IMG/VR virus record: IMGVR_UViG_3300025459_000003
Location: 1-64,000 of that record
From: a virus
DNA length: 64,000 nucleotides
Direction: 5' to 3' (one strand)
Below are positions 1-64,000 of the stretch, in pieces. The position numbers and the translations under genes were made by a program. The notes beneath the pieces are model-generated. The model had not been told where the DNA came from. It did no database searches and saw only the letters and a list, made by a program, of their open reading frames with translations. How positions within the stretch are numbered: the first letter of the stretch is position 1; every line of letters begins with the position of its first letter.

Positions 1-150
1 GAGTTCGTCTCGGTCCCCAAGGACTGGAGCGACGAGGAGATAAAGTCCGAGCTGGAGGAATGGTGCTCTCAGTTCGGCTGCTGGCACATGAGCGAGAGCA
101 TGATGAGGTACGGGTGGAACGACAAGAAGGATTTTGGGAACAGAAAGTAG
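1..150 (+). CDS. 3' end of hypothetical protein (partial)
   Basis: Frame 1 is open from the window edge (EFVSVPKDWSDEEIKSELEEW...) to TAG at 148-150. Confidence 0.5.
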   Translation, partial: EFVSVPKDWSDEEIKSELEEWCSQFGCWHMSESMMRYGWNDKKDFGNRK

Positions 151-297
151 GCCAGATGCTCTGCCGGAACTGCGTCGAGATGCTTGCCGGACGCCAGCCG
201 AACGCCCCTCCCCCGAGACCGCAGGGGATGCCGACCGAACGGTGCGAGAGGTGCTTCAACCGGGTAGGGACATTGAAAGTTGTTGAAAATAAAGCAC

Positions 298-1221
298 TTA
301 GCCCAAAAGCCACCTTTGCTGTCTCAAGCCCGCGCTGAACGGCCTGTTGGCCGTGATGAGCGGTGCCCACTCCGCGAACTCCGCCTTGTAGCTCTCGCCC
401 AGCGACAAATACAATGACGACTTGTTGATGTCCAGGCTGACGCCGTTCAGGCTGTAGCTGAACTCGTCCGCCGCCCACCTCGCCCCCTCGGCGCTCAGGC
501 ACGACGCCGCCGCCCCCACCGCCGCGCACTTCCCCCAGTCGGCGGGCACGGAATCCAGGGTGTAGCTGGTCAGGTTCTTGGGGTTCCAGGTGTTCAGCTT
601 GGCTATCGCTATGTCCAGCATCCTCAGTATGGTGGGGTCGAGCCATATGTACCCCACCCGGCTGGTGTAGCCCGCCACGACCTTGCCCGGCGTGGGCGGC
701 CTGAAATGGTAGTTCCTGTCCGGGTTGGTGTCGCTCAGCAGCTCCCTCACGTACATGATGGCGGGGGCGTACTTGTTCGTGGTGGCGGGGCGGGGGGCGA
801 TTATCGCCGAGGCCGCCTCGAACGAGGCGCTCGCCGGGTCCACGGTCTGCACGACGAAGTCCTCGTACACCCGGCTCTCCGGCTGCCCGTGGTATTGCAC
901 GAGGTACCATACCAGGCGGAACACGCCCTTCCAGATCGTGGGCACGGTCAGGTTCACGAAGTAGGCTCCCTGCGAGCTCCGCGCGGGGACCAGCTTGGGC
1001 TGGGTCACGAGGGCGAGGCTGGTGTCCGTGGCGGCCGCCATGTGGGTCGGCTGCTCCAGGTCGAAGTCGTAGGCCCGCTGGCCGAACGTCGGCACCCTGT
1101 CCGAGACCTGGAATATGGTGTAGGCTATGATGGCGGGGTCTATCAGCGCCCCGTTCGAGTCCCTCACCAGGATGCTGAGGTCGCCCGGCCCGAGGGCTTT
1201 CCCCTGAGTTACGGTCTGCAT
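298..1221 (-). CDS. Putative virion structural protein (neck/head-tail adaptor-like)
   Basis: 307 aa, GC3-rich codon usage, purine-rich RBS, late-type promoter motif at 1253-1232, next to the sheath gene. Function inferred from context. Confidence 0.55.
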   Translation of the reverse strand: MQTVTQGKALGPGDLSILVRDSNGALIDPAIIAYTIFQVSDRVPTFGQRAYDFDLEQPTHMAAATDTSLALVTQPKLVPARSSQGAYFVNLTVPTIWKGVFRLVWYLVQYHGQPESRVYEDFVVQTVDPASASFEAASAIIAPRPATTNKYAPAIMYVRELLSDTNPDRNYHFRPPTPGKVVAGYTSRVGYIWLDPTILRMLDIAIAKLNTWNPKNLTSYTLDSVPADWGKCAAVGAAASCLSAEGARWAADEFSYSLNGVSLDINKSSLYLSLGESYKAEFAEWAPLITANRPFSAGLRQQRWLLG

Positions 1222-1358
1222 TCTCTCTCCCCTGCCTAAGGAAACGGATAGTCCTTTGGCAAGCCGGTCCCGAAAATTAACTATGCCCCATATTCTATAG
1301 CGGGGTAACCCCTGCGGCGGAAGGCGTTTCCCGCCCTGGCGGCGGGACGAGAGGCACC

Positions 1359-1748
1359 ATGAAAAGCTACGACTTCAAGTGTTCCAAGTGCGGGATAGAC
1401 CTGGAGGTGCGCATGCCGATGGCGACCGCGACCTTCGGGGACCGGCCCTGCCCGGCGAAATGCGGCGGGAGGTGCACCTACCAAGTGTCGGGCGCTCCCG
1501 CAGTCGGCACGGCCAACATGACGAACCCATCCTTCGACGTGGTGGTGGGGAAGGACGCGGAGAAGAGGTGGGAGGGTATCCACGACAGGCAGAAGGCCCG
1601 GGAAAGGGTCCGCCGGGAACTCTACGGAGACCAGAAGGTGGTCAGGGCGCTCCGGGCGACCGGGACGGGAAAATCCGACTACGAGCCCATCGAGGGAGCG
1701 TCCGTACGTGCCGTGGAAATCCCCGATTTTGCGCAGGAGAAGGCTTGA
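1359..1748 (+). CDS. FmdB-like zinc-ribbon protein
   Basis: N-terminal YDFKCSKCG...CPAKCGG, typical of the CxxC-CxxC FmdB family; GAGG RBS. Confidence 0.7.
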   Translation: MKSYDFKCSKCGIDLEVRMPMATATFGDRPCPAKCGGRCTYQVSGAPAVGTANMTNPSFDVVVGKDAEKRWEGIHDRQKARERVRRELYGDQKVVRALRATGTGKSDYEPIEGASVRAVEIPDFAQEKA

Positions 1749-1858
1749 ATGCATAGGCATAGCGGAAGAAAACAGACTTTCGCTTCTATTTGGTGAAAGC
1801 AGGGTTTTAGCAGGAGCCCGTTCGGCGGCTTGATAGTCGAAACTTAAGGAGAAACGTC

Positions 1859-4800
1859 ATGGCACTATTCGGATCGTATGCCCCGCCTGGAGTCTACACG
1901 AGCGTCGTCATCAGCGGAGGGGGGCAGCCCCTCTTCGGCAGCGCCCGCATCCCCGTCATCATCGGGGAAGGGCAGGAGTTCTTCGCCCAGGACAACGTCG
2001 AGCTACATCGCGGCTCCTCGCCCGTGGCGGACGACCAGGTCGTGAACGAGAACATCTCCGACCAGGTGAAGTCCATCACCAACCAGTTCAAGGCCACCTA
2101 CTTCCCCGTGGTCACGGGGGACGGGTCCGGCACGGTGACGGACGACTCGTCCAAGGTGCAGGTCGTGGTGGAGGGGATACCCGCCACCGTCATCTCCCTT
2201 GACGGGGAGACGGGGGCCTTCACCACGCAGGAGCTCGTCACGCCCGGCCAGAACGTCGAGATCACCTACTACTTCAAGAGGACCGACACGCTCGTCCCCA
2301 ACGAGGACCTGTCGGCACAGGTCCCGGCCTTCTCGTCCCTCAAGGTATGGGACTCGACCCATGCCGTCAGCACCATCCTCGGCACCACCCTGCCGGGGGC
2401 CGTGGGCAACGAGATCACCCTGGCCCTGACGGACGACTACCTGAACTCGCCCCCGGGGACCGGCGTGTCCGACGCCCTGGCCGTGAGCGGGGCGGGGACC
2501 GACTCCATCTCCATTGACATCCGCAAGACCGACGGCAGCGTCCGGGACATCGAGGACCTCTACAGCCTCGTCCAGGCCGGGATACCGACCCTGGATGCGG
2601 GCTACCTGACGGCGACCGTCCCGGCCCCCGTCACCACCTCCCCGCCCACCGCCTTCCCGCTCAGCACCATGACGGCGACGCACTTCTCGGGCGGCGCGGG
2701 CCCGAACAGCAACATGGTCTTCAAGGTCAAGCACGTCCCCATCGTGGACGGCAGCAACGGGGGCGTCGTCACCACCGACCCGACCAAGGTCGCCGTGCTC
2801 GTCAATGGGGCAAGTGCCAAGGTCCGGGCGGTCGACGGCGTCCACGGGCTGGTGACTTTGCTCAACCCGGTGACGTACGGCTCCACGCTTGCCGCCACCT
2901 ACTACACCAACACCTACCAGAACACCTACGACCTGCTGCCGGCCAGCAACGTGGCCAGCATCACGGAAGTCGGGCTGGGGCCGGACCGCAGCGACTTCAT
3001 CGAGGACACCGACTTCGTCCTCGGCACCGACGCCAACGGCAACGGGACGATCAACTGGGGGGCCAGCACCACCACGGAGGTCGGCACCTCCACGACCGGC
3101 TACACCCCGTTCGGCCCGGCGCAGATCACCACCGCGCTGGTGGACGAGAAGGTCTACCTCCGCCCGTGCCACGGCTCGGTCAACGGCAGCAACCTGGCCT
3201 TCGTCCTTCCGGACGTGCCGGTCGACGGCAGCGGGCTGTCCCGCCCGACCGACGACCCCAGCAGGATCGCCGTGTACGTCGGGGCCGACCCGGTGTCGGC
3301 CCTCACCGCAGGGGCGGTAAGGGTCGTCTCCCTCTCGGGGAGCACGGGGGCGTTCTCCCTGTACGTCCCGCCGACGGCGGGGCAGGGCGTGTACGCCACC
3401 TACTGGCGCAACACCCTGAACGACCACAGCTACACCGTGGCGGTCAAGAGCCCCGGCATCCCGGGGCAGGGCACCTATTCCATCAAGGACGAGATCGGGC
3501 GCGTCCTGCCCGTGGCGACCAACGGGACCAACATAGTCACCGACACCAACTTCAACACCACCGGCATCGTATGGCCGAGCGCCTTCTCCGACCTCTGGGC
3601 CGAGCCCGGGTCGATTGACGAGGTCGTGACGCTGGCCTTCCAGGACGACGGCCTGTCCAACATCAGCATCCCCGCCACGCAGGCGACGCTGACCGCCCAG
3701 GGGATCGTCTTCACGGCATCGTCCCCCGGGGCGGCCGGGAATTCCGTCCAGGTCGCCTTCGACACCACGGGAAGCGGGGCACCCCTCGTCAACGGGAGCA
3801 AGGTGACGATAAGGGGGTCCATCACCCAGGCCGCCGCGGCGGCGCAGTTCCCCGTGACCGTGTCGGGAATCAGCATACTCGCATCGCTCGCGCCCGGCAA
3901 CACGGGATCCGTCCTGGTGCAGACGGCCGCCCCCCTGAACCTGTCGGACGGGCAGGACGCCGTCACCGAGCCGTACGCCGACCGCTACCTGGTCACGTCC
4001 TCGGCGGCCCCCAAGGGCTCCGCGGGCACGGGGTACCTCGGGCAGACCTACATCGACGCCAGCACGGCGCTCAAGTTCACCATCGTCGACCCGCAGGAGG
4101 CGCTCGGCTACGGCTACACCACGCTTCCCTCCCCGCAGTACGCCTTCCGTCCGGGGGACACGCTGACCTTCGTCATCAGCAGCGAGGCCGTCCGCCACAC
4201 CGGGTCGGCATACTTCCCCTACGGCAACGCGGAGCCGAACAACCTCGTCGCCATCCCGGGCCTCACGACCAAGGTGGCCACGAACTTCGGGGCCAACGTC
4301 GGGGACACCGCCATAATCGACACCTTCAACAAGTCGGGGAACGAGCCGCTGGTGGGTGAGTTCTACTACGTGTCGTTCACGGTCGCCAAGGCCGCCTCCG
4401 ACATGACCATCAAGCTCTACGACACACCGGAGGACGCCTACGCCGTCTACGGGCAGCCCAGCACGGTCAACCGGGTGTCCCTGGGAATCCAGCTCCTCAC
4501 GCAGAACGGGGCCCAGCAGTTCGGGGTCATCCAGGTGCCGAAGCAGGCCGGGTTCAACACGGCCTCGGACGCGGACTTCATCTCCGCCATACAAAGCCTT
4601 GCCGTGGCGCTGCCGGGAAGCACGCAGAAGGCGGCCGTCGTCGTGCCCCTGAGCACGAGCACGTCGGTCCATCAGTTCCTCAGCAGGTTCCTCATCACGC
4701 AGGCGGGCGTCAGGAACAAGGGCGAGGCCATCGGCTTCGTGGGGTACAGCCTCTACACCGACGCCAGCACGGCGCGTGCCAACGCCCGGGCAGTCAAGAA

Positions 4801-5407
4801 CGCCCGCATGATCGCCATCGGGATGCCCGCCGCGGCGGTGGTGCTCACCGACTCCCAGACCGGGGTCGGCATCGAGTACTCCGTGTCGGGCGAGTTCATG
4901 GCGGCGGCGCTGGCGGGCCTCAACCTCAACCCGTCGAACGACGTGGCCACGACGCTGACCGAACAATCCCTCGTCGGGTTCTCCAGGCTGCTCGTCCAGT
5001 ACGACGACACGACCATGAACCTGATGGCGGCCGACGGCCTGGTCTGCCTGACCAACAACAACGGGGCGCTCTTCGTCCGGCACTACAAGAGCACGGACCC
5101 GAGCAACCCCATCACGTCCGAGCCGACCTGCACGACGGTCACGGACTACGTCTGCCAGTTGTTCAGGGCCGACCTCAAGCAGTTCATCGGGCGCAAGCTG
5201 GTGGACGGGCTGACCACGGACATCAGCGTCGTCTGCTACTCCCGGCTGAACTCGCTCATCAACAACCAGATCATCTCCGGGTACAAGGCCCTGAACGTGG
5301 TCGAGGACCCGGACGACCCGACCACGGTGGACGTCACGGTGACGTTCAAGCCCATGTTCTCGTTGCTCTACATCAGCGTGACCTTCACGGTCACGACGAG
5401 CCTGTAA
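1859..5407 (+). CDS. Contractile tail sheath protein
   Basis: 1182 aa; N-terminal YAPPGVY; C-terminal sheath domain (FIGRKL...DPTTVDVTVTFKPMFSLLYISVTF); AAGGAG RBS. Confidence 0.9.
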   Translation: MALFGSYAPPGVYTSVVISGGGQPLFGSARIPVIIGEGQEFFAQDNVELHRGSSPVADDQVVNENISDQVKSITNQFKATYFPVVTGDGSGTVTDDSSKVQVVVEGIPATVISLDGETGAFTTQELVTPGQNVEITYYFKRTDTLVPNEDLSAQVPAFSSLKVWDSTHAVSTILGTTLPGAVGNEITLALTDDYLNSPPGTGVSDALAVSGAGTDSISIDIRKTDGSVRDIEDLYSLVQAGIPTLDAGYLTATVPAPVTTSPPTAFPLSTMTATHFSGGAGPNSNMVFKVKHVPIVDGSNGGVVTTDPTKVAVLVNGASAKVRAVDGVHGLVTLLNPVTYGSTLAATYYTNTYQNTYDLLPASNVASITEVGLGPDRSDFIEDTDFVLGTDANGNGTINWGASTTTEVGTSTTGYTPFGPAQITTALVDEKVYLRPCHGSVNGSNLAFVLPDVPVDGSGLSRPTDDPSRIAVYVGADPVSALTAGAVRVVSLSGSTGAFSLYVPPTAGQGVYATYWRNTLNDHSYTVAVKSPGIPGQGTYSIKDEIGRVLPVATNGTNIVTDTNFNTTGIVWPSAFSDLWAEPGSIDEVVTLAFQDDGLSNISIPATQATLTAQGIVFTASSPGAAGNSVQVAFDTTGSGAPLVNGSKVTIRGSITQAAAAAQFPVTVSGISILASLAPGNTGSVLVQTAAPLNLSDGQDAVTEPYADRYLVTSSAAPKGSAGTGYLGQTYIDASTALKFTIVDPQEALGYGYTTLPSPQYAFRPGDTLTFVISSEAVRHTGSAYFPYGNAEPNNLVAIPGLTTKVATNFGANVGDTAIIDTFNKSGNEPLVGEFYYVSFTVAKAASDMTIKLYDTPEDAYAVYGQPSTVNRVSLGIQLLTQNGAQQFGVIQVPKQAGFNTASDADFISAIQSLAVALPGSTQKAAVVVPLSTSTSVHQFLSRFLITQAGVRNKGEAIGFVGYSLYTDASTARANARAVKNARMIAIGMPAAAVVLTDSQTGVGIEYSVSGEFMAAALAGLNLNPSNDVATTLTEQSLVGFSRLLVQYDDTTMNLMAADGLVCLTNNNGALFVRHYKSTDPSNPITSEPTCTTVTDYVCQLFRADLKQFIGRKLVDGLTTDISVVCYSRLNSLINNQIISGYKALNVVEDPDDPTTVDVTVTFKPMFSLLYISVTFTVTTSL

Positions 5408-5413
5408 GGAAAA

Positions 5414-5445
5414 GAGGGGGAAAAGGCACCTACCTTTTCCCCCTC
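5414..5445. terminator. Hairpin downstream of the sheath gene
   Basis: GAGGGGGAAAAGG / CCTTTTCCCCCTC perfect 13-bp inverted repeat. Confidence 0.5.
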
Positions 5446-5459
5446 GAAAAGGTGAGGGA

Positions 5460-5906
5460 ATGCAAGTGAATCCTGTAGTTACACAGGCCAGCGGGGTCAT
5501 CATGATAAGCCTCCAGGCCCTGTTCGTGGGAGACCCGGCCGATGCCTCGGACAAGGCCAAGATCGCCGGGCTGGGTGACCCGCAGATTTCCCTCGTGGGG
5601 AACGGGACCTTCACCGACCCGTCCAACCCGTCCTTCACCTTCACCTTCCCGTCCAACCAGGACTACGTCGGGATAACGACGGAAATGTCGGGGAGCCAAG
5701 TGAGGTTCATGCTGGCCCTCCCGCAGCCACCCCCCGGGAATCCGAACCAGCCCGCGCCGACGCAGGGGCCGCTCGACTGCATAACGCCGAACCCGAGCCA
5801 GGCGGCGATAGTGTGGTACAACGCCATGATCTCGGCGATCAGGGCCGCCATGACGGCGCTAAGGAACCAGTCGTTGGTCCCGGTCCTGTCTCCGGCGACC
5901 ATTTAG
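5460..5906 (+). CDS. Hypothetical virion protein
   Basis: 148 aa ORF with RBS, within the structural cluster. Confidence 0.6.
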   Translation: MQVNPVVTQASGVIMISLQALFVGDPADASDKAKIAGLGDPQISLVGNGTFTDPSNPSFTFTFPSNQDYVGITTEMSGSQVRFMLALPQPPPGNPNQPAPTQGPLDCITPNPSQAAIVWYNAMISAIRAAMTALRNQSLVPVLSPATI

Positions 5907-5915
5907 GAGAGAAGG

Positions 5916-7766
5916 ATGAAATCCAACCTGATAGCCCGTCGCAAGAAGGCAAAGCTGCTGGTCAGCCTCGACACGCTCAGGCAGGCCGTCCAGGAAGCCT
6001 ACAAGCTGGAGCCCATCCTCCAGTCGACCAACGACGCCCGTTTGGAGCAGCTCCATGCCGCCACCGCATGGCTTTCCGACATCCTTGCACTGGGCACGGA
6101 CGCGGAAAGGTCCCTGGACGACGCCGCAAGCCCCCGGTATGCCCAGACCGCCAAGAAATACGTGAACTGGATCGGCCAGCTTGCCGGGCAGTTCCGCACC
6201 ACCGTGAAGCAGACGGAAATGCCGCCCAAGGCCCCGCAGGCCGTGGCGGCGTCCTCCGGCAGCGACCCGTGGGTCACCGACAGGGACAAGGAAGACAAAG
6301 CCAAGGCCCCGGAGAAGGCGGAAGTCCCTCGCTTGGCGACGAAAAAGACTGCGCAGCCCGCAGCACCGGGCGCAGCCCCTGCAGCGACGCCGCCTCCCCC
6401 TCCTCCTCCAGTGCCAGCAGCCGGGCCCGACGGATCGGTGGACGTCCACCAGATGTCCAGCGATGCGCTCAGCAAGGTAGTCAAGGCCCTGGCCGACGTG
6501 GAACTCAACGACAAGGCCGCCCTGGCGCTCGTCGAGCAGGCCGCCAAGGAGCTCAAGGGACGCCCCGTGGAGGCCGCCCCCGAGCCCGCCCCGAAGGCCG
6601 CCGCGATCGGCGCGGTCCCGGGCAAGAAGGTCACGCACGTCGTATACGACGCCTCTCCGAACGGCTACACGGTGTTCATCATGGCGGGGGGAGAGATAGT
6701 CGACGAGTACAACGCCGGGAACCACCCGCAGGATTCCATGGCCTCTCTGCCGTCCAACGACCCCACGGCGGTGCCCTTCGAGGGAATCCTTGAGGCCGCC
6801 AGGCGGACGGCGGAGGAGATGGCCGAGGAGCACGGCGTGCCGGGCCAAGTCTCGCGGGACGAGGACATACTCTCGGAGGAGCGCGGGGACGACCCCCTTG
6901 GGGATGATGGGGTGGACAGGAAGGTATTCGGAGGCCTCAACATGGCATCGGCAGAGAAGGAGGCGACCGGGAAGGTCGCCGTGGCCCCCCCGGGGGCGGA
7001 GCACGCCGTGAAGGAGATGAAGAAGGACCCCGACATCGACAACCCGTTCGCGCTTGCATGGTACATGAAGAACAAGGGGGACAAGTTCAAGGGGAGCAGC
7101 TTCAAGGAGGCCCAGGCGGCGATGCGCAAGGAGCTTGCCGACCATTACCTCAAGCTCGCCACCGGCCAGGGCGGTTCCTGGTTCGTCCACAACGAGGACA
7201 CCCTGAAGGTCAAGGAGGACGGCGGCAGGACGCCCGAGATCGCCGAGGCGCACGGGCTGGAGGACGAGGGCCCGGCGAAGCTGGACCGCCCCGCCACGGA
7301 GCTGCCCTCCAAGTTCGCGGCGGACACGATGTACTGCACGAAATGCCACAAGGATGCTCACACGAAGACGTCCAAAGGACTGACCCGCTGCGCCGATTGC
7401 GGGAGCGTCCTGTTCACCAGCCCCGAGGCACAGGGGGGGAACATCTCGGCGACGGGCAAGAACGTCGTCGCCGCCGACGAGGTCAGCGCCTCCAAGGCGC
7501 TCAAGCAGGTGGAGAAGCTGGCCGAGCGGCTCAAGGAAATGTACCTCGACGCCAAGGAAGTGACCGAAGCCAACGACTCCCGGCCCGTCCGGGAGGCGGT
7601 CGAGGCCATCTACCGGGCGTACGACCTGCTCGGGCAGGCCGCCAAGGTCCTGGGCAAGCAGCAGATGCAGGAGCAGGCCGAAGAGGACGCCGTCAAGCAG
7701 AAGGAGAAGGGGAAGAAGAAGAAAGGGTCGCTGCTCGACGACCTGTCGCTCGCGGCGGCGGAGTAA
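5916..7766 (+). CDS. Multidomain putative internal head protein with K-x-A motifs and a Zn ribbon
   Basis: 616 aa; Pro/Ala linkers; CTKC...CADC; KKTA, KEA, KVA, KLA, KFA at segment boundaries; WVTDRD motif. Confidence 0.6.
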   Translation: MKSNLIARRKKAKLLVSLDTLRQAVQEAYKLEPILQSTNDARLEQLHAATAWLSDILALGTDAERSLDDAASPRYAQTAKKYVNWIGQLAGQFRTTVKQTEMPPKAPQAVAASSGSDPWVTDRDKEDKAKAPEKAEVPRLATKKTAQPAAPGAAPAATPPPPPPPVPAAGPDGSVDVHQMSSDALSKVVKALADVELNDKAALALVEQAAKELKGRPVEAAPEPAPKAAAIGAVPGKKVTHVVYDASPNGYTVFIMAGGEIVDEYNAGNHPQDSMASLPSNDPTAVPFEGILEAARRTAEEMAEEHGVPGQVSRDEDILSEERGDDPLGDDGVDRKVFGGLNMASAEKEATGKVAVAPPGAEHAVKEMKKDPDIDNPFALAWYMKNKGDKFKGSSFKEAQAAMRKELADHYLKLATGQGGSWFVHNEDTLKVKEDGGRTPEIAEAHGLEDEGPAKLDRPATELPSKFAADTMYCTKCHKDAHTKTSKGLTRCADCGSVLFTSPEAQGGNISATGKNVVAADEVSASKALKQVEKLAERLKEMYLDAKEVTEANDSRPVREAVEAIYRAYDLLGQAAKVLGKQQMQEQAEEDAVKQKEKGKKKKGSLLDDLSLAAAE

Positions 7767-7849
7767 CGTAGCGGCGATTGCAAGGAAAGGGACTTTCAGG
7801 GATTTGAGTAGGATGCCGCCCGTATAGGTCGGCTTTCAGGAGGAAGACA

Positions 7850-8542
7850 ATGGCGCAGGGTGGTTACATCTATCAGCAGGGGGCGAGCCCCCAGACGGAA
7901 GCCGTCATCAGCTCCCGCTTCAAGATTTTCACCGACGTCGTGGGCGTCGGGAAGTTCGTGAAGCTGGGCGTGACGTCCTCCTTCCAGATTTCCGAGACGC
8001 GCACGGTCGAGGCCATCCGCGGGCTAGGCTACGGCGATCAGATCGCCGAGCTGGTGCCCGGCGTCACCGAGCCGCTGAGCATCACCATCCAGCGCACGTG
8101 CCTCTACCTGGCCAACATCATGCAGGTGCTGGGCTACAAGGCGGGCGTGAGCGGCGGCGTACGCTCCATCCGCCACCACAGGTGGCCCTTCGACATCAAG
8201 ACCGAGATCGTGTTCAGCCAGCTCGCCTCCGAGGATCCCGCCAACGCGGCCGGGACGGGCGGGGGGACCCCCGACCTTACCAAGGCCGACATCCCGAACG
8301 AGGGCGGCCTCAACAACCTCGGCAACCCGGGCCTGTTCGCCGTGGCCACAGTGTACGAGGGTTGCTGGATCAGCAACTATACGACGGGGTACGCCATCGA
8401 GACCGCCGCCGTGAACGAGAACGTCACCGTGTCGGTGACGGACATCTTCGACGTGTCCGGCACGGTCTACGGCGAGTTCCTGGACAGCGGCATGAACGCT
8501 GGCGACGCCACCGGGCGCAGCCTGCTGTACTCGATTTCGTAG
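7850..8542 (+). CDS. Tail tube protein
   Basis: 230 aa, beta-rich; ETRTVEAIRGLG...ELVPG...YEGCWISNY pattern typical of myophage tubes; AGGAGG RBS; near the sheath. Confidence 0.8.
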   Translation: MAQGGYIYQQGASPQTEAVISSRFKIFTDVVGVGKFVKLGVTSSFQISETRTVEAIRGLGYGDQIAELVPGVTEPLSITIQRTCLYLANIMQVLGYKAGVSGGVRSIRHHRWPFDIKTEIVFSQLASEDPANAAGTGGGTPDLTKADIPNEGGLNNLGNPGLFAVATVYEGCWISNYTTGYAIETAAVNENVTVSVTDIFDVSGTVYGEFLDSGMNAGDATGRSLLYSIS

Positions 8543-8635
8543 AGACGGGCCTTTAGTCAAGGACGGGACGGGCACATGGCCCGCATCCTGTTGTGTCGTT
8601 CCATTCTTAGCCTATTCTGTTGTACCATTTTTAGC

Positions 8636-9004
8636 TTATTGTGTCGAGGTCATGAGCATCTTGTATCTCTTCGACGGATGCTTGGTGAGGAACCCCGTCC
8701 TCCTCCCCTTCTCGTAGGGAATGCGCTCGTCCTTCCACTGCCCCGCCGTGGGGTCGGCTATACTTCCGTCGTCCCTGGCCAGGAACCAGTGGGTCCATCC
8801 CGGGCCGCTCAGGACCACCAGGACGTATCCCCTTTGCCTTCCCCATATGTGGAACAGGGTTTCGGCGGCAAGATAGCAGTGCCCGAAGGTGAAGTGGTCG
8901 CCCGGCTTCCTTTTCTCCAGCCATTCCGGGCTCATCAGGTCGTCCGACAGGGCTTCCTGGACGGCCCGCATGGCGCTTTTCTTGGTCAGGTCCCGTGTGC
9001 TCAT
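8636..9004 (-). CDS. Small protein with a Cys-His-Asp (papain/transglutaminase-like) motif set
   Basis: GHCY...THWFL...DPTAGQ ordering. Confidence 0.5.
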   Translation of the reverse strand: MSTRDLTKKSAMRAVQEALSDDLMSPEWLEKRKPGDHFTFGHCYLAAETLFHIWGRQRGYVLVVLSGPGWTHWFLARDDGSIADPTAGQWKDERIPYEKGRRTGFLTKHPSKRYKMLMTSTQ

Positions 9005-9077
9005 GGGCTCATCGGATGCAATACCGGTTTTTCGTCAGAAATCCGTGTCTATCCGATGCTTTATGTGAAAGGCGAAT

Positions 9078-12000
9078 ATGGCTTCCAGCTCTCTCTTGCT
9101 CAAGAAGTCCGCTTTGCTCCCAGTTCCCGGAATCGGGGAAGGGGTGGGGGGCATCGACCTCGTCACCAAGGAAAACCTCATAGACGACCCGGGGTACGCC
9201 GCTCACCAGCACCATGCCGACCCGGAGTACGACATGCCGTTCGGCCAGAAGGGGACGGAGGTGGAGGGCACCAAGCACGGATCCGCCAAGCACGCCGACT
9301 CCTCCGTCTGCGTCTGCGGGCACATGTGGCACGAGCACTGGGACAAGGGGGACTTCGGCTGCAAGAGCGAAGGACGCGGCTGCGAATGCAAGGGATTCAA
9401 GGCGAAGGCGGCCTCCCGGCCCTCGGAGCCGTCCTACAGGGCGGCCGAGGTCCTTGCCCATTTCGGCAGGATACGGAAGGGGAGCATCCGCAGGACGGCG
9501 CTGGCCCTCGACCGCATGGCTGCCGAGGACGCCAGGGATTTCGCCCATGAGCCCGTCGAGGAGTTTACCAAGAGGGTGACGCCCGTCAGCCCGCTCCTCA
9601 AGGAGCCGGACCCCGAGACCGCCACGTTCTTCAAGGAGAGCGAGGAGGGCACCGAACGGGGCGGGGACGCCCCGCCCAGCGCCGACCCGGACCTGGTTGC
9701 CTACATAAAAAGCAAGGGCATGGACCCTCGCTGGATTCCGGTCGAGCGCCTGCCCGGCAAGCGGATGAAGGACTACCCCATAACCAGGGCGATCCTGGAA
9801 TGGGAGAAGTCGACGGGGAAGCATTTCGGGGACCCCTCCCTGACCGATGCCGAACGGGAAAGGCTGACGAAATGGGGCGGGGGGAAGAAAGAAAAGGTAG
9901 ATACCATTTCTTTCCAGGAAACGGAGGATTGGGGTATCGTTCCCCTGGACGAGGACATCGGCGTCGCCTTCGACAGGGAGGAGCTCAGGGAGGCGATAAG
10001 AGGAGTCCTGGGCACGCTGACCCCTCGCGAGCAGAAAGTCATCGAAAGGCGGTTCAACCTGGACGGAAGGGGCGGGGCCACCCCTGAGGAAATAGGGAAT
10101 GAGTTTGCGGTTAACAGGGAGCGGATACGCCAGATCGAGGCAAAGGCCCTGCGCAAGCTGCGCCATCCCTCCAGGAGCAGGCGCTTGCGCCCGTTCGTCT
10201 CGGCCCTCCTCAAAAAGGCGGAATGGGATAGTAGACAGGCCGCCGAGGCCATAGGAAAGGTGTTCGTCGGCGAGTGGAACGACATCCCGGACGACGTCAT
10301 TGAGGAGGCTGCCAAGATGGCATCCGGCATCTTGGGGACGGCCTACATATTCTTTTCGCCCGAGGGGGCAAGGAACATTCGGTCGCAAAATGCTGGGTGG
10401 TCCGTAGGCAGCAAGTCGGTTCCCCTACAAGAAGGATCTAAACTGGTGGCAATGGTGGGCACCCCAAAGCCCAAGCAGGCCACCACGAAGTCCTACGGCG
10501 CTGGCACTCCCATCGGCGGGACGGCGAACGGCGTGGGGCAGCCCGCGCCCGGCGACCAGCCCACCCACCCCGCTTCGTTCCAGCAGCCCGCCCAGCAGCC
10601 AGCCCAACAGAGTGCCCAGCACCCAGCCGGGCCCGTGCAGCAGGAACAGCAGCAAACGCAGCAGCAAGGGCGGCAGGGGCGGCCCTACCAACGAGGCCAG
10701 TCCCTGTCGGTCGATCCCAATGCCCCGCCTGGCGTTCCGCAGAACGTCGCCGACCAGGACAGCATGGTCAGCGAGATAGTCAGGCAGCTCCAGGAGAAGA
10801 TGTCGGCCCTAGAGTCGAAGGTGGAAATCCACGAGTCACCCGACCTGCTGCCGCCCCGCACCGAGCTCAGGAAGCACCTCGACCCGTCGCTCGTGGACGA
10901 GGAGGACAGGATTCCCATCCCGGTGAGCAAGGGGGCGGGCAGCGCCGAGGAGGACGACGAGGACGACGAGGACGACAGGGGGCCGATACCCGACCTCGGC
11001 ACCCTGTACGGGAGGCCGATAGAAAAGACGGATTTCCCGGCTCCTTCCGGACCGCAGGTGCATTGCCCCGTTTGCTGGCAGAACCAGACGGATTGGACGG
11101 ACGATGAGATTCGGCGGCATGCCCAGAGTTGTGGGAAGGCCTCGGGGCCGTCCGGGGGTGGGGAGCTTAATGACCTCGTGGAGAGGGGCACCCACGACCG
11201 GTGCCAGGAGCCGGGATGCGGGGCGATAATAAGCAAGCTGTATATGAAAGACCACATGCGGACCTTCCATCCCCATGCCGACCCGGCGTCGTACCTGGAC
11301 CTCACCGACGAGGACAGGAGGTTCCTCCAGGAGATGAGGATACGGGGGGCCAAGAAGGCCTCCGACTGGGATCCCATCGGGGCGAAGAAGCAGTACGACG
11401 AGGCATGCAGGCTGTGGGACGAGGGCAGGCAGAACGATGCGACGGAGGCGCTGCGCTCCTCCGTCCGCTCCAACCCCTACCACGGGCCCGCCCACTTCAG
11501 GCTCGGGGTGGCCCTCGCCCATGAGGGGAACGAGGAGGAGGCGCTCGCCGAGCTGGGGCTGGCGCTCAAGGCAAGGCCCAGGAACACGTGGGCCTACCAT
11601 ACCATCGTGGCGGAGATGGACAAGAAGGGCGACCTGGACGGGCTGCCGCAGTCCGTGAGGAAGTTCATCGGGGACAATATGGTCTCCAAGCAGGCGGGAG
11701 GGGGGCCGACCAAGCGCTGCGGGCCCATCATCATCGATCAGAATGGGTGGCTTACCCCGGAAGGCGACTTCGTTCCCGTAGCAGTGGACAAAAGCCACCT
11801 TGAAGAAGGCTTCGAATCGGCGGTCCGGGTCATTTGCACTCCGCCTTTCGTCGCCTTCGACATCCAAGTAGACTCCCCGAGAGTTCGGGAAGTGGTCAAG
11901 GAGGCCTTGCGCAACAACCCAGGGCTGCAAACCGTGGAAATCGAGATTCAGGGGGTCGAGTTCGAGGACAAGCTCAATCCGGAACAAGCCGAGGAACTCC

Positions 12001-12185
12001 TGGACAGCTACCGCTGGAGGCCCGAGTACCGAAAGAAAAGCAAGGTCGCCGTCCAGACCGAGGAAGGGGTCAACGAGGTGTGCCCGAACTGCCATGGCCA
12101 GAAGACCAAGCCCGTCGACGACCCGGAGGTGGAGGGCGGAAACCTAGTGGAATGCCTGACTTGCGGGGCATTCTTCGCCAAGTAG
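9078..12185 (+). CDS. Polyvalent protein: Zn fingers, RpoD-like sigma-70 region 4, TPR
   Basis: [13 protein letters not shown]...[33 protein letters not shown] (about 9975-10200) closely matches the RpoD region 4 consensus; TPR-like [22 protein letters not shown]; several CxxC/C2H2 motifs. Confidence 0.75.
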
Positions 12186-12222
12186 GGATCACGGCGGCTA
12201 CGCAAGCTTATATTAGGGAACC

Positions 12223-13125
12223 ATGTCGTTCAAGAAGATAGCCCAGGCCGTGCTTTTCGAGCCTACGATGACTTCCTGCGACTGGGGGAGGATGTGGGGG
12301 GATCGCGCCTTCCGCGGGTGCGCCGTCGACAGGGCGCATCCCTTCTGCAAGACCGCGGCCGACCACACCAAGTACCTGCTCAGCCATTGCACCATTATGA
12401 GCTCGGTGGCCTGCGAGTCCGAGCCCAACGACTACCTGATCCGCCCCGCGTCGGCGCATCTCGTTAACAACAACGACGATGCATGGGAGAATTCCGTCCT
12501 CAAGCTGTCCCACAAGAGCTTCGTGGGGGCATTCAACTTCGTCGAGCACTTCCAGAACAGCAAGTATGCGAAGGGGCACGTCATCGACAGCATCCTCCGC
12601 AAGATACACCTCACCCAGGACCCCCGGGACGACGTTTTCTTCGTCGACATCCTCGTGGCGACGGACCTCTCGCACCACAAGCTTGCCGACGACATAAGGA
12701 GCAGGAAGGTCAAGTACCTGTCGATGGGGTGCGTCACCGACCTCGTCATATGCTCCTTCTGCGGGCAGCACGTCACGGACGCGAGCAGCTACTGCCACCA
12801 CCTCCAGTTCAACAAGGGCACGTTCCTGCCCGACGACGACGGGGTGCCGCGCCGCGTGGCGGAGCTCTGCGGGCACAAGACCCTCCCCGGAGGGGGGGTG
12901 AAGTTCGTGGAGGCTAGCTGGGTGCAGACCCCGGCGTTCCCGGGGGCGATGCAGAGGTCCATAGTGGCGGACGAGTGGCTGGGCCCCGCCACCCGCTTCA
13001 CGAGCAGGGTCGAGGCCTCGGGAAAAGAGGCGTTCTCCAAGGCGGCCTCGGAAAGTGGCGACTATTCAAGTCCTTATTTGGGGGAGCTGTTGCTCTCAAG
13101 TGACGACGGAAGGAACCTAAGGTAA
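12223..13125 (+). CDS. Prohead (capsid maturation) protease with Zn-ribbon insert
   Basis: N-x-N-x-D, FVEH, SMGC, CSFCG...CHHL, FVEASWVQTPAFPGA motifs; upstream of scaffold and capsid genes. Confidence 0.75.
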   Translation: MSFKKIAQAVLFEPTMTSCDWGRMWGDRAFRGCAVDRAHPFCKTAADHTKYLLSHCTIMSSVACESEPNDYLIRPASAHLVNNNDDAWENSVLKLSHKSFVGAFNFVEHFQNSKYAKGHVIDSILRKIHLTQDPRDDVFFVDILVATDLSHHKLADDIRSRKVKYLSMGCVTDLVICSFCGQHVTDASSYCHHLQFNKGTFLPDDDGVPRRVAELCGHKTLPGGGVKFVEASWVQTPAFPGAMQRSIVADEWLGPATRFTSRVEASGKEAFSKAASESGDYSSPYLGELLLSSDDGRNLR

Positions 13126-15308
13126 TGGCAAAGCCAAAGGCCGATACGATCATTGCAACCTACAGGCGCAAGCTCGCCGAGCTCGGCGAGCTGGACAACG
13201 AAATCAAGAGCCTGGACATGTCCCTCCCCGAGGGGGAGGGGGAGAAGACGTTCGACTACCTCGCCGAGAAGCGGGGGGAGATCGAGCAGGAAATCCGGGC
13301 CATGAAAGAGAAGGTGGACCTCCTCACCGCGTGGGAGAGGTTCAAGGAGAGCCAGAACTGGTCGGACGAGCTGAAGTCCGAGCTGGACGGACTGGACGAG
13401 GAGATAGGGAACATCGCCACCGGCAAGGGCACGGACCTGGTGGAGGCTGGCGGGAACCTGGTCCCCGAAACGCCGCCCGCGCCTGCGGGAGCCAAGCCAG
13501 ACGTGCCGGAAGCGCCCCCGGCCGAGGGGGAGGGAGTCCCTCCCGAAACCCCCCCGGAAGGGGCATCGCCAAGCGAACCATCGGCGGGGGCCGCGCCCCC
13601 GTCTGAAGCGCCCCCGCCCGCCCCGGCAGGGGCACCGTCCGCCTCCCTAGCGGGGGAGCCGGTGCAGGCCAGCAAGGAAAGCAACTACCAAACTCAAGAT
13701 AAGAAGGGAAATTGTCCGCCCGAAAAGGGGACGAAGCAGAGAGGAAGAGCCATGGCAAATGAAAAGAAGTCTTCGCTGAAGGAAAAGCTCGCCGAGATGA
13801 AGGTCAGCAGGGAGGCGATCACCCGGGAGGCCAAGACCCGCGTCGCCTGCGCCTGGACCATCGCCAAGACGATGCTGCCGGGGGCCCCGCCCGAAACGCA
13901 GCAAACGTTCGCGGCGTCGCTGCTCCAGAACAAGACCTGCGCGCTCAAGGCGGCCCTGCGCCAGACGGCGATCAACGCCCACTACACCAAGGTGGCGGAA
14001 ACGCTCAAGGAGGTCCACAAGGTCGAGATGAACGACCTACTTGAGAAGCCCGAAGTCCTCGCGAAGGAAAAGAGCGCCGTCAAGGCTGAGGTCCGGGGCG
14101 AGGCGAAGAACGCCGCCCCCGCCGAGAAGACGGCCGACGACCGCAAGGACGCCGGACCCCAGACGCCGACCTACAACGACGGTCGCGGATGCGGGGGAGG
14201 GACGCACAGCGAGCCGAAGGAGCTCGACGCCTCCAAGGCCGGGGAGCGCCCCGGGGCCGGGGAACGTCCCGGCGACACCGTGGACCTGTCGGAAGGCAAG
14301 TCCGCCTCCGGGAAGAAGGCGGCGGCATGTGCCGAGTGCAAGCCTGGCAAGCCGTGCCCGAAGTGCTCCAAGGAAGCCAACGCCAAGAAGGCGGACGACC
14401 CCGATGCAGGGCTCCACGGGGAGGATGCCGCCCCGCCAGCAGGTACCGCCCCGCCAACCGAGGCCGCCCCACCGGTCGAAGCGCCGCCGGCCGGCGACGC
14501 AGGCCTTCCCGGGCCCGGGCCGGAAGCCCCCGCCGCCGAGATGGTGACGGAGGAGAAGATCAAGGACCTCGGGGAGAAGGCCGACGAGCTGGCGGACGAA
14601 ATCCACCAGCTTGAGGAAGCCGTCGAGAAGGAAGAAAAAGAAGGCGAGGAGGTCCCCAAGGGCGTCGTCGAGAACGAGGGCGACGAGCTTGAGGCCGGAC
14701 TGCCCGAAGGCGAGGGCCAGGAGCTCAAGCTGGAGGAAATCTTCAACGACGAGGAGATGGGAGAGAAGGCCGCCGCCCTGGCCAACGAAGGCGATCCCGG
14801 GGGGACGGACTTCTTCGCCCCGTCCGCGGCCGCCGAGATGGAGGCCTCGCTGGAGGACGGCGACGGCATGGGCACCATCAGCGACATGTTCAACAGGCAG
14901 GGATCGGACGACGACCCATTGGCCGCCCTGATGACGGTCAAGTCCGCCGCCGAAGTGGCGGGGATCAGCGTCGTTCCCAGCTACACTGGGGAGGCGGCAA
15001 AGCACTTCGAACAGAACGAGGCCCCCAAGGAGACCCGCAATACCTCCAGCGACCACGAGGACGACCTCTGGGCCGAGGTGATACCGGATGGGAAGCCCGA
15101 GGAGCAGGGGGCCAAGCGGACCCCGCAGGACGCGACCAACGAACTGAAGCCCCCGAAGGAGGCTTCCGCCAAGGAGGGGGAGAAGAAGGCCGCCGCACCG
15201 GCAGCGCCCCCGACCCTGAAGAGAATCAAGCCGGTCATCGCCTCCGACAAGGAGCCGCCGCGCATCAACGTGGCCGCGGCCCTGTTCGCCGACGATTTCG
15301 AAGGATAG
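13125..15308 (+). CDS. Capsid scaffolding protein
   Basis: Acidic, coiled-coil and low-complexity 727 aa protein between protease and capsid genes; possible internal start at 13752. Confidence 0.65.
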   Translation: MAKPKADTIIATYRRKLAELGELDNEIKSLDMSLPEGEGEKTFDYLAEKRGEIEQEIRAMKEKVDLLTAWERFKESQNWSDELKSELDGLDEEIGNIATGKGTDLVEAGGNLVPETPPAPAGAKPDVPEAPPAEGEGVPPETPPEGASPSEPSAGAAPPSEAPPPAPAGAPSASLAGEPVQASKESNYQTQDKKGNCPPEKGTKQRGRAMANEKKSSLKEKLAEMKVSREAITREAKTRVACAWTIAKTMLPGAPPETQQTFAASLLQNKTCALKAALRQTAINAHYTKVAETLKEVHKVEMNDLLEKPEVLAKEKSAVKAEVRGEAKNAAPAEKTADDRKDAGPQTPTYNDGRGCGGGTHSEPKELDASKAGERPGAGERPGDTVDLSEGKSASGKKAAACAECKPGKPCPKCSKEANAKKADDPDAGLHGEDAAPPAGTAPPTEAAPPVEAPPAGDAGLPGPGPEAPAAEMVTEEKIKDLGEKADELADEIHQLEEAVEKEEKEGEEVPKGVVENEGDELEAGLPEGEGQELKLEEIFNDEEMGEKAAALANEGDPGGTDFFAPSAAAEMEASLEDGDGMGTISDMFNRQGSDDDPLAALMTVKSAAEVAGISVVPSYTGEAAKHFEQNEAPKETRNTSSDHEDDLWAEVIPDGKPEEQGAKRTPQDATNELKPPKEASAKEGEKKAAAPAAPPTLKRIKPVIASDKEPPRINVAAALFADDFEG

Positions 15309-15578
15309 CGTACGCTTCGCGAGCGTGCCTTAATTCCCTTCCGGGAGCCGCAAGGGTCCCGGAGGGGATACGCTTTTATGGCGTCGCGAGGACCCGTCCA
15401 GCCGCCGTTCCAGGCGTCTTTCCTCGGCAAAATGCCCCCCGCATCCCCTGGCCACAAGGTTTTTCGACTACGGACTCCATATACTGAATGGGTGCCGAGG
15501 CTAAAGTCCCGCCGTCCCTCCATGGACTGAGGACTGGCCAAGGCACAATCCAACCATTCCTGAAATTGGAGATGTCCA

Positions 15579-16136
15579 ATGTCCTTGAAATTGGTATATT
15601 ACGGACAAAACGACAGCGTCAACTGCGTGCCGGACGTAACCTTGACCGGCGACCCGGGGACCGACCAGGCCACGCTCACCGCGGCCGGGTACCTGGGGGG
15701 CAAAATCATGACAATCGGAGCACCTGGAGACAGGGGCAACGATGCCTATGGTGAGGCTTCCAACACGGAGTCCGTCATCTATCCGTGCGACAGCGAATCC
15801 AAAGCCCCGTTCGCGACGCTGCTCAACGGCCCCGGAGAATTCTCCGGCGCGATCGGCCCCGCAGGGTCGAAGAAGGCCCCCGTCGTCCGTGCCCTGTGGC
15901 AGGGCAACGTCAACAACGAAGCCTACGACACGGGCGCAACCTGGACCGGCTCGCTCGGTGCCTTCCTGTTCTGCGGCGGGACGACCAACACGATCATCGG
16001 GAAGTACACCCTGGTCGCCCGGCTCAACACCAACACCCTAGTTACGGCCATCGAGGCCGGGAAGCTTCCCGTGGGCATTTGCACCCACATTCCGTCAACC
16101 TCCGAGCCCTGGCTCGGCGTAGCCTCTCTGCTGTAG
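15579..16136 (+). CDS. Head decoration / minor capsid protein
   Basis: 185 aa, Gly/Thr-rich, directly upstream of the MCP; GGAG RBS. Confidence 0.6.
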   Translation: MSLKLVYYGQNDSVNCVPDVTLTGDPGTDQATLTAAGYLGGKIMTIGAPGDRGNDAYGEASNTESVIYPCDSESKAPFATLLNGPGEFSGAIGPAGSKKAPVVRALWQGNVNNEAYDTGATWTGSLGAFLFCGGTTNTIIGKYTLVARLNTNTLVTAIEAGKLPVGICTHIPSTSEPWLGVASLL

Positions 16137-16195
16137 AGGAAAAGGAATCCTCCTTCGGGGGGACCACCTGAAAGGAAAGTTCAAGGAGAATCACC

Positions 16196-17197
16196 ATGGC
16201 AAACCTCAGCCGCACACAGCAGCAGACCGCTATGATCGGTCAGTTGCTGAAGACCGCAGGAGGCCGCCAGAAGCTGGCCGCCTCGCTCGGACCGTCTCTC
16301 CGCAGGCGGCGTGACTACATGAGCATCGCACGCAAGGCGCTCATGGTCGAAACGCTGCCGGACGGCGCTCTGCCCATCTACGACAAGGAATTCGACACCG
16401 CGGCCCAGACCGTGGGCTCCACCCCCGGTGGGTCCTTCGTCGAAGCCTTCGTCGTGGGCGAGGAGGGCGGGGATATCGTCAGGGTCACCAAGCCCAAGAG
16501 GGTCACGGTGCCCACTTTCGAAATCGTTTCCAACCCGATGATCCCGATCTCCCAGATCAAGGAGCGTCGGTTCGATTTGGTCGCCCGTGCCCTTAACCTG
16601 GCGAAGGCCGAGGTTGGGGCCGCCGAGGACGGCTACGTGTTCGGCTTGTTCGACGCCGTAGCAGCCTCCGCGAACACGGCAGTGGCCGCGGACAACCTAG
16701 CGAGGAGTGGAAGCGGCACGTTCGACCCCATCTACAACGGCGACATCGCCATCAACGCCCCCATCGACCTCAACTCGATGGCGGACGGCTTCGGGCAGGT
16801 GCAACGGCACGACCTCTCGGTCGCGTTCTGCTTCTTCAACCCGAGGGACTACGTCGACCTGCTCAAATGGACCCAGCAGAATATTGACAGGGAAACCCAG
16901 CGCAAACTGCTCAAAACAGGAGTGATGGGCTATCTGTGGGGGGCCACGCTCCTCCAGTCCCGTAAGGTCGGTTACGGCTGCGTGTACATCCTGGCGGACG
17001 CCGAGTTCCTGGGCGTCATCCCGGAGCGCATCCCGCTGACCGTCATGTCCGCCGACCGTCCCGACCTGCGCCAGATCGGCTTCTCGATCTTCGAGAACCT
17101 CGGCTTCCTGGTCTTCAACCCGTCAGGCGTCCAGCGCCTGACCATCAACGGCAGGTACGAAGCGTTCGTCGCCAACCAGAACGTCGGCGAGAACTAG
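16196..17197 (+). CDS. Major capsid protein (HK97 fold)
   Basis: 333 aa; KRVTVPTFEIVSNPMI...AKAEVGAAEDGYVF, F(N)PRDY, IGFSIFENLGFLVFNP; canonical position; strong RBS; terminator follows. Confidence 0.85.
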   Translation: MANLSRTQQQTAMIGQLLKTAGGRQKLAASLGPSLRRRRDYMSIARKALMVETLPDGALPIYDKEFDTAAQTVGSTPGGSFVEAFVVGEEGGDIVRVTKPKRVTVPTFEIVSNPMIPISQIKERRFDLVARALNLAKAEVGAAEDGYVFGLFDAVAASANTAVAADNLARSGSGTFDPIYNGDIAINAPIDLNSMADGFGQVQRHDLSVAFCFFNPRDYVDLLKWTQQNIDRETQRKLLKTGVMGYLWGATLLQSRKVGYGCVYILADAEFLGVIPERIPLTVMSADRPDLRQIGFSIFENLGFLVFNPSGVQRLTINGRYEAFVANQNVGEN

Positions 17198-17219
17198 AAC
17201 TAGCCGCTTGGCAAGCCTC

Positions 17220-17257
17220 AATGCGAGGGCCCTCCTTGGGCCCTCGCATTTCTTTGT
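17220..17257 (+). terminator. Intrinsic terminator after MCP
   Basis: AATGCGAGGGCCC-tcctt-GGGCCCTCGCATT followed by TCTTTGT. Confidence 0.8.
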
Positions 17258-17389
17258 CTGCATGGGCAGGCATGTCCGCATAGGCCCTTTCGGCCTTTTT
17301 TCCCCACTTATCCGGACATTTGGCCCGATAAATGGCCTGATAGGCCGACATGTAACTTTTCGTTACGGTTATCCGGACATTCGCCGGTC

Positions 17390-17956
17390 CTACCTGAGGT
17401 TGCCCTTCCTGCTGAAAAGCAGGTAGTCCGCGTGGTTCCTCCGCAGGGAGTTGTTGGACACCCATCGTCCGCTGATGCGCTTCTGCGCCCGTCCCACTAT
17501 GAGCCACTCGAACGGCTCCCCGCATACCGAGATGGCCCACAGGGGCATCCATTGCGGCTTGTGGTTGTGGACGAACCCCTGGCACTTCACCAGCAGGAAT
17601 GCCTTCGTGACGCGCCAGCACTCTTTGGTCCCGGCGATGAAGCGCTCCTTCATCTCCGCGTCGTTCCGTCCCATCGTGCTGAAACGGGCATCCTCGGCGG
17701 TCCCCACGTCCGGGTGGAACGGTGGGTCGAAGACCACCGTCGGTATGCTTCCGTCCGCGAACGGCAGGCGCAGGAAGTCGGCCACGAAGTCCTTGGCCCG
17801 CAAGGGGTTTATGTCCCCTCCCAGCACCCTGCGGGAGCTGCCCTTCCAGAATGTCCCGTTGCCGTAGGTGACGTCCACGACGGGGGAGGGGGCCCCGACC
17901 AGGTCGAGCAGGCCGCCCACGGCGTCCCCGGACGTCCCGACCATGAAGCTGTTCAT
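17390..17956 (-). CDS. Putative amino (N6A/N4C) DNA methyltransferase, small
   Basis: SAM-binding-like DVTYGNGTFW and catalytic VFDPPF. Confidence 0.65.
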   Translation of the reverse strand: MNSFMVGTSGDAVGGLLDLVGAPSPVVDVTYGNGTFWKGSSRRVLGGDINPLRAKDFVADFLRLPFADGSIPTVVFDPPFHPDVGTAEDARFSTMGRNDAEMKERFIAGTKECWRVTKAFLLVKCQGFVHNHKPQWMPLWAISVCGEPFEWLIVGRAQKRISGRWVSNNSLRRNHADYLLFSRKGNLR

Positions 17957-18027
17957 GCCCCCAAATACCGCAATTTCGGGTATTAGCAGTCGTCGGGCAC
18001 TATCCCGTCCTTCTATGGGGGGCAAGA

Positions 18028-18507
18028 GTGAAATCCTACTTCGTCAACACGACCGTCAATTTCGAGAAGTCCAAGTTCTACGTCCGGCCCGGCGACCTGC
18101 TGTCGTACGACGCCCAGCACGGGAACTCCCTCGCCGTCTACCGCAACGGGCAGCTCCTCAAGGTGCTCAAGCAGGATCCCCTGGCCGTCGAGGCGTTCGT
18201 GAAGAGCGGGTTCATCGTGGAGGTCAGGGCCCCGCAGCCCGAGAAGGCGAAGGACGTCCCCGAACGGACCCTCCATCTCCCTTCCTACGTGGGGGTGGTC
18301 CCCCAGCCTCCCGTGGCGGCAAGGGACGAGAAGCCCCCCGCCGACCTTCCCGCCAAGGAGCCCCCCAAGGAAGGCAAGAAGCGGAAGAAGGAAGAGGAGC
18401 CGAGGCAGGCCAGGATAGACGATCCCGTCCGTTCCCCCAAGGGGCCGCCCTCCCAGTCCTCCGGACGAGCCGATGAACCGGAACAAAGCCATCTAGCCGA
18501 CTCCTAA
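18028..18507 (+). CDS. Hypothetical late protein
   Basis: 159 aa, GTG start, late-type promoter at 17998-18019. Confidence 0.6.
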   Translation: MKSYFVNTTVNFEKSKFYVRPGDLLSYDAQHGNSLAVYRNGQLLKVLKQDPLAVEAFVKSGFIVEVRAPQPEKAKDVPERTLHLPSYVGVVPQPPVAARDEKPPADLPAKEPPKEGKKRKKEEEPRQARIDDPVRSPKGPPSQSSGRADEPEQSHLADS

Positions 18508-20286
18508 TTGAGGGAGTCTATGGCCTTTTCCCGCCCGCCGACAGTCATGTACCACGGCACTTCCGTACGTTCCTGGGAGCGGCATATCCCCGAAGGCACC
18601 TTGTTCCTTACCTCCAATTCCGAGGAGGCCCTTTATTTTGCGCTCGAAACCGCAAGGCATGACGAACACGAAGGGCGGAAGCCCGAGCCCATCGTGCTCG
18701 AAATCAAGTTTTCCGACCTAAGGGCCGGATCGGTCACACTCGAACCCGACTGGCTGGCCTACAACGAGACCGAGGAATCCCCCGACAATCCGACATGGGA
18801 AGACACCCTGAGCAAGTTTGGCACGTTTGCCATAAGCGGGAACGTCGAGGAATTGAAGGAGAAATTCAGGGTCGTAGAAAGGCCGGACTTTCGTAAGATG
18901 GGCTCCAGGATATGGGTCACCATACCGGTCCTGGTCCTCCGCCCGCCCTACACCAAGGTGGCGATCAGCCTCCCCGAGCTCATCCGGCAAACCAACGCGT
19001 TCTCGGTCAAGCGGCGGGCGGGATGCAATCCCACCCTCAAGAAGTCCCGGCCCAAGGACCTTTATTTGGAGTACAAGGTCGTCTGTCATGAGAACTACAG
19101 CGACCCCGCCGGGCACGACGTGCAGGTGCAGTTCGACCTCTCGCAGGTCGAGAAGACCCAGGACGCCAAGCGCCTCGACGTCCGGTGCTCGTGCAGTTGC
19201 CCCGCCTTCCTCTACTGGGGGGCGCAGTGGAACCTCCACCAGCGGGACGGGCTCCAGGGGCAGCCGCGCCCCCTCCTCCAGGCCCCGACGCAGAGGCTGG
19301 ATCTGCGGAACAACTTCGTCATCTGTAAGCACGTCAAGGCGGTGTTCGAGCGCATCCTGCCGGCCGTGCAACACAACATCGTCAACATCGTCAGGGAGCG
19401 CGAGGTGCGCCAGCAGAGGGAGCGCATGGAGCAGAAGCCCCCGACCGAGAAGGGCAAGCGCCTGAAGGAGAGGCAGGAGGAGCTCTGGAGGAAGAAGCAG
19501 ATAGAGAAGATCGTCAGGACCAAGGACGAGGAGAAGCAGAAGGCGATGATCGACGAGCTGGTCGAGAGGGAGGGCAAGCGCCTCCAGGAGGAGGAGGCCC
19601 CCCCTGTCCCGCCAGCCCCGGCCCCCGCGCCCCCTCCGGCGACCCCCGCACCCGCGCCTGCGCCCCCGGCAGCCGGGCCGGAGGAGGCAAAGGTCATCAA
19701 GAGGGACGAGCCCGCCACGGCAAGGCCTCCCGCCCCCCCTCCGGCACCCGCCGCACCGGCCCAGCCGAGCCTGCGCGACCTGGTCAGGCGGGAGGAAAGG
19801 AAGCTGCAGAAGGGCAAGAAGCCAGGATACCGCTACGTCTGCCCCTACGACGGGTTCAGGACGAACCTCCCCTGGAAGTTCAAGGAGCACCAGGAGGCCC
19901 ACGCCCCCCGAAAGGCGTCCTCCCGGGCCCCGGCAGGGGTCGGGGCACGGGAAAGGCTCAAGAATAGGCGTACGAGCTTGGAGGCGTCGCTGGTAGGCAT
20001 CGTGGGGGCCTCCTCGTCGGGGAAGGACGCCATGGGCACCCCGCAGGAGGTCGCCGACCTCATGGAGCGCCGCTCGTTCCAGGAAGAGGCCAGGCACGAC
20101 GACTATGCCATCTATTCCCGGCACGACGGGAAGATTTCCCTCACGGTGAGGTTCGAGGGCGGGAAGGTGAGGGACTCCACCCTGACGCTGATGTCGGGGG
20201 AGCGGGGCGAGGACCGCAAGGAGAGCGCCACCACCGAGGAAGGATTCGAGGGGGTCTGGCACGCCGCCCAGGCCTACGGGGACTAA
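18508..20286 (+). CDS. Polyvalent protein: ART-like domain, SWIM-like Zn finger, C2H2 finger
   Basis: MYHGTS...LFLTSNSEEALYFA...IVLEI (ADP-ribosyltransferase-fold pattern); CSCPAF...CKH; CPYDG...H...H. Confidence 0.6.
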   Translation: MRESMAFSRPPTVMYHGTSVRSWERHIPEGTLFLTSNSEEALYFALETARHDEHEGRKPEPIVLEIKFSDLRAGSVTLEPDWLAYNETEESPDNPTWEDTLSKFGTFAISGNVEELKEKFRVVERPDFRKMGSRIWVTIPVLVLRPPYTKVAISLPELIRQTNAFSVKRRAGCNPTLKKSRPKDLYLEYKVVCHENYSDPAGHDVQVQFDLSQVEKTQDAKRLDVRCSCSCPAFLYWGAQWNLHQRDGLQGQPRPLLQAPTQRLDLRNNFVICKHVKAVFERILPAVQHNIVNIVREREVRQQRERMEQKPPTEKGKRLKERQEELWRKKQIEKIVRTKDEEKQKAMIDELVEREGKRLQEEEAPPVPPAPAPAPPPATPAPAPAPPAAGPEEAKVIKRDEPATARPPAPPPAPAAPAQPSLRDLVRREERKLQKGKKPGYRYVCPYDGFRTNLPWKFKEHQEAHAPRKASSRAPAGVGARERLKNRRTSLEASLVGIVGASSSGKDAMGTPQEVADLMERRSFQEEARHDDYAIYSRHDGKISLTVRFEGGKVRDSTLTLMSGERGEDRKESATTEEGFEGVWHAAQAYGD

Positions 20287-20290
20287 GTAG

Positions 20291-20581
20291 ATGATAACCG
20301 TGCAGACCAACGGGCCGTACCCCAACCGCATACAGCTCCTCCTGGGGGACTGGGTGGGCCCGCTCGTCCGCCCCACGAGCCCGCCTGAGGCGTTCGACCC
20401 GTCCGTGGACCTGGAGGTGTACGTGGACGGGCTCCCCGTCCCCGTCTCCGCCTGGTTCTTCGACAGGATAAACAACCGGTACCTCCTGTTCACGGACAGG
20501 CCGATAAACCTCCGGGGGGTAATCCAGGTCATCCACCACATGCCGGACCCGCCGTTCCAGTATGGCGTGGCGATAGGGTAG
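20291..20581 (+). CDS. Hypothetical virion protein
   Basis: 96 aa ORF, tightly packed in the operon. Confidence 0.6.
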   Translation: MITVQTNGPYPNRIQLLLGDWVGPLVRPTSPPEAFDPSVDLEVYVDGLPVPVSAWFFDRINNRYLLFTDRPINLRGVIQVIHHMPDPPFQYGVAIG

Positions 20582-20588
20582 GGGGGAT

Positions 20589-22664
20589 ATGCTGGCATCC
20601 ATCGTACAACAGGCATACTACAGGCTCGGAGTTCCCGACACTTCCTCGTCCGGCGTCGTGATGGGGGCGGGCAACTTCACCTTTACGACCTCGGGCTCCG
20701 TCGCCTACGTGCCCGGCCAATGGGTGCGGATGAGCCTTGCCGCCGACTCCAGCATCTACATGGACGGCATCGTGACGGCCTACTCCGCGGGAAGCCTTTC
20801 GATCAGCGTCCCCAACTATCCCATCGTCGCCGTCGACGTGGGGGCCAAGACCTTCACCATAACGGGCGACTGCGTCGACTATCTCGCCTCCGTCAACGCC
20901 TATGCACAGGGCGGCGAGGCCTTCACCATCGACGGCGGCCCGAACCATGGATACCAAGTCGCGAAATCGGCGGCATTTTCGGGCGGCCAGACCATCGTAA
21001 CAGTAGGCAACACCCCAGGCAGCGGGTTGAGCGGCGGGGTAATCCAGACCTTTAGCGGCAGCGGGATTCAGACCGGATGGAACATCCTCACCCTGACCGC
21101 CACGCTGAACCTGCCCTCCGCCCCCACGCCGGGCAACGACCTGCTGCTCATCGTCGAGGGCAGGTATGCGGGCGACGGAAGCGGCGGGTTGCCGCTCTAT
21201 GGCTACACGACCCTCACCGGCCTCCAGGCGTCGATGCCCCCGTTCAGCAACGTCAAATCCTTCACCACCGACACCCCGACGGGGGCCTGGTTCGGCAGGC
21301 GCACCGTGCAGCCGGGGGACGGGGCCGCCTACACGGTCTCGATCCGCAACACGGGGGAGGAGCCCGAGGTCCAGACCACCCACATCCTGATCCTGGAGAT
21401 AGCGAACGTCGTCGCGGCCTCGGCCCAAGTGCTGTACGAGCTGGGAAGCTACGGCTCGACGGACGCCTCCGGGGCGAGCCAGGGCACCAGCGACGTCCGG
21501 ATCGTCTGCGCCCTGACGGGCGACGGCGCTACGATTGTCCTCTCCGGGACCGGGTACTCGCCCCTGCGGTACGTCTACGACAGGGCCGTGCCCGGCTCCT
21601 TCCTGTGCAGCGTCGGGATCGCCCACGCCACCGATGGGCAGGCCCCCTTCACGATGACCTTCGGGGACGCCCCGGTCCACGGGGGGGAGAACACGCAGAC
21701 GGGCTATCAGGCGTGGATAGCGGAATACCTCGCCAAGACCCCCACGACCACGACGGTCGGCACCAGCCAAACCCCGTCCCTAGACGGGCACAGCGTCACC
21801 CTCACCGTGACGGTCGCCGGTAGCGGCGGCCCCCCCACCGGGACGGTGACGCTGACCGACAGCCTCGGCAGCATCGCGCCGCAGACCCTCAGCCTCGTGG
21901 GCGGGGTCGCAACCTACAGCACGAGCGCCCTGTCCATCGGCATCCATACCATGGGCGCGGCCTACAACGGCGACGGCGCGTTCGCCACAAGCTCGGGAAA
22001 CGTGGTGCAGGAAGTGGACAGCCTGTACCCCACGTTCCTTGCCATAAGCAGCGACTACAACCCCCAGTTCTTCGGGGACGAGGTCACCCTCACCTTTGCC
22101 GTCACGTCGTCGTCCGGCGTGCCGGCCGGCACCGTGGACGTTTCCGACAGCATAATGGGGGACCTCGGGCCGTTCCCCCTGATCGACGGCGTCGTCGCGC
22201 TCGTCATGGACATGGCGCACCCCTGGGCGGTGGACAGCCACCTCTTCGCCGCCGTCTATGGCGGGGACGGCACCCATGCCGGAAGCAGTTCCGGCCTCGT
22301 GCAGCTCATCCTTACGGCGAGCGGGCTCTTCCCGCTGGACCTGCCGGGCTTTGCGGTCATGGCGTCCTACGACGAGGAGGGCGACGTAAACCTCCCTCCA
22401 TGGGCGAGCTTCTCCGCCGTCCCCTCCATGGCCAGCCCGCTCCAGCCGGTGTACGTCCTCTGGACCAGCGTCAACGTGGCCAAGGTCCGCATATCCGGCA
22501 CGAACGGCATCGACACCCTGGATACGGGCAACCTTTTCACCACGGGGTCCGGGACCTACGAGGTGGCGTCCGGCTTCCACGACACGATAACCCTGAATTG
22601 CGCCGCCTACGACTCGTCGGGGAACGCCGTGGCCACGCAAAGCCTGCAAGTGACGGTGGCATAG
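20589..22664 (+). CDS. Ig-like (Big_3-type) repeat virion protein
   Basis: Two repeats TTTTV...VTLTVTV...PTGTVT...YxGD; Ser/Thr/Gly-rich. Confidence 0.7.
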   Translation: MLASIVQQAYYRLGVPDTSSSGVVMGAGNFTFTTSGSVAYVPGQWVRMSLAADSSIYMDGIVTAYSAGSLSISVPNYPIVAVDVGAKTFTITGDCVDYLASVNAYAQGGEAFTIDGGPNHGYQVAKSAAFSGGQTIVTVGNTPGSGLSGGVIQTFSGSGIQTGWNILTLTATLNLPSAPTPGNDLLLIVEGRYAGDGSGGLPLYGYTTLTGLQASMPPFSNVKSFTTDTPTGAWFGRRTVQPGDGAAYTVSIRNTGEEPEVQTTHILILEIANVVAASAQVLYELGSYGSTDASGASQGTSDVRIVCALTGDGATIVLSGTGYSPLRYVYDRAVPGSFLCSVGIAHATDGQAPFTMTFGDAPVHGGENTQTGYQAWIAEYLAKTPTTTTVGTSQTPSLDGHSVTLTVTVAGSGGPPTGTVTLTDSLGSIAPQTLSLVGGVATYSTSALSIGIHTMGAAYNGDGAFATSSGNVVQEVDSLYPTFLAISSDYNPQFFGDEVTLTFAVTSSSGVPAGTVDVSDSIMGDLGPFPLIDGVVALVMDMAHPWAVDSHLFAAVYGGDGTHAGSSSGLVQLILTASGLFPLDLPGFAVMASYDEEGDVNLPPWASFSAVPSMASPLQPVYVLWTSVNVAKVRISGTNGIDTLDTGNLFTTGSGTYEVASGFHDTITLNCAAYDSSGNAVATQSLQVTVA

Positions 22665-22757
22665 GGTGGAAACCAGTCTACGGCATCCCTTTATAGGGCA
22701 AGACTGCCCGTGCTGCGCAGGCCCGCGAGGCCCCGGCAGCCGAAACAGGAGAGCAAA

Positions 22758-22979
22758 ATGTCCAAGAAGATAGCAAAGGTCGACGCGGAGGCGATGAACT
22801 CCCTCTACGGGTCGGAGCTGGCCAAGGTCGGGGTCAAGCTGGCGACCGACAAGGAAGGCCCCAAGGATCCCCAGGCGTTCGAGGATCACAGCGACTACCT
22901 GTCGACCATGGAGGCCGTCCTGAGCGAGTCCAAGAACGTCGGGGGCTCCCACGACCCCAACGACAAAGTCAAGGACTAG
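22758..22979 (+). CDS. Small protein with K-x-A motifs
   Basis: AGGAGAG RBS, MSKKIAKV..., late promoter at 22676-22697. Confidence 0.6.
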   Translation: MSKKIAKVDAEAMNSLYGSELAKVGVKLATDKEGPKDPQAFEDHSDYLSTMEAVLSESKNVGGSHDPNDKVKD

Positions 22980-22994
22980 CTGGCGAGGGCCCAC

Positions 22995-24476
22995 ATGGTT
23001 TCCCGCAAGACGGCGGAATCCCGCCTCATCGTCCCCGGGCGCATCGTCGGATCGACCGACGGCCGGGTGTTCCTCGTCCTGTCCAGCGTCGCCACGAAGG
23101 ACGGGCTGAGCTTCAAGCTCGCGGATTTGGACGGCGGGCCGGTCGACGCCACGGGGTTCGATCCCGTGCCGCCCCAGTTCGTCCGCTTGGCGTCCATGCT
23201 CCGCCTCGGGTTCGACAGGAACATAGACGAATATGTGAAGACATACATACGCGAGGCGGGCCTGCCCGTCGACGACAAGATGAACTGGGCGAGCTTCATC
23301 TATACGACCCTGAGGTCGAAGGCGGGGACGTTCAACGAGGACATCATAGACGACGCCATCCGGGAGATCGTCATCAGGGTGCTGGGGAGCCGGAAGTTCC
23401 TCAGTCCGTCCAAGTTCAAGCACGTCCTGGAAAATTTCGCCGCCTCCCCAGAGCATCCCGGCTTCGACAAGCTCCCGCTCGTCAAGCAGGTCACCCAGGT
23501 CCTCAAGAGCCACTTCAACAGCAGGGGCAGCGAGATGAGGCGGGTCGTCAGGTACCTGGAGGACAGGGGGAAGCCCTCCGATGAGCTCTCCCAGAGCAAT
23601 TTCCTGACCGTCACTCCGGAAGACGGCCCATCTCCCATCGAGACTTCCGAGCATGCCACCGGCACCCGGGACTTCGAGCAGGCCGAGGAGGCCGTGGAGA
23701 TGGGGGACTACACCGGACGCTCCAAGAACGTGACCATCGGAAGGTTCGCCAACGGGTTCAGGGAATGGCTCCTCAAGAGGGAACGCCTCCCGGTCGTAAG
23801 GCAGACCATGCGCCTCCTCAGCATCCTGCACGAGGGGACCCAGGCGCACGGGATGGTTCCCAAGCTGGACGACATCGAAAGGAGATGGACGTACCTCCAG
23901 AACAGGGACGACAGCAGCAAGAACCGCCTTGCCGTCGACAAGCCGAGGCTGGTCACGGAACGGGGCCAAGTGCTGGACGACGCCCAGAAGGCGCTGGTGA
24001 AGCGCTACAGGGACGAGGCCACCCGCAATGGCCTCAACGCCAAGGAACTGGGCATAATCAACGGGCTTGGCAGGGTCATTGAGCTTCCTTCCATGAAGGA
24101 GCTTCTGTTCGGCCTGCCCATCGTAATGGAGACGTACGTCAGGACGCATTTTCACGGGCAGGAGAGCGTCCTTCCCCTCCTCGTCCGCACCCTGGTGAAA
24201 ATCGGCGAGGAGAAGCGGCAGAAAAAGCTGGAGGAATCCGGGAGGGACCGGGCGGAGAGGGCAAAGGTGAAGGAGGAGGGCGCGGAAGCTCCTCCCGTCC
24301 CGCCTTCCGAACCCAAGACCTCCGCCCAGAAAGGGCGGTGGGTGCCGCCCAAGTGCCGCGGCTGCGGCGGCGGCGAGGACCTCAAGGCGTGCCCCGAGTG
24401 CAAGGGGAACTTCTGCATGCTCTGCATGCGGGACCACCACGCCAACAACCCGGGCCACGACGGGGTGGGGAGATAG
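22995..24476 (+). CDS. Hypothetical multidomain protein (helical core, C-terminal Zn finger)
   Basis: 493 aa; starts MVSRKTA; C-terminal CRGC...CPEC...CMLC..HH. Confidence 0.6.
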   Translation: MVSRKTAESRLIVPGRIVGSTDGRVFLVLSSVATKDGLSFKLADLDGGPVDATGFDPVPPQFVRLASMLRLGFDRNIDEYVKTYIREAGLPVDDKMNWASFIYTTLRSKAGTFNEDIIDDAIREIVIRVLGSRKFLSPSKFKHVLENFAASPEHPGFDKLPLVKQVTQVLKSHFNSRGSEMRRVVRYLEDRGKPSDELSQSNFLTVTPEDGPSPIETSEHATGTRDFEQAEEAVEMGDYTGRSKNVTIGRFANGFREWLLKRERLPVVRQTMRLLSILHEGTQAHGMVPKLDDIERRWTYLQNRDDSSKNRLAVDKPRLVTERGQVLDDAQKALVKRYRDEATRNGLNAKELGIINGLGRVIELPSMKELLFGLPIVMETYVRTHFHGQESVLPLLVRTLVKIGEEKRQKKLEESGRDRAERAKVKEEGAEAPPVPPSEPKTSAQKGRWVPPKCRGCGGGEDLKACPECKGNFCMLCMRDHHANNPGHDGVGR

Positions 24477-24477
24477 C

Positions 24478-26388
24478 ATGCCGATCCTGGACATGATGGT
24501 CTCCCGCACCGAGTCGTTCACGTCCTTCACCCCGGAAAGCAGGAGGGGCCGGGAGTGGCTCGCCGACATGTTCGGCCTGGACGAATGGAGGCGCGAGAAC
24601 GGGGGCTCGGAGCTGGTCAAGGCGGAATACACCGACCGAGTCATCGAGGCGATGCGCGAATATGGCCTGACCGTCGCCACGCAGGAGGAGCTGACGACCC
24701 CGGGATGGGCGAAGGAGCACGGGATCACGCACGAGGAGCCCGGTGGGCGGCCCATTGAGGTAGAGGATCAGGGTATTACTCCAGAGGAGGAACTGGAGAT
24801 GATCAGGAAGGGAATCGTGGCCCCGCCCGGAAAGAGGGCGGCGACCCCGCCCCCGGCAGGGCGGTCGCTGTACCCCGAGGGCGATCCAGCGGCCGACGTC
24901 AAGGCCGACCCGTGGGGCATGCTCAGCGAGGTCACGAGCCAGCCCGACGACGACGACGACGAGCCGGGAAGCACGCCGAAAAGGCCGCTGAGGCACACGA
25001 TAGAGCCGGAGATACCAGGGGGGCCATACCACATGACGGGAGCGGAGAAGAAGGCATCCACGGGCCATAACTGCGAGTTCGTGGAGTGGCAGCCCGGGCA
25101 ATGGTATTACGTCCTCGAAGACTATGGCTCCTCCAAGGATGCGTGGGACTGGAGGGAGAACGCCAGGGCATACGGGCCATTCGGTTCCGAGGGGGAGGCA
25201 CACCGGCATCTGGCCGACAACCATCCGAACCCCGGGGGAAGCTCCACCGTCCGCTACAGCCCCGAGCTCGGAAAGGACAAGGTCCTGCAAGAATTGATGT
25301 CCAAGGCCGGGAAGGGCGGCACCAACTTCGTATCCTGGGCATCCAAGAAGGCCAAGGACGCCTACTGCGACGCCTGCGACCGCCCGGAGTCCCAGTGCGT
25401 ATGCAGCCCGTGCCATTGCGACCTGACCAGGACGGCATCCGCAAGGAACAAGCGGGCCACAAGCACCACCTCGCCCGCCTTCACCGAGGCGCTCTGGGAG
25501 GCCAAGACGCAGGCGAGGAAGCTGAACCGCACCGTGGGAGTATTCGAGACGCCGGAGGGGTTCTATGCCAGGGAGGTGAACCTCCGGTCAGACCCGATTG
25601 GCAACATGCTGGCCGTCGCCTATCCCTCGGGCAGGGTCATAAGCCAGGACACGCTGAAGACGGGCGGCGGAAAACCAAGGCCAGCGAATACCAAACCCAT
25701 AGTAGGAGCCGCAAAGGCGGCGGAGGACAACATGGCAAAGAAATCGTCGAGGGAAGCGCTCAGGGAGAAGGTCGCCGAGATGGCCAAGGAAAGAAGGGCC
25801 CGCGAGTACGGCCGGATGAGGGAGGTGGCGGCAAAGGAGCCGAAGAAGGTGGCGGACGCCATCGGGGAGCTTTCCCAGTCCCTCCAGGTCATGGGGAGTT
25901 CCCTGTCCTATCTGAGGGAGAACCTGGACCTTGCGGTGCCCAGGTCCGCCTCACTGAGGGAGCGCATCGCCTCTCGGAAGAAGTACGCCGCCGAGTTCCG
26001 ACGCCTCGCCGAAGAGGACCCGGAGAAGATAGCGGGTGCCATCGTCGAGCTCTACCGCTCGCTGGACGAGATAGCGGCCGGCGTGGAGAACCTGGCGAGC
26101 AACCTGGGGGTCGAGCTGCCGGAGCCCGGAGAGGACGAGGGCCTCCCAGAGGAGGGGGCCGGGACGGAAGGCGGGGCCGCAGAGGAGCCCGAGTACCAGA
26201 AAAAGGAAGGGGAGGATGGACACGAGGGCACCGCAGGCGACGACGGCAATGAAATAAAGGAAATCATCGGCAAGGAAGCCACCGGATCGGCGGGCTTCGT
26301 GACCGACCGCGACCAGAAGGCCGAGCCCAAAGGGGTGGAAAAGGCGGAGATTCCCCAGTCCCAGGGCGAGGCCGCCATCAAGGCCTAG
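24478..26388 (+). CDS. Polyvalent putative head-associated protein
   Basis: 636 aa mosaic; KKAS, RTAS, KRAT, KEAT boundaries; duplicated helical repeat; FVTDRD motif; internal start at 25732. Confidence 0.6.
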   Translation: MPILDMMVSRTESFTSFTPESRRGREWLADMFGLDEWRRENGGSELVKAEYTDRVIEAMREYGLTVATQEELTTPGWAKEHGITHEEPGGRPIEVEDQGITPEEELEMIRKGIVAPPGKRAATPPPAGRSLYPEGDPAADVKADPWGMLSEVTSQPDDDDDEPGSTPKRPLRHTIEPEIPGGPYHMTGAEKKASTGHNCEFVEWQPGQWYYVLEDYGSSKDAWDWRENARAYGPFGSEGEAHRHLADNHPNPGGSSTVRYSPELGKDKVLQELMSKAGKGGTNFVSWASKKAKDAYCDACDRPESQCVCSPCHCDLTRTASARNKRATSTTSPAFTEALWEAKTQARKLNRTVGVFETPEGFYAREVNLRSDPIGNMLAVAYPSGRVISQDTLKTGGGKPRPANTKPIVGAAKAAEDNMAKKSSREALREKVAEMAKERRAREYGRMREVAAKEPKKVADAIGELSQSLQVMGSSLSYLRENLDLAVPRSASLRERIASRKKYAAEFRRLAEEDPEKIAGAIVELYRSLDEIAAGVENLASNLGVELPEPGEDEGLPEEGAGTEGGAAEEPEYQKKEGEDGHEGTAGDDGNEIKEIIGKEATGSAGFVTDRDQKAEPKGVEKAEIPQSQGEAAIKA

Positions 26389-26403
26389 TACGGAAACGAG
26401 GCT

Positions 26404-27270
26404 CTATTTGAGTCCGTCCTCGACCCGGGAAAGAAGCAGTCTTTTGTATTTGTTGCAGAGGTGCGTGGTGATGAAAGTGCCTCCGACCTTGATGTAGTCC
26501 TCTGGTGCCGAAGGCCATGTTTGTTGAAATTCCTCAAGGCTGGAGAAGATTCCGGTGACCTTGCCCGCCAAGTTGAGCAGCCCGCCCGGTTTCTTTTCGT
26601 CAAGCTTCCTTAGCTCAGTTTCCCAAGCCCTGGTATAGGGTGCGCCACGGGCTTCGGTCTCTTCGGCCTTCCGTTCCTCGCGTGCTTTCGGTTCTTCGTT
26701 TTCGACGAACGTCATGTAGGCGTCCCACGAGTAAGCGAAGCATGGGGTCGAGTCCGAAGCATCGGGCGTGTATACAACCCACTCGGAGGGATTCTTGAGG
26801 ATTTCAAGGATGGGATAAGTTTATGATTTTGCGGTATTTATGAATTCTACTACTTCAGGATCATGAGAAACCGATTCTATGAAGGCGATCATGCACAGAT
26901 CGCAGTAGAGGACGGGCACTGGGTCCACACATGGGCGAGCAAGCTTGGCGGGCCTGCCGCAAACCGTGCCATCGGCCCTGACGTTCTTGCACCAGCCCCC
27001 GTAAGCATAGAATGCATACTCGTAGCCACGGTAATGCTTTTCTACATATTCGTAGAGAAGGCGGCCTCGTTCGGTATGTTCTTCGCAGAAGAAAGCATAG
27101 CCATCGGGGGAACAAGCAATGCTCGTTGGCTCTTTACCGCATCCGCAGCGAGCCGCAGAATGGAAGCACCCAGCGCACAGTGGGGCCGGGGGGTTGCTTC
27201 GACACATATGTGGGATGGAATAGGCGGGCGTTCCTCCACAGAGGACACAGACAATCGGTTGTTTGATCAT
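26404..27270 (-). pseudogene. Cys-rich gene split by a single in-frame TAA
   Basis: ORF 27270-26821 stops at TAA (26821-26823), but the same frame continues stop-free (TYPILEILKNPSEW...AYMTFVENEE) to 26404; lower GC than flanks. Confidence 0.6.
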
Positions 27271-27456
27271 TTTTGATTTCCGGTAGTAGTATACCCAATG
27301 TTGAGGAAAAAATGGAAGGTTTTAATAATGCTCATGGGCTTCGTGACCGACCGGGGCGAGGCCGCCATCAGGACATCATAGCCGATCCGCCCGGCCCCCT
27401 TGCAACCCCACGGGGCCGGGCACCATCAAACCACCGAGATTGCACGGAGGCAACCC

Positions 27457-28179
27457 ATGAAGAGATTCGTAGCTGTACTGACGGCGCTGCTCGTTTCCGC
27501 CGTTCCCCTGCCCGCCCAGCGCAACGCTGGGCGAGGCTCGTCTGCGCCCGCTTCCGCCCCGCGTTCGTCGGGCACCCACTATTCGTCCGGGGGGCGTTCC
27601 GCCCCCGCCCCGTCCCGCAATTACGCCCCCTCCCGTAATTATGCCCCGCCCCGCAACTATGCCCGGCTCGGCGGCCAGGCCCGCGGCATTTCCCCGGCCC
27701 GCTACGCCGCCCGGTTCGGCCCGGCGCACCCATTCCGCCCCTGGCATGGCGTCCGTCCCGGCCCATGGGGGCACGGATGGGGGCATGGCTGGGGACATCC
27801 GTGGTTCTGGTACGGCGGGCTCTACTGGGGGTTCGCCTTCTGGCCCTACGAGGTCGGGCCTTACTTCTGGGGATATGACGACCCAATCTACATCGTGGTG
27901 GAGGACGGGAACTACTACGCCTGCGATACGCTGCATCCCGACCAGAAGGTGGGCGTCGCGCCCGGGCAGGGCGAGGGCACCGGCTGGGTCAGGATAGAGG
28001 ACAAGGCATACGGCGACCCCGTCTACATCGACGGGGGGCTGGCCGGGCAGACCGGGGACCTGAAGGAGTTCAGGCTGCCCGCCGGGCCGCATACCATAGA
28101 GGTCAAGGGAAAGAGGTACCTCGGGGAGGACGTCACGGTCGTCGCCGACCACGTGCTCGTGGTCGAGGTGCCGGACTAG
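27457..28179 (+). CDS. Secreted PEGA-domain protein
   Basis: Signal peptide MKRFVAVLTALLVSAVPLPAQ; RNYAP and WGHG repeats; C-terminal VYIDG...LPAGPHTIEVK PEGA-like motif; GGAGG RBS. Confidence 0.7.
   Translation: MKRFVAVLTALLVSAVPLPAQRNAGRGSSAPASAPRSSGTHYSSGGRSAPAPSRNYAPSRNYAPPRNYARLGGQARGISPARYAARFGPAHPFRPWHGVRPGPWGHGWGHGWGHPWFWYGGLYWGFAFWPYEVGPYFWGYDDPIYIVVEDGNYYACDTLHPDQKVGVAPGQGEGTGWVRIEDKAYGDPVYIDGGLAGQTGDLKEFRLPAGPHTIEVKGKRYLGEDVTVVADHVLVVEVPD
27616..27663 (+). repeat. 18-bp imperfect tandem repeat (RNYAPS x3)
   Basis: cgcaattacgccccctcc / cgtaattatgccccgccc / cgcaactatgcc. Confidence 0.6.
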
Positions 28180-28189
28180 GCATTGAGGC

Positions 28190-28480
28190 CTAGAAGCAAA
28201 GCTTCCCGAACTTCGTGGTGCGGCGCGCTTTCCGCTTCTTCTTCCCGTGGCACTCCCGCTTGGTGAGGGGGCGCATCCAGCCTTCCGGCAGCCATGACGT
28301 GCCGAACCCGAGGTCGTATTCGTAGGTGAGCTTCTCCGGCAATACCAGTTCCCTTACCCCACAAACCTTGTAGAAGTGCCCGCTGTCGACCCGCTTCGGG
28401 GGTAACGTCATGCTTGGGCCGGGCGCGTAGGTCAGTTCCGCCACGACCTGTTTGAGTCCGTACTTTGGCTTCCTCTTCAT
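28190..28480 (-). CDS. Hypothetical early protein
   Basis: GGAGGA RBS upstream of MKRKPKYG. Confidence 0.5.
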   Translation of the reverse strand: MKRKPKYGLKQVVAELTYAPGPSMTLPPKRVDSGHFYKVCGVRELVLPEKLTYEYDLGFGTSWLPEGWMRPLTKRECHGKKKRKARRTTKFGKLCF

Positions 28481-28845
28481 CGGCATTCCTCCATTTAAGG
28501 ATTTTTTCCACTTAGTATTCGTCTTCTTCCCTGGGGCACGGATCCTTGTGCTCCTTGCTTCCACAGTTCAGGCATGCGCCTTCCTTCTTTCGCTTTGCCG
28601 TGACCATGCTGTTTTGCGTTGGCTGACGCCTGATTTTCGGCAAAACCACCTCGTACAGGTCGTCGATGTCGTTAAGCTGATGGGAGACTACTACATCGCA
28701 AGGAGATGCGAGCGTCAGGCCAAACCACTCTCGGTGAAACTTACCCAGGCTCCACCCGAAAATCGTGTGGGCGAGGTAAGTCTTCTTGAAGTTGATGATG
28801 GGGTTCTCCGACGTTCCGTCCAGCCTAATGCGCTTTGATTCAATC

Positions 28846-29253
28846 CTATCCTGCACTAGCTTCTTCTGGAGTCGCATTTGCTCTCTCCTTTTTCTCATCC
28901 CCAGCATCATGTATTGCTCCGAGCCATCCGGTGGTCTGCCCAGCAATCCGAAAGGCTTCTTTTTCTTTCATTTCCTTGATCTCCTGGCGGGTGGCCCGAC
29001 GCTGGCTTCCGAGCGTCGTCCGTACCATCACAGGCTTGTCCTTGCGCCAGTGCTTCACGTTGTTGGCGTAGAACCTCTCCGGCCGGTTGTTGTTCCACGA
29101 GGCAACGACGTAGTCGCTCGCCGGGGGCTCCGCGAGGTGCACCTTGATGATCCTCACCGAGAATACGTCGGTGGACTTCATCATGGTGTGGCCCATCCTG
29201 CGGCGCATCGTCATCCATACCACTTGTTCCGGCTTGAGGTCCTTGATCTTCAT
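28846..29253 (-). CDS. Hypothetical early protein
   Basis: MKIKDLKPEQ..., purine-rich RBS. Confidence 0.55.
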   Translation of the reverse strand: MKIKDLKPEQVVWMTMRRRMGHTMMKSTDVFSVRIIKVHLAEPPASDYVVASWNNNRPERFYANNVKHWRKDKPVMVRTTLGSQRRATRQEIKEMKEKEAFRIAGQTTGWLGAIHDAGDEKKERANATPEEASAG

Positions 29254-29281
29254 CGTCCCTTTCCTTTGCCTGCGGCGCACG

Positions 29282-29515
29282 TCAGGACGTGCGCTCGCGA
29301 TGGGTGATTATGACCGTCACGGGGCCCGCCTTGCACTTCCCGTTCTTGTTCCTCGCCGCCCTGGCAGCCATGTAGTTCAGGTCGTCCCGGCTGACCAGGA
29401 CGTCGAACACCAGGAGTTCCTTCCCATCGGGGACCGTCTCGTAGCTGTCGCCCTCGGCTCGCTTCCTGAATTCCCTTACCGCCCGCAATCCCGCGTATAC
29501 CCTCGTCTGTTTCAT
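29282..29515 (-). CDS. Hypothetical early protein
   Basis: Directly downstream of the early promoter at 29570-29536. Confidence 0.6.
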   Translation of the reverse strand: MKQTRVYAGLRAVREFRKRAEGDSYETVPDGKELLVFDVLVSRDDLNYMAARAARNKNGKCKAGPVTVIITHRERTS

Positions 29516-29535
29516 GTCCTTTTCCTTCCATCATC

Positions 29536-29570
29536 ATTATACATCGGGATACATCAAATTTCTAGGGATT
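29536..29570 (-). promoter_or_regulatory. Phage early promoter AATCCC-N23-TATAAT
   Basis: AATCCC tagaaatttgatgtatcccgatg TATAAT; one of six copies with identical spacing. Confidence 0.75.
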
Positions 29571-29789
29571 CCTCAGCCCTTCTGGCAGCACCACGGCCCA
29601 TTTCCACACGTACCACAGGAGGCTCCATATCTCGTCCATCAGGGCCTTGGCCTCCTTGTCATAGGTCAGGCACAGCGTGACGGCGCTGTCGATGAGCGCA
29701 AGCGACATTATGAGCGCCATCGCCACCCGCAGCGGCATGCCCATGAGCCACCACGTTTCCTGGACGAGCTTGTCGAGGAAGTCCCGCAT
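29562..29789 (-). CDS. Small membrane protein
   Basis: Hydrophobic helix LRVAMALIMSLALIDSAVTLCL. Confidence 0.5.
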   Translation of the reverse strand: MRDFLDKLVQETWWLMGMPLRVAMALIMSLALIDSAVTLCLTYDKEAKALMDEIWSLLWYVWKWAVVLPEGLRNP

Positions 29790-29798
29790 CTTCCGTCC

Positions 29799-30020
29799 CT
29801 ATCCGGCGCTGGCTCTCCCCAGGTTTCTGGCGAGCTGGTCGGTCCTGGCCCTGCTGGTCTCCAGTTGCTCCCTCATCCCCGCATGCTTTTTCCCGAGCTC
29901 GTCCGTCCATCCCGGGTAGGCGTCGAAGTCCTCCTTGGTCAAGCATTCCCTGCATGCCATGCCGTGCGTCGTCACGTACTTGTCAACCCCCTGGTGGGGG
30001 CATTCCCCTTCCGTTACCAT
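29799..30020 (-). CDS. Hypothetical early protein
   Basis: GGGAGG RBS; 73 aa. Confidence 0.55.
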   Translation of the reverse strand: MVTEGECPHQGVDKYVTTHGMACRECLTKEDFDAYPGWTDELGKKHAGMREQLETSRARTDQLARNLGRASAG

Positions 30021-30033
30021 GTCGTCCTCCCGT

Positions 30034-30435
30034 TCAGATTTCCTCTACGACCGTCCTCGTCGTGGATTCCTCCACCCTCACTATGCGCATGCGGCGGGAA
30101 AGCTTCCTGCATCTGGCAATCTCTTTCCTGTTGAGCCGCTTCAGCTCCTGGGGGGATCCCTTCAGGTCGATCCCCCACCACATTCCTTCGTCGTCCATCA
30201 TCTCCAGGGAGAAATGCGTCTTCGTGAGTGCAGGTACGTTCCTGGAGGCCTGCTCCAGGTCGTGCCTGGCCTTGGCGGCGCATAGGAACTTGGCGTTCGC
30301 CTCCCTGTCCGGCCCCGTGCATACGGCGACGAGGGGCATGTCCTTCGGCCCGGCCTTGGCGATGACGACGACCTGGGCCTCGTCGAACCTTTTCCATTCC
30401 CACTTCCCGGACGTGGGCATATCTTTTGCTGCCAT
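30034..30435 (-). CDS. Hypothetical early protein
   Basis: GGGAGG RBS before MAAKDMPTSGKWEW. Confidence 0.55.
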   Translation of the reverse strand: MAAKDMPTSGKWEWKRFDEAQVVVIAKAGPKDMPLVAVCTGPDREANAKFLCAAKARHDLEQASRNVPALTKTHFSLEMMDDEGMWWGIDLKGSPQELKRLNRKEIARCRKLSRRMRIVRVEESTTRTVVEEI

Positions 30436-30455
30436 CGTGGTCCTCCCGGAACTCG

Positions 30456-30821
30456 CTATTCCTTCACTTCCAGCATCCCCCTGCTGATTTGCAGGGCAAT
30501 CACCCATACCAGCCTGTCCGTGAGGCCGTCGCTGCCCGTGGTCAGGGTGAACCCGCGCTGCGCGTTCCCCATGCTGTTGCACCCGGGCTTGGCGACGATC
30601 TTGTAGAAAGCCGCGGGGTAGCGGCACTCGACGATTTCGACCGCGTGACCGTCCGCACCTCCCTTGGGGATTCTCGCCACGACGTAGTCCTTCGCGTGCT
30701 CGAACTCCTTCGGGGGCTTGTAGTGCTTGTCCTTCAGGTCCTGCCCCGCCTTATACGGGGCGCTTTGCCCGAATACTAAGGTGACGTCGATTTCGCTCAT
30801 GGCTTTTTCTCCGTTCGTCAT
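30456..30821 (-). CDS. Hypothetical early protein
   Basis: ATGA overlap with the upstream gene. Confidence 0.55.
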   Translation of the reverse strand: MTNGEKAMSEIDVTLVFGQSAPYKAGQDLKDKHYKPPKEFEHAKDYVVARIPKGGADGHAVEIVECRYPAAFYKIVAKPGCNSMGNAQRGFTLTTGSDGLTDRLVWVIALQISRGMLEVKE

Positions 30822-31321
30822 ATGAATAGCGGCTTTTCTTCCTCGGTGAACTCCAGGCCCGCCTTCTCGGCAATCTCCCGGATCAGGCACAGCTCCACGC
30901 CGCAGTCGGGCACGTCGTTCTCCCTGTGGTGGCGTACGAGGTTGAGCAGGCTCTGCTTGGCGGACTGCCAGCGCTGGGCTGCCCGCCTTTTCTCGTCCTT
31001 CTTTTTCTCCTCTTCCCTGCGTTCCTTTTTCTCCCATGCCACGAACGCCTCATGGGCCTCGGCGACGATCCCTTGCGCCGCCGCCAGCCGCGTCGGGTAC
31101 GCCTCCTCGCGCCACGGGACGGGCTTTCCTTCCTCGACCGCCGACATCCACAGCGCCTTCCATCCGTCCGGGAACTTCTTGAGGTATATTCCGAACACGG
31201 AATGCCCGTCGGGCATGTCGGTGTCCGTCCTGACCAGGGCCTCCCAGTCCACCAGTTGCCTCATGCCGAACTGGGGCTTTTCCACCACGCCGAGCTGGAC
31301 TACCTTTGGGTAGGTTCCCAT
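30818..31321 (-). CDS. Hypothetical early protein
   Basis: 167 aa, GAGGTG RBS. Confidence 0.6.
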   Translation of the reverse strand: MGTYPKVVQLGVVEKPQFGMRQLVDWEALVRTDTDMPDGHSVFGIYLKKFPDGWKALWMSAVEEGKPVPWREEAYPTRLAAAQGIVAEAHEAFVAWEKKERREEEKKKDEKRRAAQRWQSAKQSLLNLVRHHRENDVPDCGVELCLIREIAEKAGLEFTEEEKPLFI

Positions 31322-31322
31322 G

Positions 31323-31784
31323 CTATTTCACCTCGTTTAGGATGGCTGCCTGCGGGTATTTGGCCCGCACCCTTGCGATGGCTTCGGGCGTCGGGGCAAT
31401 TCTTATCATGCGGTAGTCGGGCTCCACGTCCTTGGGGAGCCGGAAGCATACGTACTTCTTGAGGTCGCGGTTGATCCTCTTTTGGAACGGGGTCCGATCC
31501 ACCAGCTTGCCGAGGACGGTCTCAAGGTTCTGCTTCATCCCGTCCGGCCACAGCTCGGCCCCCGTGGGGTCGGCCTTCGGGTCGAAGACCTCGACCGGCA
31601 GGGTCCCGATGTAGGCCTCCACCGCCGTCCTGTCGGCAGGATTCTTCCAGTAGACGAATGGCGACCCGCCGCAGCCCTCGTCGAGCACGTGCCCCATGTG
31701 CCTGCCATCGGCGTACAGCTCGGCGTTGTAGCCCTGCCCCTCCATCCCTCGGTGCGTGACCAGCTTCTTCAATTCCAGGTTCAT
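31323..31784 (-). CDS. Hypothetical early protein
   Basis: GGGAGG RBS within the repeated promoter cassette. Confidence 0.65.
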   Translation of the reverse strand: MNLELKKLVTHRGMEGQGYNAELYADGRHMGHVLDEGCGGSPFVYWKNPADRTAVEAYIGTLPVEVFDPKADPTGAELWPDGMKQNLETVLGKLVDRTPFQKRINRDLKKYVCFRLPKDVEPDYRMIRIAPTPEAIARVRAKYPQAAILNEVK

Positions 31785-31787
31785 TGT

Positions 31788-31838
31788 GTTTCCTCCCGCC
31801 TATAGTATACACCGGGCTACACGAAATTCTTAGGGATT
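31788..31838 (-). promoter_or_regulatory. Early promoter + RBS cassette (copy A)
   Basis: AATCCC-N23-TATACT then GGCGGGAGGAAAC; 31788-31828 is identical (41 bp) to 34658-34698. Confidence 0.8.
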
Positions 31839-32112
31839 ATTCGTGGACCCGCTGCCGAGCCGCCCTCCGGTACGTCTCGTCGCTGACGTAGGGAAGCTCG
31901 CCGAACCCGCCGAGCGAGTAGCCGATGAGCTGGGCGAACTGCTCCCTGTCCTCGTTGCTGAACGGCATGAGGGCCAGCTCGTTCATCTTGTTCCTGCTGG
32001 TGTCGTACAGGAACTGCACGATCTTGTTCGCCTTGAACCGGACCGTACCCTTCGGCATGGTGACCAGCGGCTGTACTGGATGCTTGGGTTCCTTCTTCTT
32101 GTTTTTCTTCAT
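31837..32112 (-). CDS. Hypothetical phage protein
   Basis: VRFKANKIVQFL...QFAQLIGYSLGGFGELPYVSD; AAGGAG RBS. Confidence 0.65.
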   Translation of the reverse strand: MKKNKKKEPKHPVQPLVTMPKGTVRFKANKIVQFLYDTSRNKMNELALMPFSNEDREQFAQLIGYSLGGFGELPYVSDETYRRAARQRVHE

Positions 32113-32113
32113 C

Positions 32114-32509
32114 TTATGGCTCCTTCTTGCGCTCGGGGATGGGGAAGCGCTCGTTGACTTCCTTCTCCACGTAGTCCCGCATGCGGTTCTTCGCGAACTC
32201 CCTGGGGCCGTACTTCTGGCAGGCCCATTCCATGGCCTGCCGGATCGCCTCCCGCTTGGCCAGGTGGAAGGGCCCCTCCTGGAGGTAGCGGTGGACGGGG
32301 AACGCCTTGCGCCCGTAGTCCAGGAAGTGGGCCTTGGGGTCGGTCACGACCTCCCTGCCGTCCTTGATGCGCGCCACCAGCACGCAGGCGGAGGTGCCGC
32401 CCCTGCCGTAGTCGCCCGCCTTGTAGAGGATGGCTATCCGGTCGCCCCCGGCCGCCTTGCATTGGTCGAAGGTGTTTATGAGCCTCGGTTTGGTCCGTTC
32501 CTCGTCCAT
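32114..32509 (-). CDS. Hypothetical early protein
   Basis: 131 aa ORF in a tight operon. Confidence 0.6.
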   Translation of the reverse strand: MDEERTKPRLINTFDQCKAAGGDRIAILYKAGDYGRGGTSACVLVARIKDGREVVTDPKAHFLDYGRKAFPVHRYLQEGPFHLAKREAIRQAMEWACQKYGPREFAKNRMRDYVEKEVNERFPIPERKKEP

Positions 32510-32541
32510 TCGTCCATCCTATCGAAATCCCGCGGCGGGGC

Positions 32542-32817
32542 CTATTCTTCCCCCTCGACGAACCGTCGAAGGGCGTTCATGAGCCATCTGGCCTGTCCCA
32601 CGTCGAGGTGGGCCCCGGCCAGAATTTCCTGGTTCGGCTTGAGGGGGACCGGCTGGTCGTTTTCCATGAGGCAGCCGTCGACGTACACCCTCATGGCCCT
32701 CGGCCCCATGGCGCTGGATCGCACCACCTTCAGCGGCCTCCCGTCCAAATCGTTGATCCTGCCGTAGATGGCGAATCCGCGGGCGGTCCTTTTCAGCCTT
32801 TTCTTCTTTTCCGCCAT
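32542..32817 (-). CDS. Hypothetical early protein
   Basis: 91 aa, TGATG coupling with the upstream gene. Confidence 0.6.
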   Translation of the reverse strand: MAEKKKRLKRTARGFAIYGRINDLDGRPLKVVRSSAMGPRAMRVYVDGCLMENDQPVPLKPNQEILAGAHLDVGQARWLMNALRRFVEGEE

Positions 32818-33242
32818 CAGAGGGCCTCCGCATAAATCTGTTGAAGCCGTTTTAGCATAGCGGGGTCGGCAAATTCCTTGATCAGTGAGACGCCATTTTT
32901 TACGGTGTCTCGATGCGTCTGTATGGCGGGAGCGTGTGCAAGGACTAGCTTCTCTCGTGGGATTTCGGCCACGAGTTCCGGATGTCCGAATATGTCAGTC
33001 CTAACAAAGGTGAGTATGTCCCATTCTGCCGAGGCTCCGGTATGCCTGTTCGGCGAGGATGTTCCGCCTTTGACCTCCCTCTTTCTTCCATCCTCCGTCA
33101 GAACATCATACTTGCTTCCGGGAGGCATGAGTTTTCCGTTGCCGTCTATGGCAACCAGGAATTCCGCTACCTTGCCCCTGGCTTGAGGAACGTCCTCACA
33201 GGCCGGGATGACTTTTTTGAGTCTTTCTCGATAGTCCCTCAC
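32817..33242 (-). CDS. Possible PD-(D/E)xK nuclease-fold protein
   Basis: GKVAE...YDVL...REVKG pattern; lower GC; GGAGG RBS before GTG. Confidence 0.4.
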   Translation of the reverse strand: MRDYRERLKKVIPACEDVPQARGKVAEFLVAIDGNGKLMPPGSKYDVLTEDGRKREVKGGTSSPNRHTGASAEWDILTFVRTDIFGHPELVAEIPREKLVLAHAPAIQTHRDTVKNGVSLIKEFADPAMLKRLQQIYAEAL

Positions 33243-33622
33243 AATGCCTCCGCATCGACGAACGTGGGCTGCGACGGGGCGTCCGTGCCCCCGCTCCACC
33301 CCAGTTTCTGTGCCGCCGCCACGACTCTGGGCCACGACTTGGCGGACTTGGTGCGGGTGGCGGGGTCCCATCCGTGCATCTTCGCCAGGGGGAGTGCCCT
33401 GTGGTCGGTGAAGACCACATCGCCGTTCGTGGCGTCGTACCCGACCCATCCGGTCAGGAACCAGAAGCACTGGTGCTGGCAGAGCCCGCTTCCCCGGACG
33501 AACTCCCTGGCGCACCCGCATAGGGCGCAATGGGGACGCCCGATGGAGCGCCTCCCGACCTGCCCCACCGTGTACCTCTGGGACTGGCTCGTCACTGCTC
33601 CGGTGCTGAACGTGGTTTCCAT
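33239..33622 (-). CDS. Hypothetical early protein (Cys-containing)
   Basis: Downstream of the promoter at 33676-33642. Confidence 0.55.
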   Translation of the reverse strand: METTFSTGAVTSQSQRYTVGQVGRRSIGRPHCALCGCAREFVRGSGLCQHQCFWFLTGWVGYDATNGDVVFTDHRALPLAKMHGWDPATRTKSAKSWPRVVAAAQKLGWSGGTDAPSQPTFVDAEAL

Positions 33623-33641
33623 GAATTCCGTCCCCGTATGC

Positions 33642-33676
33642 ATTATACACGAGGATACACGAAATTTCTAGGGATT
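33642..33676 (-). promoter_or_regulatory. Phage early promoter AATCCC-N23-TATAAT
   Basis: AATCCC tagaaatttcgtgtatcctcgtg TATAAT. Confidence 0.75.
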
Positions 33677-34129
33677 CTTCGGGGCATCCCCGCTGGGGAC
33701 GCCGACGCGGATGAAATGCCTCAATCCCAGGTATCGCGGCTCCTCTGTTGCCTCCACCGTATAGCCAGCGGCGGCCAGGGCGGCCACGATTTCGGCGAAC
33801 CGCCTCTGCCATTCCGCATCGTGGTCGCTCCTGAACCAGTCGCCGAACACCCACTCGACGGAGATTCCCTTGACCGCCGAGGTGTCGTTGACCTGGGCGA
33901 GGTAGCCGGGCCTGCCGTAGCGGCGGTCGCTGCGCGACTGCCTCCATATGTTTCTCTTCCCGTATTCCACGACGATCTTGAAGCCCTCGTGGCTGTGGCC
34001 CCACCCGCGGACCCGCCCGGAGGCGTAGTACTTGGTCTGCGGCAGCCCGGCCTTCACCAGGACATTCCTTACCGACAGCGGATGGAGCTTAGGCCCCGGC
34101 CTTCTTGGACTTGTATTCCCTGGAAGCAT
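33668..34129 (-). CDS. Hypothetical early protein
   Basis: 153 aa ORF with GAGGG RBS. Confidence 0.5.
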   Translation of the reverse strand: MLPGNTSPRRPGPKLHPLSVRNVLVKAGLPQTKYYASGRVRGWGHSHEGFKIVVEYGKRNIWRQSRSDRRYGRPGYLAQVNDTSAVKGISVEWVFGDWFRSDHDAEWQRRFAEIVAALAAAGYTVEATEEPRYLGLRHFIRVGVPSGDAPKNP

Positions 34130-34652
34130 GTTCCCTCTTTTCGTACAGGTTGCTTGCGTTGACTTCGTGTTTTTCTCCGGGCTTGTAGGCAGCCCGGTCG
34201 CCCACAGGCTCCACCACCACCACGGTCACGTATTCGTCCGACTTGCTCTCCGCGTCCACCCACGCCCCCTCCGTTTCGCCGAGGGTGCTCAGGAAGTAGC
34301 GTCCCCCCACCTTGACCTTGTCGAGCGGCCCGCGGAACAGTTCGTCCAGGGCCTTCCGGCGCTTGACTTGTTTCTTCACGTCCGCCAGGGTCAGGCGGTT
34401 GACGTACTGGAACTGCCATGCGTCGCCGAGCGGCATGTGGATGAAGGCCAGGGGCTTGGTCGTGAACACCATGTAGGACGCCGCCCCGTCCGCCACGGGG
34501 AACGACACGACCTCGCCCCTGAGGTCTCCCGTGCCGTTGGCAAGGCAGTAGTCCCTCAGCTTCTGGATGAACTCTTTGTCGGCCTTCTGCCAGTTCTCGG
34601 GGTCGAAGTCCGGGACCCTGATTTCCTTGGGTGGTGCGTATACCTTTGCCAT
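34089..34652 (-). CDS. Hypothetical early protein
   Basis: MAKVYAPPKE... directly after cassette copy B. Confidence 0.65.
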   Translation of the reverse strand: MAKVYAPPKEIRVPDFDPENWQKADKEFIQKLRDYCLANGTGDLRGEVVSFPVADGAASYMVFTTKPLAFIHMPLGDAWQFQYVNRLTLADVKKQVKRRKALDELFRGPLDKVKVGGRYFLSTLGETEGAWVDAESKSDEYVTVVVVEPVGDRAAYKPGEKHEVNASNLYEKREHASREYKSKKAGA

Positions 34653-34657
34653 TTTGC

Positions 34658-34708
34658 GTTTCCTCCCGCCTATAGTATACACCGGGCTACACGAAATTTC
34701 CGGGGATT
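34658..34708 (-). promoter_or_regulatory. Early promoter + RBS cassette (copy B)
   Basis: AATCCC-N23-TATACT; 41-bp identity with copy A. Confidence 0.8.
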
Positions 34709-34710
34709 CT

Positions 34711-34974
34711 TCAGGGTTCCTTGGGGACGGCATCGCCGTGGGAGCTCAGCGAGATGCCGCAGCTCGGACACACGCTCCCTATGGAATGGCATCCCACGTC
34801 CCCCGTCGTCCCGAGGATGGGGTGCATCAGCCCCGGCACGGAGCAGGAGGGGCCATCGGCCTTGAGCGCCCTCAGGCGCTCCTTCCTGGCCTTGGCCTTC
34901 TCCGCAATCTCCTCCATGATCCCGTCTGCGACCTTCTTCACCAAGTTCTCCACGTTGTCCTCCTGCTTAGGCAT
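34711..34974 (-). CDS. Hypothetical protein with a C-terminal Zn ribbon
   Basis: 87 aa, CPSCG. Confidence 0.45.
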   Translation of the reverse strand: MPKQEDNVENLVKKVADGIMEEIAEKAKARKERLRALKADGPSCSVPGLMHPILGTTGDVGCHSIGSVCPSCGISLSSHGDAVPKEP

Positions 34975-35173
34975 TCATCGCCGAATGATTAGGATATGAT
35001 CTAAAAAAGCCTCGTGCTTTTGCAACTTGCTGAAAACAGGCCCTAGAACTTTGGCACTTGGATTGCATGCATGTCTTCGGAGGCCCCATGACAGCCATCC
35101 TCGTCGTCCTCACGTTCGCCGCCTTCCTGCTCGTGGACTACGCCAGGACCCGCCGTGCCAACCCGGGCGGTCG

Positions 35174-35779
35174 CTAGCCCGACCGCCCGTCCCTGGCGTC
35201 CTTCGGGTCCTCGACCGGCCGGAGTTCCCTTGGCTTCCAGTCGGCGATGCGCCGTTGCTGCCAGACGATGTAGCGCTCCAGCTCCCTCATCGCGGGCCTG
35301 AGATTGTTTTCGACGTAGTCGGCGTTCATCCTCGTGGCGACCTCCAGCAGGTCCCTCTCGGTGCCGTAGTACGGCAGCCGCTCTTCCTTGCCATCGTGCC
35401 CGACGTACTTCAGGAACGTCGCGTCGCCGTGGGGCAGGCGGACGACCTCCTGCAGGAGCCTTACCCTGCGCCAGGAATACCCTCCCCGGACGCGCGTCTG
35501 CCGGGGTATGTACTCGTGGTACCAGCCCACGGGCTCCGTGGCCGGGCGGAGCAGGGCGTCGATGTCCGCCTCTATGCCCGCCTTGCCCTTCCGGGCGGAC
35601 TCCACGAATCCCTTGATGAGGTCGCAGGACTGCTCGTATGGGAGGGTCGCGGCCCCGACGCAGACGCCCTGGAAGAAGCCCCACTCCACGCTGTACCCGT
35701 GCTTGGAGAGGAGGCCCCCCGGCAGCTTCTGCACCCTGCCGCAGCACTGGCACGACCCGACATGCGTCGCCCTTTCCAT
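35174..35779 (-). CDS. Hypothetical early protein (Zn-binding N-terminus)
   Basis: GSCQCCGR...KHGY...GVC. Confidence 0.65.
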   Translation of the reverse strand: MERATHVGSCQCCGRVQKLPGGLLSKHGYSVEWGFFQGVCVGAATLPYEQSCDLIKGFVESARKGKAGIEADIDALLRPATEPVGWYHEYIPRQTRVRGGYSWRRVRLLQEVVRLPHGDATFLKYVGHDGKEERLPYYGTERDLLEVATRMNADYVENNLRPAMRELERYIVWQQRRIADWKPRELRPVEDPKDARDGRSG

Positions 35780-36082
35780 CTACCACCACCTACTTCGGTG
35801 TAACTGCCTTCCGCGGATGCCGTCGATGTTCCCGACCAGCTTCTTGCGGTTCGGGACCCCGTATTTCGACTTGATCCGGTAGACGTTCCCGTCCGTCTGG
35901 TCCACCACGAAGGCCCCCGAGTCCCCGTCGTCGAGGCAGACGTACCTCGCCTTCCTGACGAACCGCTTCCGGTAGGAAGGGGAGTCGTAGTCCAGGCCGG
36001 GATAGGATGCCTCGAACTGCCCCCGTCCCTCCTCGTGCCACTGGCCAATGAGCTCTTGCAGCTTTTCGTCGCTGATCTCCAT
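35780..36082 (-). CDS. Hypothetical early protein
   Basis: AGGAGG RBS after the promoter at 36133-36099. Confidence 0.65.
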   Translation of the reverse strand: MEISDEKLQELIGQWHEEGRGQFEASYPGLDYDSPSYRKRFVRKARYVCLDDGDSGAFVVDQTDGNVYRIKSKYGVPNRKKLVGNIDGIRGRQLHRSRWW

Positions 36083-36098
36083 GCGCCCTCCTGCCTGC

Positions 36099-36133
36099 AT
36101 TATACCTCCGATGGCCCCGTTTTTCCAGGGATT
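36099..36133 (-). promoter_or_regulatory. Phage early promoter AATCCC-N23-TATAAT
   Basis: AATCCC tggaaaaacggggccatcggagg TATAAT; back-to-back with the terminase late promoter. Confidence 0.7.
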
Positions 36134-36162
36134 CCGCTATCCCTTTCATTATCAGGAGAACC

Positions 36163-38178
36163 ATGCCAAGGGGAGAGCGATTCAGCAAGCGGGAGTCGGT
36201 GTTCGGGAAGGCGGTCGAGGGCATCATCGAGAGCGCCCCCAAGATCCTCAACGCCATAGACTTCATCGAGTCCCGGCAGGGGCTCAACGTCAAGCTCTTC
36301 CCCGTGCAGCGCCTCCTGACCAAGTGCGTCTTCGGCATCCCCATGGACTACAAGATGGGGATGGTGCCGTTCTACGACGTGTTCCGCGAGAAGCTCATCA
36401 GGACGGTCACGGAGGTCGAGGCCCTCCACATATTCTTCGAGGAGGGCCGCTGCAGCGTGGGCGACTGGAGGGACATCCCCGAGCGGGGGTACAACGAGGC
36501 GTGCATCATCGCCGGCCGGCGGGGAGGAAAATCTCAGTGGGTGTCGGCGACCGCGTCCTACAAGCTCTACTGCCTGCTCAACCACAAGAGCCCCCAGGAC
36601 TACTTCGGGCTGGTCCCCGGCTCCCCCATCGACTTCACCTTCCTGGCCCAGGACGACACGGGGGCGACAAGGCTGTACGACAAGCTGCGCGAGGACGTGA
36701 ACCGCACGCCGTTCTTCAGCCCCTACCTGAAGGCCAGCAGCGGGACCTGGCTGGGCTTCGTCACGGAGTCCGACAGGGGCAAGAGGGACGTGACCCCCAC
36801 GATCAACTGCGAGTCCCTGCCCTGCACCACCAACAGCGTCCGCAGCCCGTCGTCCGTCTTCCTGGCGCTCGACGAGTTCGCCCACTTCCGGTCGGAGAAG
36901 GGCTCGTCCTCGGACGAGGTGTACGCCGCCGCCACGCCCAGCACCCTGAACTTCCACCACGCCGAGCTGCCCAACGGCGAGTGGATAAGCGGCGACCAGA
37001 TGAGGGCGCTGCAGCCGGAGGAATACAGGGAATACCAGGACTCCATGGTCGTCTCCATCTCGACGCCCTGGACGAAGGTCGGCAAGATGTACGACCTCCA
37101 CAAGCTGGCCATGACCAAGGGGAACGCCAGCGGCATCTTCACCCTCAGGGTCAGCACGGCGGAGATGAACCCCTTCGTCCTCCCCAAGGTCCTGCACGGG
37201 GAGTACGAGAAGAACCCCATGACGTTCAAGGCGGAGTACGGGGGGCAGTTCCTCGACTCCTCCGAGAGCTACGTCACGGAGGCGCAGATACGGGCGTGCA
37301 CGGACGTGCAGTACACCGAGGGGGAGATGCCGGTGCCGAGGCCCGAGACCGCCAGGCTCAACCTGACGAGGTTCGTCCCGTCGTGCGTCGGGCGCAACTA
37401 CTTCTGGGGGGTCGACCTCGGCATGATGAAGAACGCCACGGGCGTCGCCATCGGGCACCTGGAGCACCGGGGCGGCAAGAACCCGATAGAGCTGGTCTAC
37501 GACTACATCGACCGCATGATGGTGGGGGAGAGGTTCGACGGGCCGGGCGTCGAGGAGATTCCGGGGGTCGTGAAGTACGTGGGGTACCGGGCGCTCCCCC
37601 TGGAGGACGTCGTGATGTGGCTGCGGGCGCTCAACAGGGTGATGCCGTGCTTCCGCGGGGCGACCGACCAGCACGGCGGCCAGGCGCTCGTCCAGCTCCT
37701 GGAGATCAACCAGATATACAACATCGAGCTGCTCAACCTCACCACCGTCATCAATTCCCAGATGGCGTTCGCCCTCAAGGGCTACATGGACAACCGGAGG
37801 TGCAGGTTCCCGTACGTCCCCAAGTTCATGGACGAGATCCGCCTTGTGGAGGCGGAGTTCGTCGGGAAGTACCAGATCAGGGTGCAGGCCCCGGCCGAGA
37901 AGGGGGCCACGGACGACATGACGGACGCCGTGCAGGAGGTGGCGTACGTCGCCCAGAAGTGGCTCGTGGAGGAGGGGGGGCTCGCCCAGGACCCCGCCGG
38001 GGCCAGCCTCGCCCTCCAGGAGCAGATGTCCAAGCCCGCCGCCCCCCTCCTCTCGCTCGACAGCCTCGCCATGACGGAGATCAAGACGCTGGAGAGGCTG
38101 CACAGGCTGCAGCGGGGGCTGATGATGACCCCCGGCACGGTGGTGGTGAGGGACCCGTTCCGCCGCCGCAGGCGGTGA
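36163..38178 (+). CDS. terL: Terminase large subunit
   Basis: Walker A GRRGGKS, Walker B FLALDEFAH, motif III ISTP, RNase H-like GVDLG and DDMTD. Confidence 0.9.
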   Translation: MPRGERFSKRESVFGKAVEGIIESAPKILNAIDFIESRQGLNVKLFPVQRLLTKCVFGIPMDYKMGMVPFYDVFREKLIRTVTEVEALHIFFEEGRCSVGDWRDIPERGYNEACIIAGRRGGKSQWVSATASYKLYCLLNHKSPQDYFGLVPGSPIDFTFLAQDDTGATRLYDKLREDVNRTPFFSPYLKASSGTWLGFVTESDRGKRDVTPTINCESLPCTTNSVRSPSSVFLALDEFAHFRSEKGSSSDEVYAAATPSTLNFHHAELPNGEWISGDQMRALQPEEYREYQDSMVVSISTPWTKVGKMYDLHKLAMTKGNASGIFTLRVSTAEMNPFVLPKVLHGEYEKNPMTFKAEYGGQFLDSSESYVTEAQIRACTDVQYTEGEMPVPRPETARLNLTRFVPSCVGRNYFWGVDLGMMKNATGVAIGHLEHRGGKNPIELVYDYIDRMMVGERFDGPGVEEIPGVVKYVGYRALPLEDVVMWLRALNRVMPCFRGATDQHGGQALVQLLEINQIYNIELLNLTTVINSQMAFALKGYMDNRRCRFPYVPKFMDEIRLVEAEFVGKYQIRVQAPAEKGATDDMTDAVQEVAYVAQKWLVEEGGLAQDPAGASLALQEQMSKPAAPLLSLDSLAMTEIKTLERLHRLQRGLMMTPGTVVVRDPFRRRRR

Positions 38179-38229
38179 GGGGCAATTTCAGGCTATGAGT
38201 TCCATATATGAGTGCAACTTTCCTTGGAA

Positions 38230-38727
38230 GGATTGAACATGATGCTGCCCCTTGCGTTCGCGGACATGCCGGGACCCTTCGAGTTCCTGCTAAAGTGGCT
38301 TCCTACCATAGGATGGCCAGCAGTCATCATAGTTGTCTGGTACCTCAGGGGATTCATCTCCAAGGCCGAGAAGCGGGCGACGGACGCCGAGGCCGCCGTC
38401 ATCCAGGCGGGCAAGGACTACGTTGCCATGGCACGGGCCATCCAGGATTTGTCGAAGAGTGCCAAGGAAGCTGCGGAGAAGGTGGAGTTGCTCAAGCAAA
38501 GCATCGAAAGGCACATCCAGGTGGGGCTCGACATTGCGGCGAATCAAGCGAAGATAGCGAGCCTCCTCAATCGTCTGGAAGAGGTGAGCACCACGCAGTT
38601 CAACATCCTGAAGGACATCGCCGAGAAGAGCGCCGTCGTCGCCACGCAGCAGAACCTCATCACGAACGGGTTTCAGCGAATGGTGGAGCGCCTGATAGAC
38701 ACCATAAAGGACGACGGGAAAGGGTAG
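38230..38727 (+). CDS. Membrane-anchored coiled-coil protein (holin-like?)
   Basis: N-terminal TM IGWPAVIIVVWYL followed by a coiled coil. Confidence 0.5.
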   Translation, partial: GLNMMLPLAFADMPGPFEFLLKWLPTIGWPAVIIVVWYLRGFISKAEKRATDAEAAVIQAGKDYVAMARAIQDLSKSAKEAAEKVELLKQSIERHIQVGLDIAANQAKIASLLNRLEEVSTTQFNILKDIAEKSAVVATQQNLITNGFQRMVERLIDTIKDDGKG

Positions 38728-38736
38728 GGCGAGACG

Positions 38737-38975
38737 TGAAGGAAACGAGTTCGATGGTAGAAAATGATCCCGATGTAAAGGCATCGGCAAGCACAGACAA
38801 TGGGGCATGCATCGACAAGGCTTGTGACGAGGCCCTGGTGGTCCTGGAGGACTTGTGCTCCAAGGTTCCCCCCAAGCTGCTCAAGAGCAAGGTGAAGAGG
38901 GGGATAGCAAAGGGCCTGACGAGCATGGTCGAATACCGGAAGGAACAGGGGATTCCATTGCTTTCCCCTCCATAG
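38737..38975 (+). CDS. Small hypothetical protein
   Basis: Open frame ending IPLLSPP; start uncertain (38737 GTG or 38754 ATG region). Confidence 0.4.
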
Positions 38976-38988
38976 GATAGAGGGCAAC

Positions 38989-39432
38989 ATGCAGACTTCA
39001 AACAACGTGATCTTCGACTCGAAGGCGGAATTCTCCGGGAAGTGGCGGGACATCAACAATTTCGCGGCATTGTCCGTCCACATCGTCGGGCTGGAGGCCG
39101 CCTCCGACACCTGGATCGAGGTCTCGAACAACCCCAACGTCCTGCTCAACCAGCCCAGCGACTACGTGTCGGGATACAGCACCCCCATCCTGGTCCCCAA
39201 CGCACCCTCGGGCATCTCGGGGGTGCCGATCACGGGAAACCTGGCCGTCCATGCAAGCTACTCCCCGCCGGTGTCGGGAGACGTCGAGGAAGAGGCGGAC
39301 GTGGCGTTCAGCGCCGATGGGACGCAGGCCGTGTGGAGCCCTTCCTGCCTCGTCTGGAACTACATACGGGTGGTCAAGACGGGAGGGGGGAGCACCGAGA
39401 CCGTTGCCTATTTGTTCGGACAGATTACTTAG
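38989..39432 (+). CDS. Hypothetical virion protein
   Basis: 147 aa beta-rich; late-type promoter at 38959-38980. Confidence 0.6.
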   Translation: MQTSNNVIFDSKAEFSGKWRDINNFAALSVHIVGLEAASDTWIEVSNNPNVLLNQPSDYVSGYSTPILVPNAPSGISGVPITGNLAVHASYSPPVSGDVEEEADVAFSADGTQAVWSPSCLVWNYIRVVKTGGGSTETVAYLFGQIT

Positions 39433-39479
39433 GCGGCGCAACGACCCGGTCAATCCCAAGTCGAAAGGCAAAAGAACCC

Positions 39480-39995
39480 ATGACCAACGGAAACAACGGA
39501 AGGACGCACGAGCCCGGCCTGCGGGAGGTCACGTCCCAGCTCGACGACCTCCAGGAGCTGATGATGGCGAAGATCGAGGCCGTCGAGAAGGAAATCACGG
39601 GCAACGACAGGCGCTACGAGGAAAGGTTCGAGGCGATGGACGCCAAGACGGGGCTCGCCCTGGCCTCGTCGAAGGATGCCGTCGTCAAGGCGGAGGTCGC
39701 CACGGAGAAGCGCTTCGACTCGGTGAACGAATTCAGGGAAACCCTCCGGGACCAAGCGACGACCCTCCTTCCCCGCGAGGAGGCCGCCGCCCGGTTCAAG
39801 TCGATGGAGGAGAAGGTGGACCAGATCAAGAAGGACGTCGAGGGCTTGCGGGAGTCCCGTTCCGCCGCCAGCGCCTCCGACCTCACCAAGGAGAAGGGGT
39901 CATCGACGAACCTGACGGTGCTGATGATGGTGATCGTAGGCCTTTTCGGCGTCGCCTCGCTGGTGGTAAGCATCATCGCGTTGTTCAGGCGTTGA
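39480..39995 (+). CDS. Coiled-coil protein with C-terminal TM helix
   Basis: ATEKRFDSVNEFRETLRD...; TM TVLMMVIVGLFGVASLVVSIIALF. Confidence 0.6.
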   Translation: MTNGNNGRTHEPGLREVTSQLDDLQELMMAKIEAVEKEITGNDRRYEERFEAMDAKTGLALASSKDAVVKAEVATEKRFDSVNEFRETLRDQATTLLPREEAAARFKSMEEKVDQIKKDVEGLRESRSAASASDLTKEKGSSTNLTVLMMVIVGLFGVASLVVSIIALFRR

Positions 39996-40067
39996 GGGTA
40001 AGCGTCAAGGCGCATTTGTCTGGGTAAGTTGCCCGGAAAGACAACCCTCCCCGCAGCAAGGGGTAGA

Positions 40068-42041
40068 ATGGGAACCATCCGCATAATCGACCCCTCGTCC
40101 GGCTCCATCGTCACGCTCGACGGCATCGTCGTCACGTGGGTGAAGACGTACAATCCCACCGTCGCCTACAGCCTCGGCCATGCGGTGAGCTACGCCAACG
40201 GCTCCTGGATTTCCCTGAAAAATGGTAACGTGGGGAATGTTCCCGCGTCCGGCTCGTCCTGGTGGGGACTAATCGCCGAGGGAGCCCAGGGCCCGACCGG
40301 GCCGACTGGCTACACAGGACCTACGGGTTACACCGGCTATACCGGCCCGACCGGTCCAACAGGATATACCGGCCCTACCGGCTATACCGGCCCCATCGGT
40401 CCCACGGGGCCGACGGGTTACACGGGATATACCGGCTATACTGGTCCTGATGGACTCCCAGGCTCCGCCGGACCCACCGGGCCCACAGGCTTCACTGGGC
40501 CAACGGGCTTCGTCGGGTCGCAGGGCGACAAGGGCGGGCTTCGCTACTACTTCGACGCAGGCACCGGCCCTGCGGGCCTGAACAATGCAGGGGAATTGCG
40601 CCTGAACAACTCCTCCCCGGCCTTCGCGACGCACCTCTACATGTACCAGTGGGACGTCGTCCCGAACGACCAGATTTTCTACCTGTTGCAGTGGAACAAC
40701 GGGTATGTGGAGATCGAAGAAAATTCGAACCTGGTCCCCGGCTTCCTGAACTTCCTGGCCACGGGCGTAGTCTACCTCGGGGCTGGCGTCATCGACATAT
40801 CCGTGTCCTACCTGTCGGGCACCCTGCCGTCCCAAAACGACCAGCTTGTCGTGAACTTCAGCCCCCTCGGGCCCGTCGGCCCCACCGGGCCGGGAAACTT
40901 TACTGGCCCTACCGGATACACGGGCCCTTCCGACGGTCCCATAGGCCCCACGGGCTTCACCGGCCCGACGGGGCCGGGGGGCGGGGGATCCAGCAACTTC
41001 ATCGCCGTCTCCCAGCCCACCCACGGGTTCGCCACCGGGCAGGCCGTCTATTTCGACGGCGTCATCTGGCGGCTCGCCAAGGCCAACGATGCCGACACCT
41101 TGGCAATCGCCGTCGTCAGCTACGTCAGTGCGGACGCCTTCGACGCCTACCTGGAGGGGGAGATCGACGGCCTGTCCGACCTCGTGCCGGGGGAATACTA
41201 TTTCGTCAGCGACTCCTCGGCGGGGGCATTGACGATCACCGCCCCGACCGACCCGGCGAGCTTTGTCAACCCCATCCTGTTCGCCCTCTCGGCGACCACG
41301 GGGATAGTCCTTCCCTACCGCCCGACCGACAACGCCGTGGCACCGGCAGGGCCGACCGGCCCCACCGGCTATACCGGCCCGACCGGGCCGACAGGCGACA
41401 CGGGCCCGACAGGCTACACGGGCTACACGGGCCTCGGCGACACCGGCCCGACCGGGCCGGGCAGCTTCACCGGCCCGACTGGCTATACGGGCCCTTCCGA
41501 CGGTCCCATCGGGCCGACCGGCCCCACGGGGCCGGGGGGCGGGGGAGGAAGCCCCCTGACGTTCTTCGGGGACTACTCCCATACCTTCGGCTCCAACTCC
41601 TTCGGCGTGCAGCAGGACGTCATCAAGGTCAGCTACCCCATGTCCCTGCCCGCCCTGTCGGTCTCCAGGCTGGAGATCAACATAATCTCGGCGGACAGCA
41701 ACGCCTCCCACTACTACGACTTCGGCATCTACGACCTGGCCGGGAACCTGGTAGCGGACACGGGGCCCATCAACGTCCCGTCCACGGGGGCGATGGACAT
41801 CCCCCTCGTCCAGGGGACGGTGGCAATCGCTGCGGGACCGTACCTGTTCGCCATAACGGGCAATGCGGGGACGGTCTTCCTGGCGAGGACCAACATGAGC
41901 GGGGCGTATTCCCTGCTGTATTGGCAGACCGCGACGGCGTCCTCCGGGGGGCAGTTGCCCGCCACGATTTCCCTCTCGGCGTCGGCGTCGACCCTGGATG
42001 CATACGGGGACAGCTATTCGCCCATCTTCCTGCTCCATTAG
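40068..42041 (+). CDS. Collagen-like (Gly-X-Thr) tail fibre / appendage protein
   Basis: N-terminal CBM5/12-like aromatic module; three GPT/GYT collagen tracts separating three globular domains. Confidence 0.8.
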
Positions 42042-42050
42042 TGAGGCAAC

Positions 42051-42857
42051 ATGGCGCTTTCTGCGGCAAGCAAAATCCAGGGCCCCCTCGGCCCGACCGG
42101 CCCGACCGGCTATACCGGCTATACTGGCTATACGGGCCCCTCAGATGGCCCCATAGGCCCGACCGGCCCCACGGGGCCGGGGGGCGGGGGCTCGTCCTGG
42201 CCCTACGTCAACCTCGTCCCAGTCCCCCCCGACCTGGCCGGATGGGGGTGGGTAAACCTGCCCGGCGCGTCGGAAAACCTGACCAACGGCGTCCTGACGC
42301 TCTCCACGACCTCCACGGGGGGCTACCAGATGCACTGGTTCGGGCAAGCGCTTCCGGCCCCGCCCTGGACGGTGATCTGCGCCTACGCCCCTCCGGGCCC
42401 GTTCTATTCCATGTCCACGGACGTCTACTCCGCCCAGAGCGGGAACTGGTACGACGGGCTGTGCCTGTGGAACAGCGACACGTCGTTCCTCTACCTGAGC
42501 CACTGGCTCGGCGGCCAGATGGGGATGACCATCGAGTCGTACAACGAAACCCCGGGCCTGTCCCCCCCGTACAGCGACCCCGGCTTCGTGGTCGGCGGGC
42601 ATGACGTGACGAGCGGCTTCCCGCCGTTGATCTGGTACAAGGCCCACTTCGACGACGTCACCTACGACATCTACACGTCCCTTGAGCCCGCGAGCACGGG
42701 ATGGCTGAGGATTTGGTCGGCGACGCACCACACCTTCCTCGGGGACGGCACCCCCAAGTACAACCATGCGGGATGGGCCATCAACACGGGCAACATGGAG
42801 GCGGGCCACGACTTCACGGGCGGGGCGGTCCTGTCGTGGAGCGTCACGGATTCCTAG
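42051..42857 (+). CDS. Second collagen-like fibre protein
   Basis: GPTGYT tract and the same [17 protein letters not shown] linker, then a beta-rich domain. Confidence 0.75.
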   Translation: MALSAASKIQGPLGPTGPTGYTGYTGYTGPSDGPIGPTGPTGPGGGGSSWPYVNLVPVPPDLAGWGWVNLPGASENLTNGVLTLSTTSTGGYQMHWFGQALPAPPWTVICAYAPPGPFYSMSTDVYSAQSGNWYDGLCLWNSDTSFLYLSHWLGGQMGMTIESYNETPGLSPPYSDPGFVVGGHDVTSGFPPLIWYKAHFDDVTYDIYTSLEPASTGWLRIWSATHHTFLGDGTPKYNHAGWAINTGNMEAGHDFTGGAVLSWSVTDS

Positions 42858-42900
42858 CAGGCTTCGGCAGCTTCCCGGACTACCAATACCTTGGACAGAA

Positions 42901-43040
42901 GAAGGTCCCGGCCGACTTGACACAAGGAAGCTCTTGCTTCCTTTTTAGCCGCGGGACCAGGGGAGACCCGCGATAGGGTTCCCCGCACGCGGCAACAATG
43001 CGGCGGCGGCCAGGCCGGGACTTGGTCGCCGCCGACCTTC
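42901..43040 (+). ncRNA. Candidate structured non-coding RNA (unknown family)
   Basis: Closing stem, three hairpins and loop complementarity; starts right after a late-type promoter motif (42878-42899). Could instead be terminator hairpins between convergent genes. Confidence 0.4.
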
Positions 43041-43050
43041 CTTGCCTTCC

Positions 43051-43761
43051 TTAGACGTCTCTCTTTGCTTGCCGATAAAGCACGCCGCCGAGCCCGAGCA
43101 GGCCCGACCCAAGGAGCAGCAGGCTGCCCGGTTCAGGCGTGGCTCCCTGATTGCCGAGGACCACGAATGCATCGGAACAGGTGCCGCCACCGGGGAAGAA
43201 GGATGGGCAGACATCGGGCGTGACGTAGCCGATCGCGCTCGACCACGCCGCCGAGGGGCCGTTGTTCATGTCCCAGAGCGCGGGGTCGCCGGGAACGCTA
43301 GTGGTTGCGTCGTAGAGCGTCAGCCAGTATGTTCCGGCATCCAGGTCGACCGGGCCCGTGCTGAAATCGTTGACATAGATGTCGAAACCGATATAGTTGG
43401 TGAACTCAAAGTAGTCGGTCGTGGCGGAAAAACCGCTGGCTTTGTTGGCGTTGCCGGGGCTGGTGCCGATGCCCCACCCAATCGAGGTCATGGAGTCGCC
43501 GAGGTACGCCCAAGAAGCAATCTCGATATCCAGCACGGTTCCCGGGAAGGCCAAGGAAAACGAGTTCGAAACCGCATAGTCACGGTTGATGACCCCAACG
43601 TTGTGGGTGCCGTAGTAAAAAGAGTTGCCGCAGTACAGGCACACCTCGGGAGGCGAGGCGTGACCGGGCAGCGGTTTCGCACCAATCGAAGAGGCACTGA
43701 CTACGCTCGCCAAGGCCAAACACAGCACGATGAGCAGCGCGAAAATCCTTGCATTTCTTAT
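43051..43761 (-). CDS. PEP-CTERM (exosortase-sorted) surface protein
   Basis: Signal peptide; C-terminal TPEPGSLLLLGSGLLGLGGVLYRQAKR; RBS GAGGAG precedes ATA at 43761 (first standard start is GTG at 43728). Confidence 0.8.
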   Translation of the reverse strand: MRNARIFALLIVLCLALASVVSASSIGAKPLPGHASPPEVCLYCGNSFYYGTHNVGVINRDYAVSNSFSLAFPGTVLDIEIASWAYLGDSMTSIGWGIGTSPGNANKASGFSATTDYFEFTNYIGFDIYVNDFSTGPVDLDAGTYWLTLYDATTSVPGDPALWDMNNGPSAAWSSAIGYVTPDVCPSFFPGGGTCSDAFVVLGNQGATPEPGSLLLLGSGLLGLGGVLYRQAKRDV

Positions 43762-43821
43762 GAGCAGTCTCCTCGCTTAAATTAGACGTAGCTTCCCGAC
43801 AGCCCTATAATACACCATTTC

Positions 43822-44469
43822 CTACTTTCCTTGCATGTTTCTTTTTGTCAGCCCATAGAGCACTGCTCCTATGCCGAACAGGCCCGACCCCAGGAGCATC
43901 AAGGTAGAAGGCTCGGGCACCGGGGCAGGGGGATCGGCAAGGAACTCCTGGCTGGAGCCCAGGTCGACGGGCGTCAGGACGACGAAACCGGGAAACTCGC
44001 CTGACCAATATGGCATTTGCGGCTCTTTCGCCGCTATCAGCCACGCCGCTGCATTAGCATCCAATCCTCCCTGCAATTTGGGGTCGGTATCGGCCCAGAT
44101 CGCATAGGTTATGTCGTTGGACTGGGACGGATTTAGGTTGAGCTGTTCGACCAGCCATGCCAGCTCGCTGTAGAGGTCGAACGTCGCATGGGGGGAGCCC
44201 CACTGAAATTCCGCGTCAACGAGGCCGTCCACGGTGATTGGCGAGACGTAGGCGTCCCATCCAGGGGAAACCTCGTCCAGGAAGTCGTCGCAATAGATGT
44301 CGATCTGCGGGCCTCCGTTGATGGTGCCGTAGTAGGGATCGGTGTAGTACCCTCCCTGGTTGGCCCCGTTTGGGCCGATGAAGCCCACCCGGACCGTGTC
44401 TGCGGCGGCGGACAGGGAGAATAGGATCGTCACGACGAACAGCAGTAGGGCATAGGAATGTCTTTTCAT
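43822..44469 (-). CDS. PEP-CTERM surface protein
   Basis: Signal MKRHSYALLLFVVTILFSLSAAA; C-terminal VPEPSTLMLLGSGLFGIGAVLYGLTKR; AAGGAG RBS. Confidence 0.85.
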   Translation of the reverse strand: MKRHSYALLLFVVTILFSLSAAADTVRVGFIGPNGANQGGYYTDPYYGTINGGPQIDIYCDDFLDEVSPGWDAYVSPITVDGLVDAEFQWGSPHATFDLYSELAWLVEQLNLNPSQSNDITYAIWADTDPKLQGGLDANAAAWLIAAKEPQMPYWSGEFPGFVVLTPVDLGSSQEFLADPPAPVPEPSTLMLLGSGLFGIGAVLYGLTKRNMQGK

Positions 44470-44573
44470 GTCACTCTCCTTTGGGATTTCGGCGACAACA
44501 GTCCCATAATACACGTTTTTTGGATTTTTTGATGGAAAAAGGGATTTTCCCGGAGGGGAGTCGCCCCCGAGCG

Positions 44574-46343
44574 TCAGCGCACGAGGAAAAGTACCTTGGT
44601 GCCCTCGGGCGTCTCCACCTTCTCCTCCACGTAGTCCGGCATTATCCTGCGCAGCTCCATGTGGTAGGACGACCCCATCGGGCATATCGCCGCCACCCTG
44701 AACCCCCTGGCCACGGCATGGTTGACCTTGGCCCCGAGCAAATTCTTCCGCCAGTTGGGATCGGGCCTTCCCTGCGGCCAGGGCGGCCCCGCGATCGGAC
44801 GGGGCAGGGTGGGCACGGGGGGGCGTCCCGGGGCGGTCCTGGGGCCGCCCTGGAGCCACGGCGCGCCAATCCTGACGCCCGTCCCGGGAACGGGGAGATA
44901 CTTCCGCTTGAACTGCTCGTAGAGGCAGTCCTTCGGGTAGGAGGCGTCCCTGTCCAGGTTGCGCCCCCCCGCCCACTTCCCGCACCAGTTGTTCCTCACG
45001 AGGTGGACGGCCCTGCTGCCCGTCGGGACCTGGACGGGCGGGCCCACGAACGCGTAGGCGGGGGGGTTGAACGAGAAGTACGAGGGCAGCGACGGGAGGG
45101 CGAAGTGCCGCACCGCCTCCGTCAGGAGGTTCGGGCCGATGTCGGACCATTCGATCCTCTTCCAGTCCTTCTCCCGGCACTTCTCGATGAGCCATGCCAT
45201 GACGCGGGAGCCGGCCGGGGCCCTCATGCAGTCCCCGTTTATCTGGTCCTTGTGCCCGCTGTCCGGGTACTGGTTCACGAAGACATGCTCGTCCTTGGCG
45301 TCGAACGGCCTCACGCACACCGTGTCGGTGTCGACCCACCAGCCCCCCTTCTGGAGGAGCAGGTGGTAGCGGAACCAATCCGAGAAGTTCGTCAGGTTCT
45401 GGAACTTCTCGATGTCGGCCTCCGGCACCACCTCGTTCGCGTCCATGACCGCCGTGCCCTCGGGCACGTCCCTGCACGGCCCGTACGTGTAGAGGTGGAA
45501 CTCGTCCCCGTGGTGGAGGTAGGAGGCTATCGACAGCCTCTCCATCGTGGTGAGGCGGGCCCCGACCCACAGCGACTGCATGACGTTGCGCCCCTCCCTG
45601 TCGAGGTAGCGCTGCCTGAGCTGCTCGTAGGGGCTCCCCGGGGGGAAGACGCCGTCCTTGTCCATCCCCGTCCTCCCCCACATCTCGTTCCAGAGGTGGA
45701 CGGCGTAGGACTCGTCGGTGAGGTCGAACGTCGCCCCCGCCATGACCAGCTTCCTCACCTCCCATGCCATGACGGGGCAGAACGCCTGCGGCGGCAGGAC
45801 GTGCTGCCGGAGGCCGAGGGCGTCCACGGCGCTCTCGACGAGGGCGGGGCCGCTGGCGGCCCAGGGGATCTTCGCCACGTCCATCTCCCGGCACTTCTTC
45901 CAGCAATAGCCCATCGCCGAGCTTCCCGCTGGGACCTTGATGATCCCGTTGTTGACCTGCGTCCCCACGAACTTCATCGTCCCCTTGACGCTCGTGGCCT
46001 TGACCTCGCTGGAGAACACGTAGTCCTGCGCCATGTCGAACGGGCGGAGGCAGACGGTGTCGGTGTCGACCCACCACCCGCCCCTGTCCAGGAGCAGCTT
46101 GTAGCGGAAGAAGTCCGAGAATATGGCGGGCTTGGAGAAGTCCTTGTGGTGGAGGGAGGAGAGGGGGAGGACCTCCGCGGCGTCCTTCATGACGACCCCG
46201 GGCGGCACCCCCTCCACCCTGTCGTAGGCGTAGAGGTGGAACTCGTGCCCGTGGCGGAGGAAGGAGTTCAGGGCCGTCCGCTCCATCGTGGAGAGCCTGG
46301 GCCCGAGCCAGAAGCCCTGGATTACGCGGTTGTCCTCTCTCAT
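44574..46343 (-). CDS. Tandem-domain GT32-like (DXD) glycosyltransferase
   Basis: Two copies of SDxFRY..L...GGWWVDTD...GP; 20-bp DNA identity between 45322-45341 and 46057-46076. Confidence 0.85.
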   Translation of the reverse strand: MREDNRVIQGFWLGPRLSTMERTALNSFLRHGHEFHLYAYDRVEGVPPGVVMKDAAEVLPLSSLHHKDFSKPAIFSDFFRYKLLLDRGGWWVDTDTVCLRPFDMAQDYVFSSEVKATSVKGTMKFVGTQVNNGIIKVPAGSSAMGYCWKKCREMDVAKIPWAASGPALVESAVDALGLRQHVLPPQAFCPVMAWEVRKLVMAGATFDLTDESYAVHLWNEMWGRTGMDKDGVFPPGSPYEQLRQRYLDREGRNVMQSLWVGARLTTMERLSIASYLHHGDEFHLYTYGPCRDVPEGTAVMDANEVVPEADIEKFQNLTNFSDWFRYHLLLQKGGWWVDTDTVCVRPFDAKDEHVFVNQYPDSGHKDQINGDCMRAPAGSRVMAWLIEKCREKDWKRIEWSDIGPNLLTEAVRHFALPSLPSYFSFNPPAYAFVGPPVQVPTGSRAVHLVRNNWCGKWAGGRNLDRDASYPKDCLYEQFKRKYLPVPGTGVRIGAPWLQGGPRTAPGRPPVPTLPRPIAGPPWPQGRPDPNWRKNLLGAKVNHAVARGFRVAAICPMGSSYHMELRRIMPDYVEEKVETPEGTKVLFLVR

Positions 46344-46894
46344 TTTCGATCCCTGTAAATCCTCACTATGTCGTCCTTCGCCTCGAATTCCCAGCCGGGG
46401 GCCATGCCCAGGACGTAGCTCCTCAGGTCCGGCAACGAGGGGTACGGGGTGGGCGCACCCTTGAACTCCCTGGCATCGTCGATCAGGATGGCGCAGTCCG
46501 GGCAAAAGGAGAATATGGTCCTCAGTTCCTCCAGTATGGGGGTGTCGACCTTTCCCCGAGCGGTTATGCCCATGGACCAGTGGGCATCCAACCAGAACAG
46601 GAGCCTTTTGCCCAGGGAAGGAAGCACCTCGCCCAGGACCTCCCCGCTATCCCCCCAAAAAAGGTGAACCTTCGGGTTTCCCTTGAAAGTCTCCTGCGCC
46701 TTCCGGTAGAGGTCGGCCCCCAGCTCCACCGAGTAGATGTCGGAAAAGTGCGGCAGCATGGCGGAGACGGTGATTCCCAGGTACGTCCCGGTCTCGAAAA
46801 GGGCGTCGAGCCCGAACCTTCTGGCATGCTCCACGATGGCGGCGTGCTTTACGGGGTAGCCCCAGTCTGCGGGGGTGTCCCGGAACCCGATCAT
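46340..46894 (-). CDS. Class I SAM-dependent methyltransferase-like protein
   Basis: LFETGTYLG, FWLDAH, ILIDD motifs; ATGA coupling on both sides. Confidence 0.7.
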   Translation of the reverse strand: MIGFRDTPADWGYPVKHAAIVEHARRFGLDALFETGTYLGITVSAMLPHFSDIYSVELGADLYRKAQETFKGNPKVHLFWGDSGEVLGEVLPSLGKRLLFWLDAHWSMGITARGKVDTPILEELRTIFSFCPDCAILIDDAREFKGAPTPYPSLPDLRSYVLGMAPGWEFEAKDDIVRIYRDRK

Positions 46895-47622
46895 GGCCTC
46901 GTCCATCTGTCCTCCAGCCCATAGTCCACCCTCAGGATGGTCTCGGGCGCGTCCGACCCGAAGGTCAGGAAGTTGTTCAGGGTGTAGACCATCCCCAGCC
47001 TGTGCGCTATTACCGACGCCGCGGACAAGTCGTGCCTGTGCCCCAGCACTCGCGGGTCGGAGGATGCTGCCCCGCCTGCATTGTCCCACGGGCCGTAGAA
47101 GGAGCCGTTGTTGGCCGCCTCCATCCACTGCGACAAAAAGCTGCGGGCGACCTCCTTCTCAAGGTCCAGGCCCAGGGAGTGGGTGGCCAGTTTCGGTATC
47201 CCGAACGATTCCTCGCGGGTTACGTTGAGCAGGGGGAGGGCGGCATCGCTAATCCATTCCCCGGCGACCCACAGAGGCCTGCCGTTGAGCCACGGGGCGC
47301 TGGCGAGCCAGTATCCGGTCCCCTCCATCAGCTCCCATATCGGCAGGAGCGGACGGACCGCCACGACCGACGCGTCCGCCCAGAGGACTGACGTGAAGCC
47401 CGCGTCCGCCGCCGCTTGCATGGCATAGACCTTTGATGCATAGGGGGCGTCTTCCGGTGTCGGGCAGCCCATGGGGACGCCCCCCTTGTAGACCAGCAGC
47501 GCCACGTCGCCCCCGTTCCTGAGGAAGCCGGACGTCCACCGTCTTAGCCTGTCCGAGAGATGCCCGGGACGATGCCTGTCGGCCACCGGGGCGGTCGTCA
47601 CGATTGCCCTTCTTACCTCCAT
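46891..47622 (-). CDS. Putative nucleotide-diphospho-sugar transferase (GT-A-like)
   Basis: YASKVYAM...VLWADAS and HRHDLS motifs. Confidence 0.6.
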   Translation of the reverse strand: MEVRRAIVTTAPVADRHRPGHLSDRLRRWTSGFLRNGGDVALLVYKGGVPMGCPTPEDAPYASKVYAMQAAADAGFTSVLWADASVVAVRPLLPIWELMEGTGYWLASAPWLNGRPLWVAGEWISDAALPLLNVTREESFGIPKLATHSLGLDLEKEVARSFLSQWMEAANNGSFYGPWDNAGGAASSDPRVLGHRHDLSAASVIAHRLGMVYTLNNFLTFGSDAPETILRVDYGLEDRWTRP

Positions 47623-47655
47623 TGTTCCATTCTCCCCGAACGTTTCGGCGTATCC

Positions 47656-48867
47656 CTAAAGGCCCACGTTTTCGTCGTTCAATGCGGACTCCCTCCGATG
47701 GATGCCCTGAAGCTTCTCCACCAGGCCCCAATGGTCGTCCAGGCTGGCAAGCAGGCGTATCATGGCCTCCTTGAGGGCCCCCTCCGTCCTTTTCAGGTCC
47801 GGCGAGAAGTCGTGCTTGGGCATGATGTCCAGCATGGCATTGAAGGCCCTATGGCTATTCAGGATGTGGGGCGAACCCCAAAGCTCTGCGGTGGGTTCGT
47901 AGATGGGGTTGCCCGCCCTGTCCGTGTCCAGCACCCTTGGATGGGAGGCGCTGTTTATCCCCTCCATGTAGCCGGGGTGCCGGGAGGACGACGTTTCCTC
48001 CACCCCTACAAAGAACCGGACGTTGCCGGCCAGGGGCTGCAACGCTCCCGACTCGGGGTACCTTGCCACGATGCGTATCGGGGCATCGGGGTGCCTGGTT
48101 TTTTCTGCCAGGTATGCCAGGCTTCTCCCGAACCCGCCGAGGTCGGCCATCACCGGGCGGTCCCCCATGATGGCTTCCGTGTAGGCTATGTGGCCGGGGG
48201 AGGCCCTCTGCCTGGCTATCCGGCTGGTAAGGTAGTAATGCACCCGGTAACCTCCCCCCGCCAGCCTTCCGAACCTTTCCATGAGGCTGCTCCACAGGCA
48301 GCAGTCCCGGCTGGACATCAAAAGGTCCGTGGCATTCCCGGCATCCCTGTGCAGGAGCACGCTCGCCGCGAACAGGAACGGGAAGTTGAGCTGGGACTGG
48401 AGCAGCTCGTGCCCGCGGTATTCGGGGCTGTACATGGTCAGCCTGCCCTCCCGGCAGCACCTCGCCAGCCCTTCGAGACCCACATGCTCCCCCAGCCATG
48501 CCTCCATCGGGGTCATCCCGGCCTGGGTGGCCCTGATCGCTCTTATTCCCGCCCCTTCCGCCGACTGTACGTCGGACAGGAGGTTGTCCCCCGTGTGCTG
48601 CCTTACCGGAGGCAGCGTCTTCCATATGGAGCCGTCCCGCTTCCCCCCCTCCGTCACGAAGAGGCGGTTGGGAAGCCCCGCCACCTCCCTGAGCAGCCTT
48701 TCCGCCTTTGCCGGGTCGTAGTAGTCGCTGACCACGATGTCTTCGGGGCGCACCATCGCTATGTTCTCGGCAATGGGAAAGTGCCCTTCCTGGTTCCCGG
48801 CGGCCACTTTGGGGTTCCTGCCCGCCACGAGCGTGTCGAACAAGTCCCAGGACGAGACGTTGCACAT
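47656..48867 (-). CDS. HAD-superfamily hydrolase
   Basis: SWDLFDTL (motif I), HTGDNLLSD (motif IV). Confidence 0.7.
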   Translation of the reverse strand: MCNVSSWDLFDTLVAGRNPKVAAGNQEGHFPIAENIAMVRPEDIVVSDYYDPAKAERLLREVAGLPNRLFVTEGGKRDGSIWKTLPPVRQHTGDNLLSDVQSAEGAGIRAIRATQAGMTPMEAWLGEHVGLEGLARCCREGRLTMYSPEYRGHELLQSQLNFPFLFAASVLLHRDAGNATDLLMSSRDCCLWSSLMERFGRLAGGGYRVHYYLTSRIARQRASPGHIAYTEAIMGDRPVMADLGGFGRSLAYLAEKTRHPDAPIRIVARYPESGALQPLAGNVRFFVGVEETSSSRHPGYMEGINSASHPRVLDTDRAGNPIYEPTAELWGSPHILNSHRAFNAMLDIMPKHDFSPDLKRTEGALKEAMIRLLASLDDHWGLVEKLQGIHRRESALNDENVGL

Positions 48868-48877
48868 GATCCATTCC

Positions 48878-49432
48878 TTAAAGGCTTCTCTTTATGACCC
48901 CCAGGCCGAACTTCCCCGGAAGTATCTCCGCCTGCCAGCCCGTCCTGGCCACAAACTCGTCGTATGCCCTTCTGGGGTCCCCCCATTCCCACCCGTAGCC
49001 CCTGGTCGTTTCGGGGGATACCTCGGGGGCAACGTCATGCATGAGGACAAGGCCCCCCGGCCTGACCCGATCCGAATAGCACAGGTCGCTGCTCACGAAG
49101 GGGTAGCTATGGTTGCCGTCTATGAACAGGATATCCAGCAGGGGCGGGAGCTTCGCCGATACCGCCTCCCTCTCCCTGCTGTCGGAGAGTATGAAGGTCC
49201 AGTCGGGATGCCCTTCGAACATCGACAATGCCCCGCATTTCGGGTTTATGTCCACGCTGTACAGATGGCCGCCGTTCCGCTCTACCCCGAGGAGGAAGGC
49301 GGATGTGGAAACCCCATTCTGGACGCCTATCTCCAATATGTCGCCACGGGCATGTTCGAGGAGCCAAGGAGAGTAGTCCCACATGTCCGTCCAGTGATTA
49401 AGATTGGCGTCATACCTTTCTTTTGGTGTCAT
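48878..49432 (-). CDS. Class I SAM methyltransferase (Methyltransf_24-like)
   Basis: ILEIGVQNGVST, DILFIDGNHSY, RPGGLVLMHD. Confidence 0.8.
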   Translation of the reverse strand: MTPKERYDANLNHWTDMWDYSPWLLEHARGDILEIGVQNGVSTSAFLLGVERNGGHLYSVDINPKCGALSMFEGHPDWTFILSDSREREAVSAKLPPLLDILFIDGNHSYPFVSSDLCYSDRVRPGGLVLMHDVAPEVSPETTRGYGWEWGDPRRAYDEFVARTGWQAEILPGKFGLGVIKRSL

Positions 49433-49460
49433 TACAGCAGTGTCCCTCCCGTAATCCTCT

Positions 49461-50015
49461 CTATCTCCTCCCACGGAGCCCTTCCTCCTGAATCACCAGA
49501 AGGCAACTGTCGTCGTTCCCGGCAGGGTGCCTGGACAGGGGAAACTTGACCAGGAAGGACTCATAAGGAATGGCTGCCTTTAGCCTTTCCATGTTTTTGG
49601 GGCGGACGTCTTCCACCACATACAGCCCGTTGGGGGAAAGGAACGGGATGAGGGCGAGGGCGACGAGGGTCTGGTGCTCCAGCTCGTGCTCACCATCATC
49701 AATGATTACGTCTAGGTTTGTACCCATTGCTCTGGCCGCTGCCTCCAAGCTCTTACAATCCAACTGGTCGCCCCGAAAGCACCTTATCCTCCCTTCATCA
49801 AAGAGGCAGGACGGTTCTATGTCCACGCCGAATACCTCGGCATCGGGAAGGTACTCCGCCCACATCCTTAGGCTGGCTCCCTTGTACACGCCTATCTCCA
49901 GAAGCCGCCCGACGTGCCTTGGGGAGAGCAGCGCGGCGTAAAAGGGGGTATAGTTGTGCCCATCCGGCCCTTTGTCGGTGCCGTACTTCCCAGCAAGCTC
50001 ACATAGCTTTGTCAT
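49461..50015 (-). CDS. Sugar O-methyltransferase-like protein (GTDK family), paralog 1
   Basis: KYGTDK, LLEIGV, DVIIDDGEH, GLYVVED. Confidence 0.8.
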   Translation of the reverse strand: MTKLCELAGKYGTDKGPDGHNYTPFYAALLSPRHVGRLLEIGVYKGASLRMWAEYLPDAEVFGVDIEPSCLFDEGRIRCFRGDQLDCKSLEAAARAMGTNLDVIIDDGEHELEHQTLVALALIPFLSPNGLYVVEDVRPKNMERLKAAIPYESFLVKFPLSRHPAGNDDSCLLVIQEEGLRGRR

Positions 50016-50955
50016 GGTCTTTTTCCTTTGCCCTGGGGTGCGCCAGCGCGTCCCTCAGTGCCTGTTCGAGGCTTTCCCTCGGCTGCCATCCATAGCGGTG
50101 CCGCATTCTGGAGTTGTCCGCCGCAAGCATGGGACGGTCTACCGCCCTTTGGTGCTGGGGGGAGGATACGCACTCGATGCTTTCCCCGAGGATGGCGGAA
50201 AGCACCTTGACCACCTCGACGGGGCTCCACGCCCTCCCCGTCCCCAGGTTGCAGGTATCGACGGAGTCGCCTATTCCCGAGACCATCCGGACGATTCCCC
50301 TCGCCACGTCCCCGGCGTGTACGTAGTCCCTCTTCGACTCCAGGTTCCCGACCTCGATCCGCCTTGAGACCTTCAGCCTTTCCAGGATTTCGGGGATGAG
50401 GTGCGGGTTCGTCTCGTATGCCCCCACCACGTTGAAGATGCGCCCGACCGCAAACCTGCATCCGCTCCGGGAGGCCGCCTCCTGCACCTGCTGCTCGTTC
50501 CTTATCTTGCAGAGGCCGTAGGTGTCCATCGCCCCCAGGCTGTCGGTCTCTACATGCGGCGTCAGGGAGCTTTTGTATACCGCCGCCGTGGAGGCAAGGA
50601 AGAACCGCTCCGCCCCATTGGCTACGGCGGCATCGAGGACGGCCTGGGTCCCGTCCACGTTGGTCCTCCACGCCTCCTCGGGGTGCTCGTTGCAATAGGG
50701 GATGTAGTGGAGCGCCGCAAGGTGTACCACGATGGACGGCTTGACCGTCCCCATGACCCTCTCGAACTCCGGCGAGAGGATGTCCAGTTTCAGGAACTCG
50801 ACCCCCTCCGGGGGCTTCCCCGCCCGCCATCGGCATAGCTTGTCCGCTACCACGATCCTCGAAAACCCCCCTTTGACCAGCTCCAGCAGGAGGTTCGTCC
50901 CGATGAACCCGCATCCCCCGGTAATCAGGAACCCGCTGTCCGTCGGTATCATCAT
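49999..50955 (-). CDS. NAD-dependent sugar epimerase/dehydratase (GalE-like SDR)
   Basis: ITGGCGFIG, HLAA, STAAVY, YGLCK, RIFNVVG, RDYVH. Confidence 0.85.
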   Translation of the reverse strand: MMIPTDSGFLITGGCGFIGTNLLLELVKGGFSRIVVADKLCRWRAGKPPEGVEFLKLDILSPEFERVMGTVKPSIVVHLAALHYIPYCNEHPEEAWRTNVDGTQAVLDAAVANGAERFFLASTAAVYKSSLTPHVETDSLGAMDTYGLCKIRNEQQVQEAASRSGCRFAVGRIFNVVGAYETNPHLIPEILERLKVSRRIEVGNLESKRDYVHAGDVARGIVRMVSGIGDSVDTCNLGTGRAWSPVEVVKVLSAILGESIECVSSPQHQRAVDRPMLAADNSRMRHRYGWQPRESLEQALRDALAHPRAKEKDHDKAM

Positions 50956-51659
50956 ATCCCCCTGTACACCCAGCTCGGGTCGAAAAGCTCCTGCCAGTTG
51001 CTTACGTCGATGCCCAGCTTGTCGCCAAGCTCCCGCAGTACGAATATGGCGTTCCCGCCCCCTCCCCAGCACGGGGCCACCTCCGGCGGCCTTGGGCTTG
51101 CGGTGTGCAGGGCCAGCTCGTAGCCCTTGCGTTTTGCCAGCTCCACCATGGACGAGATGGAGGCCCCCCTGCGGTCGTCGCCCTTCTCGCCCGTTGGACC
51201 TTTCTCCGGGATCATCCGTTCTCCGGGGGGGACGGCCGAAAAGACCTCTATCACCATGACCCGGGGACGGTAGGATTCCAGGGACTCCCAGAGGAAGAAG
51301 TCGTCTCCGTCCACGTCGAGGGACAGCAGGTCGAAGTCTTTCGGCAGTCCGGTCGACCTTAGGATTTCCTCGAAGTTGCCGGGCGTCACGAGGGCGTTGA
51401 TTAGGGTCGCCTTGAATGCCGACATGTTCTTCTCAAGCTGGTCGAATTCCCGCTTCTGGCATTCGATGAGGACTCCGGACCACCCGCGCTGGGCTACCAG
51501 GGCATGGGTATTGGACCATGTCACCCCATCCAGCGCCCCGAGTTCGCAGCACCATTTGTTGGAGACGCCGACCCTTTCGAAAATGGCCTCCAGGACGCCG
51601 TCTTCCCCGCTTTGGCTGGTGACGTTCCTCCTTAGCGAATTCAGCCAGATGCTTGACAT
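50952..51659 (-). CDS. FkbM-like methyltransferase
   Basis: SQSGEDG, ELGALDG...SNT, GWSGVLIE, LLSLDVDG, PRVMVIE. Confidence 0.75.
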   Translation of the reverse strand: MSSIWLNSLRRNVTSQSGEDGVLEAIFERVGVSNKWCCELGALDGVTWSNTHALVAQRGWSGVLIECQKREFDQLEKNMSAFKATLINALVTPGNFEEILRSTGLPKDFDLLSLDVDGDDFFLWESLESYRPRVMVIEVFSAVPPGERMIPEKGPTGEKGDDRRGASISSMVELAKRKGYELALHTASPRPPEVAPCWGGGGNAIFVLRELGDKLGIDVSNWQELFDPSWVYRGI

Positions 51660-52243
51660 GGGGGTCCGCCTCCTATGGTCTCTCCCCTTATCACTATCAG
51701 CTGGTCGCTGATGTATTTTTCCAGGTTGAAGCTCACCAGCTCGTGCCTGTAGGGAAGGTTGGGAACCACCTTGTCCGGTGCCCATACGTCTTCGATGATG
51801 TAGAGCCCGTCGGGCTTGAGCAGCAGGGGGATGAGGACGACGGCCGACAGCACCTGGTGCTCGGGGAGGTGGGAGCCGTCGTCTATCACGATGTCGAACC
51901 CCCCGCCCAGCTTGGCCGCCGCCGACCGCAGGGATTCCTCGCTTCCCTGATCGCACTGGAACGACCTGATCCTCCCCTCGTTGATGAGGATGTCCTCGCG
52001 GATGTCCAGGGCGTATATCTCCGCCTCGGGGAAGTACTCCTGCCACATGAACAGGCTCGCCCCGGACCTGTAGTTCTCCCCCACCGTGTAGCACATGGTT
52101 TCGGGGTACCCGATGCCTATTTCCAGCAGCTTCTTGACGTTCCTCCCCTTGAACATCTCGTAGTAGTAGGGCGTGTAGCCGTGGCAAATCGAGGGAACCT
52201 TGTCGGTCCCCCACTTGGCGGCAATCTCGCAAAGCGGCGTCAT
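51641..52243 (-). CDS. Sugar O-methyltransferase-like protein (GTDK family), paralog 2
   Basis: KWGTDK, LLEIGIG, FDIVIDDGSH, GLYIIED. Confidence 0.8.
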   Translation of the reverse strand: MTPLCEIAAKWGTDKVPSICHGYTPYYYEMFKGRNVKKLLEIGIGYPETMCYTVGENYRSGASLFMWQEYFPEAEIYALDIREDILINEGRIRSFQCDQGSEESLRSAAAKLGGGFDIVIDDGSHLPEHQVLSAVVLIPLLLKPDGLYIIEDVWAPDKVVPNLPYRHELVSFNLEKYISDQLIVIRGETIGGGPPCQASG

Positions 52244-52431
52244 GCCCTCGTCCACCTTTCCGGTATCCTGTCCGGGGATTCCGGGGAGCCATCGGCCAGC
52301 CATCGCTTGGGGGCGACCCTCGTCCGGTTGCCGATGTTCGCCCTTATGTCGAACACGAGGTCATCGCGGCCCATGAACTGCGAATAGAAGCCCGCCATGG
52401 TTTCCATCTTTCCTACCCTATCTTCATCCAT
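52240..52431 (-). pseudogene. Deletion chimera: FkbM N-terminus fused to GT11 C-terminus
   Basis: FYSQF..DDLVFDIRANIGNRT joined directly to VAPKRWL...IPERW. Confidence 0.6.
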
Positions 52432-53240
52432 CTTTCCGGAGCAATGTCCTTGGTATCAAGGAACGCCGCGGCCGGGCCTAACCATCGCCTGGGGGCGATG
52501 CACGTCCTTCCGGGCCTCGTGTCCCCCAACCACGCGCCCCACCACGAGAAGGAACTGTTGGCGATCACGCCATGGCTGCAGAGGCCCATCAGCCATATGT
52601 CCTCGTGCTCCTTGCCGGGCACGTCCGACCCGAACAGCCTTCCTCCCGGCTTGTTGTGGTCGACTACCCGGAGGCCGGGAAACGCCTCCTTGCACCATGC
52701 GGGGTCGTCCGAAAACACGAAGAACTCGGCGTTTCCCACCCTCTCCTTTATTATCGACATGGCGGCCGAGTAGTAGTCCATGCCCAGGTTGGTGTGGTAT
52801 TCTTCCTGGCCCACGTAGTCGGTCCTGCGGACGTGCAGGAAGGCGCTCCTTTCCTCGCAGCCGAGGATTTCCCTTGCCACGGCCTGGGATGCCCCGCTCA
52901 GTTGGTTTTCCGGGCTGCGGAGCGAGAATGCATCCCTCACCAGCGGCACGTCGAAGTACTTCTCGGTCTGCCACTGCCCGTCGAAGGATGCCCATTGCTT
53001 GTCGTAGACTCCCGGATCGAAGGCATATGTATGATTCCATTCGTAAAAAATGGGAGCGGGCATCTCGGAAACGAAGGTTATCGGGACGTCGAACACCCCG
53101 AGCGCATAGCATCTTTTCAGGTCGGAATCCGGGATGTCCCGGGTAAAGGAAAGCGCCTCGCCCCTGGCCTTGGACACCGATATTCCGAAAGCGTACTGGA
53201 ACATCTGGTTGCCCAGGCCGCCCTTGAGCAGGACTACCAT
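52413..53240 (-). CDS. GT11 alpha-1,2-fucosyltransferase-family glycosyltransferase
   Basis: GGLGNQMFQYA, HVRRTDY, FSDD, NSSFSWWGAWL, APRRW. Confidence 0.9.
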   Translation of the reverse strand: MVVLLKGGLGNQMFQYAFGISVSKARGEALSFTRDIPDSDLKRCYALGVFDVPITFVSEMPAPIFYEWNHTYAFDPGVYDKQWASFDGQWQTEKYFDVPLVRDAFSLRSPENQLSGASQAVAREILGCEERSAFLHVRRTDYVGQEEYHTNLGMDYYSAAMSIIKERVGNAEFFVFSDDPAWCKEAFPGLRVVDHNKPGGRLFGSDVPGKEHEDIWLMGLCSHGVIANSSFSWWGAWLGDTRPGRTCIAPRRWLGPAAAFLDTKDIAPERWMKIG

Positions 53241-53884
53241 AGGGATTTTGCCTCCTTGTAGGCATCGAACATCTGTTCCGGAAGGTACGCCCTTTTCCAT
53301 CCACCCACCGATGAAAGATGGCAGGAGATGGTGTCCTTGGCGGGCACGGAGCCCGGGTAGAACTGGTACCTTGCGTCGTCGTGCGGGGATATCCCGTGCT
53401 TCGCCAGCGTGTCCGCCACGAAAACGTCCTCCGGCCCCCCTCCCGGCCACGGCTCGGCGGCCGCGACCAGCTCCATCGCCCTCCTGCTCAGGCAGTATCC
53501 CGATCCCCCGCTGGCGAAGATCACGGGGGGGCATTCCCGGTTCACGCCCCCGACGTAGTCGTGCTGCTCGAACCCGCTGCTGGCGAGGTTGGACGGGACG
53601 ACCAGGGTGTCGATGTCCGCCTTGTACACGTGGTCGAATCCCTGGCCCAGCGCCCACCCCACGATGCCCCTCGTCTTCAGGAGCAGGCCCATATAGTCGT
53701 CCGGGACGTCGAGGAAGACCTCGTCCACGCAGATGCGGTCCGGCGGGGGGTTCCCGAGGAAGAACCGGCAGTCCCATTCCGAGGAGGGGGGCACGTCTCG
53801 TATCCAGGTCTGCCTCTGGGCGTCCTGCCATCGCCTGTGCCTGTGGCAGCTCAGGATTGCTATGAGGGTGCGTCCCGGGCCCAT
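53234..53884 (-). CDS. GT31/Fringe-like glycosyltransferase
   Basis: RQTW, DDY..L..KT, YKADIDT, SGGSGY.LSR, EDVFV. Confidence 0.75.
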   Translation of the reverse strand: MGPGRTLIAILSCHRHRRWQDAQRQTWIRDVPPSSEWDCRFFLGNPPPDRICVDEVFLDVPDDYMGLLLKTRGIVGWALGQGFDHVYKADIDTLVVPSNLASSGFEQHDYVGGVNRECPPVIFASGGSGYCLSRRAMELVAAAEPWPGGGPEDVFVADTLAKHGISPHDDARYQFYPGSVPAKDTISCHLSSVGGWKRAYLPEQMFDAYKEAKSLW

Positions 53885-53886
53885 GC

Positions 53887-54852
53887 CTATCCTTTCGCCC
53901 TGGCCATCGCCGTCACCCATGCGTAGGTCTTCCCGAGGCCGTCGATCAGGGGGGCCGAGGGGGCCCACCCCAGCTTCTGGTGGATCAGGCGGTTGTCGGA
54001 GTTGCGTCCCCTGACCCCGAGCGGGCCGGGGACGTGGCGGATGCCCAGGTCCTTGCCAGCGACCTTCATGACCATGCGGGCGAGCTCGTCTATCGTGACC
54101 ATCTCGTCCGAGCCGATGTTCAGGGGCCCCGGAAGGCCCGACCGCACCAGCCGCCTGATGCCCTCCACGCACTCGTCGATGTAGAGGAAGGACCGGGTCT
54201 GCCTCCCGTCGCCGAAGATTTCTATCTCGCCCCCCTCGGGGGCCTGCGCCACCTTGCGGCACAGGGCGGCCGGCGCTTTCTCCCTTCCCCCCTCCCACGT
54301 GCCCTCCGGGCCGAAGATGTTGTGGAACCTGGCCACGTGGATGGGGACGTAGTAGTTCCTGTGGTAGGCCGCATAGAGCCTCTCGCTGAACAGCTTCTCC
54401 CACCCGTACTCGCTGTCCGGCGCTGCCGGGTAGGCGGAGTCCTCGGCGCAGTTGGGGTTGTCCGGGTCGACCTGGTTGTGGGCCGGGTAGATGCAGGCCG
54501 AGCTGGAGTAGAAGTACCTCCCGACGCAGTGCTTCTGGCCGACCTCCAGCATGTTCAGGTTGATGGTCGCGGAGTTGTGCATGATGGCGGCGTCGTTGTC
54601 CCCGCTGAACACGTACTGCGCCCCTCCCATGTCGGCGGCAAGCTGGTAAACCTCGTCGAACCCGCCGTTGAGCGCCGCCCAGCAGGACGACGTGTCCCTG
54701 AGGTCCCGCAGCAGGAACTCGTCCGCCGCCGACGGGCAAAACTCGTGCTCCTTGATGTCCACCCCGCGGACCCAGTACCCCTCCAGCTTGAGCCTCTTCA
54801 CCAGGTGGCCCCCGATGAAGCCCCCTGCCCCGCATACCAGCGCTTTCTTCAT
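53887..54852 (-). CDS. GDP-mannose 3,5-epimerase-like SDR
   Basis: GAGGFIG, LAADMGG, SSSACIYP, YGWEKLFSE, RFHNIFGP, GGREKAPAALCRK, GVRGRNSDN: GME-family signature. Confidence 0.85.
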   Translation of the reverse strand: MKKALVCGAGGFIGGHLVKRLKLEGYWVRGVDIKEHEFCPSAADEFLLRDLRDTSSCWAALNGGFDEVYQLAADMGGAQYVFSGDNDAAIMHNSATINLNMLEVGQKHCVGRYFYSSSACIYPAHNQVDPDNPNCAEDSAYPAAPDSEYGWEKLFSERLYAAYHRNYYVPIHVARFHNIFGPEGTWEGGREKAPAALCRKVAQAPEGGEIEIFGDGRQTRSFLYIDECVEGIRRLVRSGLPGPLNIGSDEMVTIDELARMVMKVAGKDLGIRHVPGPLGVRGRNSDNRLIHQKLGWAPSAPLIDGLGKTYAWVTAMARAKG

Positions 54853-54871
54853 GTCGTCCCTCCATGCCAAA

Positions 54872-55522
54872 TCATAGCGTCCCCTTCGTGATCCCCTCTA
54901 TCGTCTCCCACGGCACCTCGGCGAACGATGCGTTGGGCACCCTCTTCGGGGCGGCGTTCCCGGGATGGATGGCCGAGACGAGCAGCCCGAGGTCGTGCAT
55001 GTCCAGGCACCGGTGCTCCGGCACCTTGGATAGGAATACCGCATCGGCCCCCTGCCGCATCTCCTCGAACTTGTTGGCCTCCCATAGGGAGCGCCGGAAG
55101 GCGGGGGCCGCCACCCACCTCCTCGGGGTCAGGTTCCTGTAGAGGAACGCCCTCCGCGTCCCGTGGAGGTAGTAGTACAGGCTCCCCGTGCCCGCCAGGT
55201 CCAGGGCTGGATTCTCAAGGACGGAGGCCTGCTTCCCCACCCTGTCGGGGGCGTACCAGTCGTCGTCGTCCCATACTATGGCCGCGTCCCCCGCGGCGTG
55301 CCCCATGGCCAGGTTCATCAGCCTTCCGTGGAGCAGCCGGGGGCCCGGCACCCTCACGTACTTTATCCTCGGGTCCTCGGGGAGCATGTCCTTTATGGGG
55401 TCGGCCCCGTTGTCCACCACTATCCATTCCATGCGGGGCCAGCCCTGGGACTGGAAGCACCGGATGCACCGGGGCCAGAACTCCCTCCGGTCGGCGGTCG
55501 GCGTCAGGCAGGAGACAAGCAT
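54872..55522 (-). CDS. GT2-family glycosyltransferase
   Basis: VSCLTPT, EWIVVDNG, WDDDDWY.PDR. Confidence 0.8.
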   Translation of the reverse strand: MLVSCLTPTADRREFWPRCIRCFQSQGWPRMEWIVVDNGADPIKDMLPEDPRIKYVRVPGPRLLHGRLMNLAMGHAAGDAAIVWDDDDWYAPDRVGKQASVLENPALDLAGTGSLYYYLHGTRRAFLYRNLTPRRWVAAPAFRRSLWEANKFEEMRQGADAVFLSKVPEHRCLDMHDLGLLVSAIHPGNAAPKRVPNASFAEVPWETIEGITKGTL

Positions 55523-56277
55523 GCAAGACCTCCTTCTTTTTGTCGTCGCTCGCGACGTTCTATCTCAAAGTTCCTTAGATAGTTGATGGCCTGAAGTATG
55601 AGCACCTGGTTGTCCCGGAAGTTTATGAGCCCCCATTTGCACTTTGGACAAAGCAAGCCCCTAATTCCCCTCGTCACCCGATCACGGTCAATATGACGAC
55701 CTTGGTCACTCTCGGATGAGAGGGTATCGCGACAGATGGCACAGCAACCTCCTTGCTTTTGCTCAAGGGCCAGGAGTCCCGCATCGTCGATTCCCCTTTG
55801 GTACCGACGCATGTACCGACGCATATGTGGGGCGTTTTGCTCTTTTAGACACTTATGGCATCTGCCTCTTTTGCCGCTTAGGGTGTACTTGCATTTTCCA
55901 AAATCATCAAGGGGAAGCCACTTTTCGCATGCCGGGCAATATTTTTGACCGTCTTTAATGAGCTGTCGCCCTGTCCCGTTCATTCCGCTTGCATTTATAT
56001 ATTCAAACCCGCCCTTTCCACCTTCGTGGATGTTGTAGCAATGTGGGTCCTGACGTGCTTCTTTGAGGAGGTCTATCTCCTTTGCGTAGGCATCTGTCGA
56101 GGCTGAAAACTGAAAGAGGACCCTCTTAACAAACGCTGCCTTTCCGTACTTTTTGATGGCAGCGTTTATAATCTTTCCGGAGCCTAGATAGCTGTCTTCG
56201 GGGTCGCTTGTTTTATGTACCCCTATGTAATAATGGGAGTTGACGAGGTTGGTCGTTCTGTAGACCGTGAAGGTCAT
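55504..56277 (-). CDS. GIY-YIG (Seg-like) homing endonuclease with a degenerate endonuclease VII domain
   Basis: VYRTTNLVNSHYYIG...YLGSG; C-terminal CAIC...IDRDR...RGLLCPKCK; low GC. Confidence 0.75.
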   Translation of the reverse strand: MTFTVYRTTNLVNSHYYIGVHKTSDPEDSYLGSGKIINAAIKKYGKAAFVKRVLFQFSASTDAYAKEIDLLKEARQDPHCYNIHEGGKGGFEYINASGMNGTGRQLIKDGQKYCPACEKWLPLDDFGKCKYTLSGKRGRCHKCLKEQNAPHMRRYMRRYQRGIDDAGLLALEQKQGGCCAICRDTLSSESDQGRHIDRDRVTRGIRGLLCPKCKWGLINFRDNQVLILQAINYLRNFEIERRERRQKEGGLACLSPA

Positions 56278-56300
56278 GATGGGTTTCCAAAAACTGCTGC

Positions 56301-56354
56301 CTATACTAAAGAAGCAAAAGACAGGATTTCTTGACTTCCTAGTCCTTATTACAG
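56301..56354. promoter_or_regulatory. Divergent pair of late-type promoters
   Basis: Minus strand GTCTTT-tgcttctt-TAGTATAG (56322-56301); plus strand GACTTC-ctagtcct-TATTACAG (56333-56354). Confidence 0.55.
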
Positions 56355-56387
56355 AGACCGCCCAACAGGGGTACAGGAGAGGACGAC

Positions 56388-57155
56388 ATGGCACTATCGA
56401 TCAGGCAAAAAGCCAAGAACTACACGATCTACCCGGAAATCCCGCTGAACGTGATCCTGCCGAACGCGGTGGCGGCGAACAGCTTTCTCGCCGTCCTGGT
56501 GTTCGCCCACAGGACCCCGGATTCGTTCAACGTGCTCTACCTCGACGCAGAAACCATAGCCCCGAACGTTTTCGACGACAAGACCGATACGTTCACCCTC
56601 CAGGACAAGGTCGTCAACCTTTCCCAGGAATCGGGCACCTTCAGTCCCCCACTTAGCCCGCCTATCGTCTCTCCTGACGTCTCGGGATACTTTCCCAGCG
56701 TCTACGTCTTCACCGCCCCCGCCACCGTGGGAGCGCAGAAGGTCACCATCGTGGACCCCGGAAACAGCAACGCCGGGTCCCCGCCCTTCGCGCCCCCGAT
56801 AGAGTACGGGAGGCCGGTGTTCGATGGCGGAATCGAGGCGGTGGTGTACGAGATCGCCAAGCCGACCTCGATATCCGTGGACAAGCATGCCCATGGCACC
56901 TCCAACGAGACCCCCCTGGTGGCGGCCCTCACCCCGACCGGGATCAACGAGTTCCTGCTGGAGGCGGCGATCCTAATGGACAGCACGGCCCTGGTCCCGG
57001 CCTCCACGGCGACCCTGCTCGACTCCGGGTCCTTCCCCGCCGGAAGCTCGTCCTGGGTCGTGCAGGGGACCGTACAGACCGCCGCCGTGGCGGCCTCGGG
57101 ATTCGGGAACCCCGTCAAGTACGTCGGGGGCATCGTGGCGGTGGCTTTGGCGTAG
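56388..57155 (+). CDS. Hypothetical virion protein
   Basis: 255 aa, strong RBS, beta-rich, three SPP motifs, own promoter and terminator. Confidence 0.65.
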   Translation: MALSIRQKAKNYTIYPEIPLNVILPNAVAANSFLAVLVFAHRTPDSFNVLYLDAETIAPNVFDDKTDTFTLQDKVVNLSQESGTFSPPLSPPIVSPDVSGYFPSVYVFTAPATVGAQKVTIVDPGNSNAGSPPFAPPIEYGRPVFDGGIEAVVYEIAKPTSISVDKHAHGTSNETPLVAALTPTGINEFLLEAAILMDSTALVPASTATLLDSGSFPAGSSSWVVQGTVQTAAVAASGFGNPVKYVGGIVAVALA

Positions 57156-57180
57156 GGCCAAGCATTGCGCGAACGTGGGA

Positions 57181-57212
57181 GGGCGGGGCACATGCCCCGC
57201 CCTTTCGTTTTT
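57181..57212 (+). terminator. Intrinsic terminator
   Basis: GGGCGGGGCA-ca-TGCCCCGCCC then TTTCGTTTTT. Confidence 0.75.
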
Positions 57213-57423
57213 CCGTGGCCGCAGTATTGGACACCATGAGATTTTTGGACACACTCCCCCTTAATACCTCAATACCAAGGCATCGAAATTTCTCGATAAA
57301 CATGGAAAATTCCCTCTTGAATCCTTAGGTTCCGGCACTGCGGCAGGCATTATGGCCAGGATTTTTATGGCCAGAGATTCATAAATTGGGCGACCAGATA
57401 GGTCGTCAAGTCGGGTAATTTCC

Positions 57424-58176
57424 TTGGGATTGGGGGTAAATGCTTTGGAATCAACACCTTATATGGATTCGGTCACCTCGGCCAGAGCCATGCTCCTCAA
57501 CGAGGAGGACGCCCTGGAGGGGGCCACGACCATCAGCCTGGAGACGCAGCAGGACCTCCAGGAGGACGACGTATTCACCTACATCCAGGAGAACTTCCCC
57601 AGCTTCCTGAGGATGCTCCGCTACCTGAGCCGGGAGGACGGGGACATGCTCCTGAGCTACTACATCCTGGGGAAGACCCAGACCACGCTCGCCAGCATAT
57701 TCAAGTCCACGCAGACGGTGTGCAGCTTCCGCATACGCATGGCCGTCAGGGTCATCGGGGCCTTCCTGATCTTCGGGGAGCCCACGGAGGCGGCGCTCGC
57801 CGAGGTCCTGGCGAAGGCGAGCCTGGAGGGCTCGCTCAAGGGGGGGCTGTCGAGGGCGGTCGCCGAGTACGCCAGGTGCCGGTCGTTCCAGCAGGTCTCG
57901 GAGACGCTGGGCCTCCACAGGCCGGACGTGCGCCGGGCGATGAGCCGGGCGGCCCGGACGCTCATGGAGTCGAGGGAGAACAAGAAGGCGGCGATAGGGG
58001 CGTGGGTCCATTCGCTGATCGACAAGAGCAATCCCGTGGGGTCCGGGTACAGCAAGCGCAAGCTGATGAAGGAAGGCCACATATTCAGGCAGGATTCCGA
58101 CATCCTGGGGCAGTTCGTCGTCCCGATAGAGAACCCGGACTTCGACCAGGTGTTCGTGAGCAGGGCCAACAGATGA
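57424..58176 (+). CDS. Double-HTH, sigma region-4-like transcription factor
   Basis: LSREDGDMLLSYYILGKTQTTLASIF and SFQQVSETLGLHRPDVRR HTH-like segments; start uncertain. Confidence 0.5.
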   Translation: MGLGVNALESTPYMDSVTSARAMLLNEEDALEGATTISLETQQDLQEDDVFTYIQENFPSFLRMLRYLSREDGDMLLSYYILGKTQTTLASIFKSTQTVCSFRIRMAVRVIGAFLIFGEPTEAALAEVLAKASLEGSLKGGLSRAVAEYARCRSFQQVSETLGLHRPDVRRAMSRAARTLMESRENKKAAIGAWVHSLIDKSNPVGSGYSKRKLMKEGHIFRQDSDILGQFVVPIENPDFDQVFVSRANR

Positions 58177-58634
58177 CGACTCGAAGGCTCGACTTCCTAT
58201 GGAGGGCCGTCAGGGACGGCATCGGCGGGCCCTTCCGGGCGCTGTGGCTGGCGTGCATCGCCGTCGTGGCGGCCGACTTCCTGGACCTGGCGTCGTCCTA
58301 TGCCGCCAGCGCCCTGGTCCCCGTCTGGCGGGAGGGCAACCCGCTCGCGAGCCTCCCCCTGACCCACAAGTTCGTCCTGGGGGCGGGGGTGGCCATGAAG
58401 CTGGAGGGGTACCTGTTCTACGCCCCGTTCATCTGGCTCCTGTACGAGGCGCTGAGGGCCCGGGCGGACCGGCCCCTCGCCGCCCTGCTCGCCTCCCTGC
58501 CACTGTGGTTCGACGCCTGGCGAATCCTCGCCGCCGCCCTGGAGAACGCGGCCTTCATCGTATGGTGGTACGGGTGGCTCAGGCATCGCACCCTCGACCT
58601 GATCATGGAGCTCATGCACCAGCAAGGGTATTAG
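58173..58634 (+). CDS. Multi-pass membrane protein (EGNP motif, DUF5658-like)
   Basis: DFLDLASS...EGNPL and 3-4 TM helices. Confidence 0.6.
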   Translation: MTTRRLDFLWRAVRDGIGGPFRALWLACIAVVAADFLDLASSYAASALVPVWREGNPLASLPLTHKFVLGAGVAMKLEGYLFYAPFIWLLYEALRARADRPLAALLASLPLWFDAWRILAAALENAAFIVWWYGWLRHRTLDLIMELMHQQGY

Positions 58635-58639
58635 CCATT

Positions 58640-58942
58640 ATGGTCGCGAAGGCGAAAAGCCGCAAGTGGTGGGACGCCGTACCCGGAACCGGACGGTGGA
58701 GGAGGCTGTCCCCCGGAAGGCGGGCGCGAATCCTCCGCTGCGAAAAGGCCATGAAAAGGCGCTGGGCGAAGGAGGGCCTGCCCCTCCTGAGGAAGCTCGT
58801 CCTCGGATGCCTGGGCTCCTGGCCGATGGACGGCCCCGATGCCGACGAGGCCAGGCGGGAGTACTGGGCCAAGGCGGAGCAGATTTGCCGGGAGGAGACG
58901 TACAGGGAGTTCCCGGAGGCGAGGGCCGCCGACCGGGCGTAG
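58640..58942 (+). CDS. Hypothetical protein
   Basis: Open frame MVAKAKSRKWW. Confidence 0.45.
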   Translation: MVAKAKSRKWWDAVPGTGRWRRLSPGRRARILRCEKAMKRRWAKEGLPLLRKLVLGCLGSWPMDGPDADEARREYWAKAEQICREETYREFPEARAADRA

Positions 58943-58981
58943 CAGCACGCAGACCACCGGGAGAGTCCGGATGAACGGAGG

Positions 58982-59254
58982 ATGAAAATGAGCGGAAGCC
59001 TGTTCGACTACCTGCAAGAGCACGGGAACGACCTCAGCGACCACGACCTCGCCGTCCTGGCCGACTGGGCCAACGAGAAGAAGAACGGCGTGGACAACCA
59101 CGACTGGAAGAAGCCGTACGCGCTGATCCGGGAGGGGGCGGACCTCCTGCTCCGGCGCAGGGCGAGGAGCGAGGTCAGGCCAATAACGGCCCGGCTTGGT
59201 TTCCAGACAAAGCGACCGGCCCCCGAGGAAAAACGGTCGGCAAGTAAGTATTGA
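58982..59254 (+). CDS. Hypothetical protein
   Basis: GGAGG RBS, 90 aa. Confidence 0.6.
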   Translation: MKMSGSLFDYLQEHGNDLSDHDLAVLADWANEKKNGVDNHDWKKPYALIREGADLLLRRRARSEVRPITARLGFQTKRPAPEEKRSASKY

Positions 59255-59431
59255 AGGACTGGCGGGCGTGCGGCGCGATGCGGCGAGCACGAAGAACGCG
59301 ATGGCCGTCGAGACAGAAAACGGGGCACCGTGCCTGTCCTAGCGGCTTCCGGGCGACGAGCGGGGCATGCCAGCAACCGCGTAGAGAGCGAAGCCACGCC
59401 ACCGGGATTCCGGCCACGCCCGTCCTTTCAC

Positions 59432-61078
59432 ATGCCGAAGTTCGAGATCGTCACCGCCGACATCATCGACTGGGCCGCCTTGTACGACGGCCCGAAGTTC
59501 CACGCCGTGCTCTCGGACCCGCCCTACGGCATTGAATTCATGAACAAAAAATGGGATTCCCCCCAGGAGCTCCTGAAGGATGCCCCCCAGGGCAGGCCAG
59601 CGGCCTGGCCCCCGCCCGGCAACCTCGGGGGGTTCGCGGACGGCAACAAGCCCAGCTTCGCCCGCCAGGGCAAGGTCCAGAGGAAGTACCAGGAATGGTG
59701 CGAGCAGTGGGCGGCGGTCCTCCTGCCCGAGCTCCATCCCGGGGCGGTGTCGCTGTTCTTCGGCGGTACCCGCATGTGGCACCGTCTGGCGGGCGGCATC
59801 GAGGACGCCGGGTTCGAGATGTGGGACACCATCATGTGGCTCTATGGCCAGGGGATGCCCAAGGCGCTGGACGTCTCCAAGCTCATCGACAAGAGGAACA
59901 AGGACGAGCGCGGGGTCGTCGGGTACGACGCGTCCCGGGCACGCCCCAATAGGGTCGACAACACCGGGTACGACGACGCGGGCAAGGTGCCCAGCGACCG
60001 GTCCGACAACGGGGCCACCATCACCGCCCCGGCCTCCGCCGAGTCCGCCCCGTGGTCCGGGCACAAGACGTGCAGCCTCAAGCCCGCATGGGAGCCCGTC
60101 CTGTGCTTCAAGGCCCCGATGGGCGGCAGGACCTACGCCGAGCTGGCGACCGGGTTCGGCAGCGGGGCGCTGAACGTGGACGGGGCGAGGGTCGCCGCGG
60201 ACGACGGAGCGCAGGAGGGAGGCGGCAGGGAGGGCGAGGCGTCGGCGGACAGGCGCTATGCGGAGGAGGGCTCGACGGACTTCGCCGTCAGGCCGGGTCC
60301 CAGGGGCGGCGACGCCAGGGGGAGGTACCCCGCCAACCTCGTCCTGGGATGCACGTGCAAGCACACGGAAATCGTGGACATGCCAGCGACGGGGCACTTC
60401 CCCTCCTCGCGGTTCAAGGAGACCCCGATCTTCGGCGGCGGAAAGGGCATGCCCATCGAAACGGGCCAGGAGGAGCGGTACGTCGGGGGCAAGGCTGCGA
60501 TCCATACGGATCCCTCGTGCCCGTGCTATTTGCTCGACGAACAGGCCGGGGAGCGGGGCGCTTCCGCGCCGGTCCAAGGCAACGAGCCGAGCACCCGGAT
60601 GGGCGAGCATGGCATATACTCGACGGCAAACAAGCGGCTGCCGGGCTCGTTCTTCGGCGATGCGGGAGGCCCCTCCCGCTTCTTCTACCAAGCCAAGGCG
60701 TCCCGCGGCGAGAGGGAGACGGGGCTCCTGGGCTTCGTCCCCTGCCACAAGTGCGGGGATCTCGGCAGCCAGAAGCACGTCGACCCCAAGACCGGGAAGG
60801 ATGCGAAGTGCGTCAGGAACAACCATCCCACCGTCAAGCCCATAGCCCTGGCCAAATACCTGGCCACGCTCCTCCTGCCTCCGCCGAGCGCCAGCCCCAG
60901 GAGAATCCTGGTGCCCTTCTCCGGCAGCGGGAGCGAGGTCATAGGCTGCCTCCTGGCCGGGTGGGACGAGGTGGTGGGGGTGGATGTCGATCCCCACTAT
61001 TCGGAGATCGCCAGGCGGCGGTGCGAGGCGGCGCTCAGGGGCGAGTACGACAAGACCGTCGAGGAGGACGAAGGATGA
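59432..61078 (+). CDS. Beta-class N6A/N4C DNA methyltransferase
   Basis: SDPPYG, LKPAWEP, HPTVKP, LVPFSGSGSE. Confidence 0.85.
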   Translation: MPKFEIVTADIIDWAALYDGPKFHAVLSDPPYGIEFMNKKWDSPQELLKDAPQGRPAAWPPPGNLGGFADGNKPSFARQGKVQRKYQEWCEQWAAVLLPELHPGAVSLFFGGTRMWHRLAGGIEDAGFEMWDTIMWLYGQGMPKALDVSKLIDKRNKDERGVVGYDASRARPNRVDNTGYDDAGKVPSDRSDNGATITAPASAESAPWSGHKTCSLKPAWEPVLCFKAPMGGRTYAELATGFGSGALNVDGARVAADDGAQEGGGREGEASADRRYAEEGSTDFAVRPGPRGGDARGRYPANLVLGCTCKHTEIVDMPATGHFPSSRFKETPIFGGGKGMPIETGQEERYVGGKAAIHTDPSCPCYLLDEQAGERGASAPVQGNEPSTRMGEHGIYSTANKRLPGSFFGDAGGPSRFFYQAKASRGERETGLLGFVPCHKCGDLGSQKHVDPKTGKDAKCVRNNHPTVKPIALAKYLATLLLPPPSASPRRILVPFSGSGSEVIGCLLAGWDEVVGVDVDPHYSEIARRRCEAALRGEYDKTVEEDEG

Positions 61079-61683
61079 GCCAAGCACCCGCATCGGTGGA
61101 CCCGTTCGACATCTCCGGGCGGATGACCCGCCAGCAGCTCGAATGGTGGATACTGTTCGGCATATGCGTGGCGGGGAAGCGGGCCGACCAGACGGAGGCG
61201 AAGCTGGACGCGTTCCTGGCCGACATGCCGGTGCCGAGGGCCAGCGGGAACCAGTCCGTGCCCCTGTTTTCCACCCCGTTCGCTCGGGTCAGGTACCTGA
61301 TGTCCGAGGGCAAGCTGCTCCAGAGGCTCAGGAAGCACCGGCTCGGCAAGTACTCCCTGCTGCGCAGGGCGTTCCCCGCCGCCGTGGGGCTGGACCTGGA
61401 CGCCCTGTGGGTCGAGTCGCTGGAGCAAGTGCCGGGCATCGGCCCCAAGACCGCCAGGATGATCCTGCTCTACTCCAGGCCCGACGCCTCCGTGGTGCCG
61501 CTGGACACCCATGTCCTGAAGTGGCTGCGGTCCCAGGGGTACGACGCCCCCAAGGCCACGCCCACGGGACGGCGGTACCTCGAACTGGAGAAGGCGTTCG
61601 TCGACGAGGCCAGGCGGCGGGAAAAGACCGTGCGCCAGCTCGACACCGAGGTCTGGCAGCAGTATGCCAGGAAGGGGATGTAG
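61075..61683 (+). CDS. HhH-GPD DNA glycosylase/AP lyase
   Basis: LEQVPGIGPKTAR...PLDTHVLKWL; Y..LE..F tail. Confidence 0.8.
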   Translation: MSQAPASVDPFDISGRMTRQQLEWWILFGICVAGKRADQTEAKLDAFLADMPVPRASGNQSVPLFSTPFARVRYLMSEGKLLQRLRKHRLGKYSLLRRAFPAAVGLDLDALWVESLEQVPGIGPKTARMILLYSRPDASVVPLDTHVLKWLRSQGYDAPKATPTGRRYLELEKAFVDEARRREKTVRQLDTEVWQQYARKGM

Positions 61684-61684
61684 C

Positions 61685-61903
61685 ATGGGCCAGACGCCCA
61701 GCAGGAAGGACCACGAGGACGTCCTGGAGGGCCTCCGCTGGAGGGCCGACACGGTCGTCGAGAACTACGAGGGCGAGAGGGTGTGGCTCAGGCCCTGCCT
61801 CGACGGCCTCGGCAGGAGGATCGGCATCACCGACTGCTGCCGCGAGGACGACCCGTGCGGACGGCACGGGCGCATCCGGGCGGGCACGGGAGGGGGAAAA
61901 TGA
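61685..61903 (+). CDS. Small Cys-containing protein
   Basis: GITDCC..DDPC..H. Confidence 0.5.
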   Translation: MGQTPSRKDHEDVLEGLRWRADTVVENYEGERVWLRPCLDGLGRRIGITDCCREDDPCGRHGRIRAGTGGGK

Positions 61904-62382
61904 ACCAGCGCCTCTCGGCCCGGGACCGCATCCCCTTCCGCCCCGCCAGCTCGTCGTCCCTGTTCAGGCATCCCCGCCATGCCCGATGGTCCTGCATAGC
62001 CAAGGTTTCGTACAATTCCGGGGAAAGCGCCCTGGCCGCCATCAGGGCCCTGGAGGAAAGGCCGCTCTTCGGGCTTGAGGCGTACGAATGCCCGTCCTGC
62101 GGGAAGGTCCACGTCGGGCATGGGGATGCCTACAAGGCCGCCATGATGTTCGCAAAGGACTGCGAGGCCCTGGTCGCCAGGTTCGCCGGGGCGAAGGGCG
62201 ACGCGCTCGGTGCGGCCAGGCGGATGGTCGTCAGCGCGTACTTCGACGTGAGGTCCAGGCTCGGAAGGATGAGGGCGGGCGTCTCCGGGGACAGGGCGGA
62301 GAGGCTCGCCCGCAGCCTGGAGCACCTCGAAAGGGTGAAGGTGCAGGCCATGGTGAGGCTCGCCGCCGCCAAGGAGTATTAA
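61900..62382 (+). CDS. Hypothetical Zn-finger protein
   Basis: C..K.SY...AYECPSCGKVHVGH. Confidence 0.6.
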   Translation: MNQRLSARDRIPFRPASSSSLFRHPRHARWSCIAKVSYNSGESALAAIRALEERPLFGLEAYECPSCGKVHVGHGDAYKAAMMFAKDCEALVARFAGAKGDALGAARRMVVSAYFDVRSRLGRMRAGVSGDRAERLARSLEHLERVKVQAMVRLAAAKEY

Positions 62383-62412
62383 GGAATGACAGGCTAGCGA
62401 ACGCTGGTCTGC

Positions 62413-62922
62413 ATGGAGGATGCGACGATGGCAAAGGAACTCCGCAAGAAGCTGGCTAAGGATGCGATGGAGGAGCTCAGCAGCGCCCTGGACGACTTCG
62501 TCAAGTACGTCAAGGTCCCCGGCCAGATAAGGTTCCCCATCGAGGTGTCCTCCGTGCGGACCCTCGAAGGCCAGAGGCCCGGGGCCCCCGCCGTCGGCTC
62601 CTGGTGCAGCGTCCGCCCGTGCCAGGACGACAAGACCTACCTCGGGGTATACCTCGGCGACCTGACCGTCTCCGTGGACCACTACTACCACACCCGCGAG
62701 AAGGTGCTCACCATCGCCCCCCATGCCAACCCGGCGCTCTACGTGCCTGACCTGAAGCGCGTCGTGTGGGGCTGCGAGTCCTGGTGGGGGACCATCGAGG
62801 GCCCCGAGCATCTCCGCCAGATCACCGACGCCGACATCCAGGACCTGTGGTACGTGAAGGCGCTGAAGGACCTCGCCGGGAAGCCGGCCGAAGGAGGTGC
62901 CGAGTGCCCGAGAGAAGGCTGA
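62413..62922 (+). CDS. Hypothetical phage protein
   Basis: KTYLGVYLGD...VWGCESWWG. Confidence 0.65.
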   Translation: MEDATMAKELRKKLAKDAMEELSSALDDFVKYVKVPGQIRFPIEVSSVRTLEGQRPGAPAVGSWCSVRPCQDDKTYLGVYLGDLTVSVDHYYHTREKVLTIAPHANPALYVPDLKRVVWGCESWWGTIEGPEHLRQITDADIQDLWYVKALKDLAGKPAEGGAECPREG

Positions 62923-63763
62923 GACATGGATCCCTTTTCTCGGGCATTCGACCGGGATGATCGACTACGGCCTGGAGATGGCGGGGTTCGAGACCGCCTT
63001 CCAGGTCGAGATAGACCCGTTCTGCCGCAAGGTGCTGGAGAAGTACTGGCCGGACGTGCCAAGATTCGAGGACGTGAGGAAATGTGGACGACACAACCTT
63101 GAGCCCGTCGACCTCCTCAGCGGAGGCTACCCCTGCCAGGACCACAGCATCGCTGGGAAGAAGCGGGGGCTTGGGACTCCGGACAATCCCACCGAGCGGA
63201 GCGGCCTCTGGTTCGAGTACAGCCGCATCATCCGAGAGCTACGACCTCGCTGGATACTCGTTGAGAACGTTTCTCGTCTCCTGCGCACGGAGGACGGGGA
63301 CAGGGTGCTCTCCGACCTGGAGGGAGCTGGCTACGCCTGCTGGCCGCTCGTATTGGACGTGGAAGTCCTCGACGCCCCGCACATCCGCGAAAGGACATGG
63401 CTCGTCTGCCGGGAATGGGCTTCCCCTGTTCCCGTTGGTCAGTACCCCGACGACGAAGGCGATCCTGGTCATGGAATGGTCGAGGGAGAACTTCATTCAG
63501 CAGCGGAACGGGCGCTGGCGGAAACGCGCAAACAGTGGCAAGACAGGAAGCATGAATTGGCTCCAGGAAATGGCGGTGAGGGCGGTGGTGCAGCGGAACC
63601 CGAGGCTTGTGCCTACGCCGGAGTTGTGCGAGCAGTATATGGCTATCCCCGTTGGATGGACCGATATCGAGCCTGCGGGAACAGCGTCAACTTCGTCGTC
63701 CCCGCCCTTGTCGGGCAGTGGATCGCACGGGTCGAGGGAAGGAGGGAACATGGGCAAGCATGA
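62904..63763 (+). pseudogene. C5-cytosine DNA methyltransferase, frameshifted in motif I
   Basis: GGYPCQ, ENV, RERTW and GNSV lie in one frame; the start and SLFSGI lie in another, joined by 5 extra nt (62949-62953). Confidence 0.65.
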
Positions 63764-64000
63764 CGGGGAGAGGATTCCGGTGGAGGCGGCGCTGAAGCTG
63801 GACGAGGAGACAAAGGCCCCTGGGGCCGAGGACGGGGGGACGATAAGCGAGGTCGACGCCGAGGTGCTGTTCTTCCTGGGCGACAGGGCCGACGAGGCGG
63901 CACGCGGCGTGGAGGAAGCGACCCGGCATGTCAAGGCGGCCGAGCAGGAGCTCGAAATAGCGAAGGAAGATGTCAAGGCCGCCGAGCGCAGGGTCCTGGA
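63750..64000 (+). CDS. Hypothetical protein (partial, runs off window)
   Basis: GGAGG RBS, MGKHDGERIP..., open to the edge. Confidence 0.55.
   Translation, partial: MGKHDGERIPVEAALKLDEETKAPGAEDGGTISEVDAEVLFFLGDRADEAARGVEEATRHVKAAEQELEIAKEDVKAAERRVL

Follow-up and report, generated by a model that had tools for sequence, protein, structure and literature searches.

Enzymes that modify RNA polymerase are among the proteins that phages inject. Head proteins that are processed by a protease and ejected have been described for SPN3US (PMC10052503) and T4 (PMC9026906), and packaged multi-domain effectors, the polyvalent proteins, for phages and conjugative elements (Iyer et al. 2017, PMC5512222). 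A further set of proteins, made after infection, causes recognition of the -35 element to be lost or redirected, namely T4 AsiA, MotA and gp33, Thermus phage gp39, S. aureus phage G1 ORF67 and LtrA (PMC6755090, PMC2988021, PMC3753634). The ORF described here, which carries a sigma factor region 4 (sigma-4) within a head-gene block, can be compared with each of these. With AsiA and its counterparts it shares the target surface and the proposed outcome, but they bind or replace sigma-4 by means of unrelated folds (that of LtrA is distantly sigma-4-like), whereas the domain considered here would be a close sigma-4 mimic, possibly pre-made in the virion. The internal proteins and Alt of T4 and the ejection proteins of phiKZ and SPN3US, which include a virion RNA polymerase, are alike in their protease and scaffold neighbours, a conserved N-terminal leader, a short motif that recurs at the N-terminus of the capsid protein and an effect on host transcription proposed to set in at entry. 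However, there is no sequence relation, and the cargo proposed here would mimic a host factor domain rather than being an enzyme. The polyvalent proteins, like the family to which this ORF belongs, combine many unrelated modules, lie in a head-gene context and undergo rapid domain shuffling, but their hallmark domains (ArdC-N, MuF, ART, methylase, peptidase and others) were absent from the ORF when it was searched with Pfam. The survey of polyvalent proteins does not mention sigma factors ('sigma' occurs 0 times; PMC5512222), and no case of a sigma-4 mimic in head-module cargo was found in that survey (183 mentions) or in the open-access papers searched. If the reading preferred below is true, a sigma-4 mimic in head cargo would reach this outcome by another path and act at time zero.

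The window, i.e. the whole stretch of 64,000 nucleotides analysed, corresponds to positions 1–64,000 of the IMG/VR record IMGVR_UViG_3300025459_000003, the parent contig of which is 157,656 bp long and represents approximately 49 % of the genome. According to the ORF list, positions 9975–10220 encode residues 300–381 of one unbroken ORF of 1035 aa (Table 1). The ORF encodes a 'beads-on-a-string' mosaic protein in the head gene block of a jumbo phage from soil that resembles Tunturi_5 and phage G, and the host of the phage is probably an acidobacterium.

Table 1. Positions of the sigma-4-bearing ORF, its parts, the neighbouring head genes and the promoter-like sites in the window
Feature	Position	Strand	Basis or remarks
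Sheath	1859-5407		
Mosaic head-module ORF bearing the sigma-4 cassette	9078..12185	+	1035 aa; homologues P0001-P0010 and 26 IMG/VR loci in the same slot
Conserved N-terminal leader, residues 1-75, [18 protein letters not shown]..	9078..9302	+	Candidate targeting/propeptide region
Lineage-specific cassette, residues 249-395	9822..10262	+	BLASTP coverage map; without an equivalent in any other family member compared
RpoD-type sigma region 4 (4.1 + 4.2), residues 300-374	9975..10199	+	Pfam, NCBIfam, PDB phmmer, AF2, Foldseek; aligned to E. coli sigma70 537-611
LLKKA junction right after region 4, residues 377-381	10206..10220	+	Candidate protease site; deletion border in the P0001 haplotype
Optional cassette, residues 380-467	10215..10478	+	Only in haplotype group A; GC3 0.72
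Linker motif [18 protein letters not shown]	11310..11363	+	One copy of the family repeat [ED]D..FL..M.I..(A/S).K
TPR module, framework	11394..11612	+	Pfam TPR_16, TPR_19, TPR_2; AF2 pLDDT 85-91
Optional globular cassette, residues 875-990	11700..12047	+	Common to the multi-domain proteins P0024 (1385 aa) and P0015 (2075 aa); GC3 0.74
Conserved C-terminal zinc ribbon CPNC...CLTC	12081..12167	+	Invariant columns of the family alignment; AF2 pLDDT 65-78
Prohead (head maturation) protease	12223..13125	+	phrog_18299, 7.7e-15; 29 % identical to phage G gp19
Scaffold-like protein, acidic, Ala/Pro-rich	13125..15308	+	Position and composition; conserved in the related loci reaching it
Major head protein	16196..17197	+	phrog_2522, 1.4e-41; 69 % identical to Tunturi_5; N-terminus conserved
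Five AATCCC-N23-TATAMT promoter-like sites	29536-29570, 31804-31838, 33642-33676, 34674-34708, 36099-36133	-	GGAGG and a start codon follow at every site

A preliminary description of this DNA had reported a sigma region 4 ending at LLKKA, with no recognisable region 2, in a gene among head genes, and on all of these points it was correct. Pfam Sigma70_r4 (PF04545) matched residues 310–363 along the whole length of the profile (E 1.6e-15; 56.8 bits, cut-off 24.1), and positions 555–629 of the 631 in the NCBIfam RpoD equivalog PRK05658 matched residues 300–374 (E 4.6e-28), the match extending to the natural C-terminus of RpoD. RpoD-like sequence begins at approximately residue 283, upstream of region 4.1, and LLKKA follows directly after region 4. 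The AF2 model of region 4 has a pLDDT of 93–98 over residues 294–373, and Foldseek aligned 84–86 columns with sigma70 and sigmaA at 1.2–1.9 Å rmsd and gave TM values of 0.72–0.78 with sigma-4/flap-tip chimeras; the four-helix fold with the 4.2 helix-turn-helix is present in these predictions.

The description of the domain as 'near-canonical housekeeping' applies to the recognition helix, which is identical to residues 584–600 of E. coli sigma70, but not to the domain as a whole, which is only 60–70 % identical to any RpoD found. The string [21 protein letters not shown] corresponds to residues 347–367 of the ORF. When aligned with 4jk1_X (537–611; offset +237), sigma70 residues R584, E585, R586, R588, Q589, K593, R596, K597, R599 and H600 were all matched identically. 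In sigma70, these residues read the -35 hexamer and make up the activator-contact patch and, judged from the alignment, the cassette retains both. Region 4 of a primary sigma factor (E. coli sigma70 approximately 537–611; 1ku7 with -35 DNA; 1tlh, 2p7v and 4g6d with partners) is thus matched in HMM domain, fold, recognition helix and basic patch. The difference is that regions 1.1 to 3 are missing and that an otherwise unrelated phage protein surrounds the domain, which continues into a further predicted helix. Like a sigma-70 family sigma factor the protein has region 4, but it is without region 2. Even with E relaxed to 10 the protein had no match to Sigma70_r2 or Sigma70_r3, and Sigma70_r2 was not found anywhere in the 157,656-bp contig (approximately half of the genome). 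A sigma-2 or sigma-3 domain hidden in the N-terminal 300 residues was considered and rejected, there being no HMM signal and no suitable fold, and no sigma-2-like helical bundle was seen in the full-length AF2 model, though that model is poor and of low confidence.

The order sheath, ejection-like, structural, sigma-4-bearing ORF, protease, scaffold, decoration and capsid genes is kept in the 26 related loci wherever the genes are in range, and in all related loci that extend as far as the prohead protease, this gene adjoins the homologue of the ORF on its downstream side. The protease had no match in the PDB by sequence. Phage G has the protease and the capsid protein in common with this phage and nothing else, and the phage G multi-omics paper gives no cleavage motif. 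A homologue was sought in the cultivated relative Tunturi_5, where the slot is occupied by an unrelated 169-aa gene with a weak likeness to the leader over 33 residues (E 0.077); the depositor's label of 'DNA ejection protein' on its neighbour in Tunturi_5 had no PHROG support. No cultivated phage carries the sigma-4 cassette.

Among the 26 related viral contigs, the family consists of mosaic proteins in which the leader, the framework motifs and the zinc ribbon at the C-terminus are conserved and the cassettes between them are exchanged. The leader is kept at the extreme N-terminus in all full-length members. In the BLASTP coverage map, residues 1–247 are common to the family while residues 249–282 match nothing; a search of the ESM Atlas with residues 1–250 gave no usable result, and no paralogues of the cassettes were found elsewhere in the 157,656-bp contig. 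The sigma-4 cassette is known only from this phage and a second haplotype that is at least 92 % identical, and tblastn with the region-4 segment found no sigma-4 in any of the 26 contigs (L005–L030). Hence, sigma-4 is dispensable for the core role of the family. It is, however, retained in both haplotype groups, the commonest sequences of which are represented by 40 and 17 contigs, while neighbouring cassettes have been gained or lost. Cassette-swapping head proteins of acidobacterial-type jumbo phages may show how capsid cargo evolves.

The preliminary description also placed the domain in a late polyprotein, as a stand-alone region 4. The first part is consistent with several features of the locus. 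In the P0001 haplotype, a deletion has removed the block between LL|KKA and KPK|QA, with both borders at K-x-A. Of the 1076 borders in the family as a whole, 266 lie no more than 5 residues from a K/R-x-A, as against 160 ± 11 at random positions. The motif LLK[KTSQ][SAG] was found 6 times where 0.69 were expected, and 4 of the 6 are in this ORF and the capsid protein. In the narrower form LLK[KT][SA] it is found at the N-terminus of the ORF (LLKKS, in the leader), directly after sigma-4 and at the N-terminus of the capsid protein (LLKTAGG, residues 17–23). The K-x-A borders, the LLK-x-A motif that recurs in the capsid protein, the low GC3 of the cassettes (0.74 over residues 249–395; 0.84–0.93 in the framework) and the adjacent protease fit a cargo polyprotein cut by a protease. 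The second part fits less well, as there is no K-x-A between approximately residue 148 and residue 380 and any piece released would consequently be of approximately 230–270 residues; judged from the motifs, sigma-4 is unlikely to be released on its own as a small domain. In T4 and phiKZ-like phages head cleavage follows glutamate, unlike at the K-x-A sites that are the candidates here.

The promoters taken to be early had been noted to have good -10 boxes and no TTGACA, and these two features were confirmed. AATCCC-N23-TATAMT has 5 occurrences in the window, where 0.14 are expected, and 10 in the whole contig. The sequences in the -35 slot (TAGAAA, TAAGAA, CGGAAA, TGGAAA and similar) match TTGACA at 1–5 of 6 positions and are not conserved. 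A canonical TGn extended -10 was looked for and is absent; it is TG that directly adjoins TATAMT at 6 of the 10 sites, and GG at the remaining 4. The 157 kb, approximately half of the genome, yielded no phage RNA polymerase, and the host polymerase is therefore probably used. We assume that the AATCCC promoters are independent of sigma-4.

The reading we prefer is that sigma-4 is part of a packaged cargo that is trimmed by the protease, ejected and acts on host transcription, to which we assign a probability of about 0.4. The 1035-aa protein would enter the prohead and be trimmed at LLK-x-A or K-x-A junctions by the adjacent prohead protease, and the pieces would leave the capsid with the DNA at infection. 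The piece bearing sigma-4, from about residue 112 or 149 to residue 380, would then engage a partner of the host sigma-4, be it -35 DNA, the tip of the beta-flap of RNA polymerase or a protein docking on sigma-4, and -35-dependent host transcription would be disturbed or redirected while the AATCCC-N23-TATAMT promoters need no -35 hexamer. The copies deliverable per capsid are presumably few relative to the promoters and polymerases of the cell, an estimate made by analogy with T4 internal proteins, and as a decoy supplied by the virion would be few in number, the idea of titration appears weakened. The more ambitious proposition that a capsid-loaded sigma-4 mimic cut from a cargo polyprotein replaces sigma-4, or competes with it, on RNA polymerase or at -35 elements and so disables or redirects -35-dependent host transcription before phage expression, and that phages hijack transcription with sigma-2-less sigma-4 proteins as a large class not yet described, we regard as unlikely.

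Sigma-4 could instead be a generic DNA-binding cassette of an internal head protein that holds, organizes or escorts the genome with no action on RNA polymerase. The other cassettes found in homologues are mostly zinc ribbons or zinc fingers, and the HTH domains that occur rarely in packaged polyvalent proteins are presumed to bind dsDNA (PMC5512222). Between the haplotype groups, 7 of the 75 columns of region 4 are substituted, a density that is not reduced relative to the remainder of the protein, selection being judged here from protein-level variation. One of the substitutions, R347K, places K in the sister haplotype at the position of sigma70 R584, a DNA-contact residue. However, plain DNA binding would have no need of the basic patch equivalent to K593–H600, which is fully kept, nor of the RpoD-like segment upstream of region 4.1, and we consider this alternative somewhat unlikely.

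The origin of the cassette bears on a further alternative. A recent capture from the host RpoD was rejected, as the best RpoD identity over region 4 was 65–70 % among 5.8 and 1.84 billion proteins and the JGI metagenomes, and the domain groups elsewhere in the phylogeny. In an IQ-TREE analysis, which is based on 80 columns and has long branches, it falls in a clade with 9 of 11 members of a phage family in which an HTH is combined with sigma-4 (support 96/92), and the signatures IERRFxLxG and RLRPF are common to both. From its sequence, the cassette descends from this widespread family and not from a recent rpoD. IRQIEAKA proved to be a universal RpoD pattern, and a metagenome scan with it returned a flood of RpoDs. 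The family, which is without annotation, consists of small free-standing proteins of approximately 200 residues (P0040, P0047, P0048, P0088 and others) found in at least 476 stretches in IMG/VR. Its members likewise are without sigma-2, but they differ from the ORF in having an N-terminal XRE-like HTH (..RxxNN.L..), whereas the ORF has only the sigma-4 part, in a head-module protein; before approximately residue 283, neither Pfam nor a full-length search of 1.84 billion proteins gave a match to an HTH of any kind or to this family. The existence of such an abundant family in viral metagenomes implies that use of sigma-4 independently of sigma-2 is common among phages. In the IMG/VR loci, its free-standing genes have neighbours of early or replication type, and their products resemble regulators, raising the question of whether the ORF too encodes a regulator, or else an assembly factor, that is expressed late and stays in the cytoplasm; the gene would then lie in the head block for reasons of timing rather than packaging. 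Sigma-4 would act late in infection, for instance by shutting off -35-dependent promoters of the host or the earlier phage promoters, or as an activator resembling LtrA, late activators of that family with a Sigma70_r4-like domain being known (PMC3753634). The ORF probably has its own promoter, as a divergent minus-strand gene stands between it and the upstream structural genes, though no promoter was identified upstream of it. But a cassette-swapping protein of 1035 residues with a conserved leader, fixed directly upstream of the protease and scaffold genes wherever these were in range among the 26 loci, is typical of head-internal proteins and not of regulators, and this alternative seems quite unlikely.

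That the cassette is a neutral passenger, brought into a tolerant linker by illegitimate recombination and as yet without function, would agree with its absence from all 26 related contigs, its GC3 below that of the framework, its undiminished substitution density and the coming and going of cassettes between proteins at least 92 % identical, but is very doubtful given that both haplotype groups have it in frame, undamaged and complete in its key residues, although the flanking cassettes have changed, and that its fold is predicted with confidence.

Apart from Sigma70_r4, Pfam detected only TPR in the ORF, and of the TPR models only TPR_19 passes its curated cut-off (26.2 bits vs 25, with the C-terminal part scanned alone). 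Weak PARP, GNAT and nucleotidyltransferase matches were seen in the giant proteins that share one cassette with the ORF, those to PARP and GNAT only in P0015. The linker repeat, present once in the ORF, is found in five copies in the L020 homologue.

The preliminary description placed a sigma region 4 with no recognisable region 2 at 9975–10220 of the window, and both parts of this claim are borne out; these positions fall in an ORF of 1035 residues. The Pfam Sigma70_r4 profile matched over its full length (residues 310–363; E 1.6e-15, 56.8 bits against a cut-off of 24.1), and the final 75 positions (555–629 of 631) of the NCBIfam RpoD equivalog aligned with residues 300–374 (E 4.6e-28), which correspond to residues 537–611 of E. 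coli sigma70 in an alignment with solved structures. As RpoD-like sequence starts at approximately residue 283, part of the linker upstream of region 4.1 is also present. The domain is identical to sigma70 at R584, E585, R586, R588, Q589, K593, R596, K597, R599 and H600, which in sigma70 have roles in reading the -35 element and in activator contact. Structure prediction from a sigma-4 alignment gave the four expected helices, with pLDDT values of 93–98 at residues 294–373; the model matches region 4 of sigma70 and sigmaA at 1.2–1.9 A across 84–86 columns, and chimeras of region 4 and the beta-flap tip with TM values of 0.72–0.78. No sigma-2-like bundle was seen in the full-length model, which is poor (mean pLDDT 46). 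Profile searches at E values up to 10 found neither region 2 nor region 3 in the protein, and no region 2 was detected across the 157,656-bp contig (~49 % of the genome). The protein is therefore not a sigma factor and carries region 4 only.

The contig, of which the window is the initial 64 kb, is linear with a G+C content of 62 % and a completeness of ~49 % (CheckV). Its major head protein shares 69 % identity with the counterpart in Tunturiibacter phage Tunturi_5, a jumbo myovirus of 309 kb with an acidobacterial host (PMC11924767), and 34 % with the one in Bacillus phage G, pointing to a jumbo phage that probably infects Acidobacteriota. The ORF is uninterrupted and its neighbours are listed in the table. 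No PHROG support was found for the label given by the depositors to Tunturi_5 gp328. The 122-residue gene occupies the same position in 11 of 26 related loci (50–59 % identity), and several of the other loci end before the slot.

Features of the window and contig, in window positions unless stated otherwise
Feature	Position	Strand	Remarks
Tail sheath	1859–5407		Upstream of the target ORF, first in order
616-residue protein			After the sheath; similar at its C-terminus to Tunturi_5 gp328 (depositors' label, 'DNA ejection protein')
230-residue structural protein			Between the 616-residue protein and the 122-residue gene
122-residue gene	8636–9004	-	Before the target ORF; phrog_12251, function unknown
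Target ORF	9078–12185	+	Contains 9975–10220
Linker motif	11310–11363		Single copy in the target
Prohead protease	12223–13125		Directly after the target ORF
Scaffold-like protein	13125–15308		After the protease
Decoration-like protein			Between the scaffold-like and major head proteins
Major head protein	16196–17197		After the decoration-like protein
Deletion ends, target and P0001	residues 380/381, 467/468, 873, 989		LL/KKA, KPK/QA, SKQ/AG, KSK/VA
AATCCC-N23-TATAMT, window	29536–29570, 31804–31838, 33642–33676, 34674–34708, 36099–36133	-	
AATCCC-N23-TATAMT, rest of contig	64666, 95637, 125008, 143074, 143389		

True homologues among 1.84 billion representative proteins were P0001, the second haplotype of the target (93 % identity), and P0002–P0010 (42–58 %); in IMG/VR, 26 loci with a homologue were detected. 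Wherever the flanks fall within the contig stretch examined, the homologue follows the 230-residue structural gene and precedes the block of protease, scaffold, decoration and capsid genes. The family framework consists of an extreme N-terminal leader (SPLLKK..LP.PGGGVGG.DK), KSYGxGTPxGG with two further conserved motifs of 13 and 12 residues, a TPR module and a C-terminal zinc ribbon, and whole cassettes vary between these elements. Residues 249–395 have no counterpart in the other family members compared, no region-4 match was found in the 26 loci, and the matches listed for this segment in a search of 5.8 billion proteins, other than full RpoDs, were the target itself (8 members, 40 contigs) and P0001. 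These results indicate that region 4 is a lineage-specific cassette. The GC3 of the optional cassettes (9822–10478 and 11700–12047) is 0.72–0.74 versus 0.84–0.93 for framework segments, 0.87 for the capsid protein and 0.87–0.95 for core structural genes, which fits later acquisition. The cassette at residues 875–990 (11700–12047) is also found, at 54–60 % identity and again flanked by K-[ST]-A, in P0015 (2075 aa) and P0024 (1385 aa), giant multi-domain proteins with weak PARP, GNAT and nucleotidyltransferase matches.

In one search the best-matching RpoDs were 60–65 % identical to the domain, and other searches gave no more than 70 %; named matches include Terriglobia and Pyrinomonadaceae. Equally close is a widespread family of phage proteins, ~200–355 residues long, in which an XRE-like HTH at the N-terminus is joined through a linker to an RpoD-type sigma-4, without sigma-2 (alignment A2); at least 476 of its stretches were confirmed in IMG/VR (loci L031–L110 among them). 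Its members, some labelled 'sigma-70 family sigma factor' by their sources, include P0040, P0047, P0048, P0059, P0088, P0107, P0116, P0131, P0144, P0082 and P0039, and their genes neighbour those for DNA polymerase, helicase, recombination and RusA-like proteins. No full-length member was found in GenBank phage records and the family has no PHROG of its own, matching only the region-4 part of a general sigma family. Maximum-likelihood analysis of the 80-residue domain put the target and P0001 within a clade holding 9 of the 11 HTH + sigma-4 members (support 96/92), nearest to P0040, P0047 and P0107. This clade shares IERRFxLxG and RLRPF with the target and P0001, where RpoDs have VLxxRFG and LRxFL. 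Because the tree has 80 columns and long branches, it is probable rather than certain that the domain belongs with this phage family. A second architecture lacking sigma-2, with two tandem sigma-4 domains, was seen in metagenomes (P0038, 351 aa; P0046, 213 aa).

The target and P0001 differ by clean block deletions. Family-wide, K/R-x-A lies within 5 residues of 266 of 1076 large-indel borders versus 160 ± 11 at random positions, the pairs compared being non-independent. LLK[KTSQ][SAG] occurs six times in 145 ORFs (0.69 expected), twice in the target, N-terminally and directly 3' of sigma-4, and twice in the capsid protein, once at its conserved N-terminus. A linker motif, [ED]D..FL..M.I..(A/S).K (example, DKDFLKGMGIKGSKTA; homologue, IMG/VR locus L020:8983–13110), possibly a signal for the protease or for targeting, is present up to five times within one homologous protein, at cassette borders. 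In T4 and SPN3US, head cargo proteins are cut by the phage protease (PMC9026906, PMC10052503). The borders, both motifs and GC3 are consistent with a cargo protein that the adjacent protease would cleave at its junction motifs. The polyprotein proposed earlier is partly supported, though not its release as a stand-alone region 4: K-x-A is absent from approximately residue 148 up to residue 380, and the predicted sigma-4 piece would therefore span ~230–270 residues instead of a free 80-residue domain.

Our preferred reading, to which we assign a probability of about 0.4, is that the protein sits inside the head and is trimmed by the protease, and that the sigma-4 piece would enter the cell with the phage DNA and engage whatever host sigma-4 engages. 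A pure titration decoy supplied from the virion alone looks quantitatively weak; it would be more plausible for the piece to target a few polymerases at the entering DNA, or to act there as a mimic. The phage proteins AsiA with MotA, gp33, gp39 and ORF67, which act on sigma-4 or the beta-flap, have unrelated folds and are synthesised post-infection (PMC2988021, PMC6755090). Polyvalent proteins have the same architecture and presumed packaging, though sigma domains are unreported in them (survey, PMC5512222). The family's cassettes are mostly zinc ribbons or fingers, and it is possible, if less likely than delivery from the head, that region 4 is a plain DNA-binding cassette. A regulator that acts late in the cytoplasm and stays out of the virion has precedents in the free-standing HTH + sigma-4 relatives and in LtrA late activators (PMC3753634), and we consider it somewhat less likely again.

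The sequences fall into two haplotype groups with at least 92 % identity. The cassette at 380–466 is confined to one group, that at 875–990 is found in one group and one member of the other, and sigma-4 is kept in every full-length member of both, which mildly favours a function. Region 4 has substitutions in 7 of 75 columns, a density not below that of the remainder of the protein, and R347K (the sigma70 R584 position) and P336F differ between the groups; the absence of extra constraint speaks mildly against a demanding function. A neutral passenger, the least likely reading, would have to be reconciled with this retention.

Promoters with a -10 box and no TTGACA, as first described for this phage, were recovered as AATCCC-N23-TATAMT sites, five in the window, against 0.14 expected and fewer than five in each of 100 shuffles, and ten in the contig. 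The hexamer at their -35 position matches TTGACA at 1–5 of 6 bases and is unconserved, and the conserved AATCCC lies 6 bp upstream of the usual -35 position. Searches of the contig (~49 % of the genome) revealed no genes for RNA polymerase. TG directly abuts TATAMT in six of the ten sites and GG in four; as this departs from the canonical TGn spacing, the independence of these promoter-like sites from sigma-4 is an assumption. GGAGG and a start codon lie downstream of every copy.

Follow-up and report, generated by a model that had tools for sequence, protein, structure and literature searches.

Genomic setting of the element

The window analysed here comprises the first 64 kb (64,000 nucleotides) of a 157,656-bp IMG/VR record that is estimated to be about half complete. 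The record is that of a jumbo phage (GC ~63%), myovirus-like and with a classical large terminase (TerL); the window contains a tail-sheath gene (1859-5407), a sigma region-4 domain (9078-12185) and a large-terminase-like gene (36163-38178). The element described below sits in a 193-nt gap (42858-43050) between convergent genes and fills it entirely. Upstream, a + strand fibre gene (42051-42857; 268 aa, collagen-like N-terminus, GC3 0.90) ends in a TAG stop at 42855-57, and downstream a convergent - strand gene (43051-43728) encodes a 225-aa PEP-CTERM protein (Pfam PF07589, E 3.3e-5) with its stop at 43051-53. An earlier, sequence-only reading of this DNA had observed that no + strand gene follows the element, and this was confirmed, the next gene being the - strand PEP-CTERM gene. 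A second, tandem PEP-CTERM protein is encoded at ~43822-44514 (-; PF07589, E 6e-5), and the lengths of these proteins differ by haplotype (197, 222, 225 or 231 aa for the first, 215 or 230 aa for the second).

For the haplotype represented by loci L083 and L084, an unrelated 577-aa fibre gene replaces the fibre gene of the window, and the element is retained. This exchange involves a cassette: near-identical haplotypes carry either the 670-aa and 268-aa collagen-like genes (39042-42857 in the window) or the single 577-aa gene (4864-6597 in L083/L084, on the - strand of those loci), and homology between the haplotypes returns gradually within the 5′ part of the element, which thereby marks a recombination boundary. 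Across lineages, the ancestral left-hand neighbour is a conserved 128-153-aa protein without a Pfam family (38989-39432, +, in the window; 12811-13248 in L092; 12910-13296 in L088). The window and L092 versions are 49% identical, and fibre genes intervene between this gene and the element in the window phage. The right-hand neighbour is the end of a leftward glycosyltransferase operon, except in L115 and in the window, where both PEP-CTERM genes are placed between the element and that operon. In some relatives (L095, at 8294-12940; L096, L118-L120 and L137), the TerL match covering residues 97-666 is spread over ~2.9 kb, and a 1548-aa stop-free ORF at this place suggests an in-frame insertion of ~1.2 kb, possibly intein-like.

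Predicted fold in the window

On the + strand, positions 42878-43045 have a minimum free energy (MFE) of -80.3 kcal/mol (z -4.54), and none of 200 shuffled sequences folded as well; the - strand of the same interval folds less well (z -3.73). The + strand MFE shape consists of a closing stem (42901-07/43034-40), hairpin H1 (42924-43), a nested hairpin H2 (42948-93) and hairpin H3 (43002-33), and it reproduces the hairpin architecture that had been proposed from the letters alone. Upon rereading the sequence, we also found each motif of that proposal in place, namely GAAGGT at 42901-06, ACCTTC at 43035-40, the complement to the H3 loop and the box at the 5′ end.

H1 (42924-42943, +) has 8 bp and a UCUU loop. 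The outer stem of H2 (42948-42993, +) pairs 42948-53 with 42988-93, and its inner stems pair 42960-65 with 42979-84 and 42967-69 with 42976-78 (+), with an asymmetric internal loop and a 6-nt apical loop that contains an invariant GA. H3 (43001-43034, +) has a conserved 10-bp stem (43001-10/43025-34), and its inner 4 bp (43011-14/43021-24) compete with the pseudoknot described below. L094 and L095, the only relatives that were folded singly, gave the same three hairpins.

Relatives and distribution of the element

A blastn search against deposited phages gave no match. About ten metagenome contigs with an identical fibre protein carry a gap that is identical except for one SNP at 43003, and they hold no covariation information; the SNP, the sole polymorphism of the element among near-identical contigs, is a G>C change in L072 that breaks the third pair of H3 (G-C, 43003-43032). 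Searches with the flanking proteins were of little use, as the fibre search was swamped by unrelated loci through the collagen repeat and the PEP-CTERM search gave no relatives. The C-terminal domain of the fibre protein recovered only its own 90% cluster, along with domains elsewhere that are 26-37% identical and one 76-aa fragment at 87%, and was useless for synteny. The first informative variant was reached via the downstream gene (L083, L084 and L087), where a homologous gap lies next to the unrelated 577-aa fibre gene. Between L083 and the window there are eleven substitutions within the structure. In H1, 42925 A>G is compensated by 42942 U>C. Three others leave a wobble pair that only the + strand tolerates: 42928 A>G, also in H1, and the A>G changes at 42902 and 42903 in the closing stem. 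One breaks a closing-stem pair (42904 G>U) and one lies in an unpaired stretch (42921 U>C); two fall in the H2 loop, and two destroy the U-run after H1.

A terminase search of IMG/VR and JGI metagenomes yielded 76 related jumbo-phage loci (TerL 33-79% identical), in which the element was sought with nhmmer, then with a covariance model from the two haplotypes and later with a rebuilt six-sequence model. Homologues were found on the + strand only, syntenic and 1.3-2.3 kb after TerL, in four further sub-lineages whose TerL is about 74-77% identical to that of the window. With the two-sequence model the E-values were 1.6e-9 for L093/L094, 5.9e-9 for L095/L096, 6.4e-6 for L092/L104 and 6.4e-4 for L088-L091, and the six-sequence model gave 1e-10 to 1e-20 overall, with 1e-13 to 1e-20 for these four groups, and added L115/L150 and L122. 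By covariance model, the element is absent from relatives with a TerL identity of 69% or less. Model R3, richer by three lineages, had no match in 56 loci of more distant relatives and, with filters off, none in L137 or L117. Two short contigs of closer relatives were negative as well, and in one relative at 79% identity the 2.9 kb downstream did not yield the element. A pattern scan of IMG/VR recovered only contigs that were already known. The element is single-copy in the 157-kb record, occurs exactly once in a 99%-complete relative of 317 kb, and has no copy in either of two complete genomes (332 and 463 kb) whose TerL shares about 55% identity. Overall, the family is small (about five lineages), known from metagenomes only, and so far confined to one clade of uncultivated jumbo phages.

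Covariation supports the fold

Since a MAFFT alignment of four lineages put H3 out of register, we used a model-based alignment (A4) of nine sequences, eight of them distinct and representing about five lineages. In A4, which is model-fitted and made of related sequences so that its counts lean towards structure, 96.6% of 292 pair cells hold standard pairs compared with 79.8% in shuffles, 18 of the 33 pairs have changes on both sides, and the covariation score is 0.528 compared with 0.213 in shuffles; no shuffle out of 500 attained any of the three. When the 3′ partners were displaced by 1-3 columns, pairing fell to 45-54%. RNAalifold, which makes its own structure prediction, returned the same four helices with compensatory changes at 20 of 32 pairs. 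The independent double changes, as read from the alignment, are numerous for so few sequences.

These changes are spread over the whole fold. In H1, 94% of cells are paired and three of the eight pairs show double-sided changes; the outer stem of H2 is 100% paired with four of six pairs compensatory, and four of nine pairs in its inner stems are compensatory as well. H3 gives the clearest signal, with double-sided changes at seven of ten stem pairs: depending on the lineage, the 5′ arm is GCGGCGGCGG, GGGACGGCGG, GGGACGGUGA or GGGGAGGAGG, the 3′ arm matches in each, and the loop motif CCGGGA enclosed by these four different stem sequences is invariant in seven of eight variants. An extra hairpin, itself covarying, is present between the pseudoknot strand and H1 in L092, L094 and L095.

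The sequence-only reading had staked its proposal on conservation and covariation in relatives, and A4 bears this out. Compensatory changes exceed both the shuffled and the slid controls, as is typical of a conserved structured RNA with a pseudoknot, and the comparison shows that purifying selection maintains both the predicted fold and the pseudoknot across five sub-lineages of these jumbo phages. The same evidence bears on whether the gap holds anything specific. Chance GC-rich hairpins or terminators could be expected in a convergent gap of a 63% GC genome, and a site acting at the DNA level, such as a recombination boundary of the fibre cassette, would agree with the homology break between the two fibre haplotypes, which falls in the 5′ part of the element. 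However, compensatory changes occur in all four helices and the pseudoknot across widely differing primary sequences, and neither a pseudoknot nor G-U pairs would be selected for in a site that acts as double-stranded DNA; this explanation is strongly disfavoured already and we regard it as extremely improbable.

A long-range pseudoknot that probably closes the junction

The segments GTCCCGGCC (42905-13) and GGCCGGGAC (43013-21) are exact reverse complements. In the RNA, the first forms the 5′ strand of a pseudoknot (GUCCCGGCC, 42905-42913, +), extendable to 11 bp over 42903-13, and the second, in the apical loop of H3 (43013-43021, +), forms the 3′ strand and covaries with it. A 9-nt inverted match alone is only mildly unusual in a GC-rich stretch of 160 nt, and for this reason the reality of the pseudoknot rests on covariation in relatives. 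When the loop was shuffled, the best helix was reached in 2 of 1000 cases for the window and 18 of 1000 for L083.

We then looked, lineage by lineage, for helices that the H3 loop could form with the 75 nt upstream. The best helix (7-11 bp) was found in the same place in each lineage, directly 3′ of the conserved ...YAGA-RG box. The pairing is GUCCCGGCC:GGCCGGGAC in the window and L083, UCCCGGUC:GACCGGGA in L095 and L092 (extendable to 9-10 bp), UUCCGGUC:GACCGGGA with one G-U in L094, UCCCCGGU:ACCGGGGA in L088 with one extra base on both strands, and CCCCGGU:ACCGGGG in L115. In L122 the pairing is CUGGUCC:GGACCAG, the loop and the 5′ strand both having been rewritten together. Among the changes, U-A became C-G and C-G became U-A, a 1-nt insertion is matched by one on the opposite strand, and G-U wobbles occur. 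With the pseudoknot set in one register, 94% of the cells over eight positions pair, a level that only 4 of 2000 column shuffles equal, and both sides have changed at three positions. The complementarity between loop and 5′ strand that had first been noticed in the window is therefore under selection, compensatory changes keeping the pairing in every lineage, and we conclude from this pattern of substitutions that the 9-nt loop complement is a real pseudoknot.

The closing stem fared differently. Its 5′ half (42901-42907, +; partner 43034-40) appears in the MFE of the window only, is lineage-specific and is probably fortuitous: no counterpart beyond chance was found in any lineage, 167-816 of 1000 shuffles equalling the best helices between the 5′ and 3′ ends. 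The sequence-only reading had taken the stem at 42901-06/43035-40 as part of the structure, had argued from it that the loop pairing would be hard to form within one molecule, and had proposed a switch or a multimer like the phi29 pRNA. The stem is not conserved in any other lineage, the steric argument loses its premise with it, and the multimer idea, which also finds no phi29 pRNA match, is not supported. An intramolecular pseudoknot in place of the closing stem is the simpler reading because that stem is not conserved, and at least 85 nt (linker, H1 and H2) lie between the two pseudoknot strands. Neither a switch nor a pRNA-like multimer mechanism is needed or supported.

Covariation proves the pairing, yet intra- and intermolecular forms of it are indistinguishable from sequence, and for a pRNA-like oligomer the 5′ strand would pair with the H3 loop of the next molecule to build head-to-tail dimers or rings for packaging or assembly. 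The element is indeed syntenic with the terminase gene, and with an H3 of 13-14 bp in the window only 2-3 loop bases would flank the 9-bp pairing, a geometry that appears tight. Against such an oligomer, the long linkers together with H1 and H2 let the 5′ strand reach the loop, the closing stem behind the steric argument is unconserved, there is no similarity to phi29 pRNA, and the phage has a conventional large terminase; we know of no system with a conventional large terminase that needs an RNA. We consider an oligomer of this kind very unlikely.

The likeness to phi29 pRNA (RF00044) is confined to general features: both are phage-encoded structured RNAs of similar size (about 120-170 nt) with a multi-helix junction and with Watson-Crick complementarity between two distant segments that covaries among related phages. 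By comparison, pRNA pairs two 4-nt loops in trans and has a conserved 5′/3′ helix, whereas the element pairs a 5′ single strand with one loop over 7-11 bp and is without such a helix. The pRNA host is a phi29-like podovirus, whereas the element belongs to a jumbo myovirus-like phage with a classical TerL.

A conserved box at the 5′ end

Directly before the pseudoknot strand, all eight lineage variants carry a box with the consensus CTAYC-N5-6-TTNNAYAGA-RG, which is conserved in sequence without covariation. In the window, the box GACTACC-N6-TTGGACAGA (42878-42899, +), described earlier as GACTAC-N8-TGGACAGA over the same positions, is followed by AG and aligns with ATATCAG-N6-TTGAATAGA-GG and CTACCC-N5-TTTCTTAGA-GG of other lineages; further lineages have CTATCC-N5-TTTCATAGA-AG and CTATCAG-N5-TTTTAATAGA-AG. 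The exact motif occurs once in the window and is unique in the record. With three mismatches allowed, its frequency in the window is at chance level (4 found, 3.5 expected), and looser patterns written as regular expressions were not above chance. No repeat of the box was found in the 99%-complete relative of 317 kb, where it is unique, or in the 22-kb loci of the relatives. The proposal of a late promoter is thus not supported: the box is conserved beside the element, but it lacks genome-wide repeats and its looser forms are at chance. For its role, a dedicated promoter, a site of processing and a single-stranded 5′ stretch of the RNA all come into question.

Two look-alikes in the window, not above chance, are GACTTTC-N6-TTGAGTAGGA at 7792-7815 (+), before the gene at 7850, and AACTATC-N8-TTTGAGATAGAA at 55583-55557 (-), before the gene at 55522; they hint at a shared start signal. 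Separately, the relatives contain a recurrent extended -10-like string, (G)TGTATACT(A/G), located 20-35 nt before small leftward genes (several in L092, L094 and L088, for example at about 7260 in L092 and about 8560 in L094). This string is reminiscent of early promoters of the host sigma-70 type.

Functional strand and transcriptional context

The consensus structure is more stable on the + strand in nine of nine sequences (summed energies of -474.3 compared with -444.1 kcal/mol), and it contains about 13 G-U cells compared with 2-5 A-C cells, one H3 position being G-U in three lineages. We therefore take the + strand as very probably the functional one, a call that rests on modest G-U and energy differences, with one "conserved G-U" that can be redrawn as an A-U pair. 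Function on the - strand would make the element a 3′ UTR or intercistronic element of the leftward glycosyltransferase operon, either a terminator or an EAR-like processive antitermination RNA. The position of the element is compatible with this, as the stop codon of a - strand gene (glycan-related or PEP-CTERM) adjoins it in the window, L083, L092, L094, L088 and L122, as it directly follows the - strand stop in every lineage but L115 and possibly L095, and as it lies between two - strand glycan genes in L088; its own - strand fold is also good (z -3.7). However, the consensus structure is less stable there in every sequence, the roughly 13 G-U cells would become C-A mismatches (including the position that is G-U in three lineages), neither strand matches EAR or another Rfam family, and most lineages have nothing downstream on the - strand to antiterminate into. 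Function on the - strand is therefore unlikely.

On the + strand, a gene ends 2-60 nt before the element in the window, L083, L092, L094, L095 and L122. This placement between convergent units would suit a structure that acts in cis at the 3′ end of the rightward late (terminase-to-fibre) operon, with no separate RNA gene; such a reading we hold to be possible but doubtful. The hairpins and the pseudoknot would then guard the mRNA from 3′ exonucleases, stop RNA polymerases converging from the glycan operon, or both, a role to which we attach the same limited likelihood. Occupation of the whole gap fits as well, and in the window H1 followed by U5 resembles an intrinsic terminator. On the other hand, a - strand polysaccharide pyruvyl-transferase gene of 820-840 nt lies upstream of the element in L088 and L115 and parts it from the + strand operon, and the box, pseudoknot and stems are intact. 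Because this gene intervenes, the element in these lineages cannot be the 3′ UTR of the rightward operon, and because they keep box, pseudoknot and stems, an RNA with its own start is favoured over a 3′ UTR. A pseudoknot with an invariant loop motif and an unpaired 5′ box also exceed what a stabilising hairpin would need.

The U-run itself (UUUUU, 42944-42948, +) is specific to the window phage. At the corresponding place the sister haplotype L083 has UUCC, and other relatives have CUCUA, UGG or UUACC; hairpin and U-run are thus not kept together in relatives. A terminator consensus scan did not list H1 with U5, and neither a consistent U-run nor a clear terminator was found after H3. The caution that H1 with U5 resembles a terminator is hence apt for the window haplotype and fails in all relatives, and H1 is not a conserved terminator because the U-tract is confined to the window phage, where some transcripts may nevertheless end at U5. 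Intrinsic terminators in convergent gaps share with H1 of the window a GC-containing hairpin and a U-run following a gene's stop codon. They differ in that H1 is kept by compensatory change and the U-run is not, and in that two further hairpins and a pseudoknot are conserved alongside it.

As for downstream genes, the one that follows is convergent in the window, L083, L092, L094 and L122, and L115 alone has a possible 54-aa + strand ORF after the element. A riboswitch leader was rejected, as no co-oriented gene follows the element. A coding role or small ORF was also rejected: on reading the sequences, we saw no frame that is conserved, and indel lengths are not divisible by three.

Comparison with known RNA families

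Rfam 15 (4227 models, including self-cleaving ribozymes, EAR, tmRNA, 6S and Y-RNA-like families) gave no match at the gathering score across the whole window and none at E up to 10 over 42700-43200. In the relatives' loci, including lower-GC ones, there was no match on either strand at E up to 5. The best chance-level scores were at most 19.4 bits, compared with gathering scores of 40-88. The phi29 pRNA model (RF00044) in particular had no match under the same thresholds in the window, over 42700-43200 or in the relatives. ARAGORN found no tRNA or tmRNA at the element; its sole call in the window is an 80-nt tRNA-Gly(GCC) at 20334-20413 (+), which overlaps a high-GC3 96-aa ORF (20291-20581), and one of the two calls may be spurious.

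Several other candidate classes were set aside. An accessory RNA of a diversity-generating retroelement (DGR) or a retron was rejected, there being no RVT_1 match in the 157-kb record (about half a genome), and no DGR template repeat was found, the fibre gene being matched elsewhere in the record by collagen repeats only. A tracrRNA or guide-type RNA was dropped, since the Cas12m-like locus of the phage lies more than 20 kb away, and an HDV-like ribozyme fold was dropped, since the strand order does not fit.

Among known architectures, pseudoknot-closed junction RNAs of the riboswitch or ribozyme type are similar in that a long-range pseudoknot between a loop and a strand closes a multi-helix domain with covarying stems and invariant loop and junction bases. 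The element differs from the riboswitch and ribozyme models in having no Rfam match at E up to 5-10 in the window or relatives. Unlike riboswitches, it has no downstream + strand gene to regulate in most lineages, and unlike ribozymes, it contains no known catalytic core motif that we recognised. It also resembles the orphan RNA motifs of CMfinder-type surveys of phages and metagenomes (PMC2864571, PMC8040213), which were likewise discovered by covariation only and are phage-borne, narrowly distributed and without an assigned function; unlike those, the element lies outside the 4227 Rfam 15 families and is confined so far to one jumbo-phage clade. Our literature search found nothing comparable to the element.

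Proposed RNA and its significance

Taken together, we think it probable that the gap at 42858-43050 encodes, on the + strand, a structured RNA of an undescribed family, most plausibly an independent late small RNA. The RNA would comprise a conserved unpaired 5′ box (42878-42904), a single-stranded segment (42905-13), and then H1, H2 and H3, and pairing of that segment with the apical loop of H3 (43013-21) would tie the three-helix junction into a compact domain through the pseudoknot and not through a closing stem. It would be roughly 140-165 nt long and start at or just after the 5′ box, which would serve as a dedicated promoter or processing site, and in the window phage U5 after H1 may additionally terminate part of the transcripts. 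As a guess at function, the RNA may act through its folded shape, as a protein-binding RNA or scaffold in the late, virion-building phase, and not by antisense pairing. That it is a virion-assembly or packaging cofactor multimerising head-to-tail or, as novel an alternative, the founder of a new ligand-binding or catalytic class of phage RNA is very unlikely; if true, a head-to-tail multimer would take pRNA-like oligomeric RNAs beyond the phi29 group for the first time, and it would work beside a classical large terminase. If the element were instead a 3′ end structure, it would be an unusually elaborate one.

Relative to the terminase module, the element has stayed in place and in the same orientation as its neighbours on either side were exchanged, and this fixed place beside the terminase and structural module, amid exchange of fibre, PEP-CTERM and glycan genes, implies a function that the phages cannot lose. 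To our knowledge, very few structured non-coding RNAs have been described from jumbo phages, and none has this architecture. The element is a clean candidate for experiments, being about 140 nt long with a defined fold that lends itself to clear compensatory mutants, and, if it is an independent late RNA, it would add an RNA component to the biology of huge phages.

Follow-up and report, generated by a model that had tools for sequence, protein, structure and literature searches.

The capsid glycosylation machinery of chlorovirus PBCV-1 includes a multidomain GT-GT-methyltransferase, A064R, the G-X-T repeats of BclA carry O-glycans, and TPR-glycosyltransferase (GT) fusions such as OGT and FlmG have proteins as their targets. 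Among phages, Cluster O mycobacteriophages have their capsid and tail tube modified by an O-methyltransferase and three GTs (PMC11600133), and virion glycosylation in Clusters O and F is described as the work of an O-methyltransferase with two to four tandem GTs (Freeman et al. 2023, as relayed in PMC11600133 and PMC12619734). The cyanomyovirus S-SCSM2R carries an island with 13 GTs, including GT11 and GT2 (PMC12801897).

Here we describe a glycan cluster in a window of 64,000 nucleotides (positions 1 to 64,000 of IMG/VR record IMGVR_UViG_3300025459_000003). The contig, of peat-soil origin, carries sheath, MCP and TerL genes that identify it as phage and, at 157.7 kb, represents ~49% of the ~320-kb genome of a jumbo phage whose host group is acidobacterial. 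Genes g2 to g14 make up a glycan assembly line that the phage encodes and that would work in the cytoplasm, and we propose, at a probability of roughly one half, that its acceptor is a surface protein of the virion. From an earlier note on this DNA, this model retains a glycan pathway that is large, looks cytoplasmic and has the means for O-methylation, and gives up the late promoter and the glycan gene at the head.

The GC3 frame plot and ORF analysis place the cluster at 44574-55522 on the minus strand, with 13 genes. The tight packing claimed earlier is borne out: from 55522 down to 44574 the genes overlap or abut, with spacings of -19 to +33 nt except for a single 109-nt gap. None of the 13 products has a signal peptide, as the earlier note had it, or a TM-grade segment, and all are predicted to be soluble. 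The cluster lies at the junction of the packaging and replication modules, outside any structural operon; this junction is empty in Tunturi_5 and is a typical accessory-gene site. The gene taken for the head of the operon (55504-56277/56394) turned out to be a non-glycan gene: g1 (55504..56394, minus strand, likely ATG at 56277) encodes a GIY-YIG-like and endonuclease VII protein (Pfam Endonuclease_7, 1e-9; PHROG matches of 1e-29 to a homing endonuclease and of 3e-22 to endonuclease VII), and these matches together with its low GC3 in the frame plot rule it out as a glycan gene. It overlaps the start of the GT2 gene g2 by 19 nt, and relatives keep only its EndoVII half at the same position (0.55 of the protein covered). 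The promoter motif thought to be common to the cluster head and the structural genes has no statistical support, no motif common to the two being enriched above chance, and the late-promoter argument for cluster expression is not supported.

All five GT genes and both nucleotide-sugar SDRs (g3 and g8, by Pfam) reported earlier were recovered, each on the minus strand. The GT2 gene g2 (54872..55522; Pfam PF00535, 5e-15; DDDD at residues 85-88) leads the glycan genes in every relative, with orthologues of 51-67% identity in G001-G005 and G010 and no sequence match among 50,697 phage records. A GT31-family, C1GalT1/Fringe-like transferase is encoded by g4 (53234..53884; DID at residues 90-92), whose profile matches C1GalT1 (PDB 7q4i, 1.5e-13), B3GalT5 (7e-10) and Fringe (4e-7), and a GT11-family transferase of the alpha-1,2-fucosyl/L-galactosyl type by g5 (52413..53240; Pfam PF01531, 2e-19; HVRRTDY at residue 136). 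The putative GT-A-like/DUF1647-like transferase g12 (46891..47622) lacks a DxD motif and was assigned through a structure atlas, where it matches a viral "glycosyltransferase family" cluster (TM 0.85) and DUF1647 (TM 0.73). The last gene, g14 (44574..46343), is a tandem GT32 with a Pro-rich C-terminal tail, in which Pfam Gly_transf_sug matches two stretches (2e-14; also Caps_synth and Gb3_synth) and each half carries GGWWVDTDTVC, placing DTD at residues 93 and 338.

Sequence matches establish two epimerases that would supply the donors. The first, g3 (53887..54870), is a GDP-mannose 3',5'-epimerase (GDP-L-galactose/GDP-L-gulose synthesis) with the conserved blocks SSACIYP, YG.EKL and GGREKAPAA; it matches PDB 2c59 (325 bits, E 4e-96, ~60% identity) over its full length. 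A fucose synthase was rejected on this match, that of a GDP-mannose 3,5-epimerase with GDP-L-galactose as product. The second, g8 (49999..50955), is a GalE-like UDP-hexose 4-epimerase of the extended SDR type (Pfam Epimerase, 2e-44; PDB 4zrm, 2e-29; top NCBIfam match GalE, under cutoff) that would give UDP-galactose or UDP-GalNAc.

The five SAM methyltransferase-like genes claimed earlier are likewise present on the minus strand, support for one of them (g13) being weak. They comprise a class I enzyme, g6 (51641..52303; phrog_21658 methyltransferase, 8e-16; LLEIGIG motif), and its paralogue g9 (49461..50015), which with g10 (48878..49474) belongs to Methyltransf_24 (PF13578, 2e-8 and 5e-17, respectively); an FkbM-type (Methyltransf_21) enzyme, g7 (50952..51659), close to FkbM clusters in the atlas (features 0.97, structure TM 0.86); and the class I-like g13 (46340..46906; ETGTYLG motif), the weakest assignment of the cluster (hhalign E 0.005 against g10, 0.06-0.5 against methyltransferase profiles in the PDB). 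What had been called a HAD hydrolase does contain a HAD domain, but its identity changes: g11 (47656..48867, minus strand) has a HAD phosphatase at residues 1-117 and a PRTase-like domain at ~145-400, a CrpP-CriT-type arrangement mapped after PMC10299916. Its profile matches Bcs3 (6e-8) and 7shg, Foldseek gave 5e-11, and its AF2 model (pLDDT 93) resembles Bcs3 379-970 (Z 19.3), 7shg (Z 16.8) and the T4 Pnkp phosphatase (Z 13.6; all VIA), making g11 a candidate PRPP-dependent ribofuranosyltransferase.

Homology and fold thus establish six transferase activities and up to five SAM methyltransferases in the cluster. Chain building would involve GT2, GT31, GT11, GT-A-like, a pair of GT32 modules and the PRPP-dependent ribofuranosyl transferase/phosphatase, together with up to five methyltransferases, and the product would be a hetero-oligosaccharide bearing O-methyl groups, probably with Gal, L-Gal and Ribf among its sugars. 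The virion surface protein would be glycosylated prior to assembly, the candidates being the collagen-like proteins col1 and col2 and/or p56388.

The gene p56388 (56388..57155, plus strand) is divergent from the cluster head and encodes an all-beta protein with Ser-Pro-Pro loops; its model is a low-confidence jelly-roll with the loops predicted to be disordered. It is co-inherited with the cluster, adjoining GT2 in G001-G005 and G010, and is absent from the complete G006 and from Tunturi_5; it is a candidate acceptor or partner. In six relatives the cluster stands beside p56388 at the same packaging/replication junction, with varying gene content. The relatives also encode a pyruvyl transferase and a GT6, and their multidomain ORFs include an 822-aa GT32-MT-GT31 and a 1,227-aa GT2-TPR-MT-GT32. 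If the virion is indeed the target, such fast turnover among close relatives would reflect diversifying selection on an exposed glycan.

The fibre genes col1 (40029-42041) and col2 (42051-42857), both on the plus strand, encode Gly-X-Thr collagen-like proteins (Pfam Collagen, 2e-12, in 40029..42857), and the Thr-at-Y repeats described before are there, with Thr at 34/51 Y positions, 1.7 kb from the cluster. This phage alone has collagen genes beside the cluster, none of its close relatives doing so. A GT2-TPR-MT-GT32 enzyme adjoins collagen in 5/6 viral loci, the corresponding counts in controls being 1/42, 0/15 and 0/12; the co-occurrence data are phylogenetically non-independent, since they stem from what is in essence a single clade. 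In G002, a complete relative, this GT2-TPR-MT24-GT32 enzyme is sandwiched by two same-strand col1 homologues, and a GT31 paralogue lies 4.4 kb upstream. Where contigs share 92% and 70% identity, a collagen ORF of the G-X-T/S type begins 34-37 nt past the enzyme. In Tunturi_5, a GT and a nucleotidyltransferase are convergent to a collagen tail fibre. The idea of a collagen-fibre acceptor gains support from the gene order in G002.

Soluble enzymes, the lack of export families in the contig and in G002, the retention of the cluster beside p56388 and the collagen-flanked enzyme of G002 thus speak for virion glycosylation; the unsupported late motif, the accessory-type junction, an MCP without a Ser/Thr-rich tail (none tracking the cluster was found) and a coverage of about half of the genome speak against it. 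Solubility of the GTs is also compatible with lipid-linked assembly. Pathways that make lipid-linked O-antigen and capsule typically include enzymes of the CrpP-CriT type (PMC10299916), and soluble GTs and FkbM methyltransferases are no less typical of them. A serious rival, though a less likely one, is that the cluster remodels the host envelope: its GTs would extend a glycan carried on undecaprenyl-PP, on the inner side of the host membrane, begun by host enzymes or, in relatives, by a PglC/WbaP-type enzyme of the phage, and host flippase, exporter and ligase would display it, altering O-antigen or EPS during infection, e.g., to block superinfection or keep progeny off debris. GT2, GT11, GT32/Caps_synth, FkbM, CrpP-CriT and the relatives' pyruvyl transferase and GT6 are classic O-antigen/CPS components, the locus is an accessory-gene junction, hosts of the nearest cultured phage produce extracellular polysaccharide (PMC11924767), and comparable cyanomyovirus clusters were interpreted as host cell-wall modification (PMC12801897). 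The earlier statement that flippase, polymerase and lipid-carrier transferase are missing holds for the 157.7-kb contig (~49% of the genome), in which searches for PglC/WbaP, WecA, Wzx, Wzy/ligase, ABC-2 and STT3 families came up empty, but not for relatives, as G002 and G003 encode an EPS_sugtrans phosphoglycosyltransferase, an EPS-type polyprenyl-phosphate sugar transferase (293 bits). This enzyme is, however, missing from the present phage at the syntenic site and throughout 157 kb; in G002 it lies ~90 kb from the cluster amid unrelated genes, and that 99%-complete genome also has no Wzx, Wzy/ligase/PglL, ABC-2, STT3 or WecA. The GT enzymes inside collagen fibre operons point instead to protein targets.

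The distance between collagen genes and cluster was given correctly before, but the gap holds two PEP-CTERM genes that had been overlooked, pep1 (43822-44469) and pep2 (43051-43728), directly downstream of the cluster on the same, minus strand. Both products are predicted to be secreted, with matches to Pfam PEP-CTERM (2e-5 and 3e-5) and NCBIfam PEP-CTERM families. PEP-CTERM proteins are linked to EPS loci and thought to carry glycans, and in G002 and G003 a pep1 homologue immediately follows the phosphoglycosyltransferase. That pep1 and pep2 are the acceptors, glycosylated in the cytoplasm or by host machinery and sorted to the surface by a host exosortase, nevertheless appears improbable: each has its own copy of an early-type promoter box, GTGTATTAT, confined to these two genes and matching the early cassette, so that their regulation is probably separate from that of the cluster; the cluster is kept in relatives without adjoining pep genes, the Tunturi_5 homologue gp179 sits among replication genes, and their Ser/Thr content is unremarkable. 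Attachment of the oligosaccharide to modified bases of phage DNA, for restriction evasion, is very improbable, despite a DNA methylase close by (59330-61078) and phage GTs that can add diverse glycans to DNA (Pyle et al. 2024, as cited in PMC12619734), since the required thymidylate-synthase (ThyA)-like hydroxymethylase is missing from this contig, from the complete G002 and from G003, and the GT families, the sugar epimerases, the ribofuranosyltransferase and the five O-methyltransferase-like genes point to the assembly of an oligosaccharide more than to glucosylation of bases.

Compared with known systems, g11 shares with the capsule polymerase Bcs3, with E. coli K18 and with T. composti 7shg (PMC10299916) the order of a HAD phosphatase followed by a PRTase-like domain with helical bundles, but it is a stand-alone 403-aa phage protein of 13-15% sequence identity and putative activity. 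As in the BclA exosporium filaments of Bacillus, Thr occupies the collagen Y position and glycan and methyltransferase genes adjoin collagen (in the window and in G002), whereas the enzymes here are unrelated, with no rhamnose or anthrose pathway, and fibre glycosylation is putative. Like the islands of large cyanomyoviruses (PMC12801897), this cluster brings many GTs and NDP-sugar epimerases, of putative function, together in a myovirus that is large and lytic; those islands contain KDO and LPS genes and are read as host cell-wall modification, whereas this cluster has no LPS-core genes, many methyltransferases and linkage to fibre genes and p56388. PBCV-1 also pairs viral sugar-nucleotide enzymes with cytoplasmic GTs and sugar O-methyltransferases, and the relatives here carry GT-MT fusions; in sugar set, this bacterial virus would differ by using L-Gal and Ribf where PBCV-1 has Fuc, Rha and Xyl. 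The mycobacteriophage systems, as outlined in PMC11600133 and PMC12619734, share compact sets of soluble phage GTs and methyltransferase(s) near structural/packaging genes, no membrane machinery, and a proposed protein acceptor on the virion. The present phage differs in its Gram-negative, acidobacterial host and in an MCP without a Ser/Thr-rich C-terminus, and its cluster has 13 genes rather than 3-4, with its own GDP-L-Gal and UDP-Gal donors and a putative PRPP-dependent ribofuranosyltransferase.

The window spans the first 64 kb of a single viral contig of 157,656 bp (62% G+C, 26 tRNA genes) that encodes a tail sheath, a major head protein (MCP) and a large terminase (TerL). CheckV puts its completeness at 49%, leaving about 51% of the genome outside the contig, and given that a close relative, G002, is 99% complete at 316,945 bp, we take the phage to be a jumbo myovirus with a genome near 320 kb. 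Among cultured phages, the nearest to it is Tunturiibacter phage Tunturi_5 (309 kb; 45% identity in TerL, 69% in MCP), whose host is an acidobacterium from tundra soil (PMC11924767). When 25 kb of the window were searched by megablast against the phage collection, nothing matched. The MCP (16196-17197, +) is 87-93% identical among relatives whose TerL identity is only 54-77%, and in the closest of them it carries a common 11-residue Ala/Asn-rich loop insertion, absent in G010, G006-G008 and Tunturi_5. A tRNA-Gly(GCC) called by ARAGORN at 20334-20413 (+), within the structural gene block, overlaps a 96-aa ORF, lies far from both tRNA arrays (111-139 kb) and may be spurious.

Because most long ORFs are spurious at 63% G+C, genes were resolved by a GC3 frame plot of the window. 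The plot shows 13 abutting minus-strand genes, g2 to g14, from 55522 down to 44574, with spacings of -19 to +33 nt and a single 109-nt gap. The gene list of the earlier note, which comprised glycosyltransferases (GTs), nucleotide-sugar SDRs, methyltransferases and a HAD hydrolase, largely stood, while g3, g8, g11 and the gene at the cluster head had to be re-identified or refined. The GTs are a GT2 (g2), a GT31 (g4), a GT11 (g5), a GT-A-like/DUF1647-like protein (g12) and a tandem GT32 (g14, with GGWWVDTDTVC in both halves); g3 and g8 are the two SDRs, and g6, g7 (FkbM), g9, g10 (Methyltransf_24) and, weakly, g13 are methyltransferase-like. For g5, the match to PF01531 (70 bits, cutoff 23.9) is accompanied by an HVRRTDY sequence at residue 136 that corresponds to the HxRRxD donor-binding motif. 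A profile built from nine homologues of g4 matched C1GalT1 (7q4i, E 1.5e-13) as well as B3GalT5 and Fringe, and D90 and D92 of its DxD motif are invariant. Residues of about 490-535 of g14 (44574-44870, -) form a Pro/Arg-rich low-complexity stretch, followed by a C-terminal tail of roughly 55 residues.

Full-length similarity identifies g3 as a GDP-mannose 3',5'-epimerase (GME): residues 3-321 align with Arabidopsis GME (PDB 2c59) at 325 bits (E 4e-96) and approximately 60% identity, the SSACIYP, YGWEKL and GGREKAPAA blocks are identical, and the catalytic Cys, the Tyr-x3-Lys pair and the second Lys are all present (residue numbering after Major et al. 2005). The phage would therefore make GDP-L-galactose (or GDP-L-gulose) and not GDP-fucose; GDP-fucose synthase was the best NCBIfam match, but at 85 bits against a cutoff of 500, and GME was preferred. 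The second SDR, g8, is classed by its sequence as GalE-like. Single-sequence PDB searches of g7 and g11 returned no match, and both were assigned through profiles, folds and the structure atlas. The family of g11, the “HAD hydrolase”, is without Pfam annotation; a HAD-like phosphatase domain is indeed present, but by fold match the protein is a two-domain enzyme of CrpP-CriT type. Its predicted model (pLDDT 93) matches residues 379-970 of the capsule polymerase Bcs3 at Z 19.3 and the T. composti ribofuranosyltransferase 7shg at Z 16.8, with residues 1-117 resembling the T4 Pnkp phosphatase (Z 13.6) and residues 145-400 matching HGPRT at Z about 6. In Bcs3, this span comprises the CrpP phosphatase and CriT, a PRPP-dependent ribofuranosyltransferase (domain map, PMC10299916). 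With a HAD-like phosphatase followed by a PRTase-fold domain in the model, g11 is a candidate PRPP-dependent polysaccharide ribofuranosyltransferase.

Homology and fold show soluble proteins for the supply of donors (GDP-L-Gal, UDP-Gal/GalNAc and PRPP), for six or more transfer steps and for as many as five methylations. The product would be an O-methylated hetero-oligosaccharide, and GT31, GT11 and, in relatives, GT6 would suggest an epitope logic of the Gal-beta-1,3 / L-Gal(Fuc)-alpha-1,2 / alpha-1,3-Gal type. We propose, with a probability of roughly 0.35, that the Gly-X-Thr collagen-like tail fibres of the phage and/or the product of p56388, a gene divergent from the cluster head, receive a coat of this self-made, heavily O-methylated L-galactose/ribofuranose oligosaccharide. 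That the acceptor lies among virion surface proteins, namely these fibres and/or p56388, has about even odds. A C-terminal Ser/Thr tail that would make the MCP an acceptor was looked for and not seen: its C-terminus is not Ser/Thr-rich, and no acceptor-like feature of it tracks the cluster.

The cluster was found at a conserved position. Relatives with 74-77% TerL identity have the common layout TerL, p38212, p38989, cluster, EndoVII gene, p56388 and p57424 (p-numbers being window positions), with the cluster on the opposite strand and GT2 first, p56388 divergent and p57424 sigma-like. In Tunturi_5, the sigma factor and replication genes come almost immediately after TerL, and the cluster therefore occupies a module junction. 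G001-G005 and G010 each carry a GT2 of g2 type with p56388 next to it in divergent orientation, and both genes are absent from the complete G006, from Tunturi_5 and from the fragments G008 and G009; the complete G007 has no GT2 of this type and only a weak, partial p56388 match (E 1e-7). The p56388 protein is all-beta, with a predicted fold of low confidence (pLDDT 57) whose low-confidence loops are Ser-Pro-Pro segments. Its jelly-roll matches (minor tail proteins, the BclA C-domain, TNF-like lectins), at Z 6-8.5 and within the noise range of the tool, offer a weak lead. Turnover of cluster content is strong: relatives add GT6, a second GT11, polysaccharide pyruvyltransferase, FkbM and MT24 genes, and the G002 cluster holds an 822-aa ORF (stretch L049:13447-15915) that joins GT32, MT and GT31 in one frame and a 406-aa ORF (L049:17293-18513) in which GT2 is fused to a g13-like segment. 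By swapping GT, methyltransferase and pyruvyltransferase modules, close relatives would diversify the virion glycan.

Co-occurrence of the cluster with Gly-X-Thr fibres in related phages, a check suggested in the earlier note, was not seen as adjacency: the collagen genes of relatives are not syntenic with it, and no close relative has collagen or PEP-CTERM genes beside it. The complete G006 and G007 carry other GT2 genes and no collagen gene, and Tunturi_5 has a collagen fibre and no g2-type cluster. A different association was found in G002, where a 1,227-aa GT2-TPR-Methyltransf_24-GT32 enzyme (L122:3120-6803; G002 240619-244302, -) sits between two Gly-X-Thr collagen genes homologous to the window's col1, all on the same strand, and also adjoins a gene with a ConA-like (Laminin_G_3) lectin domain; 4.4 kb upstream there is a separate GT31, a paralogue of g4. 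In other viral contigs, homologues of this enzyme (three at 92% and one at 70% identity) all have a collagen-repeat ORF beginning 34-37 nt behind them, whereas collagen ORFs were seen at 1/42, 0/15 and 0/12 control loci. The enzyme was not found in our contig or in ten other records, a negative that says little as most of them are fragments. In Tunturi_5, a convergent beta-1,4-GT gene and a nucleotidyltransferase gene come 3.7 kb after that of the collagen tail fibre gp29, and the window shows this convergent layout too. At the level of gene order, these arrangements are suggestive of a link between GT and fibre genes in this phage group, the lineages being related and the association short of statistical proof. 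A second Gly-X-Thr collagen-like gene lies outside the window at contig positions 156053-157489 (+), 167 nt from the contig end, so that its downstream neighbours fall beyond the contig; the equivalent position in G002 would hold a GT enzyme.

The main rival, serious but less likely, is a lipid-linked assembly that exploits host machinery and remodels the O-antigen or EPS. Pathways of O-antigen/EPS type typically use these enzyme families, and the relatives G002 and G003 encode an EPS-type polyprenyl glycosylphosphotransferase (TIGR03025, 293 bits), so the earlier statement that no flippase, polymerase or lipid-carrier transferase is visible stands for our contig but not, as to the transferase, for these relatives. 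Families of PglC/WbaP, WecA, Wzx, Wzy/ligase/PglL, ABC-2 and STT3 are absent from the 157,656-bp contig and, with the exception of PglC/WbaP, from the complete G002. By Pfam, no initiating polyprenyl-phosphate sugar transferase (PF02397, PF00953) was found in the contig, which is about 49% of the genome, and no flippase, polymerase/ligase or ABC exporter (PF01943, PF04932, PF01061) in the contig, G002 (99% complete) or G003. In g2-g14 there is no TM-grade segment and, as the earlier note held, no signal peptide.

Glycosylation of PEP-CTERM proteins is an unlikely fate for the oligosaccharide. The stretch of 1.7 kb that separates the cluster from the collagen genes holds two secreted PEP-CTERM genes, overlooked at first, pep1 (43822-44469, -) and pep2 (43051-43728, -). 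Both match PF07589 and TIGR02595 and have the make-up of exosortase substrates, with a signal peptide and a C-terminal PEP motif (VPEP/TPEP), hydrophobic TM helix and basic K/R tail. Each is preceded by GTGTATTATRGGRCTGT, an early-like box (also written GTGTATTAT) found at no other gene in the window and similar to the GTGTATA(A/C)T with which the five early cassettes end; the only match to the cassette pattern beyond the five is the pep1 upstream region. Owing to this box and this likeness, the two genes are probably expressed separately and early. In-frame codons upstream of the pep2 GTG (43728-43776, -) resemble a signal-peptide n-region, with a GAGGAG RBS 7 nt before an ATA, and the true start is probably there, at a non-canonical ATA or ATT codon. 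Proteins of pep1 type are rare (7 clusters in 5.8 billion proteins). The Tunturi_5 homologue, gp179, lies among replication genes; those of G002 and G003 directly follow the EPS-type transferase, and both this transferase and a pep1-type gene are missing from the syntenic neighbourhood in our contig. A protein identical to pep1 has been recorded from a contig of 250 kb, suggesting that a longer assembly may exist. As a finding in its own right, the PEP-CTERM proteins of these phages, joined in relatives by an EPS-initiating transferase, appear to be a means of interfering with the exosortase/EPS system of the host; our literature search found no paper on phage PEP-CTERM genes or on such interference. 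Glycosylation of DNA is the least likely reading, because a ThyA-like hydroxymethylase (PF00303) is absent from our contig, G002 and G003.

A late promoter common to the cluster head and the structural genes, as proposed earlier, was not borne out: no candidate box was both specific and enriched above chance. The sequence GATAGTCGAAA, which lies upstream of the sheath gene and at the cluster head in relatives, occurred 12 times against 7.3 expected, and the TATAGG box upstream of the head gene g1 showed no greater intergenic enrichment than TATAAT and also occurs inside an early cassette. Neither TATAGG nor TAGAG variants were enriched in sense-upstream positions, and GATAGTCGAAA, TATAGG, TAGGCAG, [ATG]TAGAG and TATWWAGAG were all discarded as non-enriched or non-specific. 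A one-motif Gibbs sampler run on 96 upstream regions found no coherent motif, k-mer enrichment over the genome mostly reflected CRISPR and other repeats, and sigma-70 and terminator consensus scans stayed at chance level. The head gene itself (g1, 55504-56277/56394, -), which falls inside the range given earlier, encodes a GIY-YIG-like and endonuclease VII protein and no glycan enzyme. Its GC3 is much below that of its neighbours and relatives have the EndoVII half only, so that the N-terminal GIY-YIG-like part looks like a recent mobile-element addition. Next to the cluster, p57424 (57424-58176, +) keeps 77-79% identity among relatives, contains two region-4-like HTH segments and matches in position gp3 of Tunturi_5, annotated as “RNA polymerase sigma factor”; it is a probable phage sigma-like regulator.

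If the coating of fibres and/or p56388 is correct, a bacterial virus would offer a parallel to the glycosylated BclA filaments and to the fibrils of giant viruses. Modification of virion proteins would bring two rare chemistries into phage biology, namely GDP-L-galactose synthesis by a plant-like GME and PRPP-dependent ribofuranosylation. It would also extend the phenomenon to jumbo phages of Gram-negative hosts (Acidobacteriota), at a complexity comparable to that of giant viruses, and tie it to fibres of collagen-like type, which many phages have. As a hypervariable locus that swaps modules, the cluster also offers glycoengineering a natural supply of soluble GTs and sugar methyltransferases. 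To our knowledge, virion glycosylation in tailed phages has experimental support in mycobacteriophages only, with 2-4 GTs. There, an O-methyltransferase and three GTs modify capsid and tail tube (PMC11600133). Our cluster resembles that system in its tandem phage GTs and O-methyltransferase, with no membrane components here. The mycobacteriophage glycans are on capsid and tail tube C-termini; the MCP C-terminus here is not Ser/Thr-rich. Searched by tblastn, g2 matched none of 50,697 phage records and so showed no sequence homology to mycobacteriophage GTs. Unlike a Wzx/Wzy- or ABC-dependent O-antigen/CPS locus, our contig yielded no initiating transferase, flippase, polymerase/ligase or exporter. 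Phage GT clusters as such are already known, and cyanomyoviruses have up to 13 GTs of unproven function (PMC12801897); compared with these clusters, the present locus is set apart by its size and methyltransferase load, its plant-like GME and CrpP-CriT chemistry, the co-inheritance of p56388 and the fibre-embedded paralogous enzymes of its relatives.
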